NCBI GenBank assembly: GCA_965219085.1
Contig: OZ244720.1
Span: forward strand, 1,312,001 to 1,376,000
Source: Dehalococcoidia bacterium
GTDB taxonomy: Bacteria > Chloroflexota > Dehalococcoidia > UBA2979
Direction of reading: 5' to 3'
DNA: 64,000 nucleotides
How positions within the stretch are numbered: position 1 is the first letter of the stretch; every line of letters begins with the position of its first letter. The notes under the pieces were generated by a model. It ran no database searches, had not been told where the DNA came from, and saw only the letters and a list, made by a program, of their open reading frames with translations. This document shows positions 1 through 64,000 of the stretch, piece by piece. Both the position numbers and the translations under genes were made by a program.

Positions 1-1019
1 GGGCGATGATCCTCAAGAGCGCCGAGCAGGGCGCGAAGATGACCTTCGACAAGAACCCCGAGTACTGGGAGCGCGAGGTGCTGCTGGACGGCGCCGAGTT
101 CCTCGTGATGCGCGATGTGGCCGCACGGCTCGCCGCATTCCGCGTCGGGCAGATCGACTACGGCTACGGCACGGGCAACACGTTGCCGAACCTGCGCAAC
201 ATCCTCGAGACCAACCCCGATGTGCAGATCAACCTCAGTCCGGTGACGTTCGGCGGCATCCCGTTCGGGATGAACCTCTCTAACCCCAAGTTCGCCGACG
301 ATCGCATCCGGCAGGCCTTCACGCTCGCCTTCGACACCGACCTGATCGAGGAGCTGATCTACGAGGACCTCTCGAAGACCCTCCCCCTCCAGCCCTGGAC
401 GTGGGTCTGGGATGAGGAGCCGACGGTCGAGTCCGGGGTGCTCGGAAAGTGGTTCGGCCGCTACGACGTCGACGAGGCGAAGAAGCTGCTCAAGGCCGCG
501 GGGGCCGAGGACCTGAGCTTCGACTCGATCTGGTACAACTACGGCCCCGACCACGACCAGCGCACCGAGATCATCCTTGCCCAGCTGCTCGCGGTCGGCG
601 TGGAGATGAACTCGAAGAGCGTCGACTACACCGAGTTCAACTCGACGTGGGTGCCTGCCAAGCTCGAGGAGGCGACGACCACGGGCTGGCTGACCGCCGG
701 CTTCGACGCCGACAACGCGTTCTACAACTCGGTCCACTCGGAATCGCCGGGCAATCGCTGGCGGCTCAGCGACCCCCAGGTCGACACGTGGGCGGACGCG
801 CAGCAGGTGGAACTGGACCCGGACGCGCGCCGGGAAATCCACAGCACGATGATGGATTACTTCCTGGAGAGGATGTACTGGCCCCCCATGCCGTCCGGGT
901 TCAGCATCAACGTCTACCAGCCGTGGCTGCGTGGCATCCGTTGGGGCGGCACCGACGCCACCAACAGCTACTACTACGACTGGGGCCACCAGATCGCCGG
1001 AGCGTGGCTCGACAAGTAG
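1..1019 (+). CDS. ABC transporter substrate-binding protein, family 5 (OppA/DppA-like), 5'-truncated by window edge
   Basis: KNPEYW, FADDRIRQAFTLAFD and ELDPDARREI motifs of SBP_bac_5 C-terminal half; ends AWLDK*. Confidence 0.9.
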   Translation, partial: AMILKSAEQGAKMTFDKNPEYWEREVLLDGAEFLVMRDVAARLAAFRVGQIDYGYGTGNTLPNLRNILETNPDVQINLSPVTFGGIPFGMNLSNPKFADDRIRQAFTLAFDTDLIEELIYEDLSKTLPLQPWTWVWDEEPTVESGVLGKWFGRYDVDEAKKLLKAAGAEDLSFDSIWYNYGPDHDQRTEIILAQLLAVGVEMNSKSVDYTEFNSTWVPAKLEEATTTGWLTAGFDADNAFYNSVHSESPGNRWRLSDPQVDTWADAQQVELDPDARREIHSTMMDYFLERMYWPPMPSGFSINVYQPWLRGIRWGGTDATNSYYYDWGHQIAGAWLDK

Positions 1020-1039
1020 CGAGCACCGGCCCACCACCG

Positions 1040-1065
1040 AGCGGGCGGCCACGTGGCCGCCCGCT
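1040..1065 (+). terminator. GC-rich palindromic hairpin after SBP gene
   Basis: agcgggcggcc-acgt-ggccgcccgct, 20 nt after the stop; weak U-tract. Confidence 0.5.
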
Positions 1066-1210
1066 TCGCGTCAAACCCACTCGATGAGGGTCGGCCGAGG
1101 GATCGCCCCCGGCGGCCCGAGTGGGCGCGACAACCTGCTTCAGCCGCAGGCTCGCCTCAGCCAGCTATATTCAGTGGGCACCCGTGCCGCTTGCTCCTGG
1201 AGGTTCCCCG

Positions 1211-2143
1211 ATGGCAGACGACTACACCGACACCATGGCGGCGGCAGCCACCGCCGCGGGACTCGAACCCGCCGCGATCGTGGCTCCAACCGATCACTGG
1301 GTGGAGCTCAACGGCATCCGGTTCCACTACCTCGACTGGGGGAACGACCAGCTGCCGCACGTCGTGCTCCTGCACGGGGGATCGCTGACGGCGCACACCT
1401 GGGACATGGCCTGCCTGCTGCTGCGCGATTCATACCACCTGGTGGCGCTCGACCAACGTGGCCACGGTGATACCGAGTGGACGCCCGATGACCAACTGGG
1501 CGAGGACAACAACGACCTGATGCTGGAAGACACGCGGCAGTTCATCGAGCACCTCGGCTACGACCGCATGACGCTGGTCGGCATGTCCATGGGCGGGATG
1601 AACACGATTCGCTACGCGGCGCGCCACCCCGAACGGCTCGACGCGCTCGGCATCGTCGACATCGCACCCGAGACGATGCGCGAGGGGCAGCTCGAGATGG
1701 AGGCGTTCCGCAGCGCGACGGAGACCTTGCGCGCCTTCGACGACTTCCTGGAGCGCGCGATCAAGTTCATGCCGCATCGAGCCCCGGAGCACCTTCGCTA
1801 CAGCCTCACCCACAGCCTGAAAGAAGTCCCCGACGGCTTCACCTGGAAGCAGGACCACCGCCCTCGCGAAGGCATGGAGATGAGCGACGAGGAGCGCGAG
1901 GCGGCCCGGGCGCAGGGCGCAGACGATCTCTGGAACGACCTCCGCGCGCTGCAGTCACCGGTGCTGCTGTTCCGGGGCGCCGACAGCAAGATCCTGTCGC
2001 AGGACGCGGCGGAGCGGTCGGTGGCGGCGATGCGCGACGCGCGCATGGTGGTGATCCCCGCGGCCACGCACAACGTCCACTCGGACAACCCGAAGGATTT
2101 CGCGCGCGAACTCGACGCGTTCCTCTCGGCCGCGCTCCCGTAG
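1211..2143 (+). CDS. alpha/beta hydrolase
   Basis: HGG oxyanion motif, DQRGHG, GMSMGG nucleophile elbow, C-terminal His (ATHNVH); GGAGG RBS before ATG 1211. Confidence 0.9.
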   Translation: MADDYTDTMAAAATAAGLEPAAIVAPTDHWVELNGIRFHYLDWGNDQLPHVVLLHGGSLTAHTWDMACLLLRDSYHLVALDQRGHGDTEWTPDDQLGEDNNDLMLEDTRQFIEHLGYDRMTLVGMSMGGMNTIRYAARHPERLDALGIVDIAPETMREGQLEMEAFRSATETLRAFDDFLERAIKFMPHRAPEHLRYSLTHSLKEVPDGFTWKQDHRPREGMEMSDEEREAARAQGADDLWNDLRALQSPVLLFRGADSKILSQDAAERSVAAMRDARMVVIPAATHNVHSDNPKDFARELDAFLSAALP

Positions 2144-2203
2144 GACACTCGAGGCGCCGCACTTCGAGGGCTCACGAAGGTGACGCTGAGGCGCGCCAGG
2201 CGC

Positions 2204-2761
2204 CTAGCTGGAAGAGGAGTCGCCCGGGCCGGTCGCAAACGTCGAGAAGTCACCGCCCTGGCGGCGCAGCACCTGCTCCCACAGGTCCGTCGGCTCCGGG
2301 TCGAACGGGTCAGCGGGCACCGCGTCCAGCACGAACCACGCCTGCTCGGCGATCTCATCCTCGAGCTGCCCGAGGGACCAGCCGGCGTAGCCGCTGAACA
2401 CGCGCAACCCCACCAGGTCGCCCCAGAAGTCGGCCGGACTGCCGTCGAGGTCGATCAAGCCGAGCTCGCCGGCTACCGGCGTCCAGCCCGCCGCTGCCGG
2501 AGCCTCCTCGCGCAGCCGGCCAATGGCAAGCGCGGCCTCGCGGCGTACCGGGCCGCCCTCAAACACCCGCGCGGGTGGCGAGGCGAGCGGGCCCCACTCC
2601 GGCGCGTACGTGGCGACCTCGACGCGGAATGGGCGGTTGAGGATGAGGCCCAGCACGCCGTGCTCGTTCTCGTCGCAGATGAGCACGACGGTCCGCGCGA
2701 AGTTCGGGTCGAGCAACGCCGGGGTGGCGACCAGCAGCTTGCCGACGAGGGACTCACCCAT
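2204..2761 (-). CDS. YqgE/AlgH family protein (UPF0301)
   Basis: LLVATP..DPNFARTVV, GLILNRP, GGPV, FSGYAGW..GQLEDEI. Confidence 0.92.
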   Translation of the reverse strand: MGESLVGKLLVATPALLDPNFARTVVLICDENEHGVLGLILNRPFRVEVATYAPEWGPLASPPARVFEGGPVRREAALAIGRLREEAPAAAGWTPVAGELGLIDLDGSPADFWGDLVGLRVFSGYAGWSLGQLEDEIAEQAWFVLDAVPADPFDPEPTDLWEQVLRRQGGDFSTFATGPGDSSSS

Positions 2762-2853
2762 GCCGCACCCTTCACGCACGCGGGCATACCGTGCTTCGCC
2801 CGGTCATCGCGTCGCTACGCGATGGTACGAACACGCGGCGGCGGCGCGCAAAG

Positions 2854-2875
2854 GGGGCAGCGTTGCCGCTGCCCC
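2854..2875 (-). terminator. hairpin, probable terminator of CoA-transferase operon
   Basis: ggggcagcg-N4-cgctgcccc stem followed by cttt on minus strand. Confidence 0.5.
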
Positions 2876-2905
2876 GTCGCGTGGCCCGAATGGCAGGTTC
2901 GCGCG

Positions 2906-2968
2906 CTACTTGTCCAGCCAGGCGTTGGCGATCTGCTTGCGGGCGTACGCCACAGGCCGCGCCGTCAT
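2906..2968 (-). pseudogene. 20-codon relic or micro-ORF resembling the C-terminus of a family-5 substrate-binding protein
   Basis: MTARPVAYARKQIANAWLDK* versus HQIAGAWLDK* at the end of the SBP at 1-1019. Confidence 0.6.
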
Positions 2969-2970
2969 CG

Positions 2971-4284
2971 CTAACGGTCGGCGTCCTCCGTGTACACGGT
3001 GCCGATCACCTCGTCGCGCTCGAGCTGCTCGTAGCGCTCCCGTGTGATGCCGAGCATGCCGAGCAGCACCTCTTCGTTGTGCTGTCCGAGTGTCGGCGCG
3101 GGGCCACGCACGGGCGTGAGCGGCATCCGCTCAAAGTGCGCCATCGGCGCGGGGTAGCGGCGCACGCCCGCCTCCGGGTGATCCACCTCGATGAAGAAGC
3201 CGCGCGCGAGCAGGTGCGCGTCCTCGAACATCTCCGGCTGGTGGACGACCGCCGCAGCCGGTACGCCGGCCGCCTGCAGCCGGTGCATCAGCTCGTCGTC
3301 GCCGTGCTGCGAGGTCCACGCCTCGACCAGCGGCTCGAGCTCGTCCTGGTGGCCGTAGCGCGCGGCCGCGCCGGCGAAGCGCTCGTCGGTCGCGAGTTCC
3401 GGCTGGCCCATCACCTCGCACAGCCGCGCGAACACCTCGTCCGAGGGCACCGCGAGCGCGAGCCAGCGGTCGTCGCCGGCGCAGCGGAAGACGCCGTACG
3501 GCGCCATCGATGGGTGGCGGTTCCCCCAGTGCGAGTGCGTGCGCCCGTTCATCTGGTAGTCGATGAGGCCGTACGCGGTGTGGTGGATGACCGCCTCGGC
3601 CTGGGACATCTCGATGAGCTGGCCCACACCGGTGCGCTCGCGCGCGATCAGCGCGATCTGCACCGCGGTCGCCACGTGCGCGCCGGCGTTGGGGTCGCCG
3701 TGGTAGATCGCCGGCGTCTGCGAGGGGTCGGAGTCACGGTAGCCGCGCAACATCGTGTGGCCGATGACGGCCTCCATCGTCGCGCCGAAGCCCTTGAAGT
3801 GCTCGTACGGACCGCTGATGCCGAAGCCCGGGAAGCGCACCATGATCAGCCGCCGATTGATCGCGGAGAGCGTCTCCCACGCGATGCCGAGGTTGTCGAC
3901 GACGTCGGCCGCGTTGTTCTCGATGAACACGTCGGCCTCGCGCACGAGGTCGAAGAACAGTTCGCGGCCCTCGTCGCTGGCGAGGTGGAGCGTGACGCTC
4001 TTGTGGCCGCGCTTGGCGAAGTTGAAGCCGGAGTGACGGTTCCAGAAGCCCTCGGAACCGTCGCGATTGAGGTAGATAGCGCCGGTCTGGCCGTCCATCA
4101 GCTCCGGCGGGATGTGCCGGTATCCCCCGCGCGTGGGGCTGAGGTGGCGGATCGACTCGATCTCGATCACCTCGGCGCCGAGGTCGGCGAGGATCATCGA
4201 GCCGAACGGTCCGGCCCACACGATCGCCTGCGAGAGGACGCGCACGCCGTCGAGGGGGAGTTGTCGGGGCTGCTCGGTCGTCAT
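2971..4284 (-). CDS. CaiB/BaiF class III CoA-transferase
   Basis: PLDGVRV..WAGP...LADLGAEVI, KRGHKSVTL, APTLGQHNEEVL; ATG overlaps TGA of upstream gene. Confidence 0.93.
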   Translation of the reverse strand: MTTEQPRQLPLDGVRVLSQAIVWAGPFGSMILADLGAEVIEIESIRHLSPTRGGYRHIPPELMDGQTGAIYLNRDGSEGFWNRHSGFNFAKRGHKSVTLHLASDEGRELFFDLVREADVFIENNAADVVDNLGIAWETLSAINRRLIMVRFPGFGISGPYEHFKGFGATMEAVIGHTMLRGYRDSDPSQTPAIYHGDPNAGAHVATAVQIALIARERTGVGQLIEMSQAEAVIHHTAYGLIDYQMNGRTHSHWGNRHPSMAPYGVFRCAGDDRWLALAVPSDEVFARLCEVMGQPELATDERFAGAAARYGHQDELEPLVEAWTSQHGDDELMHRLQAAGVPAAAVVHQPEMFEDAHLLARGFFIEVDHPEAGVRRYPAPMAHFERMPLTPVRGPAPTLGQHNEEVLLGMLGITRERYEQLERDEVIGTVYTEDADR

Positions 4285-5501
4285 CGTCCCGCCCCCGACA
4301 CCACGCCGCGCTGCGCAAGCACGGCGACGTCTTGCTTCGAGTAGCCGAGGCGCCCGGTGAGCACCTCGACGGTGTGTTGGCCGAGCGCGGGCGCGGGGCG
4401 CATCTCGCCCGGCGTGCCGTGCATGCGGAACGCGAAGCCCGGCAGGCCGACCGTGCCGCCCCCGGGCATCTCGAGGTGCTGGAAGAAGTCCCGCGCGGCG
4501 AGGTGAGGGTCGCTCGCCACGTCGGCCGTGGTGTTGATGGCGCTCACCGGGAGGCCCTGCGCCTGCCCGGCCTCCATCACCTGCTGCTTGGTGCGCTCCA
4601 GCAGCCACGGGTAGAACACCGCGTCGATCTCCGGGGCGTACTCGATGTTGAGGAGGTTCGGCACGAGGCGCTCGTCCTCGATGAGGTCGGGGCGGTCGAT
4701 CATGTTGCAGAAGCGGTCCCACCAGGGCGGCGCGCAGAGGACATGCACGTAGCCGTCGGTGACGGGGTACACGCCCATCGGCAACGCGGTCGAACGCGCC
4801 GACTCTTGCCGCTGGAAGAACAGCGACCCGGAGTACTCGTACGACGTGAGGTTCGTGCCCCCTCGATCCATCGAGGTGGCGAGGATGTCGTGCAGCGAGA
4901 TGTCGACCCGCTCCCCCGCGCCCGAGGTCTGCGAGCCGCGCAGCGCGCCGAGCGTGAACGCCGCCACCACGCCGCCGGCGAGGAAGAACGGGGCGTAGGT
5001 CGCGATCTTGAGCGGCTCGCGGCCCCACTCGGCCGTGATCGACAGCACCCCGCCCATCGCGTAGGCGAGCATGTCGTCGACCTCGAAGTCCCGGTACGGG
5101 CCGTCTTGTCCGAAGCTCGACACCGAGACGAGCGCGGCGCGCGGGTTGAGCGCCTCGAGCCGTTCGGGGCCAAGACCGAGGCGCTCGATCGCGCCCGGCC
5201 GGAAGCTCTCGATGACGAGGTCGGCCTGCTGTGCGAGGCGGCCGAGGATGTCTCGGCCGGTGGCGGTCTTGAGGTTGAGCGTGACGCTGCGCTTGCTGGT
5301 GTTGAGTTCCAGGAACATGCCGCTGCGGTCACGGTGCGGGATGTCGCCGGGGAACGGCCCCATCCGGCGCGACACGTCGCCGCGGCCGGGGTGCTCGATC
5401 TTGAGGACGTCGGCGCCGTGGTCGGAGAGCAGCTTGGTGGCGTACGGCCCGGCGATCGCCTGCGTCAGGTCGAGGACGCGGATGCCTTCGAGCGGTCCCA
5501 T
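4281..5501 (-). CDS. CaiB/BaiF class III CoA-transferase
   Basis: PLEGIRVLDLTQAIAGP, NTSKRSVTLNLK, APALGQHT. Confidence 0.95.
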   Translation of the reverse strand: MGPLEGIRVLDLTQAIAGPYATKLLSDHGADVLKIEHPGRGDVSRRMGPFPGDIPHRDRSGMFLELNTSKRSVTLNLKTATGRDILGRLAQQADLVIESFRPGAIERLGLGPERLEALNPRAALVSVSSFGQDGPYRDFEVDDMLAYAMGGVLSITAEWGREPLKIATYAPFFLAGGVVAAFTLGALRGSQTSGAGERVDISLHDILATSMDRGGTNLTSYEYSGSLFFQRQESARSTALPMGVYPVTDGYVHVLCAPPWWDRFCNMIDRPDLIEDERLVPNLLNIEYAPEIDAVFYPWLLERTKQQVMEAGQAQGLPVSAINTTADVASDPHLAARDFFQHLEMPGGGTVGLPGFAFRMHGTPGEMRPAPALGQHTVEVLTGRLGYSKQDVAVLAQRGVVSGAGR

Positions 5502-5598
5502 CGGCGGCTCCCCCGTGTGGCTGGGCGTGCTCGTGCAACGTAGGACGGCGCCCGCCGCCGGTCAACGTCCCGCGCCATACGCCGGCCCATCTCGCGGA

Positions 5599-5636
5599 CC
5601 GCGAGCCCCAAACGCCGCGGCCCCGTATGCTGCGAG
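5599..5636 (+). repeat. 38-bp direct repeat copy 1 (contains -10-like TATGCT)
   Basis: ccgcgagccccaaacgccgcggccccgtatgctgcgag; 37/38 identical to 6497-6534. Confidence 0.9.
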
Positions 5637-5723
5637 ACACCCACCACCAACCGTCGCGCAGCCCGCACTCACCGGGATGGTCAGACACGGTCGGCGAACC
5701 GTGCGCGGTTGTGGGGGAATGCC

Positions 5724-6221
5724 GTGGCAACCGAGCAACCCCCGGAACTGCTCCAGGAGTTTCCGGGCCTCGATCTCGCTTACGAGCGGGCCATGGCGTC
5801 GTACCAGGCGATCGCGGCGCGAGACGCGGCTACCGGTCAGCGCATCGACGGCCTACTGACGCTCACCGCGACGGTCACGCTGGCGGCACCGCTCGTCGTC
5901 GCCGCGACGGGAGCAGTCCCTCCCCTACAGTCCCCGCTCCTGGTGGCCGTCGCCAGCCTGTTTGCGACAGTGCTCGTGCTCGGGGTGGCAGGGCGAGGCT
6001 TCGTGGGAAGCCCAAAGTCCGTAGACCCCGCCGACCTCTACCAGTCCTGGATCGATCTGGATGAAATTGAGTTCAAGCTAGAAGCCCTGTACTGGGCGGG
6101 CGAACACTTCGCGCACGGGATGCGGGTCGTGTGGCGGAAGTCACTGATAGCTCACGCGATGACGACCCTGTTCATCGTCGAGATAGTCACGCTCCTGGCG
6201 TGGATCGCAAGCGACGTGTGA
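5724..6221 (+). CDS. hypothetical 3-TM membrane protein
   Basis: open frame with two adjacent hydrophobic helices, a polar loop, RK, then a terminal helix; GTG start inferred. Confidence 0.7.
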   Translation: MATEQPPELLQEFPGLDLAYERAMASYQAIAARDAATGQRIDGLLTLTATVTLAAPLVVAATGAVPPLQSPLLVAVASLFATVLVLGVAGRGFVGSPKSVDPADLYQSWIDLDEIEFKLEALYWAGEHFAHGMRVVWRKSLIAHAMTTLFIVEIVTLLAWIASDV

Positions 6222-6235
6222 CCTCGAAGGTCCGC

Positions 6236-6445
6236 TCACCGGGAGCGAGTCCGGCGCGCCGGAGGCGGACGCCGCTTCGGGGGTCGCAGGCCTTCACTGA
6301 ACTCTCGGCCGGGGTCTGGCGCGCCACCCCTGCGGGGACGGTCGCTCTTCCCGATCTTCACGCGGCCCGGCGGGCGTCCGCCCTCCTTGATCTCCATCCT
6401 GGGATCCGGAGCGATCGTCAGCCTCTGCGGCCTGGATGCGGGCAT
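6236..6445 (-). CDS. small basic Pro/Arg-rich hypothetical protein (69 aa)
   Basis: AGGAGG RBS just upstream of ATG 6445 and TACACT -10-like hexamer at 6470-6465. Confidence 0.45.
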   Translation of the reverse strand: MPASRPQRLTIAPDPRMEIKEGGRPPGRVKIGKSDRPRRGGAPDPGREFSEGLRPPKRRPPPARRTRSR

Positions 6446-6496
6446 CTTGCCTCCTGCCGCCATCAGTGTAGCCCAGGCGCGCCATCCCCAGCCGCG

Positions 6497-6534
6497 CCGC
6501 GAGCCCCAAACGCCGCCGCCCCGTATGCTGCGAG
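6497..6534 (+). repeat. 38-bp direct repeat copy 2; likely promoter of cyclophilin gene
   Basis: ccgcgagccccaaacgccgccgccccgtatgctgcgag, ~40 nt upstream of ATG 6574. Confidence 0.9.
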
Positions 6535-6573
6535 GCGGCCACGACGCCACAACGACGACAGACAGGGGGAGAC

Positions 6574-7158
6574 ATGGCCGACAACGCACTGAGTGCCATC
6601 GACGAGTTCATCGCCGCGCAGTCGGTCGACACCTCGGGCGACCGCTGGCGCACGCGACTCGCGCAGCCGCCGCAGGCCGACTTCGACGCGGGCAGCACTT
6701 ACTACTGGGACCTCGAGACGAACGTGGGGAGTCTGCAGGTTCAGCTCATGCCCGACGTCGCGCCGATGCACGTGTCGAGCACGATCTACCTGACGCGCCT
6801 CGGCTTCTACGACGGGCTCATCTTTCACCGCGTGATCATGGGATTCATGGCCCAGGGCGGGTGCCCCCTCGGCTCCGGCACCGGCGGCCCAGGCTACGAG
6901 TACGGCAGCGAGTTCGACCCCAGCGTGCGCCACGACCGACCCGGCCTGCTGAGCATGGCGAACGCGGGCCAGGGCACCGACGGCAGCCAGTTCTTCCTGA
7001 CGTTCGTCCCGACGCCATGGCTGGACGACAACCACACCATCTTCGGCGAGGTCATCGACGGCAAGGACACACTGCTGGAGCTGGAACGGGGCGGCTCGCA
7101 GGGCGGCGAAACCAAGCGAGCGCTCGGGATCACGACCGCCACCATCCGCGTCGAGTAG
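6574..7158 (+). CDS. peptidyl-prolyl cis-trans isomerase, cyclophilin type
   Basis: FYDGLIFHRVI.GFMAQGG, LSMANAG..TDGSQFF, WLD..HTIFG. Confidence 0.96.
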   Translation: MADNALSAIDEFIAAQSVDTSGDRWRTRLAQPPQADFDAGSTYYWDLETNVGSLQVQLMPDVAPMHVSSTIYLTRLGFYDGLIFHRVIMGFMAQGGCPLGSGTGGPGYEYGSEFDPSVRHDRPGLLSMANAGQGTDGSQFFLTFVPTPWLDDNHTIFGEVIDGKDTLLELERGGSQGGETKRALGITTATIRVE

Positions 7159-7286
7159 CCGGGTCAGGGCTGTAGCCACAACCACGGCGGTCAGACGCGT
7201 CGCTGTTGTGCGTGGTGCGTGCGCTTGACGGTGTTGCTACGCTTCTCTGGAGCGCTACGCTCCCACCTGTAGCGAAGAAGAGAGTG

Positions 7287-7517
7287 ATGGCAACCTTCGA
7301 CGCACACCGCAACTTGACGAGCGCCCTGGGCGACGAGGGGGCCGAAGCAGTCGCGCAGTACCAGGAAGAGTCGATGCGCGAGTTAGCCACTCGCGCCGAC
7401 CTCGCGGAACTGCGGGCCGACCTGTACCGAGCACTCTGGATTCAGGGCGGCGCGATAGTCATGATCAATGGCGCGATCGTCGGCTCCGCACTCGCCTTGG
7501 CGGCAGCGCTCGGCTAG
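7287..7517 (+). CDS. small coiled-coil + C-terminal TM protein (DUF1640-like)
   Basis: M.TFD, AEAV, LATRADLAELRADL followed by hydrophobic tail. Confidence 0.65.
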   Translation: MATFDAHRNLTSALGDEGAEAVAQYQEESMRELATRADLAELRADLYRALWIQGGAIVMINGAIVGSALALAAALG

Positions 7518-7687
7518 ACGTTCCACACCACCTTCACGGCCCCCAACACGCCCGGCAGCCTCGTGGCGAGTCCGCCCGCCGTCGGCTCGAACGCCGGTAC
7601 GCGCCGGGCACAAACGAGGGCCGCGCCCTCGACGGCTCCGGGGAGCCATCGAAGCGCGCGGCCCTGTTGCGCTTCGCGTGGTGCGCC

Positions 7688-7705
7688 CGCGGGGTATCCC
7701 CCGCG
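7688..7705. repeat. REP-like palindrome, single copy
   Basis: cgcggggtatcccccgcg; same core as 44073-44187 and 45184-45205. Confidence 0.5.
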
Positions 7706-7724
7706 TCTCGGCGCGCTGATGCGG

Positions 7725-8948
7725 CTAGCCGCGAGGCAGCCCCAGCCCGCGCGTGGCGATGATGTTGCGCTGAATCTCAGAACTGCCACCGGCGATCGTG
7801 CTCGGGATCAGGTGGAAGTAGTTCTGGATGAAGCGCGCGCCGTACGGCGTGAGCTCCGCTTCCGGGTCCCAGAGGTTCGAGTACAGCCCGAACATCTTGA
7901 TCCCCGTGCGCGCGATGCGCTGGCCCAGCTCCGAGGCGAACATCTTCGACGTCGACGCCTCGTAGTTGGGAATCACGCCCGCGGCCTGCATCGAGATGAT
8001 GCGGAACGCGAAGTTGAACCCCACCTCGGTCTCGACGTAGCGGTCGGCGAGCTCGGCCCGCACCGACGGCAGCATGCGGGACTTCGCGGAGCCCTCGTCG
8101 GTGTGCGCGTACTCGATCACGTCGTCGAGCTCGCGCCGCGAGGCGACCGCGCCGCTGATGTTCGAGCGCTCGTAGTCGAGCAGCGTCATGCCGACGTACC
8201 AGCCGCGGTCGATCTCGCCGACGACCTGGCTGACCGGCACGCGCACGTCCTCGTAGAACGTCTCGTTGGAGAAGTGCTGCCACGCGCCGCTGACGAGCGG
8301 GCGCACCTCGATGCCGGGCGTCTTCATGTCCATCAGCATGAAGCTGATGCCGCGGTGCTTCGGCGCGTCCGGGTTGGTGCGGACGAGCGCGAAGATCCAG
8401 TCGGCGCGGTGCGCGTTCGACGTCCAGATCTTCTGGCCGTTGATCACGAACTCGTCGCCGTCGCGGACGGCGCGCGTCTGCAGCGAGGCGAGGTCCGACC
8501 CGGCGCTCGGCTCGGAGTAGCCCTGCGCCCAGGCGATCTCGTTGGCCAGCGTGGCCGAGAGGAACTTGGCCTTCTGCTCGTCGGTGCCGTGCGCGATGAG
8601 CGTCGGCCCCAGCATCGAGACGCCCTGACCGCCGACGTCAGGCGCCAGCGCGCGGGCCATCTCCTGCTTGAGGATGAACTGCTCCATCGGCGTCATGCTG
8701 GCGCCGCCGTACTCGCTCGGCCAGTGCGGAGCGACCCAGTTGCGGGACGCTACAGCCTGCTCCCACTCGGCGGCCGCGGCCTTCGCCGCGGGCGAACCGA
8801 GGACGCGGTCGTGCTGCCAGCCACCTTCGTGGCCGAGCTCGCCACCCTTGTCGGCGATGTTCTTGTAATACTCCGGCAGGTTGTTCTCAATGAAGTCGTG
8901 AACTTCCTGTCGGAACGTTGCCTGTTCGGCACTGTCGGCCCAGTCCAT
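7725..8948 (-). CDS. acyl-CoA dehydrogenase
   Basis: WAQGYSEP.AGSDLASL, INGQKIWTS, GGSSEIQRNIIA. Confidence 0.96.
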   Translation of the reverse strand: MDWADSAEQATFRQEVHDFIENNLPEYYKNIADKGGELGHEGGWQHDRVLGSPAAKAAAAEWEQAVASRNWVAPHWPSEYGGASMTPMEQFILKQEMARALAPDVGGQGVSMLGPTLIAHGTDEQKAKFLSATLANEIAWAQGYSEPSAGSDLASLQTRAVRDGDEFVINGQKIWTSNAHRADWIFALVRTNPDAPKHRGISFMLMDMKTPGIEVRPLVSGAWQHFSNETFYEDVRVPVSQVVGEIDRGWYVGMTLLDYERSNISGAVASRRELDDVIEYAHTDEGSAKSRMLPSVRAELADRYVETEVGFNFAFRIISMQAAGVIPNYEASTSKMFASELGQRIARTGIKMFGLYSNLWDPEAELTPYGARFIQNYFHLIPSTIAGGSSEIQRNIIATRGLGLPRG

Positions 8949-9145
8949 CCGTACCTCCTCGATCCGCCCACACGGGCGCGCTCATCGTGGGCGTTCCGAC
9001 GCCTCGCGTCAACGCCACGCATTCACCATGCGTCACCGAACCGGGCGCATACGAACGCCCCGGCCCGGAACGTGCCCATTCTAGCGATTCCGAGTGCCCT
9101 GTGTGCTACCTGCTCCGGGTTGAGCGGCCCGGGCGCACCGCGCTC

Positions 9146-9676
9146 CTAGCGACCCTGCGCCGCCAGCGCCGCCTCGACCTGGTCGAGGTGTCCATCGAGG
9201 TGCCCCGCCGCGCCACGCACGTGCTGGACGATCGAGCGGCGGCCCATCCCCGGGTGCAGCCCCGCGCGGCCCCACGAGGAGTCCGGGAGGTACTTCAGCA
9301 GCTCCTCGATCGCCTCGACTTCCTCGGTCAGCGAGGTGAGCAACTGCTCCGGCTCCTGCGAGGTCCACGCGTTGCGCTCCGCCTCCGCTTCGTCGTCGAC
9401 GACGGGAAGGACGGGGTCGGTCATCCACGCCATGCGCGTGACCTGGTCACGCAGCGCGCGCAGGTAGGCGATCATGTGGCCCAGCGCCCGCGACGCCGAC
9501 CACTCGCCCTCGGCGGGCTCGGCGTGTACAGCCGCGGCGCCCCTGCCTGCCAGCAGCTCGCGCGCACGCACGCCGAGGCGCGCCACAGCGTCGACATCGT
9601 CGACGTAGCGGCGGACCGCCCCCGTCACGAAGTCGATGCGGTTCTGCACGATGATGCGGTCGGGCTCGTTCGTCAT
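9146..9676 (-). CDS. DinB/YfiT-like protein
   Basis: WS....LGH, W.R.G.H, H...H..Q metal-binding pattern. Confidence 0.8.
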   Translation of the reverse strand: MTNEPDRIIVQNRIDFVTGAVRRYVDDVDAVARLGVRARELLAGRGAAAVHAEPAEGEWSASRALGHMIAYLRALRDQVTRMAWMTDPVLPVVDDEAEAERNAWTSQEPEQLLTSLTEEVEAIEELLKYLPDSSWGRAGLHPGMGRRSIVQHVRGAAGHLDGHLDQVEAALAAQGR

Positions 9677-9721
9677 TGCTCGCCTGCCCTCATGTCGCCC
9701 GGGCGGCCGCGCGCCCCGTTA

Positions 9722-10189
9722 CTACCCATCGACGACCTCGAGCTCGAGCGCGAGTTCGACCGGCGACTGCAACGGCAGCGAGGATACGCCGAGCGCGAGC
9801 CGCGTGCCTACGCCGGCGTCTTCGCCGAAGGCGTCGCGCAGCAGCTCGCTGGCCGCGTTGATCACCTGCGGGTGCTCGCCGAACTCAGGCGTGGCCGCCA
9901 CGTAGCCGGTGAGCCGCACCACGCGCAACCCCTCGAGGCTGCCGCGCAGCGCCTTCACCGCCGCGAGCGCGTTGAGCGTCGCCACCTGCGCGGCCTCGCG
10001 CGCGGTCTCGACGGTCTGCTGCGCGCCGACGGTCCCCGGGTGCACGATCGCGCCGTCGCGCATCGCGACCTGGCCGGAGACGAACACGTAGGGGCCGGAC
10101 TGCAGCGCCGGGCGGTACATGGCGAGGGCGCCTGGCGGATCGGGCAGCGTGAATCCGAGCTCCTCGAGCCGTGCTTCGACACTTCCCAT
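9722..10189 (-). CDS. RidA/YjgF family protein
   Basis: VFVSGQ, VINAASELL, R.ALGVSSLP...PVEL. Confidence 0.92.
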   Translation of the reverse strand: MGSVEARLEELGFTLPDPPGALAMYRPALQSGPYVFVSGQVAMRDGAIVHPGTVGAQQTVETAREAAQVATLNALAAVKALRGSLEGLRVVRLTGYVAATPEFGEHPQVINAASELLRDAFGEDAGVGTRLALGVSSLPLQSPVELALELEVVDG

Positions 10190-10289
10190 CACCCCGCCTC
10201 ACGTTGCCAGTCGCCGGATTCGCGCGCGCCGAGGCTCGCGCCTGCGCGCCGTCCGGTCAAGGCTCGGCGCCCAGGTCATTCCGGGAGCG

Positions 10290-11228
10290 CTACGAGAGCG
10301 CGTCCTCCGGCAGCAGCCGGTCGAGGACGCTGTTCAGCTCCTCGTCGCCGCCGAAGTGGATCGTCAGCGTGCCGCGGCCGCGCGATCCGCGGCGCAGCGA
10401 GACCTTCGTGCCCAGCTCGCGCCGCAGCGCCTCCACGACCGCCTCGATCTGCGGGTCGGGCGTCGGCGCGCGACGCGGCTTGCGCCCGCCGTCGGCCATG
10501 CGCTGCGCGAGCCGCTCGGTGTCGCGGACCGACAACCCCTCGCGCTGCACGCGCGCGAGCGCGTCGAGTTGGTCGCCGGGGTCGCGCAGCGCGAGCAGCG
10601 CGCGCGCGTGGCCCTCGCTGATCGCGCCGCCGACGAGCGCGGTCTGCGCCTGCTGCGACAGGTCAAGCAGGCGCAGCCGGTTGGTCACCGACGCGCGCGA
10701 GCGGCCGACGCGTTCCGCCACCTGTTGCTGCGTCAGCCCGTAGTCGTCGACGAGCCGCTTGTAGGCGCGCGACTCCTCCAGGGGGTTGAGGTCCTCGCGC
10801 TGCACGTTCTCGATCAGCGCCAGCACCAGCTGCTCGCGCGGCACGCTCTCGCGCACCGTCACCGGGACGGCCTCGAGGCCGGCGGCCTGGGCGGCGCGCA
10901 GGCGACGCTCGCCCGCGATGAGCTGGAAGCGCGGTCCGCCCGGCGAGCCGGGCTCGTCCGGCAGCTGCGTCACGAGCAGCGGCTGGAGCACGCCGTGCTC
11001 GCGCACCGACGCGGTCAGCTCCCCGAGCGCGTCGTCGTCGAACGCCGTGCGGGGCTGCTCCGGGTTCGGCGCGATCGAGTCGATCGGCGCCTCGTACACC
11101 GCCCCGAGCGCGCCCTGCTGCGGCTCGACGGACGTGTCGGGGATCAGCGCGCTGAGGCCTCTGCCGAGCCCTCGCGGCATGTCCGAGGACCTACGTGCTG
11201 TCCGTCCCTGTCCGTTGGTATCCACCAT
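10290..11228 (-). CDS. parB: chromosome partitioning protein ParB
   Basis: GLGRGLSALI, PNPEQPR, LIAGERRLRAA, ENVQREDLNPLEE, HTH; start may be 11180. Confidence 0.96.
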   Translation of the reverse strand: MVDTNGQGRTARRSSDMPRGLGRGLSALIPDTSVEPQQGALGAVYEAPIDSIAPNPEQPRTAFDDDALGELTASVREHGVLQPLLVTQLPDEPGSPGGPRFQLIAGERRLRAAQAAGLEAVPVTVRESVPREQLVLALIENVQREDLNPLEESRAYKRLVDDYGLTQQQVAERVGRSRASVTNRLRLLDLSQQAQTALVGGAISEGHARALLALRDPGDQLDALARVQREGLSVRDTERLAQRMADGGRKPRRAPTPDPQIEAVVEALRRELGTKVSLRRGSRGRGTLTIHFGGDEELNSVLDRLLPEDALS

Positions 11229-12009
11229 GGGATGCCTCCGCGATGGGGAGTGCGAGTTGTTCGAGCAGCTCGTCGGCGAGCTCCTCGTAGGCCACCGCGC
11301 CGCGTGAGCGCGGGTCGTAGCGCTGGATGGGCAACCCGTGGCTGGGCGCCTCGGACAGCCGCACCGAGCGCGGGATGACGCTGCTGAAGGTATTGTCGAA
11401 GTGCTCGCGCACCTCGGCCTCCACCTGGTGTGCGAGGTTCGTGCGTCCATCGAACATGGTGAGCACGATACCGCGCACCATCAGCTCCGGGTTGAGGTTG
11501 CGGCGCACCAGTTCGATGGTCTGCGAGAGGTGCGCGAGGCCCTCGAGGGCGAGGTACTCGGCCTGCACGGGGATCAGCACCTCGTTCGCCGCCGCGAGGG
11601 CGTTGACCGTGAGCAGGCCCAGCGACGGCGGGCAGTCGATCAGCGTCACGTCGTAGCGCTCGGCCACGGGTTCGAGGGTGCGCCGCATCCGGAACTCGCG
11701 CGCCATCACCGAGACCAGCTCGACCTCCGCGCCCGCGAGGTGCAGCGTCGCCGGCGCGAGGTCGAGGCCGGGCGTGCCCGTCGCGACGATCGCCTCGGCG
11801 AGCGACTGCTCGCCCACGAGCGACTCGTAGAGCCCACCCGCCCCACGGCTCGCGCCCTGTCCGAGCCCCGAGGTGGCGTTGGCCTGCGGGTCGGCGTCGA
11901 CGAGCAACACGCGCAGGCCGCGCGCGGCGAGGCCGGCGGCGAGCGAGATGGCGGTCGTCGTCTTGCCGACGCCGCCCTTCTGGTTCACCACCGCAATCGT
12001 CAGGCTCAC
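11191..12009 (-). CDS. parA: ParA/Soj ATPase
   Basis: NQKGGVGKTT deviant Walker A, DPQANAT, IDCPPSLG. Confidence 0.96.
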   Translation of the reverse strand: MSLTIAVVNQKGGVGKTTTAISLAAGLAARGLRVLLVDADPQANATSGLGQGASRGAGGLYESLVGEQSLAEAIVATGTPGLDLAPATLHLAGAEVELVSVMAREFRMRRTLEPVAERYDVTLIDCPPSLGLLTVNALAAANEVLIPVQAEYLALEGLAHLSQTIELVRRNLNPELMVRGIVLTMFDGRTNLAHQVEAEVREHFDNTFSSVIPRSVRLSEAPSHGLPIQRYDPRSRGAVAYEELADELLEQLALPIAEASHGGYQRTGTDST

Positions 12010-12872
12010 CGCGCCGCCCCCTCTGGTGCAGCGAGCGAACTCGCGATGTCGGGGAGGCGCACCGGCCCGGCGTGCTCGACGGTGGCTGCCGCCACCCGCG
12101 CGGCGAGGGCGCCCGCGCGATCCTCGCTTGCCCCGCACGCGAGCGCGGCCGTGAACGCCGCCGCGAAGGCGTCGCCCGCACCGGTCGTGTCGATGGGGGT
12201 CGCGGGTGAGGCGTCGACGTGCAGCACCTCGTGGCCCGCGCGATACACATCCGCGCCGTCCGCGCCGCGCGTCACCACGACGCGCGCGCACGACGCCACG
12301 AGGTCCTCGACGGCCCCGCGCGGCCACGGCGCGACTTCCTCGCGCGACAGGAACACGGACGTGCGCACGCCGCACGCGGCGAGCAGCGCCGCGGCCGGCT
12401 CAGCGAGGAGCGTCACCGCGCCGTCGCTCGCGCCGTGGCGCTGCAACCCTTGCGCCATAAGGGCGATCCAGGATGCCGGCAGTGCCGCGAACGACTTGAC
12501 GTCGATGTCGTCTGGGAGCAGCGGGGCGAGGATGAGCGCGTCCGCGTCGCGCCATGAGGCCGGGAGGTCTCCCGCGGTCAGCGCCCGGTCCGGCGTCGAC
12601 ACCACGCGCAGCCGACGCTCCGCGCCCTCCACGTCGTGCGCGAAGCGGAGGGCGGTCGTTGTGTGTACGAACTCGTGTTCGTGCACGTCAAAGGCTTCGA
12701 GGCTTGCGCGGGGCGGGGCCGAGACGAGCACGCGGGCACGGATACCGAGCGCTTCGAGCGCGCGCGCCGCGTAGGGCGCCGCCCCGCCGGGGCGGGTCGC
12801 GCTGCCGAAGCGGTCCTCGGTGACCGCTCCCACGACGACGAGCTGCGGCGGTCCGCGGCGTGCTTCGCTCAT
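12006..12872 (-). CDS. PfkB family carbohydrate kinase
   Basis: PGGA N-terminal motif, VTRGADG, DTTGAGDAF. Confidence 0.9.
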   Translation of the reverse strand: MSEARRGPPQLVVVGAVTEDRFGSATRPGGAAPYAARALEALGIRARVLVSAPPRASLEAFDVHEHEFVHTTTALRFAHDVEGAERRLRVVSTPDRALTAGDLPASWRDADALILAPLLPDDIDVKSFAALPASWIALMAQGLQRHGASDGAVTLLAEPAAALLAACGVRTSVFLSREEVAPWPRGAVEDLVASCARVVVTRGADGADVYRAGHEVLHVDASPATPIDTTGAGDAFAAAFTAALACGASEDRAGALAARVAAATVEHAGPVRLPDIASSLAAPEGAAR

Positions 12873-12895
12873 ACACGGCGGCCGGCGTGCACGAT

Positions 12896-14215
12896 CTACC
12901 GCTCCCCGGCCGTGTCCTCCTCGGTGTCCTTGTCCCTGGTGTCGTCGTCGGCGGCGTCCTCGTCCCGAACGTCCTCGTCCTCGGCGTCGTCTGCTCCCGG
13001 ATCCTCGTCCGCGGCTTCGTCGTCGCCGGTATCATCGCCGGTGTCCTCGTACTCACCCTCGCTGAGGTAGTCGTCGGCGCCGGGCTCGCCCGGCATCACC
13101 TCGACCTGGCGATCGCTGCCGCGGCCGACGCTTTCGGTGGCCACGCCAGCCTCTTCGCTGAGGGCGAGGTGGATGATGCGGCGCTCGGCGGCGGGCATGG
13201 GTTCCAGGGTGATCACATCGCCGGTCTCGCGCACCTCGTCGGCCACGCGATGCGCCATCTCCACCAGCGAATCCTCGCGGCGGCGGCGGTACCCCTCGAT
13301 GTCCACGCCGAAGACCATGTCCTGGTCGTCGTAGTTGCGGCCCACCATCACGTTCAGCAGGTACTGCAACGAGCCGAGCGTCTCGCCGCGGCGGCCGATC
13401 AGGAGCCCGAGTTCGTCCGAGGCGTCCTCGGTCATGCCGCTGACGTCGAAGATCTGCGTGACGCGGCCCTGGCCGTCGCCCGGCGTCTCCGGCTCGCGCG
13501 CCTCGATCTCGGTGTCCTCGAGGCCGAGCAGCGTCAGCAGGTCACGCAGCGCGCGTCCCGCGAAGTCGACCTCGTCCTCGGCGTCCGACGAGGGTTGCAG
13601 CGGTGGGTCTTCGGGAGCACCGGGCACCGTCGTCGGGACCTCTACGGCCGGGCCACGCGGTTCGCGGCGGTCGCCGCGTCCGCCCATGTCGCGCCCGCGA
13701 CCGCCCGAGTCCCTGCCACGGCCGCCCGCGTTCCCGCCGCGGCCACGCTGCCGGTTCCGGGGCTCTCCACGCGGGGCGGACCGCTCCTCGCGGGCGCCGT
13801 CCTCGGCTCCGCCCTCCTCGCGGGCGCGCTCGCGGCCCTCGCGGAGCTGATCCTCGCGGGTGTTGCCGTCCCCGTCGCGCGCTTCGCCGCCGGAACGGCC
13901 ACCGCCGCCACCGCCGCGGCGACGCCCACGCCGGCGCCGGCGTGGGCGTCCGTCGCGCTCACCATCGCCGCCACCGGGGGCGCCATCGCCGCCGCCACCA
14001 CCACGTCGGGCGGGGGCGCCGGTGGCTACGCCGGAGATCGAGTCGCCATGGGTGGTGACGCGGACGATCGCGTCCTCGCCGCCGATGCCGAAGAGGCCTC
14101 GCTTACCTTCGCGAATCACCTCGACGTCGACGTGGTCGCGGCTGACCCCGAGTCTGGCGAGCGCCCGATCGACGGCGTCGTCGACTGTTCGCCCGCTGAC
14201 CTCTTCGACCGTCAT
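12896..14215 (-). CDS. khpB: Jag/KhpB (EloR) RNA-binding protein
   Basis: Jag_N (GRTVDDAV..AL..LG, KRGLFGIG), Arg/Gly-rich linker, KH (LIGRRGETL), R3H (AERRIIH), acidic tail. Confidence 0.93.
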   Translation of the reverse strand: MTVEEVSGRTVDDAVDRALARLGVSRDHVDVEVIREGKRGLFGIGGEDAIVRVTTHGDSISGVATGAPARRGGGGGDGAPGGGDGERDGRPRRRRRGRRRGGGGGGRSGGEARDGDGNTREDQLREGRERAREEGGAEDGAREERSAPRGEPRNRQRGRGGNAGGRGRDSGGRGRDMGGRGDRREPRGPAVEVPTTVPGAPEDPPLQPSSDAEDEVDFAGRALRDLLTLLGLEDTEIEAREPETPGDGQGRVTQIFDVSGMTEDASDELGLLIGRRGETLGSLQYLLNVMVGRNYDDQDMVFGVDIEGYRRRREDSLVEMAHRVADEVRETGDVITLEPMPAAERRIIHLALSEEAGVATESVGRGSDRQVEVMPGEPGADDYLSEGEYEDTGDDTGDDEAADEDPGADDAEDEDVRDEDAADDDTRDKDTEEDTAGER

Positions 14216-15305
14216 CTGTCTCCCCTGTCTCTGCGGTCTCCCCGTTCGCCCCGGCGCTGGCCGCCTCGGGCGCATTGTCATCGTCGTCGGCCGCCTGCGT
14301 CGCGGCGCTTGTCGCGCCGCTGCCCGATGCGGCCAGCGCCGGCAGGCCGACGCGTTCCCGGACCAGGTTCGGGATGAGCGAGCCCCACGTGAAGTCGCCG
14401 GGGCCCACGAACACCCACTGCAGCACCAGGCCAATCAGCGTGCTCGCCGCCCAGTAGAGCCCGAGCCCCGCCGGCACCACCAACGCGAACCACCCGAACA
14501 TCGCGGGCAGCATCCACTGCATCATCTGGTTCATCTGCGCCTGCTGCGACCCCGGCCGCGAGAGCGATCGCGCCGACGAGATGCGCTGCGTCAGCCACAT
14601 CGAGGCAAAGATCACGGCCACGAGTAGCACGTTGCCGTTCGACGAGAGGTCCATGCCGAGGAACCCGGTATCGAACGGCAACGCCGACTGCACCAGCTGG
14701 AAGTCGTAGAGCCGGTCGCTGAGCTTCAGCACGTCCTCGGGGTGCTGGGACAGCGTGGTGCGGATCACGATGTAGAGCCCGATGAACACAGGGAACTGGA
14801 GCAGCTGCGGGCCGAGGCAGCCGAGCGGGTTCACCCCGCCCCGGATCGACTTGCGCGCGCGGTTCGCGGCGCGTGCCGGCGCGTCGGCCAGCTCGACGGA
14901 GTGGACGCGCGAGAGGTGGCGCTCGTACTCCTTGATCAGTTCGTCCTTGTTGGTGTCTTGCGCCTTCCAGTCGCACTCGACGGAGTGGCCGAGCACGGCC
15001 GCCGCGACGCCGCCGCCCTCGCACGTGAGGGTCTTGCGGCGGTAGAGCTTCATCTGCTCCTCGGAGCGCCGCTTCGGGTCCTTGTAGCGCTTCTGGATCG
15101 CCTCCATGTCAGGCTGCAGCTCCTGCAGCCCGCGCGCGGCGCGCAGCGTGCGCAGCGTAAGCGGGAAGGTGACCACGCGCGTGAGGATCGTGAACACGAG
15201 AATGGCGACGCCGTACGACCCGAACGAGAGCACGGTCAGCAGCACCATCAGGTTGATGAGCGGGTTCTCAAGGAACGTCTGCCAGACGGCGCCGATTGGG
15301 AGCAT
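14103..15305 (-). CDS. yidC: membrane protein insertase YidC with internal Cys/His insertion
   Basis: YGVAILVFTI..R, LQP....IQKRYK, MKLY...GVNPLGCL..LLQFPVF, PAGLGLYW; synteny with rnpA/yidD/jag. Confidence 0.93.
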   Translation of the reverse strand: MLPIGAVWQTFLENPLINLMVLLTVLSFGSYGVAILVFTILTRVVTFPLTLRTLRAARGLQELQPDMEAIQKRYKDPKRRSEEQMKLYRRKTLTCEGGGVAAAVLGHSVECDWKAQDTNKDELIKEYERHLSRVHSVELADAPARAANRARKSIRGGVNPLGCLGPQLLQFPVFIGLYIVIRTTLSQHPEDVLKLSDRLYDFQLVQSALPFDTGFLGMDLSSNGNVLLVAVIFASMWLTQRISSARSLSRPGSQQAQMNQMMQWMLPAMFGWFALVVPAGLGLYWAASTLIGLVLQWVFVGPGDFTWGSLIPNLVRERVGLPALAASGSGATSAATQAADDDDNAPEAASAGANGETAETGETDDGRRGQRANSRRRRRSGARQTRGQPRPRRRRGDSRR

Positions 15306-15311
15306 GGCCGG

Positions 15312-16448
15312 CTAGCTCCCCTCGAAGAGGACGGTCGCCGTCCCGTTGCGGGGATCGACGGAGATCAGGTCGCCGCGGTCAGTGACGTACAGGATGGCTG
15401 ATTCTAGCACCAGCGGATCGCCAAGCAGCTTGCCCTCCGCCAGCGTCTCCTGCCACTGTCGCACGCCAGTTGCCGGGTCGAGCCCGAACAGCACGCCCTC
15501 GCGCAACGCGACGACGAGCACGCCGCCGGCCAGCACGGGCTGCGCGCGTATCTCGCTGTCGAGCTCCCGGAACTGCCACAACTCGTTACCGCTGCGGCTG
15601 TCGAGCGCGTAGACGGAGCCATTCGTCGTGGAGGCGTACAGCGTGTCGCCGTCGAGCAGCGGTCGCGACCAGAACCAGCCGTCTCCGTCGAAGCGCCAAC
15701 GCTCCGCGCCGTCGGCCAGCACGTCGAGTGCGTACATGCGGCGGTCGAGCGCACCGACGTAGAGCGTCTCGCCGTCGAGCAGGAGGTCGCCGGCGACGGC
15801 GCCCTCGAGTGCGAGCGTCCACAGCTCGCCGCCGTTGCGGTCGACGGCGCGCACGTGGCGATCGAGGCCGGCGACGTAGATGGCGGCGCCGCTCACTGCG
15901 GGCCGCGCCCAGAAGCGCTCCCTGCCCGCGGCCAGGCTCGCGCCGGTGGCGCCGGTCTCGGCGTTCAGGGGTATCAGCTCGCCGCCCTCGGTCGGCACGT
16001 AGAGGACGCCGCCGTGCAGGACCGGGGTGCCGACAATCTGGTCGGGCAGCTCGCGCAGCCATGCCACGCGTGGGCCGCCGCCCGTGATGTCGAGCACGAG
16101 GACCTGGCCGGAGAAGGCGGCGAGGTAGATGAAGCTGCCGTCGACGATCGGTGTCGCGTAGAACGCCTCGAAGTCATCGAGGTCGTCGCGGTCGACCCCT
16201 GCGGGGAGCGCGGCGTCCTCGGGGAAGCGCCAGGCAATGCGCGCCGGGCCGCCGCCGAGCTGGATGGCGGTGAACTTGCCGCGCTCTTCCTGCACGAGCA
16301 CGCTCCCCCCGGCCTCAACGGGTGCGGCCCAGCCGTCGGGGCTGCCGAGGTCCGTGGCGCAGCCGACGGCGAGCAGCACGAGCAGCGCGAGCGCACCCGT
16401 GAGCGGTGCGCGGGAGTGCGCGCGCAGGCGATGTTTCACGTGAAACAT
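15312..16448 (-). CDS. PQQ-binding-like beta-propeller lipoprotein (start uncertain)
   Basis: lipobox LAVGC; repeated YALD...G...W blades; the called start MFHVKH coincides with parS. Confidence 0.85.
   Translation of the reverse strand: MFHVKHRLRAHSRAPLTGALALLVLLAVGCATDLGSPDGWAAPVEAGGSVLVQEERGKFTAIQLGGGPARIAWRFPEDAALPAGVDRDDLDDFEAFYATPIVDGSFIYLAAFSGQVLVLDITGGGPRVAWLRELPDQIVGTPVLHGGVLYVPTEGGELIPLNAETGATGASLAAGRERFWARPAVSGAAIYVAGLDRHVRAVDRNGGELWTLALEGAVAGDLLLDGETLYVGALDRRMYALDVLADGAERWRFDGDGWFWSRPLLDGDTLYASTTNGSVYALDSRSGNELWQFRELDSEIRAQPVLAGGVLVVALREGVLFGLDPATGVRQWQETLAEGKLLGDPLVLESAILYVTDRGDLISVDPRNGTATVLFEGS
16432..16447. promoter_or_regulatory. parS: parS centromere-like site
   Basis: perfect TGTTTCACGTGAAACA palindrome (extends to 16429-16450), ~4.4 kb from parA. 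Confidence 0.93.
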
Positions 16449-16480
16449 CGCGCGGAGGACGACGAGTGATCGCGTGCGGT

Positions 16481-16783
16481 TCAGTGCGCTTTCGACTCTT
16501 CAGGTTCGCCGGCGGGCCCGATCCCCGAGCTCAGAGGTCCCACGACGATGTGTGCCTCGTGATTGCCCCGGTACGGCGGAACCGGGTCGTAGCCCCCCGC
16601 GCGGCCGGGGTGACAACGCCCCAGCCTGCGCGCGGCGAGCCAGACCCCCCGCCACGGGCCGTGGCGATCGATGGCTTCGTATGCGTATTGCGAACATGTG
16701 GGCTGATATCGGCACGCCGGCCCCGTCCGCACGGAGATCGACCGCTGGTAGAAGCGGATCGCCGACTGCATCAGCGCCTTCAC
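16481..16783 (-). CDS. yidD: membrane protein insertion efficiency factor YidD
   Basis: [24 protein letters not shown]...GGYDPVP. Confidence 0.95.
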
Positions 16784-17154
16784 GCGTTCTCGTCCATCCT
16801 CGCCAGCGCCTCGGCGATGGTCTCGCCGATGGCTGCGCGTAGCTCCTCGAAGCTCGCATGCGCGATGCCCGGGTTGGCCGAGACCAGCACGTCGAAGCCG
16901 CTTCCCGGCGGCAATGCGCGCATCAATTCGCGCAGCCGGCGGCGGACGCGGTTGCGGACAACGGCGCCGCCCACGCGGCGGCTGACGGCGAATCCGTAGC
17001 GGACGCGGCCCAGCCCGTTGCGCCGAACCCGAACAGCGAACAGCCGGTGTCGTCGCGCCCGGCCGCGGCGCGCCACCGCGTCGAAGTCCGCACGACGCCG
17101 CAGCGATTCAATCCGCGGGGTGGGACGAGGAGGCGCGCAGGCGGCCGGAGGCAT
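16780..17154 (-). CDS. rnpA: ribonuclease P protein component
   Basis: [25 protein letters not shown]. Confidence 0.95.
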
Positions 17155-17174
17155 GGCACGGACCGCAGCCGTTG

Positions 17175-17312
17175 CTAAACCGCGAGGCGCGTGCGCCCGC
17201 GTGCGCGACGCCGCCGGATGACCTCGCGGCCACTACGCGACGACATGCGCGCGCGGAAGCCGTGCTTGCGCTTGCGCGGGAGTCGCTTGGGCTGCCAGGT
17301 CCGCTTCGGCAC
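17175..17312 (-). CDS. rpmH: 50S ribosomal protein L34 (not in ORF track)
   Basis: [45 protein letters not shown]; GTG start with AAGGAG RBS. Confidence 0.97.
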
Positions 17313-17485
17313 GTGGCCGCTCCTTCGTGCACCTGCTCACAAGGTCGAATCCGAGTATAGGGTCGGCAATCGCGCGCGAGCAATCGCGCACCCCGCGGGA
17401 CGGGGGCGCGCGCAGCGGGCAGTGTTGGTAGACTCGCCCCACACGGCCGGTGCAGCGGCGGACGTGCAGTACGAGGAGCGGACGG

Positions 17486-17788
17486 ATGCGGGTGGCGGCA
17501 CACCTGAGTGCAGTGCGCGGGCGACTGCTCGCGGCGACCCTCGGCGTGACGGCGGCGGCGATGCCGCACGTCGCGGCTGCGAACCATGACCCGTCGCGTG
17601 CGCTGGCGGTTCCGGGTGACACCGGGACCGTGGTCGCGCTGGTCGCTCTTGGCATCGCGGCGTTGTTCGGCGTGACCTCGGTGGCCTTCCTGTACCGCAA
17701 GCAGCGCGGCCTGCACTGGGACTATCAGCTCCCGGACGGCGCGCTGTCCGAGGCCGAGGGCGAGTCCGCCGACCACGACAGCCACTAG
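17486..17788 (+). CDS. small exported/membrane protein
   Basis: GAGGAG RBS; signal-peptide-like N-terminus, one TM helix, RKQR. Confidence 0.65.
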   Translation: MRVAAHLSAVRGRLLAATLGVTAAAMPHVAAANHDPSRALAVPGDTGTVVALVALGIAALFGVTSVAFLYRKQRGLHWDYQLPDGALSEAEGESADHDSH

Positions 17789-17853
17789 CCGCCGCCCATC
17801 CGCGGCGAAACTCGACCGGCCATCCGGCCGACCGAGCGAGCGAGGAGAATGAG

Positions 17854-18309
17854 ATGCTGGACCCAGGCGCACAGATGCCGGAGTTCTCGCTCCGCGATCC
17901 CGATCGGGAGCGATTCACGAACGAGAACCTGATGGGGGAGATCGCGGTCATCGCCTTCTACCCCATGTCCTTCACCGGTGGCTGAACGATGGAGATGGAG
18001 GGCTTCCAGTCGCGTCTCGCGGACATGGCAGCCCTCGGAGCCCGCGTGGTGGGCGTGAGTTCAGACACCTGGGCGACGCAAGGAGCGTTCGCCGAAGCGA
18101 TTGGGGCCGAGTTCCCGATCCTGTCCGATTGGCCGAACTACCGGACCATCGAAGCCTTCGGCGTCGGCGTGGAACGCGGCCCGACGGCCATGCGCGTGAC
18201 CTTCGTCTTCGGCGCCGACGGCGTGCTGAGCGAACGGTTCGACGGGCAGGGCGACATGGACGCGCACTCCGCGTTCGCCCTCGATGCGGTGCAGCGGCTC
18301 AACAACTAG
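17854..18309 (+). CDS. peroxiredoxin (AhpC/TSA family), selenocysteine-containing; in-frame UGA at 17983-17985
   Basis: MLDPGAQMPEFSL...AFYPMSFTGG-UGA-TMEM continues in frame into VVGVSSD...FPILSD...RVTFV; UGA at the Cys of PxxxTxxC. Confidence 0.88.
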
Positions 18310-18463
18310 CCGCCGAACCGTCCATCCCGAAACGAGACCATCACCCGTCCGGGGTACCGCGCGCGGCGCGGCCCCGGATGGCGTGGCTGAGGGCCGCTTC
18401 CGCAGCCCTCCTTCGTGTCTGGTCGGCTGATGGTGTTCCGCGCCCGCAGGCGCGCCTGCCGGT

Positions 18464-18955
18464 CTAGGTCTCGGCGGGCTGGGGAGCCGCCAACTCCTCA
18501 TCGATCTCCGCGAGGCGCTGCTCGAGCGCCTCGAGACGCTCACTGAGTTCGGCGCGCATCTCTACCAGCTGCTCGATCTTCGGCTCGACGACCTCGAGCT
18601 GGCGGCGGAGCGCGGCCATGACCTGCTCCACGCGTTGGCGGCGCTCGGGCAGGTCGCGGTCGGGGCGGCGGGTGGCGCGGATCTGCGCCCGCAGCTCCTC
18701 AGCCTGGACCATCTCCTTGATCTCGGCGAGCGTGAAGCCGAGCAGGCCCTGGAGCTGCTTGATCAGCTCAACACGGCCAATGTCTGCGTCCGAGTAGAGC
18801 CGGAAGCCACCTTCCATCCGGTCTGCGGGGGTGACGAGGCCGCGCTCCTCGTAGAAGCGGAGCGTGCGCTGGGTGAGCCCGGTGCGCTGCGCCACCTCCC
18901 CGATCTGGTAGCGGGGCTCGGTCGACGGGCTGGCCTCGGGCACATCGTTGGTCAT
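18464..18955 (-). CDS. MerR family transcriptional regulator
   Basis: YQIGEVA..TGLTQRTLRFYEERGL, GGFRLYS; TACGAT 7 nt before ATG. Confidence 0.93.
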   Translation of the reverse strand: MTNDVPEASPSTEPRYQIGEVAQRTGLTQRTLRFYEERGLVTPADRMEGGFRLYSDADIGRVELIKQLQGLLGFTLAEIKEMVQAEELRAQIRATRRPDRDLPERRQRVEQVMAALRRQLEVVEPKIEQLVEMRAELSERLEALEQRLAEIDEELAAPQPAET

Positions 18956-19019
18956 CGCCCGCATCGTAGGAAGCGGTTGCGCGGCGGGTCAACCGACCAA
19001 CGCGCGTCAACCTCGCGCG

Positions 19020-19757
19020 TTATAGCGGCTCGTCGTCGTCCTCGTCCAGCAGGCCCGGCCCGTGCGAAGGCACCAGGGCGTTGGGGCGATCCCCGCGCTG
19101 CTCGCGTGGGGCGGGCACCGCTGCCGCCGCGACGACCACCGCCTCTATGGCCGCGGCATCGCCCGCGACGAGCGCCACAAGCGCCCCGGCGTCGCGCCAC
19201 ACCTCGAGCTGCGTCGCGTCCACCGAGCCGTCGACGGACACGATCAGCGGCTTGCGCGTGAGGTCGGCGATGCGCCGCGTGAGCAGCTGGTCGCGCACCG
19301 TCGCCGCGGCGCGAGACGACGGGAGCAGGATCGCGTCGAGTTCGAGCGGCTGCAGCAGCCGCAGCTCCTCCTCGGCGGCCGCGGCGTCCGGCAGCAGCGC
19401 GACGTGGCCGAGATCGGGCCGCAGCAGCGCCGCCGCCTCGGTCTGCGCGTCGTCGAATACGAGGAAGTCCGCGCCCCCTTCGATGAGGGCGTCGGTATCG
19501 GCGCTCGTAGCGGCCTCGACGCGCGCCCCGACGGGGCGACCGTCGGCGGCCTCGATCACCGCCTCGATGTCCTCGGCGCCCACGAGCAGCGCGTCGGCGC
19601 CCGCGGCGGCCGCCCGCGCGGCGGCCTTGGCGCCGCCGACCTCGGCGAGGACCAGCACGTGGCGCTGCGACTCGGCGCCGCGGCCGCGCGGGCCGAAGCC
19701 GAACGGGACGGAACGGCGCTCAAGCGTGGAGCGGATCCGCTCGCGGAGTTTGCTCAT
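19020..19757 (-). CDS. hypothetical protein (possible degenerate TIM barrel)
   Basis: 245-aa ORF with host-like codon use; GADALL/GADFLVF beta-alpha repeats. Confidence 0.7.
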   Translation of the reverse strand: MSKLRERIRSTLERRSVPFGFGPRGRGAESQRHVLVLAEVGGAKAAARAAAAGADALLVGAEDIEAVIEAADGRPVGARVEAATSADTDALIEGGADFLVFDDAQTEAAALLRPDLGHVALLPDAAAAEEELRLLQPLELDAILLPSSRAAATVRDQLLTRRIADLTRKPLIVSVDGSVDATQLEVWRDAGALVALVAGDAAAIEAVVVAAAAVPAPREQRGDRPNALVPSHGPGLLDEDDDEPL

Positions 19758-19809
19758 GCGGGCGTACTCACTTCAGGTGGGCGCAGGGTGCGCGCCGGGC
19801 GGTGGTGTG

Positions 19810-19884
19810 TGGAGCCGGCGGGGGGATTCGAACCCTCGACCTGCTGTTTACGAAACAGCTGCTCTACCTCTGAGCTACACCGGC
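19810..19884 (-). tRNA. tRNA-Thr(CGT)
   Basis: gccggtgtagctcagaggtagagca...tttcgtaa...ggttcgaatcc...ccggctcca cloverleaf with CCA. Confidence 0.97.
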
Positions 19885-20065
19885 CCGGCGTCCAGCGTAT
19901 AGCGTACCGCCGGGGTGGGTTTGAGGGGTAGGAAGCGTCACCGAACGTAACTAACCCCTGATCCACCGAAGAAGGGCGTGCGAGCGGCTGCGGTTGGGTG
20001 CTCCGCTGTAGCTGGGACAATGGGTTTTGCCGAATCACGTCACAGCCACAGGGAGCACCCATTCG

Positions 20066-21214
20066 ATGCTACCAACGAGCGACCCCGACCGGATAGACAT
20101 CGCCTTCGATGACGACCGCCTCGTGGACCACGCGGGCCTGCTGCTCCCGGCCACGCTCGCCCAGCATCTCGGTCTGCAAGAGCTCGCCGACAGCTGCGTC
20201 GACCTCGGTGACGCGCCGGGCCGGGCGAACGCCGGCGACAAGCTGCTGACCCTCATCGCCTCGGCGCTCGCGGGCGGCGACTGCATCGACGACGCCGATG
20301 CGTTGCGCGCCGGCGGGACGGCGAGCGTGCTGGGTTGCACGGTCAAGGCGCCGTCCACCCTGGGCACGTTCCTGCGCAGCTTCCGCTGGGGCCACGTCCG
20401 CCAGCTCGACCGCGTCAGCCGCGAGTTGCTCGCTCGCAGCTGGGCGGCCGGGGCGGGACCCGGCGACGCGCCGTTCACGATCGACCTCGACTCGACGATC
20501 TGCGAGACCTACGGCTTGGCGAAGGAGGGCGCCCGGCACCACGGCTACACGGGCGCGCGCGGCTACCACCCGCTGCTCGCGGTGGCGGCCGGGACGGGTG
20601 ACGTGCTGATGGCGCGGCTGCGCGAGGGCCGCGCCAACACTGCCCGCGGCGCCGCCCACTTCCTGCGTGAGACGGTGGCGCGGGTCCGCGCTGCCGGAGC
20701 GAGCGGGCAGCTCACGATGCGCGCCGACAGCGGCTTCTACAACCACGCGGTCGTCGCCGCCTGCCGCGCGCTGGATGTCCGCTTCTCGGTCACGATTCGC
20801 CAGCAACCGAACGTACGCACGCTGATCGAGGCGATCCCGGAAGCGGACTGGACGCCGATCCCGTACTGGCTGCCGGGCGGCGCCGCTGTCGCCGAGACGT
20901 CCTACACCCCGTTCCGGCACGCGAAGGACGCCAGCGCGGTCCGGCTCATCGTGCGGCGCGTGAGGCCGGCGCCCGGCTCACAGCTGGCGCTCTTCGCGAC
21001 GTACAGCTACCACGCCTTCATCACCGACCGCGCGGGGGAGATGATGGAGCTCGAGACCGACCATCGCCGTCACGCCGAGATCGAGAACGCGATCCGCGAC
21101 CTCAAGTACGGCGTCGGGCTCAACCATCTCCCCTCGGGCCGCTTCGCCGCGAACGCGGCATGGCTCGCGGTGCAGGTGATCGCGCACAACCTCGCCCGCT
21201 GGACGGCGCACATC
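20066..21214 (+). pseudogene. IS1380 transposase, N-terminal part
   Basis: PSTLGTFLRSF, IDLDST, GYHPL, RADSGF, HAEIENAIRDLKYG, AHNLARW; truncated by IS110. Confidence 0.9.
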
Positions 21215-22570
21215 CTGCTTCCAGGGGGCGCTGCTATCTCTGCCGCGTCCTCGATGGGACAAGTGGGTGCTCGCAGTCGCCCGTGCTCGGCATCACGTGC
21301 GTGGCTTCGTTCGCGCTCGGGTCTTCCTTCCTGATCTCCGGTCCCCGCCGGCTGAGGCGGCGCCTCCCGGCTACGCGGCCTCGCGGGCCACGGCGTGACG
21401 CAGCGGCTCGTAGACCTCCCCGCTCTTCCACAGCGCGAGCAGCAGCACCGCCAACCGCCTCGCGACGGCCACGACCGCGCGCTTCTTCGCGTTGCCCGCC
21501 CCTGTTCCCGCGTAGCGCTCACCCCAGCGACGCAGGTCGCTATCGGGTCCGAAGGGACCGAGGATGTAGTGCGCGGCCTGCACCAGCAGCCGCCGCAAGC
21601 CCGCGTCGCCGCTCTTGCCGATGCCGAGCTGCGGCGCTCGCTCCCCAGACTCCCGCTGCCGCGGCACGAGCCCGAGGTAGGCCCCCACCTCCCGGTTCTG
21701 CGGGAAGCGCCCCGGGTTCTCGATCGTCAGCACGAACGTGAGCGCGGTGATCGGCCCCACGCCGGTGACCTGGCGCAGCGCCGCGGTCTCGGGGTGGGCC
21801 TCGCACAACGCCTCGACCTCCCGCCCGGCCGCCGCGGTGCGCACGGTCAGCTCGCCAATCGCCTCCACCAGCGGCAGCAGCGCCGGGCGCAGCCCGTCGG
21901 GGATGTGGTCCGCCGTCTTGCGGTGAAAGGCCGCGGCCGTGCACGACGGCAGCGCGTCGCCGCAGGCCTTGACGGCCCCGCGCACGTGGTTGATGAGCAG
22001 CGTCCTCGATCGCACCAGCGCGTCGCGGGCGCGCACCACGGCGAGGTCGTGCTGACTCTGCTCGCTCCTGTGGCGGATCGGGGCGAGCAACTCCGGGTCG
22101 AAGCGCCCCAGCCGCGCCAGCCACGCGGCGTCGAGCCGGTCGGTCTTGCGCTGGCTGCCGGCGATCAGCGCGACCTGGCGAGGGTTGGCGACGACCACCT
22201 CATGGCCGAGGTCCGCCACGACGCGGCTCAGCCACGGCGAGCGCGGCCCCGCCTCGAGCACGACCCGCGCCGGGGAGAGGCCGGTCAGCGCTGCGCCCAG
22301 CGCCGCAGCCGCGGTGCGGACGCGCCGCTCGCGTATCACCTCCCCGCCGGCGCCGAGGGCGTGGACGTGCGTGTAACGATCGCCCACGTCGAGGCCGACG
22401 GTGATGGCGGGCCCATCCTTGCCTTCAATGCTCCGCGTCGTTGCGATATGCTGCTGCATGGCCGGTCTCCTACCTCGTCAAGGCTCTTCCGAGCCGCTCT
22501 TGGCCCATCGAGGCCGCTGTTTCAGGGGGCGAGTATCCCCCTTGAGGAGGAGGCCGGCCCTCATGCCATC
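21215..22570 (-). mobile_element. IS110/IS1111-type element nested in IS1380
   Basis: non-IS1380 sequence containing a DEDD recombinase with ~110 bp upstream and ~155 bp downstream non-coding ends; boundaries approximate. Confidence 0.8.
21371..22459 (-). CDS. IS110 family transposase/recombinase
   Basis: VGLDV, VLEAG, KTDRLDA (DEDD RuvC-like), GVGPITA, AYLGLVPRQRESG, KKRAVVAVARRL. Confidence 0.95.
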   Translation of the reverse strand: MQQHIATTRSIEGKDGPAITVGLDVGDRYTHVHALGAGGEVIRERRVRTAAAALGAALTGLSPARVVLEAGPRSPWLSRVVADLGHEVVVANPRQVALIAGSQRKTDRLDAAWLARLGRFDPELLAPIRHRSEQSQHDLAVVRARDALVRSRTLLINHVRGAVKACGDALPSCTAAAFHRKTADHIPDGLRPALLPLVEAIGELTVRTAAAGREVEALCEAHPETAALRQVTGVGPITALTFVLTIENPGRFPQNREVGAYLGLVPRQRESGERAPQLGIGKSGDAGLRRLLVQAAHYILGPFGPDSDLRRWGERYAGTGAGNAKKRAVVAVARRLAVLLLALWKSGEVYEPLRHAVAREAA

Positions 22571-22672
22571 TCTGCCCGGCGCTGGACCCTGCACCTCCCG
22601 AAGCGCTGGCCCTGGGCCGGGCAGTGGGCAGCCGCCCTGGCGCGGTTACGGGCGCTTCCGCTCCCGGCCTGA
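22571..22672 (+). pseudogene. IS1380 transposase, C-terminal fragment
   Basis: SARRWTLHLPKRWPW...ALARLRALPLPA*, a typical IS1380 C-terminus. Confidence 0.85.
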
Positions 22673-23259
22673 CGCCCGCTCACAGCGCCGGCCCGGGTCC
22701 GAGGCTCGCGCCAGCATGCCCGCGCACGCCTCGCGCACCCTCGCGCCCGCGCTCTCAGCGCCCCCGAGCCGCGCTGAGCGCCGGCTCCTCGCTCCGGCCC
22801 GCCCGGCGAACACCGACACACCTGCCGAACTCTCCAGCATACCGGCATCCCGCCCCCTCAAGCCTCGATCGGTGTATTCGGGTTAAGAAGGAGCCATCCC
22901 CGTACGGCCATTGCCCGCGCTGCTCGACACCTCTAGAACGGCGGCACGATCTACTCAACTTCAACGATCGCCCTTATTCCACCCCGTACGTACGGTGCGC
23001 CAAGTGTTTCTGGAGGTCCGGGAAGATCACTGACCCATACGACCGTGACCAATACCCCGAGGGAACGCTGGCTGGCGATAGATGACCCGGACGCAGGGCC
23101 CATCAACGCCGCTTAGCTATCTTGACGGCGCTGTAACCCCTATCCACTCGCCACGAGGGCAAGGCGCCGCACATGGCGCACGTCCGTTCCGCTATGCTTG
23201 ACACGGCCACACGACGTGATCGAGCCGACGCGACGCGGTCCGGGAGGCCCAGGAACGCC

Positions 23260-25359
23260 ATGACCACCCAGTCCAGGGTCGCGACGGCCGACGACGGCGC
23301 GCCCAGCGCCGCTCCACCTCCAGCCTTCGACCTCGACGCCCCCGAGTGGTACGCCAACCGCGAGCTCAGCTGGCTCGACTTCAACGACCGCGTCCTCGCC
23401 GAGGCGCGTGACCGCCGCAACCCGCTGCTCGAACGCCTCAAGTTCCTCGCCATCACCGGCAGCAACCTGGACGAGTTCTACGAGAAGCGCGTCGGCTGGC
23501 TGCGCCGCCTCGCCGAAACCGACCGCAACCAGCACACCCTCGACGGCATGTCGGTGGCCGACCAGCTCGCCGAGTCGAAGCGCCGCTGCCTCGCCATGCG
23601 CGAGGAGCTCGACGCGACCTGGGCACTCGACCTGCGGCCCGCGCTCGCCGCCGCGGGCGTCCAGATCGTGTCGTACGGGGACCTCAACGCCGGGGAGCAG
23701 GGCGAGCTGGAAGCGCACTTCAAGCGCGCCATCCTGCCGATCCTGACGCCGCTCGTCGTCGACCCCGCGCACCCGTTCCCGTTCATCTCCGGCGGCAGCC
23801 TCTCGCTGGCCGTCGGCCTGCGGCAGCGCAACGGCATGACGCGCTTCGCGCGCGTCAAGGTACCGCCCAACCGCCCGCGCTTCCTCGACCTCGCCGGCGG
23901 GCGCTTCGTGCCGCTCGAGGAGGTGATCGGGGCGCACCTCGGGCTGCTCTTCGCCGGCGTCCAGGTGATCGGCTGGCACCTCATCCGCGTGCTGCGCAGC
24001 GCCGCGGGCGGGACACCCGGCGAGGCGGCCGAGGACCTGCGCGAGCTGATCGAGACCCAGATCGAGCGGCGGCGCCTCGCCGACGCCGTCGCGCTCGAAT
24101 GCTCCTCGCGGCTCCCGCCGCTGCACCGCGAGCTGCTGCTCGACGAGCTCGAGCTCGACGAGTCGGACGTGATCGAGGTCGAGCACCTCGTCGACACGGC
24201 GGACCTGATGCAGCTCGCGACGCTGAGAGCCGAGGAGCTGACGTTCGCCGGCTTCACCCCGGCCATCCCGAAGCGCTTCGCCGCCGTCGAGGAGGACGGA
24301 CGGCTCTGGGAGACGCTGCGCGAGCGGGACCTCCTGGTGCACCACCCGTACGAGTCCTTCGACGCGACCGTCGTGCGCTTCGTCGAGCAGGCGGCGCGTG
24401 ACCCGCAGGTGCTGGCGATCAAGCAGACGCTGTACCGCACCTCGCCGGACTCGCCAATCCTCGAGGCGCTCATGAACGCCGCCGCCAAGGGCAAGCAGGT
24501 CGCGGTCGTCGTCGAGCTGACCGCGCGCTTTGACGAGGCGAACAACATCGAGTGGGCGCGCAAGCTGGAGGAGGCCGGCGTCCACATCTCGTACGGCTCG
24601 CCGGACCTCAAGGTGCACAGCAAGATCTCGCTCGTCGTCCGCGACGAGCCCCCCGGCGTACGGCTCTACGCGCACGTCGGCACCGGCAACTACAACTCGG
24701 GCACCGCGCGGCTCTACACCGACATCGGCATGTTCACCTCGGACGAGGCGATCGGGGCGGACCTCGTGACGGTGTTCAACCACCTCACGGGCTCCTCGGA
24801 GCCCCCGGTCACGAACGAGCTGATCGTCGCGCCGACGACCATGCGCACCGAGTTCAAGCGCCGCATCCGCCGCGAGATCGAGGCGGCCCGCGCGGGCCGG
24901 CCGGCGCGGCTCGTCTTCAAGATGAATGCGCTCGAGGATCAGGAGTCGGTGCGGCTGCTCTACGAGGCCTCGCAGGCCGGGGTCGATATCGACCTGATCG
25001 TGCGTGGCCTCTGCCGGCTGCGCCCCGGCATCCCGGGGCTGAGCAACCGCATCCGCGTGGTGAGCGTGATCGGGCGCTTCCTCGAGCACGCACGTATCTA
25101 CTACTTCGAGAACGGCGGCGATCCCGAGTACTTCATCGGCAGCGCCGACCTGATGAAGCGCAACCTCGACGAGCGCATCGAGATCATCGCGCCGGTGCGC
25201 GAGCCGGACCTGCAGGCGCACCTCTGGGACGTGCTGCAGGTGCAGCTCAACGACCGCCGCCAGGGCTGGCGCCTGCATGACCAAACGTGGACGCGCGACG
25301 ACGCCTGCACAGACATCGGCGTGCACGCGGACCTGCTCGAGCAGGCGCCCTTCGCGTAG
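23260..25359 (+). CDS. ppk1: polyphosphate kinase 1
   Basis: NRELSWLDFNDRVL, HPFPFIS, HHPYESF, KQTLYRT, ARFDEANNI, RFLEHAR. Confidence 0.97.
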   Translation: MTTQSRVATADDGAPSAAPPPAFDLDAPEWYANRELSWLDFNDRVLAEARDRRNPLLERLKFLAITGSNLDEFYEKRVGWLRRLAETDRNQHTLDGMSVADQLAESKRRCLAMREELDATWALDLRPALAAAGVQIVSYGDLNAGEQGELEAHFKRAILPILTPLVVDPAHPFPFISGGSLSLAVGLRQRNGMTRFARVKVPPNRPRFLDLAGGRFVPLEEVIGAHLGLLFAGVQVIGWHLIRVLRSAAGGTPGEAAEDLRELIETQIERRRLADAVALECSSRLPPLHRELLLDELELDESDVIEVEHLVDTADLMQLATLRAEELTFAGFTPAIPKRFAAVEEDGRLWETLRERDLLVHHPYESFDATVVRFVEQAARDPQVLAIKQTLYRTSPDSPILEALMNAAAKGKQVAVVVELTARFDEANNIEWARKLEEAGVHISYGSPDLKVHSKISLVVRDEPPGVRLYAHVGTGNYNSGTARLYTDIGMFTSDEAIGADLVTVFNHLTGSSEPPVTNELIVAPTTMRTEFKRRIRREIEAARAGRPARLVFKMNALEDQESVRLLYEASQAGVDIDLIVRGLCRLRPGIPGLSNRIRVVSVIGRFLEHARIYYFENGGDPEYFIGSADLMKRNLDERIEIIAPVREPDLQAHLWDVLQVQLNDRRQGWRLHDQTWTRDDACTDIGVHADLLEQAPFA

Positions 25360-25495
25360 CCCCTGCACGCAGCCCCTGCACGCAGCCATCGAGGCGTCCC
25401 GCCTCGCACCGGCCCCGCCGGCGCCGAGCCTCAGCCGCGCCGAGGCCTCACACGCGTATCATCGGGCCGTACATCGCGTGTGGCGGGAGGCTGAC

Positions 25496-26281
25496 GTGGC
25501 GGACGAGCGAACCCCGGCGGGCCAGCCTGAGCTGGCCGAGCAGACCGTGCTCGTCACCGGCGCGGCAAGCGGCATCGGGCGCACGACCGCACTCGCCTTC
25601 GGCGCCGCCGGCGCGCGCGTCGTGCTCGCCGACATCGACGAGGCGGGCGCGGACCGGATCGCGAGGCAGATCGAGGACCGGTTCGGCGCCGAACCGCTCG
25701 TGCACCGGGCCGACCTCGCCGACGGCGCGGACATCCTCGGCCTGTACGAGGCAATCGACGACGCGTACGGCGGCGTCGACAGCGTCGCGAACGTCGCGGC
25801 GATCTATCCGAACGCGCTCACGGTCGACACGTCGGACGAGTTCTGGGACCGCGTACTGACGTTGAACCTGCGCGGCGTGTTCCAGTCGTCCCGCGAGGCC
25901 TTGCGGCGGATGGTGGCGCAGGGCCACGGGTCGGTCGTGAACATTGCCTCGGGCGCGGCGTTCAAGGGGCTGTCCGGGCTCTCCGCGTACTCGGCGTCGA
26001 AGGGCGGGCTCGTGGCGATGAGCCGCGTGATGGCCGTCGAGGTCGCGCGGCAAGGCGTGCGCGTCAACGTCGTCGCGCCGGGCCCGACGCAGACCGAGGG
26101 CGCGGCCGGGCGTCGCAGCGCCGAGGAGATTGCCGCCGCCGCCGAGCGCATGATCCCGGGCCGGATGATGCAACCCGAGGAGGTCGCGGAGGCGATCGTG
26201 TTCCTGTGCTCGCCACAGGCATCCGGCCTCAACGGCGCGATTCTCAACGTCAACGGCGGCGACTACCAGCCGACCGGCTAG
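25496..26281 (+). CDS. SDR family oxidoreductase
   Basis: TGAASGIG, YSASK, VNVVAPG. Confidence 0.95.
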   Translation: MADERTPAGQPELAEQTVLVTGAASGIGRTTALAFGAAGARVVLADIDEAGADRIARQIEDRFGAEPLVHRADLADGADILGLYEAIDDAYGGVDSVANVAAIYPNALTVDTSDEFWDRVLTLNLRGVFQSSREALRRMVAQGHGSVVNIASGAAFKGLSGLSAYSASKGGLVAMSRVMAVEVARQGVRVNVVAPGPTQTEGAAGRRSAEEIAAAAERMIPGRMMQPEEVAEAIVFLCSPQASGLNGAILNVNGGDYQPTG

Positions 26282-26306
26282 TGCCGCCCGAGAGCGCACC
26301 CACCCC

Positions 26307-27668
26307 ATGACCATGCCGCGACCCATCGTGCGCGTGACGCACGCGGCCCTCCACCTCTCCGAGGACGGCCTGGCCGCCCTCGAGGCGCCGTTCCGCGGGC
26401 CCCGCGCGCCCAGCGCGCCCAGCGCGGCCATCGCCGAGGTCGCCGAGCAGGCCGCGCCGCCGAGGCAGGACCGCATCGGCGCGCTGCGCATACGCGACTT
26501 CCGCTTCCTGTTCATCGGCACCGTCACGTCGGGCTACGGGCAGTGGGCCACGATGATCGGCCTCGGATGGCTCGCGTACGTGCTCTCGGGCAATTCAGCA
26601 GCGCAGCTCGCATGGGTGGTCGCCGTCGGCGGCGCGATGCGGCTGTTGTCGGCGCCGTGGATCGGCGTGGTGCTGGACCGCTACCACCGCCGCTCGGTGA
26701 CGGTGTGGTCGACGCTCGCGAGCGCCGCGCTGGGCCTCGGGCTGGCCGTGCTGGTCATCACCGACATGGTCGCGTTCTGGCAGCTCTACGCATTCTCGGC
26801 GCTCGAGGGCGTCATCAGCAGCGCCAACCAGAACGTGCGCCAGACGTTCGTCTACGACGTGACGACGCCCGACACGCTCTCGAACGCGATCGCGCTCAAC
26901 GCGATCGCGCAGAACCTCTCGAGGATCTCCGGGCCCCCGCTCGCCGGCGCGATGATCGGGCTGCTGGGCACGGCGTCGCCGTTCCTGTTCATCGCCGTGA
27001 TGATGACGATCGCGACGTTCTTCACGCTCCTGATCAGCAAGTCGACGCGGCAGGCCGCGTTCGACACCGACAATCCGTTCCGCAGCCTGTGGGTGGGCAT
27101 CCGCTACGTCGCCTCGGACCGGCCGATGCTCGGCTTGGTGCTGTCCGGCGCGGTGCCGGGCATCTTCCTGTACCCGTACATCCCGCTGCTCCCCGTGTTC
27201 GCCGGGGAAGTGCTGGGCACGGGCTCGACGGGCTACGGGCTCCTCGCTGCCTCGGTCGGCTGGGGGTCGCTGACGGGACTGTTGGTGCTGTCGTGGCTCG
27301 GCGATGTGCGCCGCAAGGGCATCATTGCGATCTGGGGCCTGGTGTTCTATGCGGCCGCGCTCATCGTGTTCACGCAGTCGACGGTGTTCATCCTGTCATC
27401 GGCGATGCTCGTGGTGGCCGGCATCTTTCACGGCGTCGCGTTCACGGTGGCGCAGATCCTGGTGCAGGTGCTGGCGCGCGACGAGATGCGAGGGCGGGCG
27501 ACATCGCTGTTCCAGATGGGCTTCTCGCTCATGCCCGTCGGAGCGATCCCAATGGGGATAGCGATCGAGGCGTGGGGCGCGGCGACAGCGGTGGGCGGGT
27601 TCATCACGGTCGCGTTGGTGTGGTTCATCTTCATGGGCTTCTTCTGGCGCTCACTCCTCCGCGCGTAG
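26307..27668 (+). CDS. MFS transporter
   Basis: about 12 hydrophobic segments, GVVLDRYHRR motif A, MRGRA. Confidence 0.92.
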   Translation: MTMPRPIVRVTHAALHLSEDGLAALEAPFRGPRAPSAPSAAIAEVAEQAAPPRQDRIGALRIRDFRFLFIGTVTSGYGQWATMIGLGWLAYVLSGNSAAQLAWVVAVGGAMRLLSAPWIGVVLDRYHRRSVTVWSTLASAALGLGLAVLVITDMVAFWQLYAFSALEGVISSANQNVRQTFVYDVTTPDTLSNAIALNAIAQNLSRISGPPLAGAMIGLLGTASPFLFIAVMMTIATFFTLLISKSTRQAAFDTDNPFRSLWVGIRYVASDRPMLGLVLSGAVPGIFLYPYIPLLPVFAGEVLGTGSTGYGLLAASVGWGSLTGLLVLSWLGDVRRKGIIAIWGLVFYAAALIVFTQSTVFILSSAMLVVAGIFHGVAFTVAQILVQVLARDEMRGRATSLFQMGFSLMPVGAIPMGIAIEAWGAATAVGGFITVALVWFIFMGFFWRSLLRA

Positions 27669-27686
27669 AGCCCCCTACGCCGCCCG

Positions 27687-28061
27687 CTACATGTATCGGC
27701 TGAATCGCGAAGTGCTGTCGATGGTGAAGATGAAGGGCCTCGGCGTCTCAGCAAACCGCTGCTCCATATCGTCCAGAGTTCCAACAATGACCTTCAACAG
27801 ATTCCAACGATTGAGCGTTTGCTTGTGTCCGAGAATGAAACAGCCAACGTTGTTGTCGAGGATCGCCCGGCGTTCGGCGTAGCGCCGCCTGATTTGCTTG
27901 TCGCGTGTCACAACCACCCAGCCCCGGCGACCTGCCTCGGCTAGCCATATCTCGTCTGCCGTGTCGTCAGGGAACCTCGGTTCCAGCCATTCGACATCGT
28001 CTCGAACGCACGCGAGTGCGTCGGCAATGTCGCGCGGTATGGAGCGATCGATGAAGATCAC
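27687..28061 (-). CDS. VapC45-like PIN domain toxin
   Basis: IFIDRSI, D.EIWL..AG..GWVVVTRD..IR; GTG overlaps antitoxin stop. Confidence 0.85.
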   Translation of the reverse strand: MIFIDRSIPRDIADALACVRDDVEWLEPRFPDDTADEIWLAEAGRRGWVVVTRDKQIRRRYAERRAILDNNVGCFILGHKQTLNRWNLLKVIVGTLDDMEQRFAETPRPFIFTIDSTSRFSRYM

Positions 28062-28738
28062 GCGGGGGTACGCGACGCCTCGAACTGGATCGCGTGCTCG
28101 ACTTCTTCGAGGGTGATGTTGAAGCCGTATGCAATGCGTTCCAGCGACTCGAGCGCTCGGACCTGCTCGAACACGATCTCGGTCCGAACCCCACTCCCAG
28201 CCACCACCGGAAGCCCAAACCCATAGCTGGGGTCGACCACGACGCGCCGATCGCGCCCGATCGGCCACCACCTGCGTACGAACTCTCCCTCGTACGCGAC
28301 TGTCTTGAGGAAAGGATCGAGGACCTCGGTCCAGGCCCGTTCACCCTTCCTCCGACCGATTCCAACTTCGACGAGCGCGTCGCCCTTCAGCACGAAGAAT
28401 TCGCGACCGTCTGTCTTGAAGCGTTCGGTGACCAGTGGCCGCGACAGGTCGAACATCACCTGGCACGACTCAACGGCCCTACGGATCGTGCGCAGCGACC
28501 ACCCAACGTCCTTGAGCCGACCGATCGCAGCAACCTCGATGAGATCGAAGAACGAGACGCCCGGCTCGTCGCGCTGATCGATACCTGGCGTCACAGGCGC
28601 GGCGCTGACTCGTGCTCCGTTCGACAGGTACGAGTAACCCCGGATCCAGCGCTTCGCAGTACCGCGCGTCACGCCGGCTATCCGATCGGCGTCGGCGTAG
28701 CTGTACATCGGGCGCTCGAAGCGTTCGTCGGGCGTCAA
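28058..28738 (-). CDS. VapB45-like antitoxin (HTH + DUF433)
   Basis: YSYADA..., SFFDLIE, VDPSYGFGLPVV..SGVRT, IAYGFNITLEEVEHAI; TTG start inferred from RBS. Confidence 0.85.
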   Translation of the reverse strand: MTPDERFERPMYSYADADRIAGVTRGTAKRWIRGYSYLSNGARVSAAPVTPGIDQRDEPGVSFFDLIEVAAIGRLKDVGWSLRTIRRAVESCQVMFDLSRPLVTERFKTDGREFFVLKGDALVEVGIGRRKGERAWTEVLDPFLKTVAYEGEFVRRWWPIGRDRRVVVDPSYGFGLPVVAGSGVRTEIVFEQVRALESLERIAYGFNITLEEVEHAIQFEASRTPA

Positions 28739-28801
28739 CGATCCTGACCTTCCTTCTCGTAGCCAGATTAGCATGCAGGTGCGCACCACCCTCGACGCCA
28801 G

Positions 28802-29569
28802 CTACGGCATCCAGCTCCCGCCCGACACCGACAGCACCTGCCCCGTGATCTGCCGCGCCTCTTCCGAGGCGAGGAAGGCGATGGCGTTGGCGACGTCCTC
28901 GGGCTGCCCGAGGCGGCGCAGCGGCGTTGCCTCCGCCGACTCCTCGAGCGTCGTGCTGAGGTTGCGCTCCACCCACTCGGTCAGCGTCGTGCCGGGCGCG
29001 ATGGCGTTGACACGGATGCCGAGCGGCCCAAGCTCGTGCGCGAGCACCTTCGTGAACACGTGCAGGCCGCCCTTGGTCGTCGCGTACGCGACCGAGCCCG
29101 CGCCCTGCGCGCCCCCGGCCGTCGAGCCGATGTTCACGATGAGCCCGCCCGGCTGGCGGCCCGCCTCGATGCCCTCGCGCATCACCGGCGCGACCGCGGC
29201 GCTGCAGATGAAGGCGCCCGTGAGGTTCACCGCCAGCACCGCGTTCCAGTCCTCGAGCGTGTGCTCGAGGATGCCGCCGCGACGGTTCAGCCCGGCGTTG
29301 TTCACAAGCACATCGATGCGTCCCCAGCGCCCGAGCACGCGTTCGACGACGCCCGCGATGTCGTCGGCGTCGCTGACCGAGGCGAACGCGGCCATGAAGC
29401 GGTCGGGCTCGCGCGCCTCGCGCTCGGCGTGCTCGCCGATGAGCCGCTCGTGGATATCGAGCACGCACACCGAGTAGCCCGCCTCGAGGAGCCGTTCGGC
29501 GGTCGCGAAGCCGAGGCCGCGCGCCGCGCCGGTGATCACCGCGACGGGGCGGTCTGCGTCGTTGGTCAT
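28802..29569 (-). CDS. SDR family oxidoreductase
   Basis: TGAARGLG, NNAG, YATTK. Confidence 0.95.
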   Translation of the reverse strand: MTNDADRPVAVITGAARGLGFATAERLLEAGYSVCVLDIHERLIGEHAEREAREPDRFMAAFASVSDADDIAGVVERVLGRWGRIDVLVNNAGLNRRGGILEHTLEDWNAVLAVNLTGAFICSAAVAPVMREGIEAGRQPGGLIVNIGSTAGGAQGAGSVAYATTKGGLHVFTKVLAHELGPLGIRVNAIAPGTTLTEWVERNLSTTLEESAEATPLRRLGQPEDVANAIAFLASEEARQITGQVLSVSGGSWMP

Positions 29570-29597
29570 CGTGGTTCCTCTCCCGGCTGCTCGGGCG

Positions 29598-30395
29598 TCA
29601 GCGGCCCTGGAACCGCGGGTCGCGACGCTCGGCGAAGGCGCGGAAGCCCTCCTTGCCGTCCTCGCTGGCGAGGAGCGGAAGCTGGGTCGTCCACTCGTAT
29701 TCGAGGAAGTGGCTCATCGACATGTCGGTCGAGCGTTGCAGCATGCAGCGCACGCCCGTGTAGCCCATCGGCGGGCCGTTCGCGATCATGCGGCCGTACG
29801 CCAGCGCCTCGTCGACGAGCTGGCCGGCGGGCACGACGCGGTTCGCGATGCCCCACTCGACGCACTCCTCGGCGGTCAGCAAGTCGCCGCTGTAGAACAG
29901 CTCGTGCGCCTTCGAGATGCCAACGAGCCGCCGCAGCCAGTAGGCGCCGCCGTAGTCGGCGGCGAGACCGCGCTTGATGAAGATCGACCCCATGCGCGCG
30001 CTGTCGGCCATGAGCCGCACGTCGCAGCACAGCGCGACGCCAAAGCCGGCGCCCACCGCCGGCCCGTTGATCGCGCCGATGATCGGCACGTCGGACTCCG
30101 AGAACGCCAGCGTGAGCCGCGTCGAGTTCCCTCGACGGTCGACGCGCTGGTGGCGCGGCGGCTCGCCCCCGTCCCCGCCCGCACCGCCGATCTCGGCGCC
30201 CGCGCAGAAGCCGCGGCCGGCGCCGGTCAGCACCATGGCGTACACGTCGTCGCGCTCGCTCGCCTCGCCAATCGCCTTCCCGAGCAGCGCCATCATCTCG
30301 ACGCTGAGCGCGTTCATGACCTCGGGGCGGTTGATGGTGACAAGCATGACGCCGTGCTCGTCGACGTTGGTGAGGATGGGTGGTTCGTCGGACAT
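29598..30395 (-). CDS. enoyl-CoA hydratase/isomerase family protein
   Basis: INRPEVMNAL, GFCAGA, AINGPAVGAG, EG.RAF.ERR.P.F. Confidence 0.95.
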   Translation of the reverse strand: MSDEPPILTNVDEHGVMLVTINRPEVMNALSVEMMALLGKAIGEASERDDVYAMVLTGAGRGFCAGAEIGGAGGDGGEPPRHQRVDRRGNSTRLTLAFSESDVPIIGAINGPAVGAGFGVALCCDVRLMADSARMGSIFIKRGLAADYGGAYWLRRLVGISKAHELFYSGDLLTAEECVEWGIANRVVPAGQLVDEALAYGRMIANGPPMGYTGVRCMLQRSTDMSMSHFLEYEWTTQLPLLASEDGKEGFRAFAERRDPRFQGR

Positions 30396-30511
30396 GCTGG
30401 CTCCTCGGTCGCTGGGGGTGGGCGTGGTCGTTGTCGCGGGGGACCGTAGCACGGTGGCGGGAGCATGCCAGCGCCACGCGCTATGCCTCACGCGGTATTC
30501 AGGACGACCAC

Positions 30512-31015
30512 TTAGTAGTCCCAGCCACACTCGTCTGCGAACTGAACGAAGAACTCAGGGGTCCACCTAGCGTTGTAGCGCTGGAATGTAAGAAAGAGCG
30601 CCAACATGAACGCGGAGTCAGCTTCAGTGAGACCGCGTTCTTCGTTCGCCCCGAGCGCAACGAGCTCCAAGAAAGTCCTCACCAGCCAGCATTCGTTGTC
30701 ATCGGGGTACGTGGGTGCGAGAAGCAGCACATCCTCGAGATCAGCTTCGGTGAACTGCCTAGCAGGCATCGATGTCTGAATCTGGGTCTTGGACATGGGA
30801 CTCGGGGCTTGAGTTGCGACCTGGACTGCTTCGGTGGGTGAAGACCGCGCGCCTACTGGAGGCTCGCGATCCTCGCCGCCAGCCAGGCCAGAAGACGCAA
30901 TATACGCGAGGATCGAGATAGATATGACTGTCACCGCCAGAATCAGCACAACGGCAATGGAGAGCTGCTGATTCGAACTCAGCGACTTGAACCAGTAGAG
31001 CAACTCGGTACGCAC
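30512..31015 (-). CDS. hypothetical single-TM protein, lower GC than neighbours
   Basis: open frame with N-terminal TM helix; start uncertain (31015 or 31060). Confidence 0.55.
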   Translation of the reverse strand: MRTELLYWFKSLSSNQQLSIAVVLILAVTVISISILAYIASSGLAGGEDREPPVGARSSPTEAVQVATQAPSPMSKTQIQTSMPARQFTEADLEDVLLLAPTYPDDNECWLVRTFLELVALGANEERGLTEADSAFMLALFLTFQRYNARWTPEFFVQFADECGWDY

Positions 31016-31255
31016 TCTTTGCGCTCCCGGTTCGGTTAGAGTCGGACAGGCGCACACCATACTCTAGGGTACTGGAAGGCCGGCGTCGCCCTCGGCACAC
31101 CTTGCGGGGAACCTGACCGGACCTCGCGGTATAGTGGGCTGTAGACCCGATTGACGCTCCCGTACACGTCATGGTCTCGCCGCGCCTCACCGGCGCCCGG
31201 CCGTCGGACCGGCACTGCGCGGAGCGCGCCCACGAGGGCGACGAGGGGACGCCAC

Positions 31256-32596
31256 GTGACCGATTTCGTCGCCCGATACGTGGGCTCGAAGTTCTTCTAT
31301 GGCTGGATCATCATCATTGCCGGCTTCGGGATGTTCATGCTCGGCGGCGGCCTCCTCATGCACGCCTTCGGCACCTACGTGAAGCTCCTCGAAGCCGACT
31401 TCGGCTGGAGCCGCACACAGCTCTCCATCGCCTTCTCCATGCAGCGCATCGAGAGCGGCTTCCTCGGCCCCATCCAGGGCTGGATGGTCGACCGCTACGG
31501 CCCCAGGGCCGTGATGCTCATCGGCATGGTGCTGTTCGGCTTCGGCTTCATCGCCTTCAGCTTTGTCGACTCGCTGCTGTGGTTCTACGTCGTGTTCGTG
31601 ATCATGGCGACGGGCCAGAGCTTCGGCTCGATGATGAGCCTCTCGGCCTCGCTCGTGAGCTTCTTCCGCCGCCGCCGCGGCCTCGCGCTCGGCATCGTCG
31701 GCACCGGGATGGCGACCGGCGGCCTCGTGCAGCCACTCGTCGTCGCGGGCCTCGAGGCGTGGGGGTGGCGCTCGATGGCGTTCGTCTCGGGCATCATCAT
31801 CCTCGCCGTCGGTCTGCCGCTCGCGAGCCTGGTGCGGCACCGCCCCCAGGAACTCGGACTCCTGCCCGACGGCGACTCGCCCGGCGGCCCGGCGGGCGCG
31901 AACGGCGCCTCCGCCAGCGGCCCGGAGTACCTCGAAGAGGTCAGCTTCACGGCGCGCGAGGCGATGCGCACGCGATCGTTCTGGCTGCTCTCGGTCGGCC
32001 ACGGGGCGGGCCTCATGACGGTCGGCGCGATGCTCGTGCACTTCGTGCCGCACGTCACCGAGGAGCTCGACATCTCGCTCGGCACGGCGGCGCAGATGGT
32101 GACGCTGATGACCGCCATGCTCGTGATTGGCATGGTGCTGTCGGGCTGGCTGGGCGACCGCATCGACAAGCGCACGATCATCGTCGTCGCGATGTTCCTG
32201 CATCTCACTGCGATGCTGCTGCTCGCCGTGGCGTCCGAAGTGCTGCTCGTCGCGCTCGCGGCGGCGTTACAGGGCGTCGCGTGGGGCGCGCGAGGCCCCC
32301 TGACGCAGGCGCTGCGGGCCGACTACTTCGGGACGGCGTCGTTCGGGAAGATCATGGGGTTCTCGTCGTTGATCATCATGATGGGGATGACGATCGGCCC
32401 GCTCGCCGCCGGGGGGGTCTACGACCTGACCGGCTCGTACACCCCGGCCTTCGTGTTCATGGCGATCGTCGTGGGGCTCGGCTCGCTGTGCTTCGTCTTC
32501 GCCAACAAGCCGGAGCCGCCCGCCGGGGCCCCGGCTCCGCCCACCGGCCGCCGACCCGAACCCGCCGAGGCCACGGAGGTCGCAGTCCCGTCGTGA
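31256..32596 (+). CDS. MFS transporter
   Basis: FFYGW, GWMVDRYGPR, GWLGDRIDKR, about 12 TM. Confidence 0.93.
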   Translation: MTDFVARYVGSKFFYGWIIIIAGFGMFMLGGGLLMHAFGTYVKLLEADFGWSRTQLSIAFSMQRIESGFLGPIQGWMVDRYGPRAVMLIGMVLFGFGFIAFSFVDSLLWFYVVFVIMATGQSFGSMMSLSASLVSFFRRRRGLALGIVGTGMATGGLVQPLVVAGLEAWGWRSMAFVSGIIILAVGLPLASLVRHRPQELGLLPDGDSPGGPAGANGASASGPEYLEEVSFTAREAMRTRSFWLLSVGHGAGLMTVGAMLVHFVPHVTEELDISLGTAAQMVTLMTAMLVIGMVLSGWLGDRIDKRTIIVVAMFLHLTAMLLLAVASEVLLVALAAALQGVAWGARGPLTQALRADYFGTASFGKIMGFSSLIIMMGMTIGPLAAGGVYDLTGSYTPAFVFMAIVVGLGSLCFVFANKPEPPAGAPAPPTGRRPEPAEATEVAVPS

Positions 32597-33054
32597 ACTG
32601 GCAGGCGTTCGCGGCGCGGGCGCCCGACCTCGCGGCCGTCGCAAAGCGGCTGCCCGGCGACCCGCGGGTGGTGCTGGTCGGGACCGTGCGCCGCGACGGG
32701 ACGACGCGGATCAGCCCCGTCGAGCCGTTCTGGCTGGGCGACGAGCTCTACCTCGGCATGACGCCCGGCTCGATGAAGGCACTCGACCTGCTGCGCGACC
32801 CGCGCTGCCTCGTGCACAACACCGTCACCGACCATGAAGGACGCGCGGGCGAGGTGAAGCTGCGCGGTCGTGCCGTCGTGGTCGACGACGAAGCGTCGAT
32901 CGAGGCGTACTGCGTCGCGCTGGAGGCCGCGTACGGCTGGCGGCCAGAAGGACCGTTCCCCCTCTTCGCCATCGACATCGAGGACATGGCGTGGGTGCAT
33001 CGAGAGAGCGGCGAGCAGGAAGTCGATCGCTGGGTGGCCGGTCCCGCGGCGTGA
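32593..33054 (+). CDS. pyridoxamine 5'-phosphate oxidase-like split-barrel flavin/F420 protein
   Basis: GTVRRDG..RISPVE, K..DL.RDPR; GTGA overlap with MFS stop. Confidence 0.85.
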   Translation: MNWQAFAARAPDLAAVAKRLPGDPRVVLVGTVRRDGTTRISPVEPFWLGDELYLGMTPGSMKALDLLRDPRCLVHNTVTDHEGRAGEVKLRGRAVVVDDEASIEAYCVALEAAYGWRPEGPFPLFAIDIEDMAWVHRESGEQEVDRWVAGPAA

Positions 33055-33076
33055 CCACGAGTCGCGGGAGACCTCG

Positions 33077-33409
33077 CTAGGGATCGAGGCCGAGCTGGCG
33101 ACGCCGGGCGTGCTGATGGGCGTGCTGATGGGCGTGCTCGGCAGCGTCGCGGAAGGTCTCACCGCAGTCGGCGCAGACCTCGACGGAGCGGAAGCCGCCG
33201 GCCGGCGCCACACCGGCGATGGACCAGAGCCGCCACTCGTCGAGCGCGCGCTGCTGGGGATCGTCGTCCGTGTCACCGGGCCCGAGTTGCCAGCGGTCCT
33301 TGCGCTTGGTCTCGATGGTCGTGGTGCCGCGCGGGTCGGACGCGTCGCGGTGCTCACAATGCCAGTAGCAGCCCTCGGGGCAGTAGTTGGCGGCGAGCGC
33401 GTCGGTCAT
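33077..33409 (-). CDS. hypothetical Cys/His-rich protein
   Basis: CPEGC..HC and CADC....H.H; TATCAT 7 nt upstream of ATG. Confidence 0.6.
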   Translation of the reverse strand: MTDALAANYCPEGCYWHCEHRDASDPRGTTTIETKRKDRWQLGPGDTDDDPQQRALDEWRLWSIAGVAPAGGFRSVEVCADCGETFRDAAEHAHQHAHQHARRRQLGLDP

Positions 33410-33471
33410 GGCGCGGATGATACGCGGTTCGCGCCGGCAGCGTGGCTGCCTCGGACGTAGCGGCGAGGCGG

Positions 33472-34131
33472 CTACGCCCACTCGCGCGGGCGAGTGAAGG
33501 AGCCGCGGGCGTCCGTCAGCGTCTCCGGGAACTGGCACGCCGCGAGAAGCCTGCGACGCTTCACACTGTTTGTGATGCGCCGATCGAACGTAGCGACATC
33601 CGCGAGTTCCTTGCTCGGACGCCGTGACCGACGACTCCCGCTGCCGTTCAGGATTGGCAGCACCACACCGACGGTGAAGTCAAACCGCGCGCGAACCTGA
33701 CGAATGGGCTCAACAAGATCGGAATCGTTGGACACGACAAGCGCGGCGTCGCAGTCCTGATCGAATGCGTCCAGCAGCAGATGCGTGGCGAGGTTGACGT
33801 CGGTTCCCTTCTCCTCGGTCTTGAGCACGGGGACCCTGCCGCGTCCGTCGGCCCGGACCATCATCGTTCGTGACACCAGGAAGTGGCCGTAGTGAATCGA
33901 AAGATCGGGAAGGGTCCGGAGGGCCCGGATGTACGCCGCCTGTCGGTCCGGCGCCGTTGGATCCCCCGGCAACGGGCGAACCCTTGCCGTGAAGTAACGG
34001 ACACGGCGCACTTCGTCGCGGGGCCCTAGCAACTCGTGGGCTAAGCGCCGGATATCCAACCAGCGGTACGGCTGGCTGCGGAGCGCCCCGTAGTAGAGGT
34101 TGAAGCCATCGACATAGACATTGAAGCGCAT
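33472..34131 (-). CDS. NYN (LabA/DUF88, PIN-fold) domain nuclease
   Basis: YVDGFNLYY, RYFTA, EEKGTDVNLA, SNDSDL. Confidence 0.93.
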   Translation of the reverse strand: MRFNVYVDGFNLYYGALRSQPYRWLDIRRLAHELLGPRDEVRRVRYFTARVRPLPGDPTAPDRQAAYIRALRTLPDLSIHYGHFLVSRTMMVRADGRGRVPVLKTEEKGTDVNLATHLLLDAFDQDCDAALVVSNDSDLVEPIRQVRARFDFTVGVVLPILNGSGSRRSRRPSKELADVATFDRRITNSVKRRRLLAACQFPETLTDARGSFTRPREWA

Positions 34132-34151
34132 GCGGGAGCCCAATACCCGCA

Positions 34152-34206
34152 AGGCCCCCTGACGGGGGCCTCACTACCCAAACGGACGTACCGAGTGGGG
34201 GGGTAC
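34152..34206 (-). ncRNA. candidate structured leader/antitoxin RNA upstream of NYN
   Basis: gtacc-N9-ggtac stem with possible pseudoknot, then aggccccc-gtca-gggggcct hairpin. Confidence 0.4.
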
Positions 34207-34210
34207 AGCT

Positions 34211-34239
34211 ATATTCCAGTGTGCGCGCACCGTTGTCAA
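34211..34239 (-). promoter_or_regulatory. sigma70-like promoter
   Basis: TTGACA-17 bp-GAATAT. Confidence 0.55.
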
Positions 34240-34275
34240 CACACAAAACGGATTATCAGTATCCGGATGGCGCCC

Positions 34276-36210
34276 CTACACCAACGTCACCGGCGCGCCC
34301 ACGCGCTCGGCGACGGCGACCGTCCGGTCGTGCTTCGTCGTGTCGCCGGAGCGGGCCATCGAGACCAACTCGGAGATCTTGTGGCGGCACTCGCCGTTGA
34401 TGTCCTGGTGGCCGCACACGTTGCACGGGTCGCGCTTGCAGTCGAGCGTGATCTCCTCGTTCAGCGTGCGCATCCACTCGCCGCGCAGGAACGCCTTCGT
34501 CGTCGCCGAGTCGACGTGGTCCCACGGCAGTGGCTCCCACAGGTCGCGATCGCGGTGCGCGTAGTCAGCGGGGTCGAGGTCGTGCGTCGCGAAGGCCCGC
34601 TCCCAGATCGACCAGTCGTGGTGCTCCGACCACGCGTCGAACTTCGCGCCCAGCCGCCACGCCGTCTCGATCACGTCGGCGACGCGGCGGTCGCCGCGCG
34701 ACAGCACGGCCTCGAGCAGCGACTTCTCCGGGTCCTCCCAGCTGAACTGCACGCCCGCGCGCTTGCAGCCCTCGCGCAGGATGCGGTGGCGGCGACGCAG
34801 CGTGCCGGCGTCGCACTGCGCGAGCCACTGGTACGGGGTGTGTGCCTTCGGGATGAAGTTCGAGGTCGAGACGCGCACCCGCGCGCGGCCGCCCTGGTGG
34901 CGCTTGCCGATCGCCTTCACCTCGGAGGCGATGCGGACAATCTCCTCGATGTCGAAGTCGGTCTCGGTCGGCTGGCCGACCATGAAGTACATCTTGATGC
35001 TCGTCCAGCCGTTGCCGAAGGCGTGCTCGGCGGCGTTGAGCAGGTCCTCCTCGGTGACGAGCTTGTTGATCGTGTTGCGCAGCCGCTGCGAGCCCGCCTC
35101 CGGGGCGAGCGTGAGCGTGTGCTTTTTGCCGCGCGCCACCGCGTCCGCGACCTCGACCGAGAACGAGTCGACGCGCGTCGAGGGCAGCCCGATGCGCAGA
35201 CCGCGGTCGCCGTAGGCGTCCATCAGCGCGTGCACCATCGGCACGATGTCGCGGTGGTCGGTGGTCGAAAGCGACATCAGCGAGAGCTCGTGGTAGCCGG
35301 TGTTGTCGAGCAGCTCGCCCGCAGCCGCGACGATCTCCTCGACGGAGCGTTCGCGGGTCGGGCGGTAGATCATACCGGCCTGGCAGAAGCGGCAGCCCTG
35401 CGTGCAGCCGCGCTGGATCTCGATCACCGCGCGGTCGTGGACCACCTCCATGAACGGCACGATCGGCTTCGTCAGCGGCGGCGGCAGCACCTGCACCACG
35501 CGGCGCGTGATGCGGTCCGGCGCGGCCGCGTCGACCGCCCGCGTCCCCGCGAGCGCGCCGTCGGCGTCGTAGCTCGGCTCGTACAGCGAGGGTACGTAGA
35601 CGCCGTCGAGGGCGGCGAGGGCGCGATGCAGCTCCTGCCGCGAGCCGCGGCCGGCGCGCTTCCAGTCGCGCACGAAGTCGACGAGCTCGTCGATGAGCTC
35701 CTCGCCCTCGCCGAGCGCGAAGGCGTCGAAGAACGGCGCCATCGGCTCCGGCTCGAGCGCGGCCGAGCCGCCGCCGACGACGATCGGGGCGTCGTCTGCG
35801 CGGTCGGCGCTGTGGATGGGGATGCCGCCGAGTTCGAGCAGGTTGAGGACGTTGGTGAAGCACACCTCGTACGACAGCGAGATGCCGAGCACGTCGAACT
35901 CGTGGAGCGCGTGCCGCGTCTCCAGCGAGCGCAGCGGCTCGTCGTGCTCGCGCAGCAGGTCCTCGAAGTCCGTCCACGGCGAGAAGACACGCTCGGCGAG
36001 CGCGTCCTCGCGGCGGTTGACGATGTCGTAGAGGATGCCGAGCCCGAGGTTGGACATGCCGAGGTCGTAGAGGTCCGGGTAGGCAAGCGCGACTCGCACC
36101 TCGGGCGCCCCGGGCCCGTCCCAGTCCTTGGCGATCGAGTGCAGCTCGCCACCGGCGTAGCGCGCAGGTCGCTGGACGCGGTCGATGAGCTCGTCGTAGG
36201 TGGTGGGCAT
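34276..36210 (-). CDS. radical SAM protein (TIGR03960-like)
   Basis: PARY.GGE, YPDLYDLGMSNLG, RGCTQGCRFCQAG, APEAGSQRLR, LPWDHVD. Confidence 0.93.
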   Translation of the reverse strand: MPTTYDELIDRVQRPARYAGGELHSIAKDWDGPGAPEVRVALAYPDLYDLGMSNLGLGILYDIVNRREDALAERVFSPWTDFEDLLREHDEPLRSLETRHALHEFDVLGISLSYEVCFTNVLNLLELGGIPIHSADRADDAPIVVGGGSAALEPEPMAPFFDAFALGEGEELIDELVDFVRDWKRAGRGSRQELHRALAALDGVYVPSLYEPSYDADGALAGTRAVDAAAPDRITRRVVQVLPPPLTKPIVPFMEVVHDRAVIEIQRGCTQGCRFCQAGMIYRPTRERSVEEIVAAAGELLDNTGYHELSLMSLSTTDHRDIVPMVHALMDAYGDRGLRIGLPSTRVDSFSVEVADAVARGKKHTLTLAPEAGSQRLRNTINKLVTEEDLLNAAEHAFGNGWTSIKMYFMVGQPTETDFDIEEIVRIASEVKAIGKRHQGGRARVRVSTSNFIPKAHTPYQWLAQCDAGTLRRRHRILREGCKRAGVQFSWEDPEKSLLEAVLSRGDRRVADVIETAWRLGAKFDAWSEHHDWSIWERAFATHDLDPADYAHRDRDLWEPLPWDHVDSATTKAFLRGEWMRTLNEEITLDCKRDPCNVCGHQDINGECRHKISELVSMARSGDTTKHDRTVAVAERVGAPVTLV

Positions 36211-36311
36211 GGGGCGGGCCTCGCGGGTCGCGGTGCGTTCGCGGTTAGCCGATCGAGGGTAGTCGGGGGGTGGGTAGCGGTTCAAGCGTCCCCGGGGCGC
36301 GTCGGGTGCGA

Positions 36312-37094
36312 CTACCTTCGTTCGAGCAGCTCGTCCTGGATGCCGGTGATGACCCGGGGGGAGACGGTGAACTCGAACATGTCGAAGAGCTCGATGGCCA
36401 GATCCCGTGCAAGGGCACGCGCCTCAGATGCAAGTTTGACGAGACCTATATCCCGGCGCAGCTTCACGCAGTCCACAGAGGCAGTGAAGCTCGTGGAGGG
36501 CGGACGCGTCCAGTCGGCCACCAAGCGGCGGCTACGAGCATCGGCCAGATCAATCTCCAATTCGATTCCGGCACCGTAGTCCGCAGAGGCTGTGAGCCGA
36601 CGGGAGAACTCGACGATTTCGTACAGTGTCCACACGCTGGGCTCGATAAGAAGCACACGCTCGCGGGAGGCCTGTCCCCTCTGGGGATGCACGATATCGT
36701 CCCAGCCCTCTCGGCCCGAGCTAAACCATGGCGATCTTCGTTCGGCTGGCGGCGGCGAGCGGTATGCAATGTCCTCCTGAAGGGCCCGGTAGTGGATAAA
36801 CTGCCCTGTCCGCATGAGCCGCCACACCTCGCGCCGCCAGTCCTGATGGACTAATGCCTCCCAACCGTCTTCGACAGGTGCCTTCCACTCGTTGCCCCGC
36901 CCGCTGACCGGGACATACGGATAGGGGTTGCCGCGGAGTAGCACGGCGCTCTTTGCTACAGCGTCGCCGCAGTCCGAAGGCAGCTTGAAGCGCTGGGCCG
37001 CCGACTCTGGAACGATTCGCACGCGCCAGTGCCCGATGTCGCGAATCGAGGCGAGGACCCCCTCGCGGCTCGGCGGCGCGACCGTGGTCGTCAC
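36312..37094 (-). CDS. hypothetical protein coupled to AlbA_2 gene
   Basis: 260-aa ORF; GTG overlaps upstream stop; HWRV..P, LRG..YP, EVWR...GQF. Confidence 0.75.
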   Translation of the reverse strand: MTTTVAPPSREGVLASIRDIGHWRVRIVPESAAQRFKLPSDCGDAVAKSAVLLRGNPYPYVPVSGRGNEWKAPVEDGWEALVHQDWRREVWRLMRTGQFIHYRALQEDIAYRSPPPAERRSPWFSSGREGWDDIVHPQRGQASRERVLLIEPSVWTLYEIVEFSRRLTASADYGAGIELEIDLADARSRRLVADWTRPPSTSFTASVDCVKLRRDIGLVKLASEARALARDLAIELFDMFEFTVSPRVITGIQDELLERR

Positions 37095-37717
37095 AGTAGA
37101 TCCTCGATCTCCCGGTCCAGAGCTTCCCGCTCCCCGGCGGCCCGCTCCCCAGTGGCTGCGGGCAGCAATCCGAGAGCACGGAAGCGCTCGATCCGACGTT
37201 CTACAGCCTGCTCGATGATATCCCTCGTGTCCCGGTATGTGTGGATCTCCTCGGTACGAGGCGTGCCCGCTGGCCTGATGTAGACCGCACCCTCGCGTAG
37301 TGTGCGCGACCCTCCGTCAGCCTGCTTGCACACTGTCGGGGCATCGACGACCGCATCGACCTCTACGACTACGAATAGCATGTCGGCGAGTTCGCCCTTG
37401 ATCGTGCGCATCTCGAGCGGCGGATCGGCGTAGCGGGCGGTTTGCGCCGCGACGTTGTCGGGCACGAACGACTCATAGTGTCTTGCCGACATCCCAACGG
37501 GCCTGTACGTGCCGTCGAGGTTCTCCCGGACACCGATCACGACCGCGCCGCCATCGCGCGTGTTCGACATGGCCATGAATGTCCGGATGAGCCCGAGCCG
37601 CGCTTCGCGGTCTTCCCAGTCCAACGACTGCTTGTATTCGAGGCCGCGCGTCTCGAAGCCGAGACGCAGGTACTCGGCTTGGCGCACGGGCAGCGGCTCG
37701 GTAACTGGCAACGTCAT
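37091..37717 (-). CDS. Schlafen/AlbA_2 domain protein
   Basis: E...LEYKQS, AMSNTRDGGAVVIGV, YIR. Confidence 0.88.
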   Translation of the reverse strand: MTLPVTEPLPVRQAEYLRLGFETRGLEYKQSLDWEDREARLGLIRTFMAMSNTRDGGAVVIGVRENLDGTYRPVGMSARHYESFVPDNVAAQTARYADPPLEMRTIKGELADMLFVVVEVDAVVDAPTVCKQADGGSRTLREGAVYIRPAGTPRTEEIHTYRDTRDIIEQAVERRIERFRALGLLPAATGERAAGEREALDREIEDLL

Positions 37718-37781
37718 CGGATCCGATTATCGGCGCGCCAAACGATACCGTCCGCTCTATCCGCAACTTTATTGCAGCGCC

Positions 37782-38096
37782 CTACGCCAGCCTGACCGCC
37801 GTCCCGTACACCAACACCTCCGCCGCACCCTGCGTCACCGACGCCGTCGCCATCCGCAGCGACACGATCGCGTCGGCGCCCTGGCGCTCCGCGTCCGCCT
37901 CCAGCGCCGCGAGCGCCTGCTCGCGCGACTCGACCAGCAGTTGCTGGTAGGCGCCGATCTCGCCGCCGACGAGGTTCTTGAGGCCGGCGAGGATGTCGCG
38001 GCCGACGTTACGGGCGCGCACGGCGTTGGCCGTGACGAGGCCGACCGTTTCGGCGATCTCGCGGCCGGCGATCGAGTCGGACGTGGTCATCAGCAT
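37782..38096 (-). CDS. YbjQ (UPF0145) family protein
   Basis: RNVGRDILAGLKNLVGGE..Y, AEVLVYGTAV. Confidence 0.95.
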   Translation of the reverse strand: MLMTTSDSIAGREIAETVGLVTANAVRARNVGRDILAGLKNLVGGEIGAYQQLLVESREQALAALEADAERQGADAIVSLRMATASVTQGAAEVLVYGTAVRLA

Positions 38097-38169
38097 CGAG
38101 GGCTCCTCTCGCGTTCGCCCTCCATCATCGCACCCCGACCGTCACCCGCGCGGCTGCTACGCTGCTCGC

Positions 38170-38910
38170 ATGACGGACACCGACACGGTCGTCGCGATCC
38201 TGCTCGCGGCCGGGCGCTCGCAGCGCATGGGCGGCATCGACAAGGTGTGGGCCAACCTCGGCGGCCGGCCGCTGCTCGCGTGGCCGCTCGATATGTTCGC
38301 CGCCCTCGACGCCGTCGACACCATCGTCGTCGTGTCGGGCGAGGAGCGGCGCGAGCAGATCGAGGCGCTCGCCGCGGAGTTCGCGCCCGGCCGCGACCTG
38401 CGCTGGGCCGAGGGTGGCGAACGCCGCTGCGACTCGGTCGCAGCCGGGCTCGCCGCCGCGCCCGAGGCTGCCTGGTACCTCGTCCACGACGCCGCCCGCC
38501 CGCTCGCGAGCGCCGTGCTGACGCGGCGCGTGCTCGACGCGGCGCGCGAGGGCGGCGCGGCCATCCCCGGCCTCGCCGTCGCCGACACCATGAAGGTCGT
38601 CGACGCCGACGGGCAGGTGACGAGCACCCTCGACCGCGGCGTGCTGCGCGCCGTGCAGACGCCGCAGGCGTTCGCCGGCCCGCTGCTGCGACGCGCCCAC
38701 GCCGCGGCCGACAACGCCGACGCGACCGACGACGCGCAGCTCGTCGAGCAGCTCGGCGAGCCGGTGTGGGTGGTCGAGGGCGAGCCCACGGCGCTGAAGG
38801 TGACGACCTCCGAGGACCTCGAGCGGGTGCGCTCGCTCGTCGAGCGTCAGGAGCCGCGGTCGCTGCTCGACGCGCCGATCCCGCGCGGGGCGGACCACGT
38901 GGCCGGCTGA
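38170..38910 (+). CDS. ispD: 2-C-methyl-D-erythritol 4-phosphate cytidylyltransferase
   Basis: AAG...RM...K, VHDAARP, QTPQAF, TDDA, KVTT.EDL. Confidence 0.96.
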   Translation: MTDTDTVVAILLAAGRSQRMGGIDKVWANLGGRPLLAWPLDMFAALDAVDTIVVVSGEERREQIEALAAEFAPGRDLRWAEGGERRCDSVAAGLAAAPEAAWYLVHDAARPLASAVLTRRVLDAAREGGAAIPGLAVADTMKVVDADGQVTSTLDRGVLRAVQTPQAFAGPLLRRAHAAADNADATDDAQLVEQLGEPVWVVEGEPTALKVTTSEDLERVRSLVERQEPRSLLDAPIPRGADHVAG

Positions 38911-39389
38911 TGCGCATCGGCAACGGCTACGACGTGCACCGCTTCGCCGCGGGCGGGACGCTGCGCCTCGGCGGCGTCGAGATCGCCGACGCGCCCGCGC
39001 TCGACGGGCACAGCGACGGCGACACGCTGATCCACGCCGTCATCGACGCGCTGCTCGGCGCGGCCGGCGAAGGCGACATCGGCGAGCACTTCCCGCCCGG
39101 CGACCCGACCACGGCGGGCATCGACAGCCGCGAGTTGCTGACGCGCGTGGTGCGGCTGGTGTCGGCGCGCGGCTACCGCGTCGTCAACGTCGACGCCACC
39201 GTCATCGCCGAGCGCCCCCGCCTGCGCCCGCACATCGCCGCGATGCGGGAGGCGCTGGCGTGGGGGCTCGGAGTGGAGGCGTCGGCGGTGAACATCAAGG
39301 CGACGACGAACGAGCGCCTCGGCGAGATCGGCGCCGGCGAGGCGATCGCTGCGCTGGCGGTGGCGTTGCTGGATGAGGGTGGGGAGTAG
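38910..39389 (+). CDS. ispF: 2-C-methyl-D-erythritol 2,4-cyclodiphosphate synthase
   Basis: MRIG.GYDVH, GHSDGD...HA..DALLGA, KATTNE.LG. Confidence 0.97.
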   Translation: MRIGNGYDVHRFAAGGTLRLGGVEIADAPALDGHSDGDTLIHAVIDALLGAAGEGDIGEHFPPGDPTTAGIDSRELLTRVVRLVSARGYRVVNVDATVIAERPRLRPHIAAMREALAWGLGVEASAVNIKATTNERLGEIGAGEAIAALAVALLDEGGE

Positions 39390-39515
39390 GGAACCCTCGG
39401 GCGGCGCACGAGTGAGCATCGAAATGCAGCAGCGACTTCGTACGATCGCGAGGACTACGACTGCACGACATGGCGCATCCTCTCGCGCCGCCGCCCGGTT
39501 CCAGTGCGGGCGCTG

Positions 39516-39524
39516 TGTTACCAT
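39516..39524 (+). promoter_or_regulatory. extended -10 promoter element
   Basis: TG-n-TACCAT ~115 nt upstream of NYN start. Confidence 0.5.
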
Positions 39525-39529
39525 CGCGG

Positions 39530-39625
39530 CAGTCGAGCCCCCGGCGGTTCTCCCTCGGCTAGCGAGATGGTTCCCCGCCGGAAGTTCTGTCTGAGGGCCA
39601 CGGGCCAAGCCTGTGGCCCTTCTGT
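39530..39625 (+). ncRNA. candidate structured leader/antitoxin RNA upstream of NYN
   Basis: ccggcgg(39541-47)/ccgccgg(39575-81) stem with inner ctcg/cgag, then 12-bp hairpin agggccacgggc-caa-gcctgtggccct plus tctgtat. Confidence 0.45.
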
Positions 39626-39640
39626 ATACAGAGGTCGGCC

Positions 39641-40267
39641 ATGACCACAGTGCCTTCGCGCCCGGGCAATCGGATCTATTTGTTCGTCGACTTTGCGAAC
39701 CTCGAGTTGACCATGCGCGACCACGCCGGCCCCGGCTTCCGGTTCGACTGGAGCGTGTTCCCGGAGTGGTTGGTCCGCGAGGCTGCGGGGCTTGTCCAAT
39801 TGCAGTCATGGTCCTACGAGGCGGTCAGCGTCTACGTCTCCTACGACCCCTCGAATCCGAACTCGGGTCGCTTCCGCGAGTGGACCCGAACGACGCTCAA
39901 CCGGATGCCCGGTGTCCACGTCATCGAGAAAGAACGGCGGCGGCGCCTCCGCCCACCGCGGTGTCCTCACTGCCACAACGACATCCAGACATGCCCCACC
40001 TGCGGCCGAGAGCCGCGCGGCATGCAGGAGAAGGGCATCGACACGCAGATCGTGACCGACATGATCAAGCTGGCGTGGGAAGACGCATACGACGTGGCCG
40101 TCCTCGTGTCGTCCGACGCCGACTTCATTCCCGCAGTCGACTTCCTGCATGACAGGGGGCGCAAGGTGATCCAGGCGGGGTTCCGAGGCACCGGGAACGA
40201 CCTGGCGGCACAGTGCTGGGCGTCCTTCGATCTCTTCGAGCGCCGCGAGGAGTTCCAGCGCCCGTAG
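39641..40267 (+). CDS. NYN domain nuclease with internal CxxC-x5-CxxC
   Basis: FVDFANL, QEKGIDTQI..D, SSDADF; CPHC..CPTC insertion. Confidence 0.92.
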   Translation: MTTVPSRPGNRIYLFVDFANLELTMRDHAGPGFRFDWSVFPEWLVREAAGLVQLQSWSYEAVSVYVSYDPSNPNSGRFREWTRTTLNRMPGVHVIEKERRRRLRPPRCPHCHNDIQTCPTCGREPRGMQEKGIDTQIVTDMIKLAWEDAYDVAVLVSSDADFIPAVDFLHDRGRKVIQAGFRGTGNDLAAQCWASFDLFERREEFQRP

Positions 40268-40298
40268 GCGCGTCCCCGCCCTCGTGGGGCGCGGTCAG

Positions 40299-40348
40299 GG
40301 CGATGGCGGCGCTTGCCGTGGCGTTGTTGGATGAGGGTGGGGAGTAGG
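40299..40348 (+). repeat. diverged duplicate of ispF 3' end
   Basis: 45/50 identical to 39341-39390; encodes AMAALAVALLDEGGE*. Confidence 0.92.
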
Positions 40349-40349
40349 A

Positions 40350-42038
40350 ATGACCACGGAGCCGTATACGCCTGACACCGCACGATGGGACGCCTTCGTT
40401 GAGTGGGCGCGGCGCTTCTTCGAGTGGGACGAGTTCGAAGAGGCCGAGCGGAACTACAAGCTGGAACTTGGAACGGCTCTGGCGGAAGCACGGGACACCT
40501 TCATCAGTGAACGTCCTGAATGGCGTGAGTTGCTGCGTCAAGTTGTGGGTTCGCCGAACGTCCCTGTCTTTAGGATCATGATCTTTCGGTTCATCGATCT
40601 CCTGCAGACCGACACCGCAATGGTCGCCGACGCATTGCGTTACCTCTGGTCGACAGGCGACTCGGTAACGCGACGGGAAAGAGTGCGTGGATTCGTCGGG
40701 GGCCTCAGTGGCGCGCCGCAGCCCATCGGGACGGCGGAGAGCCTTGCGGCGTTCCTGCTGTTGGCGCGGGACCCCACCTCCAATCCGTTCTACATGTGGA
40801 GCCCGTTCCGAACTGCGTACCAGATGACCGGTTACCCGCTCGTTAGTGTCCGGGCGCCACCGGCAGACAAGTACGGGCATGCTGTCGACTTCCTCGATGA
40901 GTTTATTCGTCAGGCGGCGAACCGAGACCTCGCGCTCCGCGACCGGCTCGATGCGCAGTCTCTCGTGTGGTGTGTCACGCAGTCGACGCCCGAGGAGTGG
41001 GATCCGCAGACTTTGGTGAAACTTGAAGGATACCGCGAGTCGCGCGGTGATCCCCCGACCAATCCTCCGGACGGACCGGAAACGCCCTGCGGCGATACGA
41101 CGACGGCGCCTGACTGGCCCGGGTTGGCCGCAAGGCTGCTCTGGGAGACCGGCCACCTGGAGGAGATCGTCGCGGACCTGGAAGACAAGCGGCAGATGAT
41201 CTTCTACGGGCCGCCGGGCACCGGGAAGACCTTCGTCGCGAAGGCGATAGCAGAGGAGTATGCGAGGGTGGGCGGCGGCTTCGAGATCGTGCAGTTCCAT
41301 CCCTCGTACTCCTACGAGGACTTCGTCGAGGGCTTCCGGCCCACCCTCGAAGGCGGACGAGCGGGCTTCGCGCTCAGGCAGGGCCCGCTGAAGCGGATTG
41401 CGGCCGCCGCGGCAGCGAATCCTGACGCGACCTATGTGCTCGTGATCGACGAACTCAACCGGGGCAACGTCGCCAAGGTGTTCGGCGAGCTGTACTTCCT
41501 GCTTGAGTACCGCCGAGAGGATATCCAGCTCCAGTACAGCGAGGGCGAGCGATTCCGGCTGCCTGAGAATCTGCTCTTCATCTGCACGATGAACACCGCC
41601 GACCGGTCGATCGCGCTTGTGGACGCTGCGCTCCGGCGGCGCTTCTGGTTCCACGGCTTCTTCCCCGACGAGGCACCGATCGAGGGGCTGCTTCGGCGCT
41701 GGCTCACGGACAACCAGCCTGGCGCAGAGTGGGTCGCCGACCTCGTCGACCGCGCCAACGAGCACCTCAACGATCGCGATGCGGCGATCGGCCCCAGCTA
41801 CTTCATGGACGACAAGGCCGAACTGAATGACGCGCGTGTAAGCCGCATTTGGCACCGCGCCGTCTGGCCATACATCGAGGAACAGTGCTACGGCGAGGAC
41901 GAGAAACTCGCGTCGCTGAGATACGAGAGCCTGCTCACCGAAGTCAACAGCGGTGCCCCAGCGCCTGCCGACGCTCCAACCGACGCCGAGCGCGAATCCG
42001 GCGGGGAAGCGGACGCGGATGCCGACGACCCGTCTTGA
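40350..42038 (+). CDS. mcrB: McrB-like AAA+ GTPase (type IV restriction)
   Basis: GPPGTGKT, QFHPSYSYEDFVEG, IDELNRG, MNTADRS, DAALRRRF. Confidence 0.95.
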   Translation: MTTEPYTPDTARWDAFVEWARRFFEWDEFEEAERNYKLELGTALAEARDTFISERPEWRELLRQVVGSPNVPVFRIMIFRFIDLLQTDTAMVADALRYLWSTGDSVTRRERVRGFVGGLSGAPQPIGTAESLAAFLLLARDPTSNPFYMWSPFRTAYQMTGYPLVSVRAPPADKYGHAVDFLDEFIRQAANRDLALRDRLDAQSLVWCVTQSTPEEWDPQTLVKLEGYRESRGDPPTNPPDGPETPCGDTTTAPDWPGLAARLLWETGHLEEIVADLEDKRQMIFYGPPGTGKTFVAKAIAEEYARVGGGFEIVQFHPSYSYEDFVEGFRPTLEGGRAGFALRQGPLKRIAAAAAANPDATYVLVIDELNRGNVAKVFGELYFLLEYRREDIQLQYSEGERFRLPENLLFICTMNTADRSIALVDAALRRRFWFHGFFPDEAPIEGLLRRWLTDNQPGAEWVADLVDRANEHLNDRDAAIGPSYFMDDKAELNDARVSRIWHRAVWPYIEEQCYGEDEKLASLRYESLLTEVNSGAPAPADAPTDAERESGGEADADADDPS

Positions 42039-43251
42039 ACTCCAGGAATGGAGGGAGCGTAGCGTCGAACTTTCGCTCGACGCAGCGCAGCTCGACGCCC
42101 TGCGGGCGGCGCGCATCGATGTGACGCCACACGGCGGCAACTGCTACGCGCTGCGGCCTTCCTCGCACATTGGCATCGTGACGGCTGGCGATCTCGCGGT
42201 CGTGGTACGTCCCAAGATCCCGATCGAGAGCGTGATGTTCGTCCTCGCGTACGCGCTCGGGATCTGGGACTGGCGTCAGGAAGACACCACCCTCGCTGTC
42301 GACACGGACGTCCTCGAAGCGATCCTGCCGGCGTTCGCTCATCACACCGAGCGGGCTATCCGCCGGGGACTGCGACAGGACTACCGCGTCGAGGAGGAGG
42401 CGCTCCACGCCGTGCGCGGCCGCATCGCCTTCGCCGAGCAGATTCGTCGGCGTCCCGGTATCCCGCTGCCAGTCGAGGTCCGCTACGATGACTTCACCGA
42501 GGACATCGAGGAGAACCGGCTGCTGCACACTGCCATCCACCTCCTGGGCCGCATCCCCATTCGCTCTCCCAGGTGGAGACAGGAGTTGCGGGGACTGCGC
42601 CCCAGATTCGCCACGGTCAGCGTGGGCTCGTACCGTCGAGGTGGAGTACCGGAGGTCCGGTACCACCGTCTCAATGAGCACTACCGCCCCGCGGTCGAAC
42701 TGGCACGTCTCATCATCGATTCATCGAGCTTCGAACTGCGTCACGGTGAGGTGACTGCGTCGTCGTTCTTGATCGACATGAACGACGTGTTCGAGCGGTT
42801 CCTGCGTTCGGCCCTCCGGGACACCCTTGGCCTGCCAGCGGGGGCGTGGCCTGACCTTGAGAGCCACAGGCGACTCACGCTCGACGAGGGTGGACGCATC
42901 GGGTTGATCCCGGACCTGATGTGGCGGCACCCCGTCGAGGGGACGCCGACATTCGTCGGGGATGCGAAGTACAAGCGGATCGAGCCAGACGGGTTCAAGC
43001 ATGGCGACGTCTACCAGATGCTTGCCTACTGCATCGCATCCGACCTGCCATCGGGCCTGCTTGTGTATGCCGCTGAGGAGCACGAGCCCCACCGGTACGT
43101 AATGAAGCACGTCGGCAAGACTATTGAAGTCGCGGCACTCGACCTGAGCGGTGATCCGGAGGCGATGCTGGAAGAGGTAGAGCGGATCGCGCGCATTGTT
43201 CATGAACACCGCGCTCTCGGGGCCGAGTCCATACGCGCGCTGTCCGCGTAA
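42019..43251 (+). CDS. mcrC: McrC-like nuclease subunit
   Basis: RPKI, D..ENRLL, IDMN.VFE.F, PD...DAKYK, DVYQMLAY. Confidence 0.93.
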   Translation: MPTTRLELQEWRERSVELSLDAAQLDALRAARIDVTPHGGNCYALRPSSHIGIVTAGDLAVVVRPKIPIESVMFVLAYALGIWDWRQEDTTLAVDTDVLEAILPAFAHHTERAIRRGLRQDYRVEEEALHAVRGRIAFAEQIRRRPGIPLPVEVRYDDFTEDIEENRLLHTAIHLLGRIPIRSPRWRQELRGLRPRFATVSVGSYRRGGVPEVRYHRLNEHYRPAVELARLIIDSSSFELRHGEVTASSFLIDMNDVFERFLRSALRDTLGLPAGAWPDLESHRRLTLDEGGRIGLIPDLMWRHPVEGTPTFVGDAKYKRIEPDGFKHGDVYQMLAYCIASDLPSGLLVYAAEEHEPHRYVMKHVGKTIEVAALDLSGDPEAMLEEVERIARIVHEHRALGAESIRALSA

Positions 43252-43331
43252 CATGCCGCATCACGCCCTCTCGCCCCCCTGTGCGATAATGCGCCAGCGC
43301 GCGGCCCGACGTCGCGCGGCGAGGAGCCGCC

Positions 43332-44048
43332 ATGAACTGGCTCGGCGCCATTCGCAGTGACATCGACGCCGCGCAGGCGAGGGATCCCGCCGCGCACGGC
43401 GCCCTCGAGGTGTTCCTGACGTACCCCGGCCTCCACGCGCTGATGATTCACCGCCTCACCCACCAACTGCACCTCTTCGGCATGCCCATCCTGCCGCGCC
43501 TGCTCTCGCACCTGAACCGCTTCATCACCGGCATCGAGATCCACCCCGCCGCGCGCATCGGGCGGCGCTGCTTCATCGACCACGGCATGGGCGTCGTGGT
43601 CGGCGAGACGACCGTCGTCGGCGAGGACTGCCACCTCTACCAGGGCGTCACCCTCGGCGGCACCTCGACGCGGCGTGAGAAGCGCCACCCCACGCTCGAG
43701 GACCGCGTGGTCGTCGGCGCGGGGGCGAAGATCATCGGCAACGTCACCATCGGCCACGACTCTCGCATCGGCGCCGGCGCCGTCGTCGTGTCGAGCGTAC
43801 CGCCGAATGCGACCGTCGTCGGCGTGCCCGGCCACGTCGTCGCCTTCACCAACACCAGCAACGACACCGTCGAGCGGCTCCCGGACCCCGAGTGGGACCG
43901 CATCGAGGAGCTCGAACGTCGCGTCGCGCGACTCGAACGCGAGCGGGCGGCGGGCGACCCGGCGGTCTCGGGCGTCGACGTGCCCCGGGGCGGCGTCGGC
44001 GGCTCGCCCGGCGGGTTCGACGGCGGAGCGTCCGAGCGGCCGTCCTGA
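43332..44048 (+). CDS. cysE: serine O-acetyltransferase
   Basis: [39 protein letters not shown]. Confidence 0.97.
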
Positions 44049-44072
44049 GCCGCGGCGTGGCCGGAACGCCGC

Positions 44073-44187
44073 GCTGACGCCCGGTATGCGGGGATACCCC
44101 GCTGACGCCCGGTATGCGGGGATACCCCGCTGACGCCCGGTATGCGGGGATACCCCGCTGTATTTCCGGGGATGCGGGGATGCCCCG
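44073..44187. repeat. 28-bp tandem repeat x3 plus degenerate fourth unit
   Basis: gctgacgcccggtatgcggggatacccc at 44073, 44101 and 44129; palindromic core gcgggg-ata-ccccgc. Confidence 0.95.
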
Positions 44188-44207
44188 TGGGGGGCACACT
44201 GGATCCC

Positions 44208-45677
44208 ATGCGACTGACGAACACGCTGACCGGAGCGGTCGACGCCCTCGCGCCCCTCGAGCCCGGGCGGCTCGGCATCTACATCTGCGGCGTCACACCG
44301 TACGCCGAGAGCCACGTCGGCCACGCGATGGCGGCGATCGTCTACGACGTGCTCGTGCGCTACCTGCGCTGGCCCGGCAGCGCCGCCGGCGGCTACGACG
44401 TGACGTTCGTGTCGAACTACACCGACATCGACGACAACGTGATCGCGCGCGCCGCCGAGGTGGGCCGCGACCCGCTCGAGCTCGTCGCCGAGAACATCGA
44501 CGAGTGGGAGGAGCAGCAGCGCGCGCTCAACCTCGTGTTCCCCGACGTGCGGCCGCGCGTGACGGGGCACATCGAGACCATCGTCGCGGCGACCGAGGCG
44601 ATCCTCGAGCGCGGCTACGCCTACGCCACCGAGGCCGGCGACGTCTACTTCCGGGTGCGCGCGAAGGACGACTACGGCAAGCTCTCGCACCGCGACATCG
44701 ACCAGCTGCGGTCGGGCACGCGCTTCGAGCCCGGCGAAGGCAAGGAGTTCCCGCTCGACTTCGCGCTGTGGAAGGCAACGAAGCCGGGCGAGCCCGCGTG
44801 GCCCTCGCCGTGGGGGCCGGGGCGCCCCGGCTGGCACATCGAGTGCTCGGCGATGTCGCAGCACTACCTCGGCGAGGCATTCGACATCCACGGCGGCGGG
44901 GTCGACCTCGTGTTCCCGCACCACGAGAACGAGATCGCGCAGGCCGAGGCGGCCACCGGCGCGTTCGCGCAGCACTGGCTGCACAACGGCCTCGTGCAGC
45001 GCGACGGCGAGAAGATGTCGAAGTCGATCGGCAACGTCGTGACGGTGCATGACGCGCTCGAACGCTGGCGGCCGGACGCGCTACGCCTGTTCGTCCTGAG
45101 CAGCCACTACCGAAGCCCGGCGAACCTCACCGACGAGGCCCTCGCAGCCGCCGAGTCCGGCCTCGATCGCCTGCTCGCGGCCTTGCGGGGTATCCCCGCA
45201 TCCCCAGGAGCACAGCGCGAGGCACCGGCGGGTAGCGGTGCGGCAGTCGACCCGTCCGCGGAGCGCGCGCGCTTCGTCGAGGCGCTCGAGGACGACCTCG
45301 GCACCCCACAGGCGCTCGCCGCGGTCTTCGACCTCGCACGCGCGATCAACCGCGGCCGCGACGCGGGCCACGACGTGCGAGCCGCACAGGCGACGCTCGC
45401 CGAGCTGACGCGCGATGTGCTCGGGCTACGCCTCGAGGAGCCCGATGCGATTGAGGTGCTCGACGTGGTGGCGCTGTCGAAGCTGGCGTCGAAGCACGAC
45501 GTGTCGTGCGGCGGCAGCGACGCCGAGTCGACGATCGAGGCGCTGCTGGCCGCCCGCACCGACGCGCGCGCCGAGCGCGACTTCGCGCGCGCCGACGCGA
45601 TCCGCTCGGACCTCGCAGAGGCGGGGGTGGAGGTGGCGGATACGCCGGAGGGGCCGCGCTGGAGCGCGGGGCGGTAG
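44208..45677 (+). CDS. cysS: cysteine--tRNA ligase
   Basis: CGVTPY...HVGH, DFALWK, GRPGWHIECS, FPHHENE, KMSKS. Confidence 0.97.
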   Translation: MRLTNTLTGAVDALAPLEPGRLGIYICGVTPYAESHVGHAMAAIVYDVLVRYLRWPGSAAGGYDVTFVSNYTDIDDNVIARAAEVGRDPLELVAENIDEWEEQQRALNLVFPDVRPRVTGHIETIVAATEAILERGYAYATEAGDVYFRVRAKDDYGKLSHRDIDQLRSGTRFEPGEGKEFPLDFALWKATKPGEPAWPSPWGPGRPGWHIECSAMSQHYLGEAFDIHGGGVDLVFPHHENEIAQAEAATGAFAQHWLHNGLVQRDGEKMSKSIGNVVTVHDALERWRPDALRLFVLSSHYRSPANLTDEALAAAESGLDRLLAALRGIPASPGAQREAPAGSGAAVDPSAERARFVEALEDDLGTPQALAAVFDLARAINRGRDAGHDVRAAQATLAELTRDVLGLRLEEPDAIEVLDVVALSKLASKHDVSCGGSDAESTIEALLAARTDARAERDFARADAIRSDLAEAGVEVADTPEGPRWSAGR

Positions 45678-45686
45678 CGGAGCCGC

Positions 45687-45845
45687 TCAGCCAGTCGCGT
45701 CACCGCGAGGTTCCGCGCAGCGTGACGCCTGGATGCGTCGGGCGGTCGTTTCGAACAGTGGCTCGAGGCGCTCGTACTCCTGACGTACGTCGGGGTACTC
45801 CTCCAGGAGCTGTTCGCGGACGATGTCATGCTCGTTGTTGGTCAT
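45687..45845 (-). pseudogene. truncated XRE/HigA-type antitoxin (N-terminus only)
   Basis: MTNNEHDIVREQLLEEYPDVRQEYERLEPLFE...; GAGGTG RBS; ends before the HTH. Confidence 0.55.
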
Positions 45846-45916
45846 CTCACCTCACCCATACGCAGGGGGGACAAACGCCCATCGCGGATATACAATATAT
45901 CTACGAGGAGGGTGCC

Positions 45917-46156
45917 ATGGGTGCAATGTCGCACGTATCACGATGGGGCTCGAGCCTCGCCGTCCGGATTCCCAAGGCCCTGGCGGAGCAGTGGGGCGTC
46001 GAAGAGGGCTCGGCGATCGAACTCTTCGCCGAAGGCGAGGACATCGTACTGCGGAAGCGCAGCTATGACCTCGCCGACCTCGTGGCGGACATGAGCCCGG
46101 CGAACACCCATCCCGAAGTGGACTGGGGTGCGCCGCAGGGTGACGAGGTGTGGTAG
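45917..46156 (+). CDS. mazE: MazE/AbrB-fold antitoxin
   Basis: RWGSSLAVRIP, L.DLV, H.EVDWG...G.EVW. Confidence 0.93.
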   Translation: MGAMSHVSRWGSSLAVRIPKALAEQWGVEEGSAIELFAEGEDIVLRKRSYDLADLVADMSPANTHPEVDWGAPQGDEVW

Positions 46157-46491
46157 ACGAGCCGTACCTGCCCGACCGCGGTGACTTCGTCTGGCTCGAG
46201 TTCTCTCCCCAGGCCGGTCACGAGCAGGCGGGCCGTCGGCCCGCCCTCGTGGTGAGTCCACGCCAGTACAACGAGCGTTCCAGCGTCGCACTGCTCTGCC
46301 CCGTCACTTCGAGGGTGAGAGGGTACGCATTCGAAGTCCAGCTTCCTGGCGATGACCCGGTCAGCGGCGTCGTACTTGCCGACCAGGTCCGCAGCCTCGA
46401 CTGGCGGGCAAGACATGCGCGCTTCGTCGGTCGAGCGCCCCGACCGGTCGTCGCCGAAGTGCTGGCGAAGGTTCGGGCGTTGCTCGGCTGA
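46150..46491 (+). CDS. mazF: MazF/PemK endoribonuclease toxin
   Basis: RGD.VW.EF.P..GHEQAGRRPALV.S, CPVTS, DQVRSLDW. Confidence 0.95.
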   Translation: MVDEPYLPDRGDFVWLEFSPQAGHEQAGRRPALVVSPRQYNERSSVALLCPVTSRVRGYAFEVQLPGDDPVSGVVLADQVRSLDWRARHARFVGRAPRPVVAEVLAKVRALLG

Positions 46492-46598
46492 TTGCCTCGC
46501 GTTGACCCTCTTCGAACGCCGTTTCTATACTGGAGGGCACTCGTCTTCCAGGTTGGCTGGGAGACGATGCACTCTGGTGAGCGTCGGCCTTCCATCGA

Positions 46599-46674
46599 GC
46601 CCGAGTGGCGCAATGGCAGCGCAACCGATTTGTAATCGGTAGGTTAGCGGGTTCGAATCCCCTCTCGGGCTCCA
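46599..46674 (+). tRNA. tRNA-Thr(TGT)
   Basis: gcccgag acceptor stem, accga-tttgtaa-tcggt anticodon arm, ttcgaat T loop, CCA. Confidence 0.93.
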
Positions 46675-46725
46675 CCGCGCCGCGGCGGCCCTGGGCGTGG
46701 ACGGTCGGCGCAACCGCGGCTCCGC

Positions 46726-46811
46726 GCAGGGGTGGGAGAGTGGTTAAATCCAGCGGTCTGTAAAACCGCCGCCTTACGGCTACGCAGGTTCAAATCCTGC
46801 CCCCTGCACCA
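46726..46811 (+). tRNA. tRNA-Tyr(GTA)
   Basis: gcagggg/cccctgc acceptor, ctgtaaa loop, long variable arm, CCA. Confidence 0.96.
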
Positions 46812-46891
46812 GCCGGACCGAGGCCGCGGCGCACGCGAAGCGGAGATGGCGCTCGGCGAGAGCCTCACGGGGCTTCGGGTTGCGGAATCCA

Positions 46892-46967
46892 GCCCTCATA
46901 GCTCAGTCGGTAGAGCGCGTTCTTGGTAAGAACGAGGTCAGCGGTTCGAATCCGCTTGAGGGCTCCA
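46892..46967 (+). tRNA. tRNA-Thr(GGT)
   Basis: gccctca/tgagggc acceptor, ttggtaa loop, CCA. Confidence 0.97.
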
Positions 46968-47059
46968 GCAAGGCACCCAACACGCGGCCCCCACTGGTGG
47001 CCGGCTAGTACACCCAGGCAGAGTCACCCACGGGGTTCGGGGAGAGACGGGAGCGGGAC

Positions 47060-48259
47060 ATGGCGCGAGGGAAGTTCGAGCGGACGAAGCCGCACGCCAA
47101 CGTCGGGACGATTGGTCACGTCGACCACGGCAAGACGACGCTCACGGCGGCGATGACGAAGGTGCTGGCGCTGCGCGGCGAAGCCGAGTTCCGGGAGTTC
47201 GACTCGATCGACAACGCCCCGGAAGAGAAGGCGCGCGGGATCACGATCGCGATCGCCCACGTCGAGTACGAGACCGACGCCCGTCACTACGCACACGTCG
47301 ACTGCCCCGGGCACGCCGACTACATCAAGAACATGATCACCGGCGCCGCGCAGATGGACGGCGCGATCCTCGTCGTCGCGGCGCCCGACGGCCCGATGCC
47401 GCAGACGCGCGAGCACCTGCTGCTGGCGCGCCAGGTCGAGGTCCCGGCGGTCGTGGTCTTCCTCAACAAGGTCGACATGATGGACGACGAGGAGCTCTTG
47501 GAGCTCGTCGAGCTGGAGATGCAGGACCTGCTCACCACCTACGAGTTCCCCGGCGACGACGTGCCGATCATCCGCGGCTCGGCGCTACAGGCGCTCGAGT
47601 CGACCTCGGAGGACCCCGACGCGCCGGAGTACGAGTGCATCTGGCAGCTCATGGAGGCGGTCGACAACTACATCCCGCAGCCGGCGCGCCCGAAGGACGA
47701 GCCGTTCCTGATGCCGATCGAAGATGTGTTCGGCATCAAGGGCCGCGGCACGGTCGTGACCGGGCGCATCGAGCGCGGCGTGGTGGCCGTGGGCGACTCG
47801 GTGGAGATCGTGGGCATCAAGGAGACCGAGACGACGGTCGTGACCGGCGTCGAGATGTTCAAGAAGCTGCTCGACACAGGTGAGGCCGGCGACAACGTCG
47901 GCTGCCTGCTGCGCGGCGTGGACCGCGAGGACGTCGAGCGTGGTCAGGTGCTGGCGCAGCCGGGCTCGATTACCCCGCACCGCAAGTTCAGTGGCGAGGT
48001 GTACGTGCTCTCCAAGGAGGAGGGTGGGCGGCACACGCCGTTCTTCACCGGCTACCGGCCGCAGTTCTACGTGCGCACGACCGACGTGACGGGCGTGGTG
48101 ACGCTGCCGAGCGGCACCGAGATGGTGATGCCCGGCGACAACGTGACGGTGGACATCGAGCTGATCACGCCGATTGCGATCGAGGATGGGCTGCGCTTCG
48201 CGATTCGCGAGGGCGGCCGCACCGTCGGCGCAGGCGTCGTCACCGGTATCAACGAGTAG
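47060..48259 (+). CDS. tuf: elongation factor Tu
   Basis: [31 protein letters not shown]. Confidence 0.99.
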
Positions 48260-48281
48260 CAGCGCACGGGGGTCGTGAGCC

Positions 48282-48443
48282 ATGGCCAAGGGGGACCGGG
48301 AACACATCTCGCTGGCGTGCGGGACGTGCCGGAGCCGCAACTACCACACCAAGAAGAACCGGCGAAACGACCCGGACCGCATCGAGCTGCGCAAGTACTG
48401 CCCTCGCTGCCGGTCGCACCAGCTGCACCGCCAGACGCGGTAA
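48282..48443 (+). CDS. rpmG: 50S ribosomal protein L33, zinc-binding form (not in ORF track)
   Basis: [43 protein letters not shown]. Confidence 0.97.
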
Positions 48444-48470
48444 CCTGCGCGGGCGGTAGGGAGCACGACA

Positions 48471-48791
48471 ATGGGTCGAGCGCTGCGCAGACAGCAGGAG
48501 CGCGCCCAACGGCGGCAGCAGCGCCAGCAGCAGCGTCCGTCGCGCGGCGGGCGACCGCCGGTCAGCGTCTCAGGCCCCGCCACGGCCGAAGGCCGCGGCG
48601 GCGGGCGGCGCTGGGTGCCGCGCTGGATCTCGGACATCGTCAGCGAGCTGCGCAAGGTCACGTGGCCAACCCGCCACGAGGTCGGCTACCTCACGCTGGT
48701 GGTGATAATCGTCTCGATCTTCTTCGGCGCCATCCTTGGCGTCGCCGACCTGGGCTTCAACTGGATCATCGAGAGCACGGTGCTGCGCTAG
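48471..48791 (+). CDS. secE: preprotein translocase SecE
   Basis: ELRKVTWP followed by TM helix. Confidence 0.95.
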   Translation: MGRALRRQQERAQRRQQRQQQRPSRGGRPPVSVSGPATAEGRGGGRRWVPRWISDIVSELRKVTWPTRHEVGYLTLVVIIVSIFFGAILGVADLGFNWIIESTVLR

Positions 48792-48867
48792 GAGACGCGC
48801 AGGCCAAACGGGAATGGCGCGGAGCGCTCATCGGCCATACCGGGCCGGGGCGCGCGCAGGGGGCCTC

Positions 48868-49542
48868 ATGACGACTGAGCAGGGACGGAACCGCGACGGG
48901 ACTATCGGCGGCGTCCTCACGCCTGCCGCGCACCCGCCGCCGCCCAACCCCTACACCGCGAGCCTCGCCGAGGCGGCGGACGAACCAGAGGTCGTCGCGG
49001 CGGACGACGACCGCGCCTGGTACATCATCCAGACGTACTCCGGCTATGAGAACAAGGTGAAGAAGAACCTCGACCAGCGCGTCAAGCAGATAGACCTGGG
49101 CGACCGCATCTTCCAGGTCGTGATCCCGACCGAGGAAGAGATCGAGATCCGCGACGGCCAGCGCCGCACGGTCTCCAAGAAGCTCTTCCCCGGCTACGTG
49201 CTCATCCAGATGCTGATGGAGGACGAGGCCTGGAGCCTGGTCCGCAACACTCCCGGGGTCACCGGCTTCGCCGGCGGCAACGAGGAGGAGGGCTCGCGCC
49301 CCGTACCCCTGGACGACGAGGAGGCGGGGCGGATCCTGCGCCAGATGGACGCGGGCACCCCGCGCATCAACGTCGGCTTCTCGGTCGGCGAGTCGGTGCG
49401 GGTCATCGACGGGCCGTTCATCGACTTCGTGGGGCAGGTGGACGACATCAACCTGGACAAGGGCAAGGTACGCGTGTTGGTCTCGATGTTCGGCCGCGAG
49501 ACGCCGGTCGAGCTCGACTTCCTGCAGGTCGAGAAGCAGTAG
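48868..49542 (+). CDS. nusG: transcription factor NusG
   Basis: [42 protein letters not shown]. Confidence 0.97.
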
Positions 49543-49567
49543 GACCCGAAGCGGGGAGGCACAAGCG

Positions 49568-49990
49568 ATGGCGAAGCGCGTTCGCGCGGTGGTGAAGCTG
49601 CAAATCCCGGCCGGGCGGGCGAACCCCGCGCCGCCTGTGGGTACGGCGCTGGGCCCCCACGGCATCAACATCATGGACTTCTGCAAGACGTACAACGCCC
49701 GCACGCAGGCGCAGTCCGGCCAGATCATCCCGGCCATCATCACGATCTTCGAGGACCGCTCGTTCACCTTCGAGCTGCGCACGCCGCCCGCCTCGGACCT
49801 GCTGCGCAAGGCGGCAGGCGTCGACAAGGGCGCTGAGAGCCAGCTCACCGAGGTCGTGGGCGAGGTCACCGCCGCGCAGGTGCGCGAGATCGCGGAGACC
49901 AAGCTGCCGGACCTCAACACCGACGACATCGACCAGGCTATGAAGATCATCGAGGGCACCGCGCGCTCGATGGGAATCGAGGTCAACTAG
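49568..49990 (+). CDS. rplK: 50S ribosomal protein L11
   Basis: [24 protein letters not shown]. Confidence 0.98.
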
Positions 49991-49992
49991 CG

Positions 49993-50709
49993 ATGCCGAA
50001 GCGAGGCAAGCGCTACCGAGCCGCCAACGACCAGATCGACGCCGACCGCCTCTACGAACCCAACGAGGCGCTGGGCGTCGTGCGGAAGAGCGCGCCCGCG
50101 AAGTTCGACGAGACCGTGGAGCTGCACCTCCGGACAGGCCTCGACGGCCGCCACGCGGAGCAGCAGATCCGCGGCTCCGTGACCCTCCCGCACGGCCTCG
50201 GCCGTGAGCAGAAGGTGATCGTCTTCGCCGAGGGCGAGGCGGTCTCCCAGGCCCTGGAGGCGGGCGCCGACGAGGCTGGCGCCGACGAGCTGATCGCGCG
50301 CGTCGCCGACGGCTGGACGGATTTCGATGTCGCCATCGCGCAGCGCGAGCTGATGGGGAAGGTCGGCCGGCTGGGCCGCATCCTCGGTCCGCGCGGGCTG
50401 ATGCCGAACCCGCGCAACAACACCGTGATGGACGCGGCCAACATCCCGCGCGCGGTGCAAGAGGGCAAGTCCGGTCGCGTCGAGTTCCGGCTGGACCGCA
50501 CGAACCTGGTGCACATGGCGCTGGGCAAGGTGTCGTTCAGCGACGAGCAGCTGTCGGAAAACCTCGTCGCGATCATGGCCGAGATCGTGAAGGCGCGCCC
50601 GTCCGACATCAAAGGCCAGTACATCCGCGCCGCCACCCTGACCTCCACGATGGGGCCCGGCGTGCATGTGGACGTCCAGCCGCTGCTGGCGCTCGCCGCG
50701 GAGACATAG
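49993..50709 (+). CDS. rplA: 50S ribosomal protein L1
   Basis: KFDETVE, LPHG.G, LGPRGLMPNP, STMGPG. Confidence 0.98.
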   Translation: MPKRGKRYRAANDQIDADRLYEPNEALGVVRKSAPAKFDETVELHLRTGLDGRHAEQQIRGSVTLPHGLGREQKVIVFAEGEAVSQALEAGADEAGADELIARVADGWTDFDVAIAQRELMGKVGRLGRILGPRGLMPNPRNNTVMDAANIPRAVQEGKSGRVEFRLDRTNLVHMALGKVSFSDEQLSENLVAIMAEIVKARPSDIKGQYIRAATLTSTMGPGVHVDVQPLLALAAET

Positions 50710-50744
50710 CAGACTAACGCGAGCGCCCCGCACAGACGGGGCGC

Positions 50745-50817
50745 GCCGCCGGAGACCACGGGTCCGCCGGGCCAAACGCCCGGCGGGTAATGGCAAGAGG
50801 CCACCCGTGCAGGTGGG
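50745..50817 (+). promoter_or_regulatory. L10 leader (ribosomal protein autoregulatory RNA)
   Basis: ccggagac-cacgggt...taa...acccgtg-caggt between rplA and rplJ matches the L10-leader layout. Confidence 0.65.
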
Positions 50818-50937
50818 ACGAGTTGCAGGCTGCGCGCGAGAGCCCTCGCGCCGTGCCGGTGACGCCCTCCCACCGCGTGGTGGCGAGGGCGTTTTGCTTG
50901 CAGCCGCGCAACAGGTCGCGGCCGGAACGGGGGCAGC

Positions 50938-51471
50938 GTGCCGACGGAGCGCAAGATCGCGCTGGTCGCCGAGATCAAGGCGCTGATCGAGGAATCCGAG
51001 ATCGCCATCGGCATGGCCTACCAGGGCATGCCGGTCACGGAGCAGACGCAGCTGCGCCGCCAACTGCAAGAGGTCGGCGTCTCGCTGCGCGTAGTGAAGA
51101 ACTCGCTGCTGCTGCGCGCCGCCGACGAGGCCGGGAGCGAGGCGCACCGCGCGCTCGCCGACGGGCCGACGGCGCTGGTCACGCACCCGGACGACCCGGT
51201 GGCTGCCGCCCGCGCGGTCGCGAACTGGCGGCGCGAGCACCTCGACACGCCGTTCGAGGTGCGCAAGGCTGTCCTCGGCGGCGAGGTGGTCGACGCGGCG
51301 TACGTGATGGACCTCGCCACGGTGCCGCCGCGCGACGTGCTGCTCGGCAGGCTCGCCGGCGGGCTGACGGCCAAGATCACGGAGCTGGTGCTGCTGCTGC
51401 AGGCGTCGACCCGCGACCTCGCGGGCCTGATCGACGCGCGGGCGCAGCAGCTCGAAGAAGCAGGGGCATAA
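50938..51471 (+). CDS. rplJ: 50S ribosomal protein L10
   Basis: Y.G..V.....[12 protein letters not shown]; synteny. Confidence 0.95.
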
Positions 51472-51530
51472 CCCGGCGCCACCGATCCCGCGACAGCGGG
51501 CGGCGCCGGCAGGCTGGGAGGAGCAAGACA

Positions 51531-51917
51531 ATGGCCAAGGTGGAAGACGCGCTCGACATCATCCGGGGCATGACCCTGCTCGAGCTGCGCGACCTCAACA
51601 AGGCGATCGAGGACGAGTTCGGCGTGACCGCCGCCGCGCCGGTGGCGATGGCCATGGCGCCCACCAACGGCGACGGCGCCAACGGCGCCGCCCCGGTCGA
51701 GGAACAGATCGAGTGGGACGTGGTGCTCACGGACTTCGGCGCGAACAAGATCAACGTGATCAAGGCCGTCCGCGAGCTCACCTCGCTGGGTCTGAAGGAC
51801 GCCAAGGACGTCGTCGAGGCCGCGCCCAGGGCCATCCGCGAAGCCATCACCAGGGACGAGGCAGACGCGGCCAAGACCAAGCTCGAGGAAGCCGGCGCAA
51901 CCGTCGAGCTGAAGTAG
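51531..51917 (+). CDS. rplL: 50S ribosomal protein L7/L12
   Basis: [38 protein letters not shown]. Confidence 0.98.
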
Positions 51918-51986
51918 CCGGCGCCCTCCTCGCGGCGCTCCCGCCGTCCGCCACGGATCGCTGGGAACGCATGCTAGGCTCGTACG

Positions 51987-52634
51987 GTGGAGTGTTTCCT
52001 GTGCGAGCGTGACGCCACGCACGAGTGCGCTCGCTGTGGTGCGCTGTACTGCGACGCCCACGGCGACGCCCTCTGCGAGCGCTGCTCGGATCCCGAGCTC
52101 GCCCTGCCCTCGCACCGCCTCTACCGCGGAGCACTGCTCGCGCTCTTCGCGGGCAGCATCTTCGCGTTGTGGCTGCTGATCCGCCCGCCGGGCGACGGGC
52201 CCGGCCTGGCCAGCCCGCCGATCACGCCCGTCGTCGGGCCCGCGACGATCGTGCTTGCGCCGGACTCCTCGCCCACGCCGACGCCGACCGGGCAACCTGC
52301 CGACGCCTCGCCCGCGCCGACGCGGACCGCAGCGCCCGATGCCACTTCGACGCCCACTCCCTCGGCGTCGCCCAGCCTAACGCCCTCACCCACGGCGACT
52401 CCGTCGCCAACACCGCCGCCGACCCCCTCGTCAGGTCCGACTCCGACGCCGTCGCCCACGCCCTACCTCGAGTACACCGTGGAGGCGGACGACATTTTCA
52501 GCGCCATCGTGTCGAGGTTCCTCCCCGACGATGCGGACTACGGGGAGTTCGCCGCACGTATCATCGACATCAACAACATCCAAAACGCCGCTTCCCTGAG
52601 CATCGGACAAGTGCTGCAGATCCCACTCGAATGA
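51987..52634 (+). CDS. LysM membrane protein with N-terminal Cys-rich finger and Pro/Thr linker
   Basis: CxxC..CxxC..CxxH..CxxC, TM, PT repeats, YTV...D....I / N.I....L.IGQ.L.IP. Confidence 0.85.
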   Translation: MECFLCERDATHECARCGALYCDAHGDALCERCSDPELALPSHRLYRGALLALFAGSIFALWLLIRPPGDGPGLASPPITPVVGPATIVLAPDSSPTPTPTGQPADASPAPTRTAAPDATSTPTPSASPSLTPSPTATPSPTPPPTPSSGPTPTPSPTPYLEYTVEADDIFSAIVSRFLPDDADYGEFAARIIDINNIQNAASLSIGQVLQIPLE

Positions 52635-52680
52635 CGATGACCTCGAACCGTCGAACCACCCCCGGCATGCGGAGCGCCCG

Positions 52681-53481
52681 ATGACACAACCACCCGTCGA
52701 CCGCGACCCATACGCCGTCCTCGGCGTGCCACGTGATGCATCGCGCGATGCGATCCGGCAGGCGCACCGCGAACTGAGTGCCTACCACGCCTCCGGCCAC
52801 GCCGGCGACGACGCCGAGCGGCGGCTGGAGGAGGTCAACGCAGCCTACGAGGTGCTCTCGAGCCCATCGCGCAGGCGCAGCTACGACCAGTCGGTATCGC
52901 AGGCAGCCGAGGCGGCGCCTGAGGCCAGGCCGGCAGCCAAACCCACCGAGCCCGCGCCGTTCGCCATGAGCATGCCGGACCGCCGCGAGGAGACCTTCCG
53001 CTACGAGCTCGTCGGCGAGAACACCGAGCACCGCCGGACGCTGCAGCGCATGCTCCTGATGTACGGCCCGCTCACCCTCGCCGCGATCGCAGTCCTGATG
53101 GTGCCGCTGTCGAGTCTCCTTGGCGGCAGATACGGGGCGGTGATCCCGCTCACGATCATCGCCGTGGTCGTGCTCGCGCTCGCATTCCAGGCGGTCATGG
53201 CGTTGCGCGACCTGCGAGCCGAGCCGCTGTTCACGCGCGGCGAGGTGCAGCGCTCGTGGACCAAGGGTGGGCTGCTCTGGTTCTTCCGCTCGCACTTCGT
53301 GATGGTGAACCGCCAGGTCTTCGTCGTGCCGCCGGAGATGTGGGTGCGCATCGGCGAGGGTGAGATCGTCGAGGCGCACCACTGGCCTCACACCCGCACC
53401 GTGATCCGCATGATCCTGCTGCACGGCAGCGACGAGGAACTCGGCGCCCTCGACCCCGAGAGGCCCACGGTCCCGCTGTGA
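52681..53481 (+). CDS. J-domain-like membrane protein (HPD degenerate)
   Basis: DPY.VLGV..DAS...I..A, VNAAYEVLS....R.YD; HAS in place of HPD; two TM. Confidence 0.8.
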   Translation: MTQPPVDRDPYAVLGVPRDASRDAIRQAHRELSAYHASGHAGDDAERRLEEVNAAYEVLSSPSRRRSYDQSVSQAAEAAPEARPAAKPTEPAPFAMSMPDRREETFRYELVGENTEHRRTLQRMLLMYGPLTLAAIAVLMVPLSSLLGGRYGAVIPLTIIAVVVLALAFQAVMALRDLRAEPLFTRGEVQRSWTKGGLLWFFRSHFVMVNRQVFVVPPEMWVRIGEGEIVEAHHWPHTRTVIRMILLHGSDEELGALDPERPTVPL

Positions 53482-54083
53482 TCCCCCGCCGCGCGGGCGC
53501 GGTGCTCGCCCCCGCCGTGCTCATCGGGCTCGTCGTGTGGGGCATCCAGCAGGCAACGTGGGGCGGCCCCGGTCGCCCGACCCAGCGGTACGAGTTCTAC
53601 CCGCCGTTCCGGATGGTCTGGGTCGAGGAGGACGCCCGCGGCGAGTTCTACACCATCGAGCTGATGTGGCGCGGCTCCCGTTCGTGGACCACGGTGCTGC
53701 GCGCGAGCTCGGCGGATCCGCGCTCCGTCGGGCGCACGGGGACGTGGGACGGCGTAACCCTCACGAGCGACGACCCGGTGCAGGGGCGAGAGACGTACAA
53801 GCCCGAACTCACCGTGGATGCGCCGCTGGTACCCGCCCAGTGGTTGCTTGCGTCGCGCTACTCGCCGGACGACGGGTGGGAGCCGCTCGGCCTCGATGCC
53901 GACGGCAACGAGCGCTTCCGCAAGACCGAGACCCGCGGGGGCCAACAGCGCACGATCGTCCGCACCCGCGACCCGGCGACCTGGCTGGTCGTGGCGAGCA
54001 CCACGACCGTCGATGGGGAGCACGTGAACGCCGTGCGGGTCATCGATCTCGAGATCCTGCCGCGGCCGGCGAGCTATCCCTGA
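53478..54083 (+). CDS. hypothetical membrane-anchored protein
   Basis: GTGA overlap with upstream gene; N-terminal hydrophobic segment. Confidence 0.65.
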   Translation: MIPRRAGAVLAPAVLIGLVVWGIQQATWGGPGRPTQRYEFYPPFRMVWVEEDARGEFYTIELMWRGSRSWTTVLRASSADPRSVGRTGTWDGVTLTSDDPVQGRETYKPELTVDAPLVPAQWLLASRYSPDDGWEPLGLDADGNERFRKTETRGGQQRTIVRTRDPATWLVVASTTTVDGEHVNAVRVIDLEILPRPASYP

Positions 54084-54117
54084 GCCGGGTCTTTCCCATC
54101 GTCATGCGCCTGACGTC

Positions 54118-54147
54118 TTGACCAGTACCGCACGTTCGTTCTATAAC
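54118..54147 (+). promoter_or_regulatory. radC promoter with near-consensus LexA box
   Basis: TTGACC-18-TATAAC enclosing GCAC-N4-GTTC (54130-54141). Confidence 0.55.
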
Positions 54148-54180
54148 GAGGCTCCCACCACCGGTTGAGGAGCTTTGCCC

Positions 54181-54903
54181 GTGAGCGAGTCCCCGCCCGG
54201 CGCCCAGGCGTCGGCGTACCAGCCGCGCGTGGCCGAGATGCCGGCCACGGACCGGCCCCGCGAGCGCCTCGAACGGCTCGGGCCACAGGCGCTCACGAGC
54301 GCCGAGTTGCTTGCCATCCTGCTGCGCACCGGCACGGCCGAGGAAGGCGTGCTGCAGCTCGCCTCGCGGCTGCTGCAGGACCAGGGCGGCCTGCGCGGCC
54401 TCGCCGCCGCCGACCTGCCGACGCTCGCGCGCACGCGCGGCGTGCGCATCGCCAAGGCCACCACCATCGCCGCCGCGTTCGAGCTCGGCCGCCGGCTCGC
54501 CCTCGAGGGCGAGGACCTGCGCCCGCGCATCGAGGGGCCGAAGGACATCGCGCGGCAGTTGCAGGCGGAGCTGGAGCTGCTGCAACAGGAGGAGGTGCGG
54601 GTGCTCACGCTCGACACCAAGCACCACCTGCTCGGCTCGTCGATGGTGTACCGGGGCTCGCTGAACGGCGCTCCGGGGCGCGTCGCGGAGATCTTCCGTG
54701 AGGCGGTGCGCCGCAACGCGTGGGCCGTGGCAGTGGCCCACAACCACCCATCGGGCGATCCGGCGCCGAGCGTCAACGACGTCGAGTTCACGCGGGACCT
54801 GGTCGACGCCGGCGCGTTGCTCGACATCGAGGTGCTCGACCATGTCGTGTTCGGGCGCGGGACGTACGTCTCCATGCGCGACCGCCGCCTCGGCTTCGAG
54901 TAG
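54181..54903 (+). CDS. radC: RadC (JAB domain) protein
   Basis: RPRERL, ELLAILLRTG, AHNHPSGD..PS..D, LDHVV.G. Confidence 0.96.
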   Translation: MSESPPGAQASAYQPRVAEMPATDRPRERLERLGPQALTSAELLAILLRTGTAEEGVLQLASRLLQDQGGLRGLAAADLPTLARTRGVRIAKATTIAAAFELGRRLALEGEDLRPRIEGPKDIARQLQAELELLQQEEVRVLTLDTKHHLLGSSMVYRGSLNGAPGRVAEIFREAVRRNAWAVAVAHNHPSGDPAPSVNDVEFTRDLVDAGALLDIEVLDHVVFGRGTYVSMRDRRLGFE

Positions 54904-54976
54904 CGCCTGGACATCGTGAACGGTGTCACGTGCTACTCTCGGTGCGTCTGCGGGGGGGGGCGCGTCGAGGCATCAC

Positions 54977-55480
54977 ATGCACTGGCTCGACCTGGTCATC
55001 ATTGCCATCATTACTTGGCTGACGTACCGCGCCTTCACGGTCGGGCTGATTCGCGAGGTGGTGACCACGGTCGCCCTCATCCTCGGCGCCGTGCTTGCCG
55101 GCCACTTCTACAGCGAACTCTCGGGCGACATCGCCTTCGCCATCGAGGACGAAACGTGGCGCGATTTCGTCGCGTTCGCCTCGATCTTCATCGGCGTGAT
55201 CGTGATCGGCCAGATCGGCGCCTCGCTGCTGCGGCGCGCCGCGTCCGTGCTACTGCTCGGGTGGGTCGACCGCGTGGGCGGCGCGGCGTTCGGGTTCGCG
55301 CAGGGGTTCCTGCTCGTTGAGGTGGCGCTGTTCGCGAGCATCACGTTCCAGATCTCCTCGGCCGTGGACGCTGCGATCGAGGCCTCGCTGTTGGCGCCGG
55401 TGTTCATCGACACCCTCCCGGTCCTGCTCGAGTTGCTCCCGAGCGAGTTCGAGTCCGCCGTCAAGATGCTGTCGACGTAG
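54977..55480 (+). CDS. CvpA family membrane protein
   Basis: M.WLD, GLIRE, DRVGGAAFG. Confidence 0.88.
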   Translation: MHWLDLVIIAIITWLTYRAFTVGLIREVVTTVALILGAVLAGHFYSELSGDIAFAIEDETWRDFVAFASIFIGVIVIGQIGASLLRRAASVLLLGWVDRVGGAAFGFAQGFLLVEVALFASITFQISSAVDAAIEASLLAPVFIDTLPVLLELLPSEFESAVKMLST

Positions 55481-55575
55481 CCCACGCTTGGCCGGCCGGC
55501 CCCGGAACGGCGCCTCGATGTGACCACGCGCGGCGGAATCCTCTACACTGCGCCGCGACGGGAGCCCACACGCGA

Positions 55576-56118
55576 GTGTCGATCCACCGCCAGGCGCTGG
55601 TCCTCAATCAGAACTACGAGCCGCTCAACGTCTGCGGCGTTCGGCGCGCGGTTGTCCTCGTGTTCGGTGGCAAGGCCGACCTCATCGAGACCGGCGAACT
55701 CTCCATCCGCGGCGTCGACCGCGAGTACCCCACCCCCTCGGTGATCCGCCTGCGCCACCCCGTGCGGCGTCCACTGCCGCAGGTGCGGCTCACGCGCCGC
55801 GAGGTCTTCGCGCGCGACCGCCAGCAGTGCCAGTACTGCGGTAAGCACGGCCACGACCTGACGCTGGACCACGTGATGCCACGCCACCGCGGCGGCCCGC
55901 ACGAGTGGGAGAACCTGGTCACGGCGTGCCGTTCCTGCAACCACCGCAAGGGTGGGCGCACGCCACGCGAGGCGCGGATGCGGCTGATGAAGGAACCGGT
56001 GAAGCCTCGCGTCACCGTCGCGCAGCTCTTCGCGCACCACCTCAACCGCTACGAGGAGTGGCGCCCGTTCCTGTTCGGCTGGCTCGACCGCGAGAGCCAG
56101 CTCGCGCTCTCAGGCTAG
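55576..56118 (+). CDS. HNH endonuclease
   Basis: LVLN..YEPL, RD...CQYCG, LDHV.PR, W.NLV.AC..CN..KG. Confidence 0.95.
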   Translation: MSIHRQALVLNQNYEPLNVCGVRRAVVLVFGGKADLIETGELSIRGVDREYPTPSVIRLRHPVRRPLPQVRLTRREVFARDRQQCQYCGKHGHDLTLDHVMPRHRGGPHEWENLVTACRSCNHRKGGRTPREARMRLMKEPVKPRVTVAQLFAHHLNRYEEWRPFLFGWLDRESQLALSG

Positions 56119-56200
56119 GCTCGCGCCCTCCACGGCTCCACCGAGGGGCCGCGGCGCGGCGCGCATCACACAACCCCCGGTGCGAGGTTCGGAGGACTGC

Positions 56201-56971
56201 ATGACGTTCTGGGACGGCAAGGTGGCGGTCGTCACCGGCGGGGGCGGCGGCATCGGCCGCGCGAGCGCGCTGCTCTTCGTCGCACGCGGCGCGCGCGTCG
56301 TCATCGCCGACCTCAAGGAGGACGGCGGCCACGAGACCGTCGAGCTTGCCGGCGGCGCGGAGCACGCGGTCTTCGTGCGCACCGACACCACCTCGGTCGA
56401 CGATGTGGCGCGGCTCATGGACGCGGCCGTCGGCGCGTTCGGCGGCATCGACGTGTTGCACAACAACGCGGCGATCATCGAGCGCTTCGACCGCGTCGAG
56501 GACGAACCGGTGGAGCGCTTCCGGCGCGTGATCGACATCAACCTCAACGGGCTGTTCATCTGCTCGAAGGCGGCGGTCCCGCACCTGCGCGCGCAGGGCG
56601 GCGGCGTGATCGTGAACATGTCGTCGATGGGCGCCGTTGGCGGGGCGAACATCCTCGCCTACTCGTCGGCGAAGGCGGGCGTGCTGGCGCTCACGCGCGG
56701 CCTGTCGCAGCAACTCGTCGCCGACGGCATCCGCGTCAACGCGATCATGCCGGGGCTCGTCGAGACCCCGATGACCGTCGACGGCCCGGCGATCGCGCGC
56801 GCCCGGCGCGAGCAGTTGCCGGTCTTCCGGCCGGAGGAGATGGCGCGCGCCGTCGCCTACGCCGCGGAGCACGAGGAGTTGACCGGCGCATTCCTCCAGT
56901 ACCTGCACACGGCGGAGGGGGTGCGTTTCGCGATGATGGAGCCGTGGACGTGGGAGCCCCTGGAGCTGTAG
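56201..56971 (+). CDS. SDR family oxidoreductase
   Basis: TGGGGGIG, NNAA, YSSAK. Confidence 0.95.
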   Translation: MTFWDGKVAVVTGGGGGIGRASALLFVARGARVVIADLKEDGGHETVELAGGAEHAVFVRTDTTSVDDVARLMDAAVGAFGGIDVLHNNAAIIERFDRVEDEPVERFRRVIDINLNGLFICSKAAVPHLRAQGGGVIVNMSSMGAVGGANILAYSSAKAGVLALTRGLSQQLVADGIRVNAIMPGLVETPMTVDGPAIARARREQLPVFRPEEMARAVAYAAEHEELTGAFLQYLHTAEGVRFAMMEPWTWEPLEL

Positions 56972-57072
56972 CCGCGTTACACTGCGCGCCCAGCGACCCT
57001 CGGCGCTTCCGGCCCGCGTCGCTGACGCACGATCGAGGAACGGCGCATCGAGCGCGCGATGGGAGGTCCGGC

Positions 57073-58295
57073 ATGGACTGGGGCGGCAGCCCGGAGCAGG
57101 CAGCATTCAGGCAGCGCGTACGCGACTTCGTGCAGGAGCGCCTCCCGGAGCACTACCGCCGCAAGGCCGAGGGCGCGCCCGACGAGTCCTGGAGCGGCGG
57201 TTGGGCGACCGACCGTGCCGGCGAGGGTGAGGCGCACAACGCGGCCGTCGAGTGGGCGAAGGCGCTTTCGGAGCAGAGCTGGATCGCGCCGCACTGGCCC
57301 GAAGAGTACGGCGGCGCCGGGCTGTCCTCCGTGGAGCAGTTCATCTTCAACGCAGAGCTCGCCGACCTGGGCGCACCCTCGGGCGTGGGCGGCTCCGGCG
57401 TCTCGATGCTCGGGCCGACGCTGATCGCGCACGGCAGCGACGAGCAGAAGGAGCAGTACCTCTCCGAGATCCTCACCGGCGAGATCTCGTGGGCGCAGGG
57501 CTACTCCAAGCCGGGCGCCGGCTCGGACCTCGGCTCGCTGCAGACGCGCGCCGTCCGCGGCGGTGACGACTACGTGGTCAACGGCCAGAAGATCTGGACC
57601 TCGGGCGCGCACAACGCCGACAAGCTGTTCGCGCTGGTCCGAACCGACCCGGACGCGCCGAAGCACCGCGGCATCTCGTTCCTGCTGATCGACGACATCC
57701 ACACCGCGGGCCTGTCGGTGCGGCCGCTGGTCAACATGTCCTGGAAGCACGGCTTCAACGAGACGTTCTTCGAGAACGTGCGCGTGCCGGTGAACATCGT
57801 CGGCGAGGAGAACCGCGGCTGGTACGTCGGCATGACGCTGCTGGACTACGAGCGCTCCAACATCAGCGGTGCGATCGCGTCGCGCAAGGAGCTCGACCGG
57901 CTGATCAGCTACCTCCACAGCGACGAGGGCCAGGGCGCACGTACATGCGCCCCGGCGTGCGCACGGCGATCACGGACCGCTACATCGAGTCCGAGGTGGG
58001 GTTCAACTTCTCGTTCCGCGTCGTCTCGATGCAGGCCTCGGGGCTGATCCCGAACTACGAGGCCTCGACCTCGAAGCTGTTCATGTCGGAGCTGGTGCAG
58101 ACCACGGCGCGCACGGCGACGCGGGCCCTGGGCCTCCACGCCAACGTCTGGGCCGAGGACTCGAAGTGGCCGCCGATGCACGCCTACTTCACGCACCGCT
58201 ACGTGACGACGATCCCGAACACGATCGGCGGCGGCACGTCCGAGATTCAGCGCAACATCATCGCCACCCGCGGCCTCGGGCTGCCTCGGGGCTAG
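57073..58295 (+). pseudogene. acyl-CoA dehydrogenase, frameshifted near 57943
   Basis: two ORFs (57073-58047 and 57945-58295) together match the paralogue at 7725-8948. Confidence 0.88.
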
Positions 58296-58403
58296 CTGGC
58301 GCGGGCACGCCCCCCTCGCCGGGGGGCGACGCAACGAAGTCCGGGGGCGGCTGAGCCGCCCCCGGCTCACGTTCGAGGGTTGCGAGGTCGGTGCAGAAGC
58401 CGG

Positions 58404-59123
58404 TCAGAGCGTCTCGCCGGTCTCGTGGTTCACGATCCAGGCGATGTACTGCATCCCGGCCGCCTGGCGCGCGGCGAGCAGGGCCTGCAGGCAGGCGTCC
58501 GCGGAGCCCCAGCCGTGCTCGTTCACCGCTTCGACGATGCGCTTGCCGCGCGCGACGGCAATGGGCAGCGCGCGCTCCATCTCCTCGTTCAGGCTCTTCC
58601 ACATCTCCGCTGGGTGCTCGAACTCGAAGCGCGCGTACTGGAGCGAGGCGAACTGGTTGCCGAGCGTGCCGTCGCGGGTCCACTCGGACGGCGGTGCGCG
58701 CAGGATCTCCTTGAGCGCGGCGTGGCGCTGCTCCACCTCCCACTCGCGATCGAGGTTGAGGTCCGCGATGCGCTCCTCCGCCTCCGGAGCCATCACCACC
58801 TCGCGCAGCATCGTGCGCACCGGACCGGCGCCGCGCGCGGCCTGCCGGCCCCGCGGCCGCCGCACCTCCGGGTAGCCGTCGAGGCGCTGCCGCACGTGCT
58901 GCAGCGCGATGGCGAGCGTGTGCGCGATCGCGTGGGTCGGCAGGTTCTCGTGCACCTCGACGTGCACCTCGTCATCGTCGTCGGCCCAGCGCATGTTGGA
59001 GAACGCGTCTCCATCGAAGCCTGCAATGACGAGCTCACGGTCGGCCTCCGCGCGCACACGCGCGTGGAGTTCCTCGTAGAGCCCGTCGAGTCCATCGCCG
59101 ATGTCGCGCCCGTTGACGTTCAT
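58404..59123 (-). CDS. hypothetical protein
   Basis: GGAGG RBS, ATGA overlap with fpg stop, host-like codon use. Confidence 0.8.
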   Translation of the reverse strand: MNVNGRDIGDGLDGLYEELHARVRAEADRELVIAGFDGDAFSNMRWADDDDEVHVEVHENLPTHAIAHTLAIALQHVRQRLDGYPEVRRPRGRQAARGAGPVRTMLREVVMAPEAEERIADLNLDREWEVEQRHAALKEILRAPPSEWTRDGTLGNQFASLQYARFEFEHPAEMWKSLNEEMERALPIAVARGKRIVEAVNEHGWGSADACLQALLAARQAAGMQYIAWIVNHETGETL

Positions 59124-59974
59124 GCGTGCTTCCTCCGTGTTGCGCCCACCGGCCGGCGCTCGAGGTCGAGCGGCTGGCAGGCGATGCAAAAGTTCGTCTC
59201 GCGTCCGCCGCTCACGCGGCCCCGGATCTCCCGGTCGCAGCGCGGGCACGGCTCCCCGGTCCGGCGATGGACCCGGAGGTGCTCACGCCACTCCTCCTTG
59301 CGCTGCTTCAGCCCGTCTGCGACCTGTGCGTCGAGGATGGGCTGCGACCACTCGAAGACGCGGCGCATCGCGCGGTAGAGCTCGCGGCGACCGTCGTCAT
59401 CGAGCGTAGCGCCCCGCCGGTGCGGGTGGAATCCCGCCTCCCACAGGATCTCGTCGGAGTAGGCGTTCCCGATGCCGGCGACGAACTGCTGGTTGGTGAG
59501 CGTGTTCTTGAGCTGCCCGCTGCGCCGCCTCAGCCGCTGCACGAACTCGTCCTCATCGATCGCGAGCGCGTCCGGCCCCAGCTCGCCGAGCTGCGGAACC
59601 GCGTCGAGGTCGTCGATGGGCACGAGGTACCAGCGGCCCATGCGCCGCTCGTCCGCGTAGCGCAGCTCGTGGCCGTCGGCGAACGCGAGCACGACGGCGG
59701 GCGCCGGGGTGCGCTTCTCGCCGGGCTGCGCCCAGTGGAAGCGGCCGGTGAGCATCGGGTTGATGACCAGCACGCGCGCGTCGTCGCTGGTGAGCAGCAG
59801 GAACTTGCCGAGCCGCCGCACATCCACGAACGCATGGCCGGCGACGGTCTCGAGGTCCGCGAGGCCGGTGCGCACGAGCCACGGCTGCCGGGCGTCGACG
59901 GACGTGACGGGGTTGTCCGCCAGGCGCGGCGCGAGGAAGCCACGGATCGCCTCGAGGTCCGGTATCTCAGGCAT
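59120..59974 (-). CDS. Fpg/Nei family DNA glycosylase
   Basis: MPE.P, R.GKFL, GIGNAYSDEIL, CPRC...CIACQ zinc finger. Confidence 0.95.
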   Translation of the reverse strand: MPEIPDLEAIRGFLAPRLADNPVTSVDARQPWLVRTGLADLETVAGHAFVDVRRLGKFLLLTSDDARVLVINPMLTGRFHWAQPGEKRTPAPAVVLAFADGHELRYADERRMGRWYLVPIDDLDAVPQLGELGPDALAIDEDEFVQRLRRRSGQLKNTLTNQQFVAGIGNAYSDEILWEAGFHPHRRGATLDDDGRRELYRAMRRVFEWSQPILDAQVADGLKQRKEEWREHLRVHRRTGEPCPRCDREIRGRVSGGRETNFCIACQPLDLERRPVGATRRKHA

Positions 59975-59979
59975 CGCGG

Positions 59980-60825
59980 TCAGGCATCGGCGGCCTCATC
60001 GGGCGGCGTCCAGCGCGGGTAGGAGCCGAGCACGCGCAGCCACTCGGTCTGCGCGTCGGTCGCCGCGAGCGCCTCGGCCACCGGCTCGTCGGTGCGGTGC
60101 CCCTGCAGGTCGAGCAGGAAGACGTACGTGCCGAGCGCGATGCGCGTGGGGCGCGACTGCACGTGCGTGAGGTTGAGGCCGCGCCCCGAGAACTCCTGCA
60201 GCACGGTCACCAGCGTCCCCGGCAGGTCGTGCGCCGTCGTGAAGGCGATCGAGGTCTTGTCGTCGCCCGTGGGGGCGTGGTCCCCGGGCGCGAGCACGAG
60301 GAAGCGGGTGGCATTGCCGAGCTCGTCGGCGATGTCGTCGGCGAGCACGGCGGCGCCGTAGATCGAGGCGGCTCGGGCAGTGCTCACCGCCAGCGCGCCG
60401 GGCTCGGCCAGCGCGGACTCGATGGCCGCGGCCGTGGAGAGCGCGGCCTGCGGCCGCGCGCCCGGCGCGAGCTGCCCCAGCCGCTCGCGGCACTGCGCGA
60501 GCGCCTGCGGGTGCGAGTAGACCACCGTCGCGGCGGTGGGGTCGGCGCCGTGCGCGGCAACCAGCGCGTGCCGGATGGGCAGCACGGTCTCGCCGTAGAT
60601 CTGCAGCTCCGTGTCGGCTCGCAGCAGCATGTCCAGGGTCTCGCGCACGGAACCCTCGATCGAGTTCTCGATAGCGCACACGGCGGCGTCGGCCTCGCCC
60701 TCGCGTACCGCCTGTGCGGCGGCCGCGACGCTGGCGGCGGGCACGAGTTGCGCCGTCGGATCGTAGCCGACGGCGGCGGCCTCGGTGTTCGTGCCGCGCG
60801 GACCGAGGTAGGCGAGTCGCGTCAT
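59980..60825 (-). CDS. pheA: prephenate dehydratase
   Basis: AYLGP.GT, IENSIEGSV, SHPQALAQC, TRF, SRP, LGSYP. Confidence 0.95.
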   Translation of the reverse strand: MTRLAYLGPRGTNTEAAAVGYDPTAQLVPAASVAAAAQAVREGEADAAVCAIENSIEGSVRETLDMLLRADTELQIYGETVLPIRHALVAAHGADPTAATVVYSHPQALAQCRERLGQLAPGARPQAALSTAAAIESALAEPGALAVSTARAASIYGAAVLADDIADELGNATRFLVLAPGDHAPTGDDKTSIAFTTAHDLPGTLVTVLQEFSGRGLNLTHVQSRPTRIALGTYVFLLDLQGHRTDEPVAEALAATDAQTEWLRVLGSYPRWTPPDEAADA

Positions 60826-61520
60826 CCGAGCACCTCGTCGATCTCGCGCAGCGGCTCGTCCGGACTGCGCACCAGCTCGCGCATCGCCGGCTCGGACGCC
60901 TGTCCGATGACCGCGATGATCTCATCGCCCGGCTCCAGCACCGTGTCGCCGTCGGGCACGCGGGACTGGTCGCCGGTCACGACGAGTGAGATCACGGCAT
61001 CGACCGGCAGCTCGAGGTCGCGCAGCGCCACCCCGGCCGCGCGCGAGCGCGGCTGCACGTGGAGATCGACGACCTCGAGGCCCGATGCGCGGAGCTGCAG
61101 CAGCGGGATGAACGAGTGCGCCGGCAGGTCCGCCTCGATCTGCGCGAGCACGGCGGACGCCGCCGATACCGTCGACTCGATGCCGAGCGTCTGGAAGAGG
61201 CGCTCGTTGCGGGGGTTGTTGACCCGCGCGATGGTGCGCGCGATGCCGAAGCGATGCTGCGCAACCTGGCAGGCGATGAGATTGTGCGAGTCGTCCCCGG
61301 TCACGGCGATGACGATGTCCGCGCGCGACACGCCGATGGACTCGAGGAAGGAGACCTCGGTGCCGTCGCCGTGCACGCACAACTCGCCGAGCTCGTCGCG
61401 CAGCATCTCCGCGCGGGCGCGGTCGTTCTCCACGAGCAGGATCTCGTAGTCCGCATGGCTGTAGAGCTCGAGCGCGAGGCCGTACCCGACGTTGCCCGCA
61501 CCGATGATGATGATGTACAT
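60822..61520 (-). CDS. TrkA family RCK_N/RCK_C protein
   Basis: IIIGAGNVG, GDGT, AVTGDD..N, RCK_C. Confidence 0.93.
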   Translation of the reverse strand: MYIIIIGAGNVGYGLALELYSHADYEILLVENDRARAEMLRDELGELCVHGDGTEVSFLESIGVSRADIVIAVTGDDSHNLIACQVAQHRFGIARTIARVNNPRNERLFQTLGIESTVSAASAVLAQIEADLPAHSFIPLLQLRASGLEVVDLHVQPRSRAAGVALRDLELPVDAVISLVVTGDQSRVPDGDTVLEPGDEIIAVIGQASEPAMRELVRSPDEPLREIDEVLG

Positions 61521-61536
61521 CGCGCCGCCCTCGCCG

Positions 61537-61941
61537 TCAGGCTCTGCCGAGCAGCGCGTTGATCGCGAGGTCGGCGCTGATGCGCGTGGGGCTGAACGTG
61601 CGCAGCCCCAGCGCGCCGAACAGCTCGGCGCGGAGCGGGTCGTAGACCCGCGTCACCACGGTCTGGACGCTGAAGAGGTGCTTCGCCATCTGGCTCGCCA
61701 TGAGGTTGCGGTTGTCGCCCTGCGTGAGCGCGATGAACGCGTCCGCCTCACGCACCCCGGCGGCGACGAGGATGCGGTCGTCCGTGCCCGAGCCGCGGAG
61801 CCGCTCGCCGCCAAAGCCGCCCGGCAGCCGCCGGAACGCCCGCGTATCGAGGTCGATGATCGTGACGTCGTGTCCCTCGGCGTCGAGGCGCCCCGCCACC
61901 GTCGAGCCGACGCGGCCGCAGCCCATGATCACGACCTTCAC
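61537..61941 (-). CDS. TrkA family RCK_N protein
   Basis: VIMGCGRVG, TQGDNRN, RVYDP.RA. Confidence 0.92.
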   Translation of the reverse strand: MKVVIMGCGRVGSTVAGRLDAEGHDVTIIDLDTRAFRRLPGGFGGERLRGSGTDDRILVAAGVREADAFIALTQGDNRNLMASQMAKHLFSVQTVVTRVYDPLRAELFGALGLRTFSPTRISADLAINALLGRA

Positions 61942-61966
61942 GGCCGCCCCCACGAGTGCGCGCGAC

Positions 61967-62431
61967 TCATCCGGCGACCGCCTGGTCGGCGGGCGAGTAG
62001 CGGAACAGCCACACGTCGCACGGCGCGTTCGCCAGCACGTACTCCGGCAGCCGGCCCAGGCGGAAGCGCCCGTACGGGCGCTCGTAGTCGACACCGACGA
62101 CGATCGCGTCCGTCCCGTCCTCGATCGCCTCGTCGACCACGGCGTGGCCGGCCTGCCTGGCCTGGCACATCGAGGCGTCGACGTTCACCTTGTGGTCGCC
62201 GCCGATGCGTTCGGCCTGCGTGAGGATGTCCTCGCCGCGGTCGAACGCGCCGCGCATGTCGGCGTCGAGCGCGAGCGTGCGCGGAACCTCGATGACGAAG
62301 AGCGCTGCGACGTCCGCGCGGGTGAGTCGGGCGACCTCGCACGTGGCGGCGAGGGCTGCATATGAGGCGTTGGAGCCGTCGACGGGGACCAGGTAACGTC
62401 CTACTTTGCGCAACGGCTCCAGCTTGGCCAT
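61967..62431 (-). CDS. universal stress protein
   Basis: LVPVDGS, D.IVVG, VL.NAPC.V. Confidence 0.92.
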   Translation of the reverse strand: MAKLEPLRKVGRYLVPVDGSNASYAALAATCEVARLTRADVAALFVIEVPRTLALDADMRGAFDRGEDILTQAERIGGDHKVNVDASMCQARQAGHAVVDEAIEDGTDAIVVGVDYERPYGRFRLGRLPEYVLANAPCDVWLFRYSPADQAVAG

Positions 62432-62467
62432 GTCGCACGCAACCTCGTTGTTCCGCGGCCCGGACCG

Positions 62468-62713
62468 CTAACGGGCCTGGGCCAGGCGATACCGTACGAC
62501 GGCAATCGCGAGGAAGAGCACCCCCACGAGCGTCTCGACGGAGACCAGGTTCCCGTCGCTGATGCTCACCGCGAGCACCACCACGCCGATCACCGCCGCC
62601 AGGACGGCCACGAGCAAATGTCGCCGGTCTCTCCTCGCAGTCGTGGTGCTACCTCCGTCGTCGGGGCCGGGCTCGGCCCGGCGCACGGGCATGGATGCTA
62701 GGTCTCGTTCCAT
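62468..62713 (-). CDS. small 2-TM hypothetical protein
   Basis: two hydrophobic helices; lies within the minus-strand operon. Confidence 0.65.
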   Translation of the reverse strand: MERDLASMPVRRAEPGPDDGGSTTTARRDRRHLLVAVLAAVIGVVVLAVSISDGNLVSVETLVGVLFLAIAVVRYRLAQAR

Positions 62714-62725
62714 CGACTGTCCATC

Positions 62726-63628
62726 CTATCGCCCGCGGCGGGTGAGCCAACCCCGCCGGTAGAGCACCGCGAGCGCCACCACCATGATCGGCACGAGCCA
62801 CCACGAGAACGCGATGATCGCCAGCGCCGCCCTCGCGACGACGTTCAGCGTCGCCAGCGAGGCCTCCCAGCCGTCGCGGGCCGCGTCGAGGAGGCTACCG
62901 TCGTCCGCCTCGCCGTCGGGCGGGCGTGACTGCAGCTCGACATGCAGCGTCGACAGGTCCGCAAGCGACTCGAGCAGCGCGAGGCTGCCCTCGATGCGCG
63001 CGATCTGGCCGCGCGTCTGGGTGAGGCGGTCGTGCACGAGCACGACGTCACCGACCTCCGTCGCGCGACTGAGCAGTTCGAGGTACTGCGACTCGACGGC
63101 GCGGAGGTTGCGCAGGTCGGACTCAAGGTCGGTGACCTCGCCGGTCACGTCCTGTGTGTTCGTCGAGATCGAGAGCACGCGCAGCGCCAGCGACCGCAGG
63201 TCCGCGACGACGCGGTCGTAGCGGTCCGCGGGGATGCGCAGCGTGAGGCTGGCGTACGTGAAGCGCTCCTCGTCGTCCTCGTCTCGGGCGCCCAGGCCGC
63301 CGGAGAACGAGGAGTCGGCGACGTAGCCGCCGTGGGTGGAGGCAAGCGCCTGCGCCGCCTCGAACGCCTGGCCGACGGACTCCACCTGCAGCGCCACGTA
63401 GCCGTTGCGGATGATGGTGCGTCCGAGCACGCTCGCGGAGGAGGCGCCGCCGTCGCCACCGTACGCTTCGCTCTCCTCGGCGTAGTCGGCGGTCGCGGCA
63501 CCCGCCGAGGAGGCCGACGTGGTCTGCGCGTCCTCGTCGGACGCGTCGAAGCCGCCGCTGGAGCAAGCGGCGAGGGCGAGGGTCAGCGCGGCGAGGACCG
63601 CGATTCCGAAGCTCGTGACGTACCGCAC
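62726..63628 (-). CDS. DUF4349 domain lipoprotein
   Basis: lipobox LAAC, R.IIR, GGYV..S, LRIP, DVT....DL, C-terminal TM. Confidence 0.9.
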
Positions 63629-63810
63629 GCCGCACCTCCCACGCGCATCCTCGCGCGTTCCCCATGCACGAGGGTATGCCCACAGTACGTTCCGCGGGCG
63701 CGGATGGTTCCCTCGCGGCCCGTCGAGCCTCCGGCCGGACGCGATACAATGGCTGTGCACAGTTGCGGCGGCGCTCGAAGCGCCGAGCACATACCAGCGT
63801 CGGAGGGGTC

Positions 63811-64000
63811 ATGGCGACCAACGGGAACATCGCGAGCGGCTCGGGCGAACACGGCGAGACGGCGACCTGGCGCGTCAAGGCCGGGTTGGCGCAGATGCTC
63901 AAGGGCGGCGTCATCATGGACGTCGTCACCGTCGAGCACGCGCGCATCGCCGAGGAGGCCGGCGCGGTGGCCGTGATGGCGCTGGAGCGCGTGCCCAGCG
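63811..64000 (+). CDS. pdxS: pyridoxal 5'-phosphate synthase lyase subunit (5' part, runs off window)
   Basis: [39 protein letters not shown]; GGAGG RBS. Confidence 0.96.

What the first reader, a model, noticed from the sequence alone, without database searches (positions are those of the whole stretch)
33472..34239. NYN nuclease 1 with promoter, pseudoknot-capable RNA and hairpin: candidate RNA-antitoxin system
Seen (minus strand): TTGACA-17-GAATAT, then GUACC-CCCCCACUC-GGUAC-GUCCGUU-UGGGUAGUG, in which the stem loop can pair with downstream UGGG/AGUG (H-type pseudoknot possible), then an 8-bp hairpin AGGCCCCC-GUCA-GGGGGCCU 20 nt before the ATG of a stand-alone NYN with intact acidic residues and no adjacent protein antitoxin. 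Known: promoter, pseudoknot RNA, terminator, endoribonuclease is the layout of type III TA loci (ToxIN, CptIN, TenpIN), whose toxins are not PIN/NYN fold. Inference: a type III-like module built on NYN. Caveats: no tandem repeats and a poor U-tract.
Basis: partly seen in the sequence, partly recalled or inferred. Interest (0 to 1): 0.78.

Follow-up and report, generated by a model that had tools for sequence, protein, structure and literature searches.

The report
Conserved small RNA beside NYN nuclease
A short two-hairpin RNA gene with its own promoter sits next to a stand-alone NYN nuclease gene here and in relatives from many bacterial phyla, plasmids and a prophage, which points to an undescribed RNA-nuclease pair of the toxin-antitoxin or phage-defence kind.

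Summary
The leader is a divergent member of a conserved ~60-nt RNA: a C-rich 5' tail, hairpin 1 with a UUCG-type loop, a GGG-YGCGA junction, and a GC-rich terminator hairpin. In 78 of 80 homologous loci this RNA lies within 150 nt of the NYN gene. It is upstream on the same strand in 62, divergent in 9 and convergent in 7. All 17 base pairs covary, and most copies have their own sigma-70-type promoter. A model built without the window finds one hit in 64 kb, at this site. No Rfam family matches and no paper found describes it. The protein is PADLOC's HEC-09, a candidate defence gene that showed no defence when tested. No protein partner is conserved. Best reading: a self-contained, mobile RNA-plus-nuclease module with a type III toxin-antitoxin layout. 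Antitoxin function is inferred, not shown.

The parts
34239..34265 (-). Terminator-like hairpin CGGATACTGATAATCCG plus a T-rich tail. It lies just after the stop of the upstream radical SAM gene (34276..36285) and abuts the -35 box, so it would insulate the module from upstream transcription.
   Evidence: Terminator scan; sequence; upstream gene identified as TIGR03960 radical SAM.
34234..34239 (-). -35 box TTGACA of the RNA promoter.
   Evidence: Sequence. Best hexamer pair TTGACA-17-GAATAT scores 9 of 12. The same position carries a promoter in family members: 56 of 88 copies score >=9/12, against 1.8% of random segments.
34211..34216 (-). -10 box GAATAT (3 of 6 to TATAAT). The predicted transcription start is about 34204-34206.
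   Evidence: Not called by the stricter scanner.
34139..34209 (-). Small RNA element, shown as the covariance-model match. The predicted transcript runs from about 34205 to about 34141, about 60-65 nt.
   Evidence: R2 was built without the window sequence. It gives 27.8 bits and E 5e-5, the only hit in the window. R1, which did include the window, gives 35.6 bits.
34178..34198 (-). Hairpin 1: CCACUCGG - UACGU - CCGUUUGG. Six of 8 model pairs are standard, with two central mismatches. It is equivalent to the family's 8-bp stem with a cUUCGg loop.
   Evidence: cmsearch alignment; the MFE fold gives the same hairpin; family covariation.
34173..34177 (-). Junction GUAGU. It corresponds to the conserved GGG-YGCGA junction of the family and has diverged here.
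34149..34174 (-). Hairpin 2, the terminator-like stem GUGAGGCCCCC - GUCA - GGGGGCCUUGC (11 bp). The tail lacks a U run.
   Evidence: MFE; CM alignment. In the family, 9 of 9 pairs covary and 99.1% of cells are paired. T run is 2 here, against >=4 in 55 of 87 family copies.
34132..34148 (-). Short spacer between hairpin 2 and the ATG, too short for a separate promoter.
   Evidence: Family spacer is a median 21 nt, range 10-61, in 61 loci.
33472..34131 (-). NYN nuclease gene, 219 aa, of the HEC-09 type. The start is the ATG at 34131, not the TTG at 34152 listed mechanically.
   Evidence: Pfam NYN E 8.9e-10. PADLOC HEC-09 E 3.8e-44, full length. Homologues start at MRxNVYVDGFNL. Model pLDDT 92.2. 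Foldseek hits VPA0982 and the MARF1 NYN domains. Invariant residues D8, E107, D111, N135, D138 and near-invariant D136.

Best explanation
The region is a self-contained two-part module: a small structured RNA gene and a NYN ribonuclease gene of the HEC-09 type.

The RNA is made from its own sigma-70-type promoter. It has a C-rich single-stranded 5' end, a first hairpin, a conserved junction, and a GC-rich second hairpin that acts as a terminator in most relatives. In the window, as in most relatives, the nuclease gene starts about 20 nt after that hairpin. It can therefore only be transcribed by read-through, which would give much RNA and little nuclease.

Most likely the RNA acts in trans on the protein as an RNA antitoxin of the type III kind. 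It would bind the nuclease through its conserved single-stranded nucleotides and hairpin scaffold and hold it inactive. When transcription stops, through phage takeover or loss of the plasmid or island that carries the module, the RNA would decay and the nuclease would cut cellular or invading RNA.

Shown here: the RNA's conservation, covariation, strand, promoter, strict linkage to this NYN family, lack of a protein partner, and mobile contexts. Inferred: expression as a discrete RNA, toxicity of the nuclease, direct RNA-protein binding, and the trigger.
For: 1. Linkage. 78 of 80 loci encoding relatives of 41-53% identity from many phyla carry the RNA within 150 nt of the gene. The other two are cut by contig ends. 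All 8 plasmid or prophage loci examined have a hit at E <= 0.04, with 7 adjacent and one about 490 nt upstream.

2. Structure. All 17 pairs show changes on both sides. 95.0% of cells are paired, against 36-52% when partners are slid, and 0 of 500 shuffles reach the observed values. Frequent G-U pairs make the fold strand-specific.

3. Own promoter. 56 of 88 copies match the consensus at >=9/12, against 1.8% of 1,760 random segments. The -10 box ends a few nt before the motif, whatever the orientation to NYN.

4. Trans action. The RNA lies upstream on the same strand in 62 loci, divergent in 9 and convergent in 7. The divergent class forms one clade and the convergent class needs at least 2 changes on the NYN tree.

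5. Dosage layout. The spacer from hairpin 2 to the start codon is a median 21 nt. A T run of >=4 follows hairpin 2 in 55 of 87 copies. Extra whole RNA copies occur in 6 loci, up to three in L072.

6. No protein partner. The largest cross-locus neighbour cluster spans 3 loci, and Pfam on 129 of 147 flanking ORFs shows no recurrent family.

7. Active-looking nuclease. NYN fold with conserved acidic residues.

8. Context. The module occurs on a 3.46-kb E. coli plasmid, on conjugative plasmids, next to a TrwC relaxase, and in the integrase-repressor region of a Mycobacterium prophage. The protein matches PADLOC's HEC-09, a candidate defence family found embedded in Hma systems.

9. Specificity. 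The window's second NYN gene (39641..40267) has no such RNA.

10. Precedent. AvcID shows that an sRNA can directly inhibit a non-ToxN toxin and be released by transcription shut-off (passages of PMC10511110).
Against: No experiment or computation here shows toxicity, RNA-protein binding or RNA instability.

The one published test of HEC-09 found no protection against any phage tried (passages of bioRxiv 10.1101/2024.01.29.577857). That paper does not say whether the cloned fragment included the RNA, and its supplements were closed.

The RNA has no tandem repeats and no supported pseudoknot, unlike ToxI-type antitoxins.

Tight linkage and RNA excess fit an RNA cofactor equally well.

The window copy is divergent (27.8 bits), has two mismatches in hairpin 1 and lacks a U-tract, so termination here may be weak.

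DNA of the closest relatives (64-91% identity) could not be fetched, so conservation inside the window's own clade is untested.

Many flanking genes are ordinary metabolic genes, not defence genes.
Confidence: 0.5

Rival explanations
1. The RNA is an obligatory cofactor, scaffold or sentinel of the nuclease rather than its inhibitor. The two would form a ribonucleoprotein in which the RNA positions, activates or licenses NYN, or is itself the sensor whose cleavage or modification by a phage factor triggers the enzyme.
For: The near-obligate co-occurrence, own promoter, trans-compatible arrangements and absence of a protein partner fit a cofactor as well as an antitoxin. The conserved single-stranded nucleotides look like a protein recognition surface. 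HEC-09 showed no defence in the one test, which could reflect a missing or non-functional RNA partner in the heterologous host.
Against: The variable parts of the RNA are base-paired stems closed by stable tetraloops, so no free variable segment is available to act as a guide. Placing a terminator between the RNA and the nuclease gene, and duplicating only the RNA, are typical of antidote-over-poison dosage. NYN domains such as MARF1's are not known to need an RNA cofactor; this last point is recalled, not tested here.
Confidence: 0.2
2. The element is only a cis-acting leader. It would be a transcription attenuator or translation-masking structure that sets NYN expression, perhaps autoregulated by NYN cleavage, with no function as a separate RNA.
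For: In 62 of 78 loci, and in the window, the terminator-like hairpin sits a median 21 nt before the start codon, so it must gate NYN transcription. In some loci the start codon follows the U-tract directly, so the ribosome site is next to a strong hairpin.
Against: In 16 of 78 loci the same RNA, with its own promoter, is divergent from NYN or convergent with it, and so cannot be its leader. The NYN tree needs at least three rearrangements, and each kept the RNA. A specific pairing of the 5' tail with the ribosome-site region is no better than with spacers from other loci or shuffled spacers.
Confidence: 0.1
3. The RNA is an antisense regulator of the type I kind that base-pairs with the NYN mRNA to block translation or promote decay.
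For: In 7 genome loci, one plasmid and one prophage the RNA is convergent, and its 3' end meets or overlaps the NYN stop codon by up to 5-6 nt. This resembles 3'-overlapping type I pairs. The C-rich 5' tail could in principle pair with G-rich ribosome sites.
Against: There is no overlap at all in the 71 loci where the RNA lies upstream of the gene, 62 on the same strand and 9 divergent. The conserved parts of the RNA are the same in all arrangements, while ribosome sites vary or are absent. The tail-spacer pairing test was negative: own mean 1.33, against cross 1.72 and shuffled 1.35.
Confidence: 0.07
4. The feature is a DNA-level site, such as a recombination or transfer hairpin or an ordinary bidirectional terminator, that merely travels with the gene.
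For: Hairpin 2 is nearly palindromic and scores weakly on the opposite strand (7 partial hits). The module is mobile.
Against: A promoter sits at a fixed distance upstream of the motif on the motif's own strand. G-U pairs are frequent; for example UG occurs in 39 of 83 sequences at one pair, and these would be A-C mismatches on the other strand. A T run follows hairpin 2. Conserved unpaired nucleotides are not explained by a plain terminator.
Confidence: 0.03

Closest known systems
Type III toxin-antitoxin systems ToxIN, CptIN and TenpIN (features recalled from knowledge, not read here)
   Same: The order is promoter, small RNA, terminator, then an endoribonuclease gene expressed by read-through. 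There is no protein antitoxin. The modules are mobile and occur on plasmids.
   Different: The toxin has a NYN (PIN-like) fold, not a ToxN/AbiQ fold. The RNA is a single two-hairpin unit with its own terminator, not tandem 34-40-nt repeats. No pseudoknot is supported. The RNA gene can be divergent or convergent.
AvcID (PMC10511110, passages read)
   Same: A non-repeat noncoding RNA directly inhibits a toxin outside the ToxN family. It is activated when transcription shut-off lets the RNA decay, and it acts in phage defence.
   Different: The AvcID toxin is a deoxycytidylate deaminase, not a nuclease. The RNAs are unrelated. For the NYN module nothing has been shown experimentally.
HEC-09, PADLOC candidate defence family (bioRxiv 10.1101/2024.01.29.577857, passages read)
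   Same: It is the same protein family: full-length HMM match at E 3.8e-44, with a NYN/MARF1-like fold and conserved aspartates.
   Different: That work treats HEC-09 as a single protein gene. Its main text contains no instance of 'ncRNA' or 'non-coding'. The associated RNA gene is what this analysis adds. The window copy is not visibly embedded in an Hma system.
MARF1 NYN domain and VPA0982 (PDB 6fdl, 5yaa, 2qip)
   Same: They are the best structural matches of the predicted protein model.
   Different: They are eukaryotic mRNA-decay factors or uncharacterised proteins with no dedicated RNA partner gene. This protein has an extra C-terminal segment of about 60 residues.
Type I toxin-antitoxin pairs with convergent, 3'-overlapping antisense RNAs (recalled)
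   Same: The convergent arrangement seen in 7 genome loci, one plasmid and one prophage.
   Different: The overlap is at most a few nucleotides of coding sequence. Most loci have no overlap. The toxin is a 200-aa nuclease, not a small membrane peptide.

Membership tests
NYN domain nucleases (Pfam PF01936) | Profile match above the curated cut-off | tested here: met
   39.7 bits against a cut-off of 24.2, E 8.9e-10.
NYN domain nucleases (Pfam PF01936) | PIN-like fold with conserved acidic active-site residues | tested here: met
   Model pLDDT 92.2. Foldseek matches VPA0982 (E 2e-8) and the MARF1 NYN domains. D8, E107, D111, N135 and D138 are invariant and D136 is near-invariant in 40 sequences. 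Which residues are catalytic is inferred from MARF1 as quoted.
HEC-09 (PADLOC candidate defence system) | Match to the HEC-09 profile | tested here: met
   PDLC04163, E 3.8e-44, profile positions 3-202 of 203.
HEC-09 (PADLOC candidate defence system) | Location embedded in an Hma or other multi-gene defence system | tested here: inconclusive
   Three neighbouring ORFs of the window gave no PADLOC hit. The wider window was not scanned against PADLOC. Flanks of related loci are mostly ordinary genes, with some integrase, RM, TIR, PIN or HNH genes.
HEC-09 (PADLOC candidate defence system) | Demonstrated anti-phage activity | not testable with these tools
   The published test found none.
Type III TA (ToxIN/CptIN/TenpIN) | Toxin of the ToxN/AbiQ endoribonuclease family | tested here: not met
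   The protein is NYN by Pfam and by fold.
Type III TA (ToxIN/CptIN/TenpIN) | Antitoxin made of tandem direct repeats | tested here: not met
   No tandem repeat in the leader. The family unit is single. In 6 loci whole units are duplicated 115-150 nt apart; the upstream sequence printed for the copies in L053, L069, L071 and L072 shows a TTGACA-type box at the usual distance.
Type III TA (ToxIN/CptIN/TenpIN) | Order promoter - RNA - terminator - toxin gene, with the toxin read through | tested here: met
   Met in the window and in 62 of 78 loci with the RNA, with a median spacer of 21 nt. Not met in the 16 loci with divergent or convergent RNA.
Type III TA (ToxIN/CptIN/TenpIN) | RNA pseudoknot | tested here: not met
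The conserved fold is two simple hairpins.
Type III TA (ToxIN/CptIN/TenpIN) | Toxin processes and binds the RNA, and the RNA neutralises the protein | not testable with these tools
   The complex predictor does not take RNA, and no experiment was possible.
Any Rfam 15 RNA family | Match at the gathering score | tested here: not met
   The window and 20 loci gave only tRNAs. Permissive scans of three instances gave nothing better than E 0.38, far below gathering scores.
Type I TA (antisense RNA) | Extended complementarity between the RNA and the toxin mRNA | tested here: not met
   The RNA lies upstream of the gene, with no overlap, in 71 of 78 loci. Pairing of the 5' tail with the start region is not above controls.

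The most novel reading that the evidence does not exclude
The RNA is not an antidote but an integral RNA subunit or sentinel of a minimal two-part defence effector. A ~60-nt structured RNA would license a NYN nuclease, or its cleavage or modification by a phage factor would fire the enzyme. That would make this a widespread ribonucleoprotein immune module. It would also explain why the protein gene, treated as a single-gene system, showed no defence.
Probability: 0.2. Interest if true: 0.9.

Novelty: new variant of a known kind. Interest (0 to 1): 0.8.

Why it matters
If the RNA neutralises or controls the nuclease, this would be an RNA-protein toxin-antitoxin or defence family built on a PIN-like NYN fold. 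It would also bring in a new RNA class that is absent from Rfam 15. The family is widespread: more than 7,000 protein clusters, several phyla, 445 plasmid records and a prophage.

It would turn an 'inactive' candidate defence gene, HEC-09, into a two-component system with a clear hypothesis to test. A natural 3.46-kb E. coli plasmid carries the module, so the test can be done in a laboratory strain.

It also gives genome annotation a simple rule: a small RNA gene should be called next to these NYN genes.

Tried and rejected
1. The GUACC/GGUAC stem and the CACU/AGUG pseudoknot arm are not conserved.

2. Three-way junction. In the window's minimum-energy fold, the 5' GUACCC pairs with GGGUAU after hairpin 2. 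Pairing of the 5' tail with the spacer and start region was tested across 61 loci. It was no better than with other loci's spacers or with shuffled spacers, so this was rejected as a family feature.

3. Known RNA families. Rfam gave nothing at gathering or permissive thresholds.

4. Conserved protein partner. All-against-all comparison of flanking ORFs found none. Pfam on the longest flanking ORFs found none either. 129 of 147 ORFs were scanned, because the first attempt exceeded the size limit.

5. Orphan RNA copy in L074. It precedes a 228-aa ORF with no Pfam family and no profile similarity to NYN, and remains unexplained.

6. Literature. Searches for NYN with type III TA, RNA motif and covariation, RNA antitoxin, or sRNA, terminator and defence found no description of this pair. 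One search on PF01936/DUF88/LabA was swamped by an unrelated drug acronym. The bacterial ncRNA-discovery papers listed show 0 occurrences of 'NYN' in their main text. Their supplements were not read.

7. Closest relatives. DNA around the closest relatives (64-91% identity) therefore stayed unchecked.

8. Careful tree. The careful tree search did not finish, so the quick IQ-TREE tree is reported.
Full report
**What is in the window.** All coordinates in this paragraph are on the minus strand.
- The TIGR03960 radical SAM gene (34276..36285) ends and is followed by a terminator-like hairpin with a T-rich tail at 34265..34239.
- Directly after it come TTGACA (34239..34234), a 17-nt spacer and GAATAT (34216..34211).
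- A structured stretch follows, then the hairpin AGGCCCCC-GUCA-GGGGGCCU (34171..34152).
- After 20 nt comes the ATG at 34131 of a 219-aa ORF that ends at 33472.
- The ORF lister starts this ORF at a TTG at 34152. Homologues begin at MRxNVYVDGFNL, so the ATG is the true start.
- The protein matches Pfam NYN. Its predicted model is confident (pLDDT 92.2) and is closest to VPA0982 and the MARF1 NYN domains.
- It keeps the conserved acidic residues.
- There is no tandem repeat in the leader.

**The family and the RNA.** The protein has more than 7,000 relatives of 205-220 aa (7,794 of 8,000 scored candidates at E <= 0.001).

Printing the 110 nt upstream of each gene showed the same motif again and again. 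It consists of a TATAAT-like box, AUAUCCCCCC, a variable stem closed by UUCG, GGG-YGCGA, a GC-rich stem, then UCUGCUUUUU, and shortly after that the start codon.

An alignment of 49 instances plus the window gave 17 consensus pairs, 16 with compensatory changes. A covariance model from that alignment (R1) found 95 matches at E <= 1 in the 80 loci plus the window. Of these, 88 are full length and 7 are partial matches to the near-palindromic second hairpin on the opposite strand.

On the 83 best matches from the loci alone, 95.0% of cells are paired, against 36-52% when partners are slid. All 17 pairs change on both sides, and 0 of 500 shuffles reach any observed measure. That alignment is fitted to the model, which favours the structure somewhat. 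The independent MAFFT alignment gave the same picture.

**Is the window's leader a member?** Model R2 was built from those 83 sequences without the window. It gives exactly one hit in the 64-kb window on either strand: 34139..34209 (-), 27.8 bits, E 5e-5. E-values from these models are rough.

In the window copy, hairpin 1 is CCACUCGG-UACGU-CCGUUUGG with two internal mismatches. The junction has diverged to GUAGU. Hairpin 2 is intact. The tail lacks a U run, with a longest T run of 2, while 55 of 87 family copies have a run of 4 or more.

The other 'pseudoknot' pairing, CCCA/UGGG, is simply the base of conserved hairpin 1.

**Linkage and arrangement.** In 78 of 80 loci the RNA lies within 150 nt of the NYN gene.
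- In 62 loci it is upstream on the same strand. One of these, L007, has a second copy downstream that precedes a truncated NYN remnant.
- In 9 loci it is upstream and divergent.
- In 7 loci it is downstream and convergent, meeting or overlapping the stop codon.
- The two loci without a copy are cut by contig ends exactly where a copy would be. L038 has 48 nt upstream and shows part of hairpin 2. L066 has 20 nt downstream and is sister to a convergent locus.

On a quick maximum-likelihood tree of 79 proteins, the divergent class is one clade (support 98) and the convergent class needs at least two changes. L072 and L073 were left out of this tree, and the careful search did not finish. Phyla are mixed within well-supported clades, as expected for a mobile gene.

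Six loci carry two or three whole RNA units in tandem (L009, L053, L069, L070, L071, L072).

**Promoter and terminator.** Whatever the orientation to NYN, the 50 nt upstream of the motif hold a sigma-70-type promoter.
- 56 of 88 copies match TTGACA-N16-19-TATAAT at 9 or more of 12 positions, against 1.8% of 1,760 random segments from the same DNA.
- 71 of 88 match at 8 or more, against 5.6% of random segments.
- The -10 box ends mostly 6-10 nt before model position 6.
- The window scores 9 of 12, at the same place.

In the 61 same-strand loci measured, the distance from the end of hairpin 2 to the aligned start codon is a median 21 nt, range 10-61. This leaves no room for a separate promoter, so NYN must be read through the RNA's terminator.

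At the aligned start position, 30 of 61 loci have ATG and 14 have GTG or TTG. Seven have ATC, ATT, ATA or CTG. The rest start a codon or two away.

**No protein partner, mobile context.** All-against-all comparison of flanking ORFs found no cluster shared by more than 3 loci. Pfam on the longest flanking ORFs showed a mixture of housekeeping genes, with scattered integrases, type I RM specificity subunits, and TIR, PIN, HNH, Mrr and KilA-N proteins. No family recurred. 129 of 147 ORFs were scanned.

Relatives occur on 445 plasmid records, 140 of them covering at least 80% of the protein, but on only 3 of 50,697 phage records.

R2 finds the RNA in all 8 plasmid or prophage loci examined:

| Record | Locus | Bits | Position |
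|---|---|---|---|
| 3,461-bp E. coli plasmid | L081 | 39.1 | adjacent to NYN |
| Paenarthrobacter plasmid | L082 | 56.3 | adjacent, convergent |
| Phaeobacter plasmid | L087 | 27.8 | adjacent |
| Leptospira plasmid | L083 | 20.2 | adjacent; match cut by the record origin |
| Xanthomonas plasmid | L084 | 18.3 | adjacent |
| Granulicella plasmid | L086 | 15.6 | adjacent |
| Mycobacterium abscessus prophage | L089 | 61.5 | adjacent, convergent, between integrase and repressor |
| Thiothrix plasmid | L088 | 20.6 | about 490 nt upstream |

The E. coli plasmid is present in 4 of 5,426 complete E. coli genomes. RefSeq annotates only the protein there.

**What is known.** The protein matches PADLOC's HEC-09 over its full length (E 3.8e-44). 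The source preprint (bioRxiv 10.1101/2024.01.29.577857; passages read) describes HEC-09 as a NYN/MARF1-like candidate found embedded in Hma systems. It gave no protection against any phage tested. The preprint's main text has no occurrence of 'ncRNA' or 'non-coding'. Its supplements are closed, so I cannot tell whether the cloned fragment held the RNA.

No Rfam 15 family matches the RNA. Full-text searches found no paper linking NYN to an RNA antitoxin, a type III system or an upstream RNA motif. Supplements of the large ncRNA-discovery papers were not read, so a listing under another name cannot be excluded.

AvcID shows that an unrelated, non-repeat sRNA can directly inhibit a non-ToxN toxin and release it on transcription shut-off (PMC10511110, passages).

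**How it most likely works.** Several things are shown here. There is a separately promoted, structured, strand-specific small RNA. It is inherited together with this nuclease gene through at least three rearrangements and across phyla. There is no protein partner. Usually the RNA is placed so that its terminator throttles nuclease transcription.

From this I infer that the RNA acts in trans on the protein, most probably as an RNA antitoxin. It would be made in excess and lost quickly when transcription stops, freeing a ribonuclease. I put this at about 0.5.

The main rival is an RNA cofactor or sentinel of a ribonucleoprotein effector, at about 0.2. A purely cis-acting leader is contradicted by the 16 divergent or convergent loci. 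Antisense pairing is not supported. A DNA-level site is unlikely, given the promoter, the G-U pairs and the T run.

**Comparison and novelty.** The module works like a type III system in layout but is not a member of ToxIN, CptIN or TenpIN. It has the wrong toxin fold, no repeats and no pseudoknot. The protein family is already catalogued as HEC-09. The RNA gene and its obligate pairing with the nuclease appear to be undescribed. I therefore rate it a new variant of a known kind, with high interest because the hypothesis is directly testable in E. coli.

**Controls and limits.**
- The window's second NYN gene (39641..40267, Pfam E 1.4e-14) has no such RNA, so the RNA is specific to the HEC-09 type.
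- The closest relatives' DNA, the metagenome collection and the viral collection stayed unchecked.
- Nothing here measures expression, toxicity or binding.

Noticed in passing
window 39641..40267 (+) and 40350..42038 (+): A second, distantly related NYN gene (Pfam PF01936, E 1.4e-14) is followed by an AAA_5-type ATPase gene. The RNA model finds nothing next to it. It may be a different two-gene system.
   Followed up: partly
window 37091..37717 (-) and 36312..37094 (-): A Schlafen AlbA_2-domain ORF overlaps by 4 nt a 260-aa ORF that has no Pfam, NCBIfam or PADLOC match. The pair lies directly upstream of the radical SAM gene and looks like a two-gene operon of unknown function.
   Followed up: partly
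window 33077..33412 (-): A 111-aa ORF with Cys-rich motifs and a His-rich C-terminal stretch starts 60 nt after the NYN stop. It has no family match, and no counterpart is conserved next to NYN in the 80 related loci.
   Followed up: partly
L072:3001-3645 and L073:3001-3657: Two NYN genes from different phyla carry an in-frame TAG at the same aligned codon, just after DSDLxxPI[E/R]. Other loci have I, M, V, L or Q there. L072 is also the locus with three tandem RNA copies. This could be inactivation of a harmful gene, read-through or coincidence.
   Followed up: partly
L007:3669-3738 and downstream: A second RNA copy lies after the NYN gene and is followed by a reading frame that begins like NYN (ETITNVCIDAF...) and then breaks off. 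This looks like a decayed tandem duplicate of the whole module.
   Followed up: partly
L074:328-398, with ORF 455-1141: An extra RNA copy (52.9 bits) lies 2.6 kb upstream of the NYN module. It precedes a 228-aa ORF with no Pfam family and no profile similarity to NYN, and it is next to a MazE-type antitoxin gene. The RNA may occasionally pair with another protein.
   Followed up: partly
L002:2779-2851 and L006:2242-2312: tRNA genes lie within about 150-700 nt upstream of the RNA-NYN module, as at integration hot spots.
   Followed up: no
L081 (NZ_CP091696.1, 3,461 bp): A very small E. coli plasmid carries the RNA-NYN module, a VbhA-family antitoxin gene and a helix-turn-helix gene. Identical DNA is found in 4 of 5,426 complete E. 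coli genomes and in Serratia rubidaea plasmids.
   Followed up: partly
L004, L019, L025, L026, L056, L061 and others (start of NYN): At the position aligned with the NYN start, 7 of 61 loci have ATC, ATT, ATA or CTG and no nearby canonical start codon. This suggests rare initiation codons and very weak translation.
   Followed up: no
L008:1-2829 and L024:2-2830: In two Acidobacteriota loci the divergent RNA-NYN module lies directly after a TrwC/MobF-type conjugative relaxase gene.
   Followed up: partly

Follow-up and report, generated by a model that had tools for sequence, protein, structure and literature searches.

A conserved structured RNA precedes a family of NYN nuclease genes and suggests a type III toxin-antitoxin-like module

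The window, a 64,000-nt stretch of a Dehalococcoidia bacterium genome (contig OZ244720.1), carries two NYN nuclease genes, NYN1 and NYN2, on opposite strands (Table 1). Ahead of NYN2, the original prediction had described an extended −10 box, a ccggcgg/ccgccgg stem with an inner ctcg/cgag pairing and a 12-bp hairpin, and every one of these elements could be read in the letters exactly where it had been placed. The hairpin-to-ATG spacing, claimed to be the same for both genes, agrees to within one nucleotide (20 nt from P3 to the ATG in NYN2, and 21 nt in NYN1, whose ATG lies at 34131). The segment running from the predicted RNA to the NYN2 start (39528-39643) folds at −57.8 kcal/mol (z −2.93) and a longer segment (39390-39660) at −134.1 kcal/mol (z −4.39), energies that none of 200 shuffles equalled in either case. 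P3 with its U-rich tail looks like an intrinsic terminator as judged from its sequence, and the top of P3 with the tail is listed in a terminator scan, where 9 such sites per 11.5 kb were found against 3.5 expected, so that single matches of the scan are weak evidence.

Table 1. Positions of the features of the NYN2 locus and of the NYN1 module in the window
Feature	Position	Strand	Details
NYN1 module	33475..34239	−	TTGACA 34239-34234; hairpin 34170-34153; NYN1 34131-33475
ispF 3′ end (final codons and stop), copy A of a 61-nt direct repeat	39330..39390	+	YgbB/IspF match
Long imperfect inverted repeat, ispF stop to NYN2 promoter	39390..39502	+	arms 39390-39412 and 39480-39502
Extended −10 promoter element TGnTACCAT	39516..39524	+	TG 39516-17; hexamer TACCAT 39519-24
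RNA motif, match to covariance model R1	39529..39627	+	23.8 bits; full model 1-99
Predicted small RNA	~39531 to ~39627	+	
P1 with enclosed P2	39541..39581	+	
P1 stem	CCGGCGG 39541-47 with CCGCCGG 39575-81	+	fold, covariation
P2 hairpin inside P1	39552-57 with 39563-70	+	CTCG 39554-57 / CGAG 39563-66; fold
P3, 12-bp GC-rich hairpin	39594..39620	+	5′ arm 39594-39605; loop CAA 39606-08; 3′ arm 39609-39620
U-rich tail after P3	39620-27	+	TTCTGTAT
Shine-Dalgarno and NYN2 start	39630..39643	+	AGAGG 39630-34; ATG 39641; N-terminus alignable with relatives
NYN2, 208-aa NYN/LabA-like nuclease with CxxC-x5-CxxC zinc-ribbon insert	39641..40267	+	PF01936
ispF-tail copy B, still reading ...ALLDEGGE then stop	40288..40348	+	directly 5′ of McrB-like ATG 40350

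The cassette is bracketed by the two copies of the 61-nt repeat, which are 85% identical, and adjoins McrBC; GC content is ~64-65%, against 72-74% in neighbouring core genes. The original prediction that the two NYN genes were acquired separately finds some support in the lower GC and in the duplicated ispF tail around the NYN2 cassette. In the minimum-energy fold the long inverted repeat makes up the 5′ domain, and it may serve as an ispDF terminator or insulator. By sequence comparison it lies outside the conserved cassette: homology between the window and a related locus, L007, starts at the promoter (39511) and not at ispF, and no second copy of the repeat was found in the window or in the fetched loci.

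The NYN2 protein was predicted to be an NYN nuclease with a CxxC-x5-CxxC insert, and it indeed matches Pfam PF01936 (54.7 bits against a cutoff of 24.2, E 2e-14) as its sole Pfam match, with an insert that reads CPHC-x5-CPTC. Among 46 family members D17, D134, D159, D161, C111, C118 and C121 are invariant, and the catalytic residues probably lie among the conserved acidic positions, by analogy with MARF1 as described in the text of bioRxiv 10.1101/2024.01.29.577857. An AF2 model (pLDDT 93.2) gave 2qip (E 2.3e-9) and the MARF1 NYN domains 5yaa and 6fdl as the best Foldseek matches in the PDB; a PDB sequence search with the family profile returned nothing at E<=0.01. NYN2 also matches the NYN model of PADLOC, and its match to the PADLOC profile of the defence candidate HEC-09 (PDLC04163) is partial, covering positions 84-146 of 203 (E 5.7e-12), so that it is not a full-length member of that family.

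We built a covariance model of the RNA, R1, from other genomes only, leaving out the window copy; its seed consists of 34 sequences picked for fit out of 59. In a gene-centred sample, gathered by a single scan of genome contigs with the NYN2-family protein, the RNA adjoins the nuclease gene in 80/80 fetched genome loci and in 5/5 plasmid homologues. A full-length same-strand R1 match lies 0-120 nt 5′ of the called start in 77 of the 81 sources formed by the 80 loci and the window (E<=1). The four misses comprise one misplaced start call (L042) and three loci with the motif on the opposite strand (L023, L046 and L037), in the last of which it scores 14.9 bits (local E 0.0027, filters off). The match on the window has an E of 0.0075 in 656 kb, and of 9.2e-5 in 8 kb with filters off; its low score of 23.8 bits marks the window copy as a divergent variant. 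In locus L003, whose protein is 52% identical to NYN2, the leader is 92.5% identical to that of the window over 40 nt.

Across 81 aligned copies, in alignments that were fitted to R1's own structure, 96.4% of 1329 cells can pair, compared with 40-44% when the partner strand is slid, and compensatory double changes occur at 16/17 pairs (327 cells). These include 7/7 pairs of P1 and 9/10 modelled pairs of P3, and the observed covariation score was reached by none of 500 shuffles. RNAalifold recovers the same P1 and P3, and P2 is variable among relatives. The conserved bases sit in the 5′ flanks of the two simple hairpins, where the 10-nt stretches preceding P1 and P3 agree at 6.5/10 positions in register versus 2.4-3.9 when shifted. 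The RNA can thus be described as two short, degenerate units, each an AUUAnAnCCC followed by a hairpin, the first formed by P1/P2 and the second by P3.

Relatives carry a sigma-70-type −10 box at a fixed distance 5′ of the motif: a TANNNT hexamer starts at −16 to −8 in 51/81 copies, at exactly −10 in 30 of them, and 43 of the 51 also have a TTG-type −35. The 9 nt after P3 hold a mean of 5.4 T, where 1.6 are expected, with at least 5 T in 63/81 copies (the window has 5), and the median gap from P3 to the start is 25 nt. Covariation analysis had been proposed for each NYN subfamily; for NYN2 it finds promoter (as sequence matches), P1/P2, P3 and gene layout kept with compensatory changes, in relatives from many phyla as well as in plasmid copies. 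The idea that the hairpin does no more than terminate ispDF read-through, beside promoter-like and stem sequences that arose by chance, is extremely improbable: although it does lie 3′ of ispF and is on the terminator scan list, NYN2 homologues are preceded by the RNA no matter which gene lies upstream (aroA, secA, gap, recJ, plasmid mob genes and others), the homology to L007 begins at the promoter, and ispF is directly followed by an inverted repeat of its own. The original prediction had itself named a mere ispDF terminator, lacking both an internal promoter and any conserved structure, as the case against it, and family-wide promoter, structure and linkage exclude this; the window RNA is neither a chance occurrence nor the ispDF terminator.

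The orientation of the RNA bears on how it could act. It is co-oriented with the gene, in the 5′ UTR, in 81/86 modules, and divergent from it in five modules of three lineages (L023, L046, L084, L085 and L037). The divergent copies keep sequence, structure and terminator, and a −35/−10 promoter is retained in L023, L046 and L085, the three that the promoter analysis covered. A second, orphan copy occurs in locus L061 and differs from the first by compensatory changes. In loci L084 and L085 the promoter of the divergent RNA overlaps the NYN start codon, and there the RNA may instead act as an antisense to a longer NYN 5′ UTR, which resembles type I toxin-antitoxin systems and other cis-antisense RNAs; however, the RNA is on the sense strand in 81/86 modules, which excludes pairing to the mRNA as a general mechanism, and NYN2 is a 208-aa RNase, where type I toxins are small membrane peptides.

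RNase E and RNase III autoregulate through their own leaders (the rne 5′ UTR and the rnc leader), which likewise are conserved structured 5′ UTRs before an RNase gene. The NYN2 RNA could similarly be a purely cis-acting 5′ leader, in which P3 would act as an attenuator limiting the level of a harmful RNase, and P1/P2 with the unpaired, conserved AUUAnAnCCC stretches would be a site bound or cut by NYN2 (autoregulation) or by another factor, setting read-through or mRNA stability. The placement in the 5′ UTR of nearly all modules at a short distance from the start agrees with this, as do the terminator-like P3 and the fact that NYN transcription in these loci must pass through the element. We nevertheless consider this reading rather unlikely, if worth keeping in view, because the opposite-strand copies keep sequence and structure, and, where analysed, promoter, and because of the orphan copy in L061; the rne and rnc leaders, by comparison, work in cis and are not known to form a unit with its own promoter and terminator. 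The sole cis mechanism that could be tested, pairing of the C-run before P3 with the Shine-Dalgarno sequence, is unsupported: cognate pairs scored −3.63 versus −3.52 kcal/mol for permuted ones, 131/500 permutations were as good, and shuffled partners were no worse.

Two further roles can be weighed on the same structure. A small-molecule riboswitch acting on NYN2 through the P3 terminator would also take the form of a structured leader followed by a terminator, but it is very unlikely here, as the RNA has neither a multi-stem junction nor a conserved loop pocket, P2 is variable, divergent and orphan copies exist, and no conserved antiterminator was identified. Alternatively, the RNA could be a positive cofactor, a guide or a processed substrate of NYN2, making a ribonucleoprotein enzyme. 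The gene linkage fits this equally, linkage alone being silent on the sign of the interaction; we find it unlikely all the same, since the RNA contains no variable spacer-like guide segment, its variable parts being compensated stems, and since placing a terminator ahead of the gene yields RNA in excess, as in the antitoxin systems described in the text of PMC3401426.

The RNA could not be assigned to a known family. Rfam 15 scans at the gathering threshold, over the window and 18 loci, returned tRNAs only, and E-value scans of L009 (440-640) and of the window (39380-39660) gave noise (best E 0.15, at 15 bits versus a gathering cutoff of 39); an existing Rfam 15 family was accordingly rejected as the identity of the RNA. 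Our literature search found nothing on an NYN-linked RNA and nothing that joins 'type III toxin-antitoxin' with 'NYN', and the main text of Weinberg et al. 2017 contains no NYN, LabA, DUF88 or nuclease term.

The second nuclease of the window gives a partial parallel. NYN1 is a full-length HEC-09 protein (profile positions 3-202 of 203, E 3.8e-44), preceded by an 81-nt structured leader (z −3.28). The RNA sequences of NYN1 and NYN2 had been called unrelated, which is consistent with the absence of a full-length R1 match on the NYN1 leader. NYN1-type leaders as members of the R1 class were likewise rejected, the best match being insignificant (9.2 bits, E 0.71, filters off). Three insignificant R1 matches fall exactly on NYN1-type leaders, an observation that is suggestive only. 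In a heterogeneous set of 16 NYN1-type leaders, 13 have a strong hairpin right before the start, as do 5/80 control genes. NYN/PIN-like nucleases are very common on plasmids, with NYN1-type genes in 445 plasmid records, and NYN1 relatives on plasmids likewise have a structured RNA with a promoter and a terminator. In one E. coli plasmid type (L094) a promoter, 2.6-3.3 tandem repeats of 29-33 nt and a terminator come before the NYN gene, which is the locus layout set out for type III systems in the text of Blower et al. 2012 (PMC3401426); Tandem Repeats Finder detected no tandem repeats in L090 and L088. The claim that both NYN types share one layout therefore stands for NYN2, through covariation, and in part for NYN1, through the hairpin in 13/16 leaders and through L094, these sequences being too few for covariation.

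HEC-09 has been described as a single-gene NYN candidate embedded in Hma/DISARM-like systems, and the representative that Payne et al. challenged with phages gave no protection against any of them (bioRxiv 10.1101/2024.01.29.577857). That description is of a protein only, and 'ncRNA' and 'non-coding' occur 0 times in its main text. NYN2 resembles HEC-09 as described there in that its nearest solved folds are likewise MARF1 NYN domains, and its homologues are also found between DUF1156 methylase and SNF2 helicase; it differs in its zinc-ribbon insert and in the limited stretch of the profile that it matches.

Among the closest known counterparts of the NYN2 module are the type III toxin-antitoxin or abortive-infection loci (toxIN, cptIN and tenpIN), in which, according to the text of PMC3401426, a constitutive promoter, a non-coding RNA and a short palindromic terminator precede an endoribonuclease gene, and the terminator sets the RNA:toxin ratio. 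The NYN2 module has the same succession of promoter, RNA, terminator and RNase gene, with a −35/−10 promoter at the RNA start, as matched by its motifs, and the nuclease gene directly after a short palindromic terminator (P3 and its tail), and it too is a solo, mobile unit that occurs on plasmids and within defence islands. The differences are that the nuclease has an NYN/PIN-like fold by Pfam and structural matches, and does not belong to the ToxN, CptN or TenpN families; that the RNA is one ~95-nt structured molecule of two degenerate units, where type III RNAs consist of identical 31-62-nt repeats; and that some copies are divergent from the gene. Tandem Repeats Finder (minimum score 30) detected no tandem array in 39390-39640, 5′ of the terminator, or in the NYN1 leader; L094 does have one.

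We judge it an even chance that the module pairs a cognate small RNA with an NYN RNase in a type III toxin-antitoxin-like manner. Positions 39516-40267 would then form a self-contained two-part module, in which a sigma-70-type promoter drives a ~95-nt structured RNA and P3 serves as the second hairpin unit while doubling as an intrinsic terminator. As the nuclease gene starts ~20 nt after P3, it would be transcribed only by read-through, so that the RNA should exceed the nuclease mRNA. The comparisons establish the structure of the RNA, its promoter, a terminator-like end and a strict tie to the gene. We infer that the RNA controls or neutralises the NYN2 nuclease, and with this the binding, inhibition, toxicity and any defence role of the pair: the RNA would most likely bind the nuclease and keep it inactive, as a type III or abortive-infection RNA antitoxin does, and the RNase would be released once the RNA disappears, whether because transcription is shut off, a phage attacks or the plasmid is lost.

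Several observations weigh against this toxin-antitoxin reading. The leaders of the window have no tandem array, a defining feature of type III systems, the 81/86 co-oriented copies also fit a leader acting purely in cis, and the HEC-09 representative gave no phage protection. Many NYN2 homologues sit among housekeeping genes, and no homologue was found in a phage collection by tblastn, nor the RNA by blastn with one RNA copy. A search for extra RNA copies on plasmids by blastn, a poor tool for the R1 motif, returned self matches only. Other observations speak for the toxin-antitoxin reading. There is no conserved protein partner next to the NYN2-family gene, as its neighbours vary, and the called downstream ORF is on the other strand in 35/76 cases. 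The settings include accessory, defence and plasmid DNA: five small plasmids carry an NYN2-type module, four loci lie between a DUF1156 methylase, an SNF2 helicase and an Eco57I methylase, and the window module adjoins McrBC in DNA of low GC. The layout of the NYN1-type loci runs parallel.

Somewhat more tentatively, we propose that an NYN/LabA-like nuclease and its dedicated small RNA constitute a fourth type III-style family of RNA-protein toxin-antitoxin or defence systems, unrelated to the known three. A single two-unit RNA would neutralise the zinc-ribbon NYN RNase, the HEC-09 branch would use a hairpin-repeat array, and horizontal transfer would have carried the family into at least 10 phyla as well as small plasmids and islands of the Hma/DISARM type. 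The RNA may then be an overlooked component of HEC-09, a candidate that failed when tested as protein only, and HEC-09, so far a single-protein candidate, could be viewed as an RNA-protein pair. The NYN2 module is compact (~750 bp) and self-contained, and its RNA is a widespread structured RNA outside Rfam 15 and the literature searched that comes with an obvious protein partner. If this RNA neutralises the nuclease, type III systems would extend beyond the three ToxN-like families to NYN/PIN-like nucleases.

The gene for NYN2, one of the two solo NYN nucleases in the window, starts 251 nt past the ispF stop codon, and the promoter, stem and hairpin named ahead of it in the original prediction were all recovered at their stated positions. 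A 61-nt direct repeat (85% identical), consisting of the last ispF codons and the stop, is doubled on either side of an 897-bp NYN2 cassette, and the McrB-like ATG lies 5 nt past the stop of the second copy. Duplication of the ispF tail around the cassette, with the McrB-like gene beginning right after the second copy, points to two accessory modules having entered between ispF and cysE one after the other. NYN2 and the McrBC genes have a GC content of 64–65%, vs 72–74% for ispF and cysE (70% for the window), and no integrase gene was seen close to the repeats. Homology to the closest NYN2 cassette (locus L007) is limited to 39511–40260, that is, to promoter, RNA and gene. Immediately 3′ of the ispF stop there is an imperfect inverted repeat with 23-nt arms ~67 nt apart, absent from L007 and without a second copy in the window; it is possibly the terminator of ispDF or a scar left by an insertion. 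Near NYN1, between the radical-SAM gene and ybjQ, lie two overlapping low-GC ORFs, neither matched in a PADLOC scan, that may be a further acquired module. Four tandem copies of a 28–30-nt unit, each with a short GC palindrome, separate cysE from cysS, and elsewhere two transposase genes follow a gene for tRNA-Thr.

Features of the window and of homologue loci (L numbers); positions are those of the window unless a locus is named
Feature	Position	Strand	Remark
tRNA-Thr gene, then transposases	19810–22477		
DDE_Tnp_1-type transposase	20012–21334		
IS110-type transposase	21371–22477		
NYN1	34131–33475	minus	
Radical-SAM gene	34276–36285	minus	
ORF of no family match	36312–37094	minus	low GC; overlaps next ORF
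Schlafen/AlbA_2 (PF04326) ORF	37091–37717	minus	low GC
ybjQ, ispD, ispF	ending 39389		directly 5′ of NYN2 interval
ispF-tail repeat	39330–39390, 40288–40348		
Inverted repeat	39390–39502		
Leader RNA (model R1)	39529–39627		
Helix P1, enclosing P2	39541–39547/39575–39581		
Helix P3	39594–39620		
NYN2	39641–40267	+	
McrB-like gene	40350–42038		3′ of NYN2
McrC-like gene	41953–43251		3′ of NYN2
cysE, cysS, three tRNAs, tuf			in this order after McrC-like gene
Tandem repeats	44060–44190		
L061, two RNA copies	3817–5777		
L084, divergent RNA	636–740		
L085, divergent RNA	2402–2534		
L091, coupled ORFs	286–801		
L093, coupled ORFs	442–804		
L094, repeat leader	590–800		
L095, leader	540–800		
L097 and L099, leaders	640–800		

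The protein has the NYN domain (PF01936, E 2e-14) and, as CPHC-x5-CPTC, the CxxC-x5-CxxC insert ascribed to it beforehand. At least 152 relatives were found at E ≤ 1e-3 among 264 scored candidates; in an alignment of 46, D17, D134, D159 and D161 are invariant, as are three of the four zinc-ribbon cysteines, the fourth being kept in more than 90%. The AF2 model (pLDDT 93.2) is closest to the solved structures of the LabA-like protein 2qip and the MARF1 NYN domains, and a PDB sequence search with the family profile gave no match at E ≤ 0.01. A single scan of species-representative genomes yielded 371 stretches encoding a relative, and the best 80 were taken with their flanks. Among these 80, the closest relatives come from Chloroflexota (up to 61% identity) and others from Myxococcota, Acidobacteriota, Planctomycetota, Alphaproteobacteria, Bipolaricaulota, WOR-3, Thermodesulfovibrionia and further groups. 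A Pfam scan of their neighbours, covering the 120 of 152 called ORFs that reach 120 aa, revealed no conserved protein partner: the adjoining genes are mutually unrelated (aroA, secA, gap, tpiA, recJ, thyX, dnaJ, etc.), and 35 of the 76 called downstream ORFs lie on the other strand. Four loci (L030, L057, L059, L068) have the gene amid a DUF1156 methylase, an SNF2 helicase and an Eco57I methylase, one adjoins a phage portal gene and another an IS1595 transposase.

What these genes share is the RNA beside them. The window leader folds better than any of 200 shuffles, both at 39528–39643 (z −2.93) and at 39390–39660 (z −4.39), and in blastn the intergenic region aligned with the leaders of L007 (74% over 113 nt, from 39511), L003 (92.5%, 40 nt) and L001. 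Inspected one by one, the upstream regions of relatives have a GC-rich hairpin 5′ of nearly all start codons, with a conserved base, a variable top and then a T-rich tail. An alignment of 59 leaders (81 sources less 20 in which the hairpin finder chose another hairpin and two in which it found none) gave the consensus −10 box, 6 nt, CATTAnAGCCC, P1 around a variable P2, nATTAnAnCCCC, P3 and TATTyTTT, and RNAalifold predicted a heavily covarying P1, in which, for instance, one pair is CG in 28 leaders and UA in 28. The motif AUUAnAnCCC can be read in the 10 nt 5′ of both P1 and P3; set in register, these stretches have 6.5 of 10 positions in common, vs 2.4–3.9 when shifted.

Since MAFFT set leader subgroups in differing registers, the covariance model R1 (seven P1 and ten P3 pairs) was built from the 34 of 59 leaders that fit one register, a biased choice, once these had been realigned. 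A search of 656 kb (80 loci and the whole window) gave, in 77 of 81 sources, a full-length R1 match on the same strand that ends 0–120 nt 5′ of the called start. L042 was missed through a wrongly called start, the matches in L023 (E 5.5e-8) and L046 (E 5.5e-10) lie on the other strand, as does that in L037 with filters off (14.9 bits, local E 0.0027), and elsewhere only a second L061 copy (E 5e-8) and a weak match in L049 (E 0.23) reached full length. The window copy (23.8 bits, E 0.0075) forms with those of L001, L003 and L007 a divergent variant, departing from the consensus in the linker and the base of P3. The structure drawn from one sequence in the original prediction is borne out by covariation: over 81 matches at E ≤ 0.02, in an alignment fitted to R1 and hence leaning towards it, standard pairs fill 96.4% of 1329 cells (40–44% with slid partners), both sides change in 16 of 17 pairs (327 cells), and none of 500 shuffles reached the observed covariation score. 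RNAalifold predicted the same two helices from this fitted alignment, and the hairpins are visible in the raw sequences one by one. The simple two-hairpin build makes a small-molecule riboswitch very unlikely.

Both ends of the RNA are marked. TANNNT hexamers peak 10 nt before R1 position 1 (exactly at −10 in 30 of 81 copies, between −16 and −8 in 51), a TTG-type −35 is properly spaced in 43 of those 51, and TGnTACCAT in the window occupies the same −10 slot. The 9 nt past P3 hold on average 5.4 T, vs 1.6 expected by composition, with at least five in 63 of 81 copies. In 54 of 81 NYN2-type genes a strong, uninterrupted hairpin (dG ≤ −12) is found no more than 75 nt from the start, vs 5 of 80 neighbouring genes (at least 200 aa, starts crudely called). 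The comparative data exclude the reading, raised with the original prediction, that the hairpin is only the ispDF terminator. As the gap from P3 to the start (median 25 nt, interquartile range 20–42) is too short for another promoter, transcription of NYN2 in co-oriented loci must proceed by read-through.

Such a layout, found in 81 of 86 NYN2-type modules, would also fit a purely cis-acting leader, be it an attenuator or an autoregulatory site. This main rival is less likely, given that five divergent modules from three lineages and one orphan copy do not fit it and that Shine–Dalgarno sequestration, the one concrete cis mechanism tested, was not supported. The Acidobacteriota loci L023 and L046 encode the RNA divergently from the gene, with its own TTGAC(A/C)-17/18-TA...T promoter and U-rich end, and where the two copies differ in P2 the changes are compensating; the arrangement in L037 (Hoeflea) is similar. 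The motif occurs on all five small plasmids carrying an NYN2-type gene. It is co-oriented with the gene in L081, L082 and, as a weak match (12.7 bits, local E 0.008), in L083, and divergent, with a compact P1 and without P2, in the gammaproteobacterial L084 and L085. In L085 the promoter of the RNA, on the opposite strand, overlaps the start codon of NYN, its −10 box lying within ~20 nt upstream of that codon; should the NYN promoter be located further upstream, the L084 and L085 RNAs would run antisense to the 5′ UTR of NYN. In L061 the first copy precedes a NYN gene whose C-terminus diverges from the family, possibly by frameshift, and the orphan lies 1.1 kb downstream, past an unrelated 309-aa ORF.

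NYN1 is a full-length PADLOC match to the defence candidate HEC-09 (E 3.8e-44), a model that NYN2 covers only in part. As passages of Payne et al. (bioRxiv 10.1101/2024.01.29.577857) describe it, HEC-09 consists of one NYN protein, occurs inside Hma systems and gave no protection against any phage tested; neither 'ncRNA' nor 'non-coding' occurs in the main text. In 13 of 16 NYN1-type loci (15 of 445 plasmid records plus the window) a strong hairpin stands just 5′ of the start, often as a clear A-run/stem/T-run terminator. L091 and L093 have no leader hairpin; in both, translation of the gene is coupled to that of a small ORF upstream, and they may be a protein-partner variant. The leader of L094, a 4.6-kb E. 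coli plasmid, is common to 16 further enterobacterial plasmids (17 records in total) and comprises a promoter, 2.6–3.3 tandem copies of a 29–33-nt repeat, each a hairpin with an A-rich, C-ending spacer, and, 7 nt 5′ of the NYN ATG, a strong terminator, exactly the locus layout by which type III toxin-antitoxin loci are defined in the relevant passages of Blower et al. 2012 (PMC3401426). The deposited annotation of this type of NYN CDS runs over the repeats. L095, L097 and L099, from enterobacterial and Pseudomonas plasmids, have the 11-nt GCGATTAAGTT in common, twice in L095, and a terminator immediately before the start. R1 had no significant match in NYN1-type leaders, in keeping with the earlier view that the two RNAs are unrelated in sequence; the subfamilies therefore share architecture, not sequence.

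Judged from sequence, the NYN2 RNA is a conserved, structured transcript with its own promoter and a terminator end, strictly linked to a nuclease gene predicted to be catalytically intact and without a protein partner. We infer that the RNA would be produced in excess and bind the nuclease; by analogy with type III antitoxins, the bound RNA most likely inhibits it, and the RNase would be set free once the RNA is lost. A role as activator or guide of NYN2 appears improbable. The module resembles type III systems in layout but fails two defining features, tandem repeats and toxin family. The motif matches no Rfam 15 family, and among the papers searched none was found that connects NYN genes with a dedicated RNA or with type III systems. 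The RNA is solidly established as a new conserved motif, and the candidate type III-like function of the NYN2 module is directly testable.
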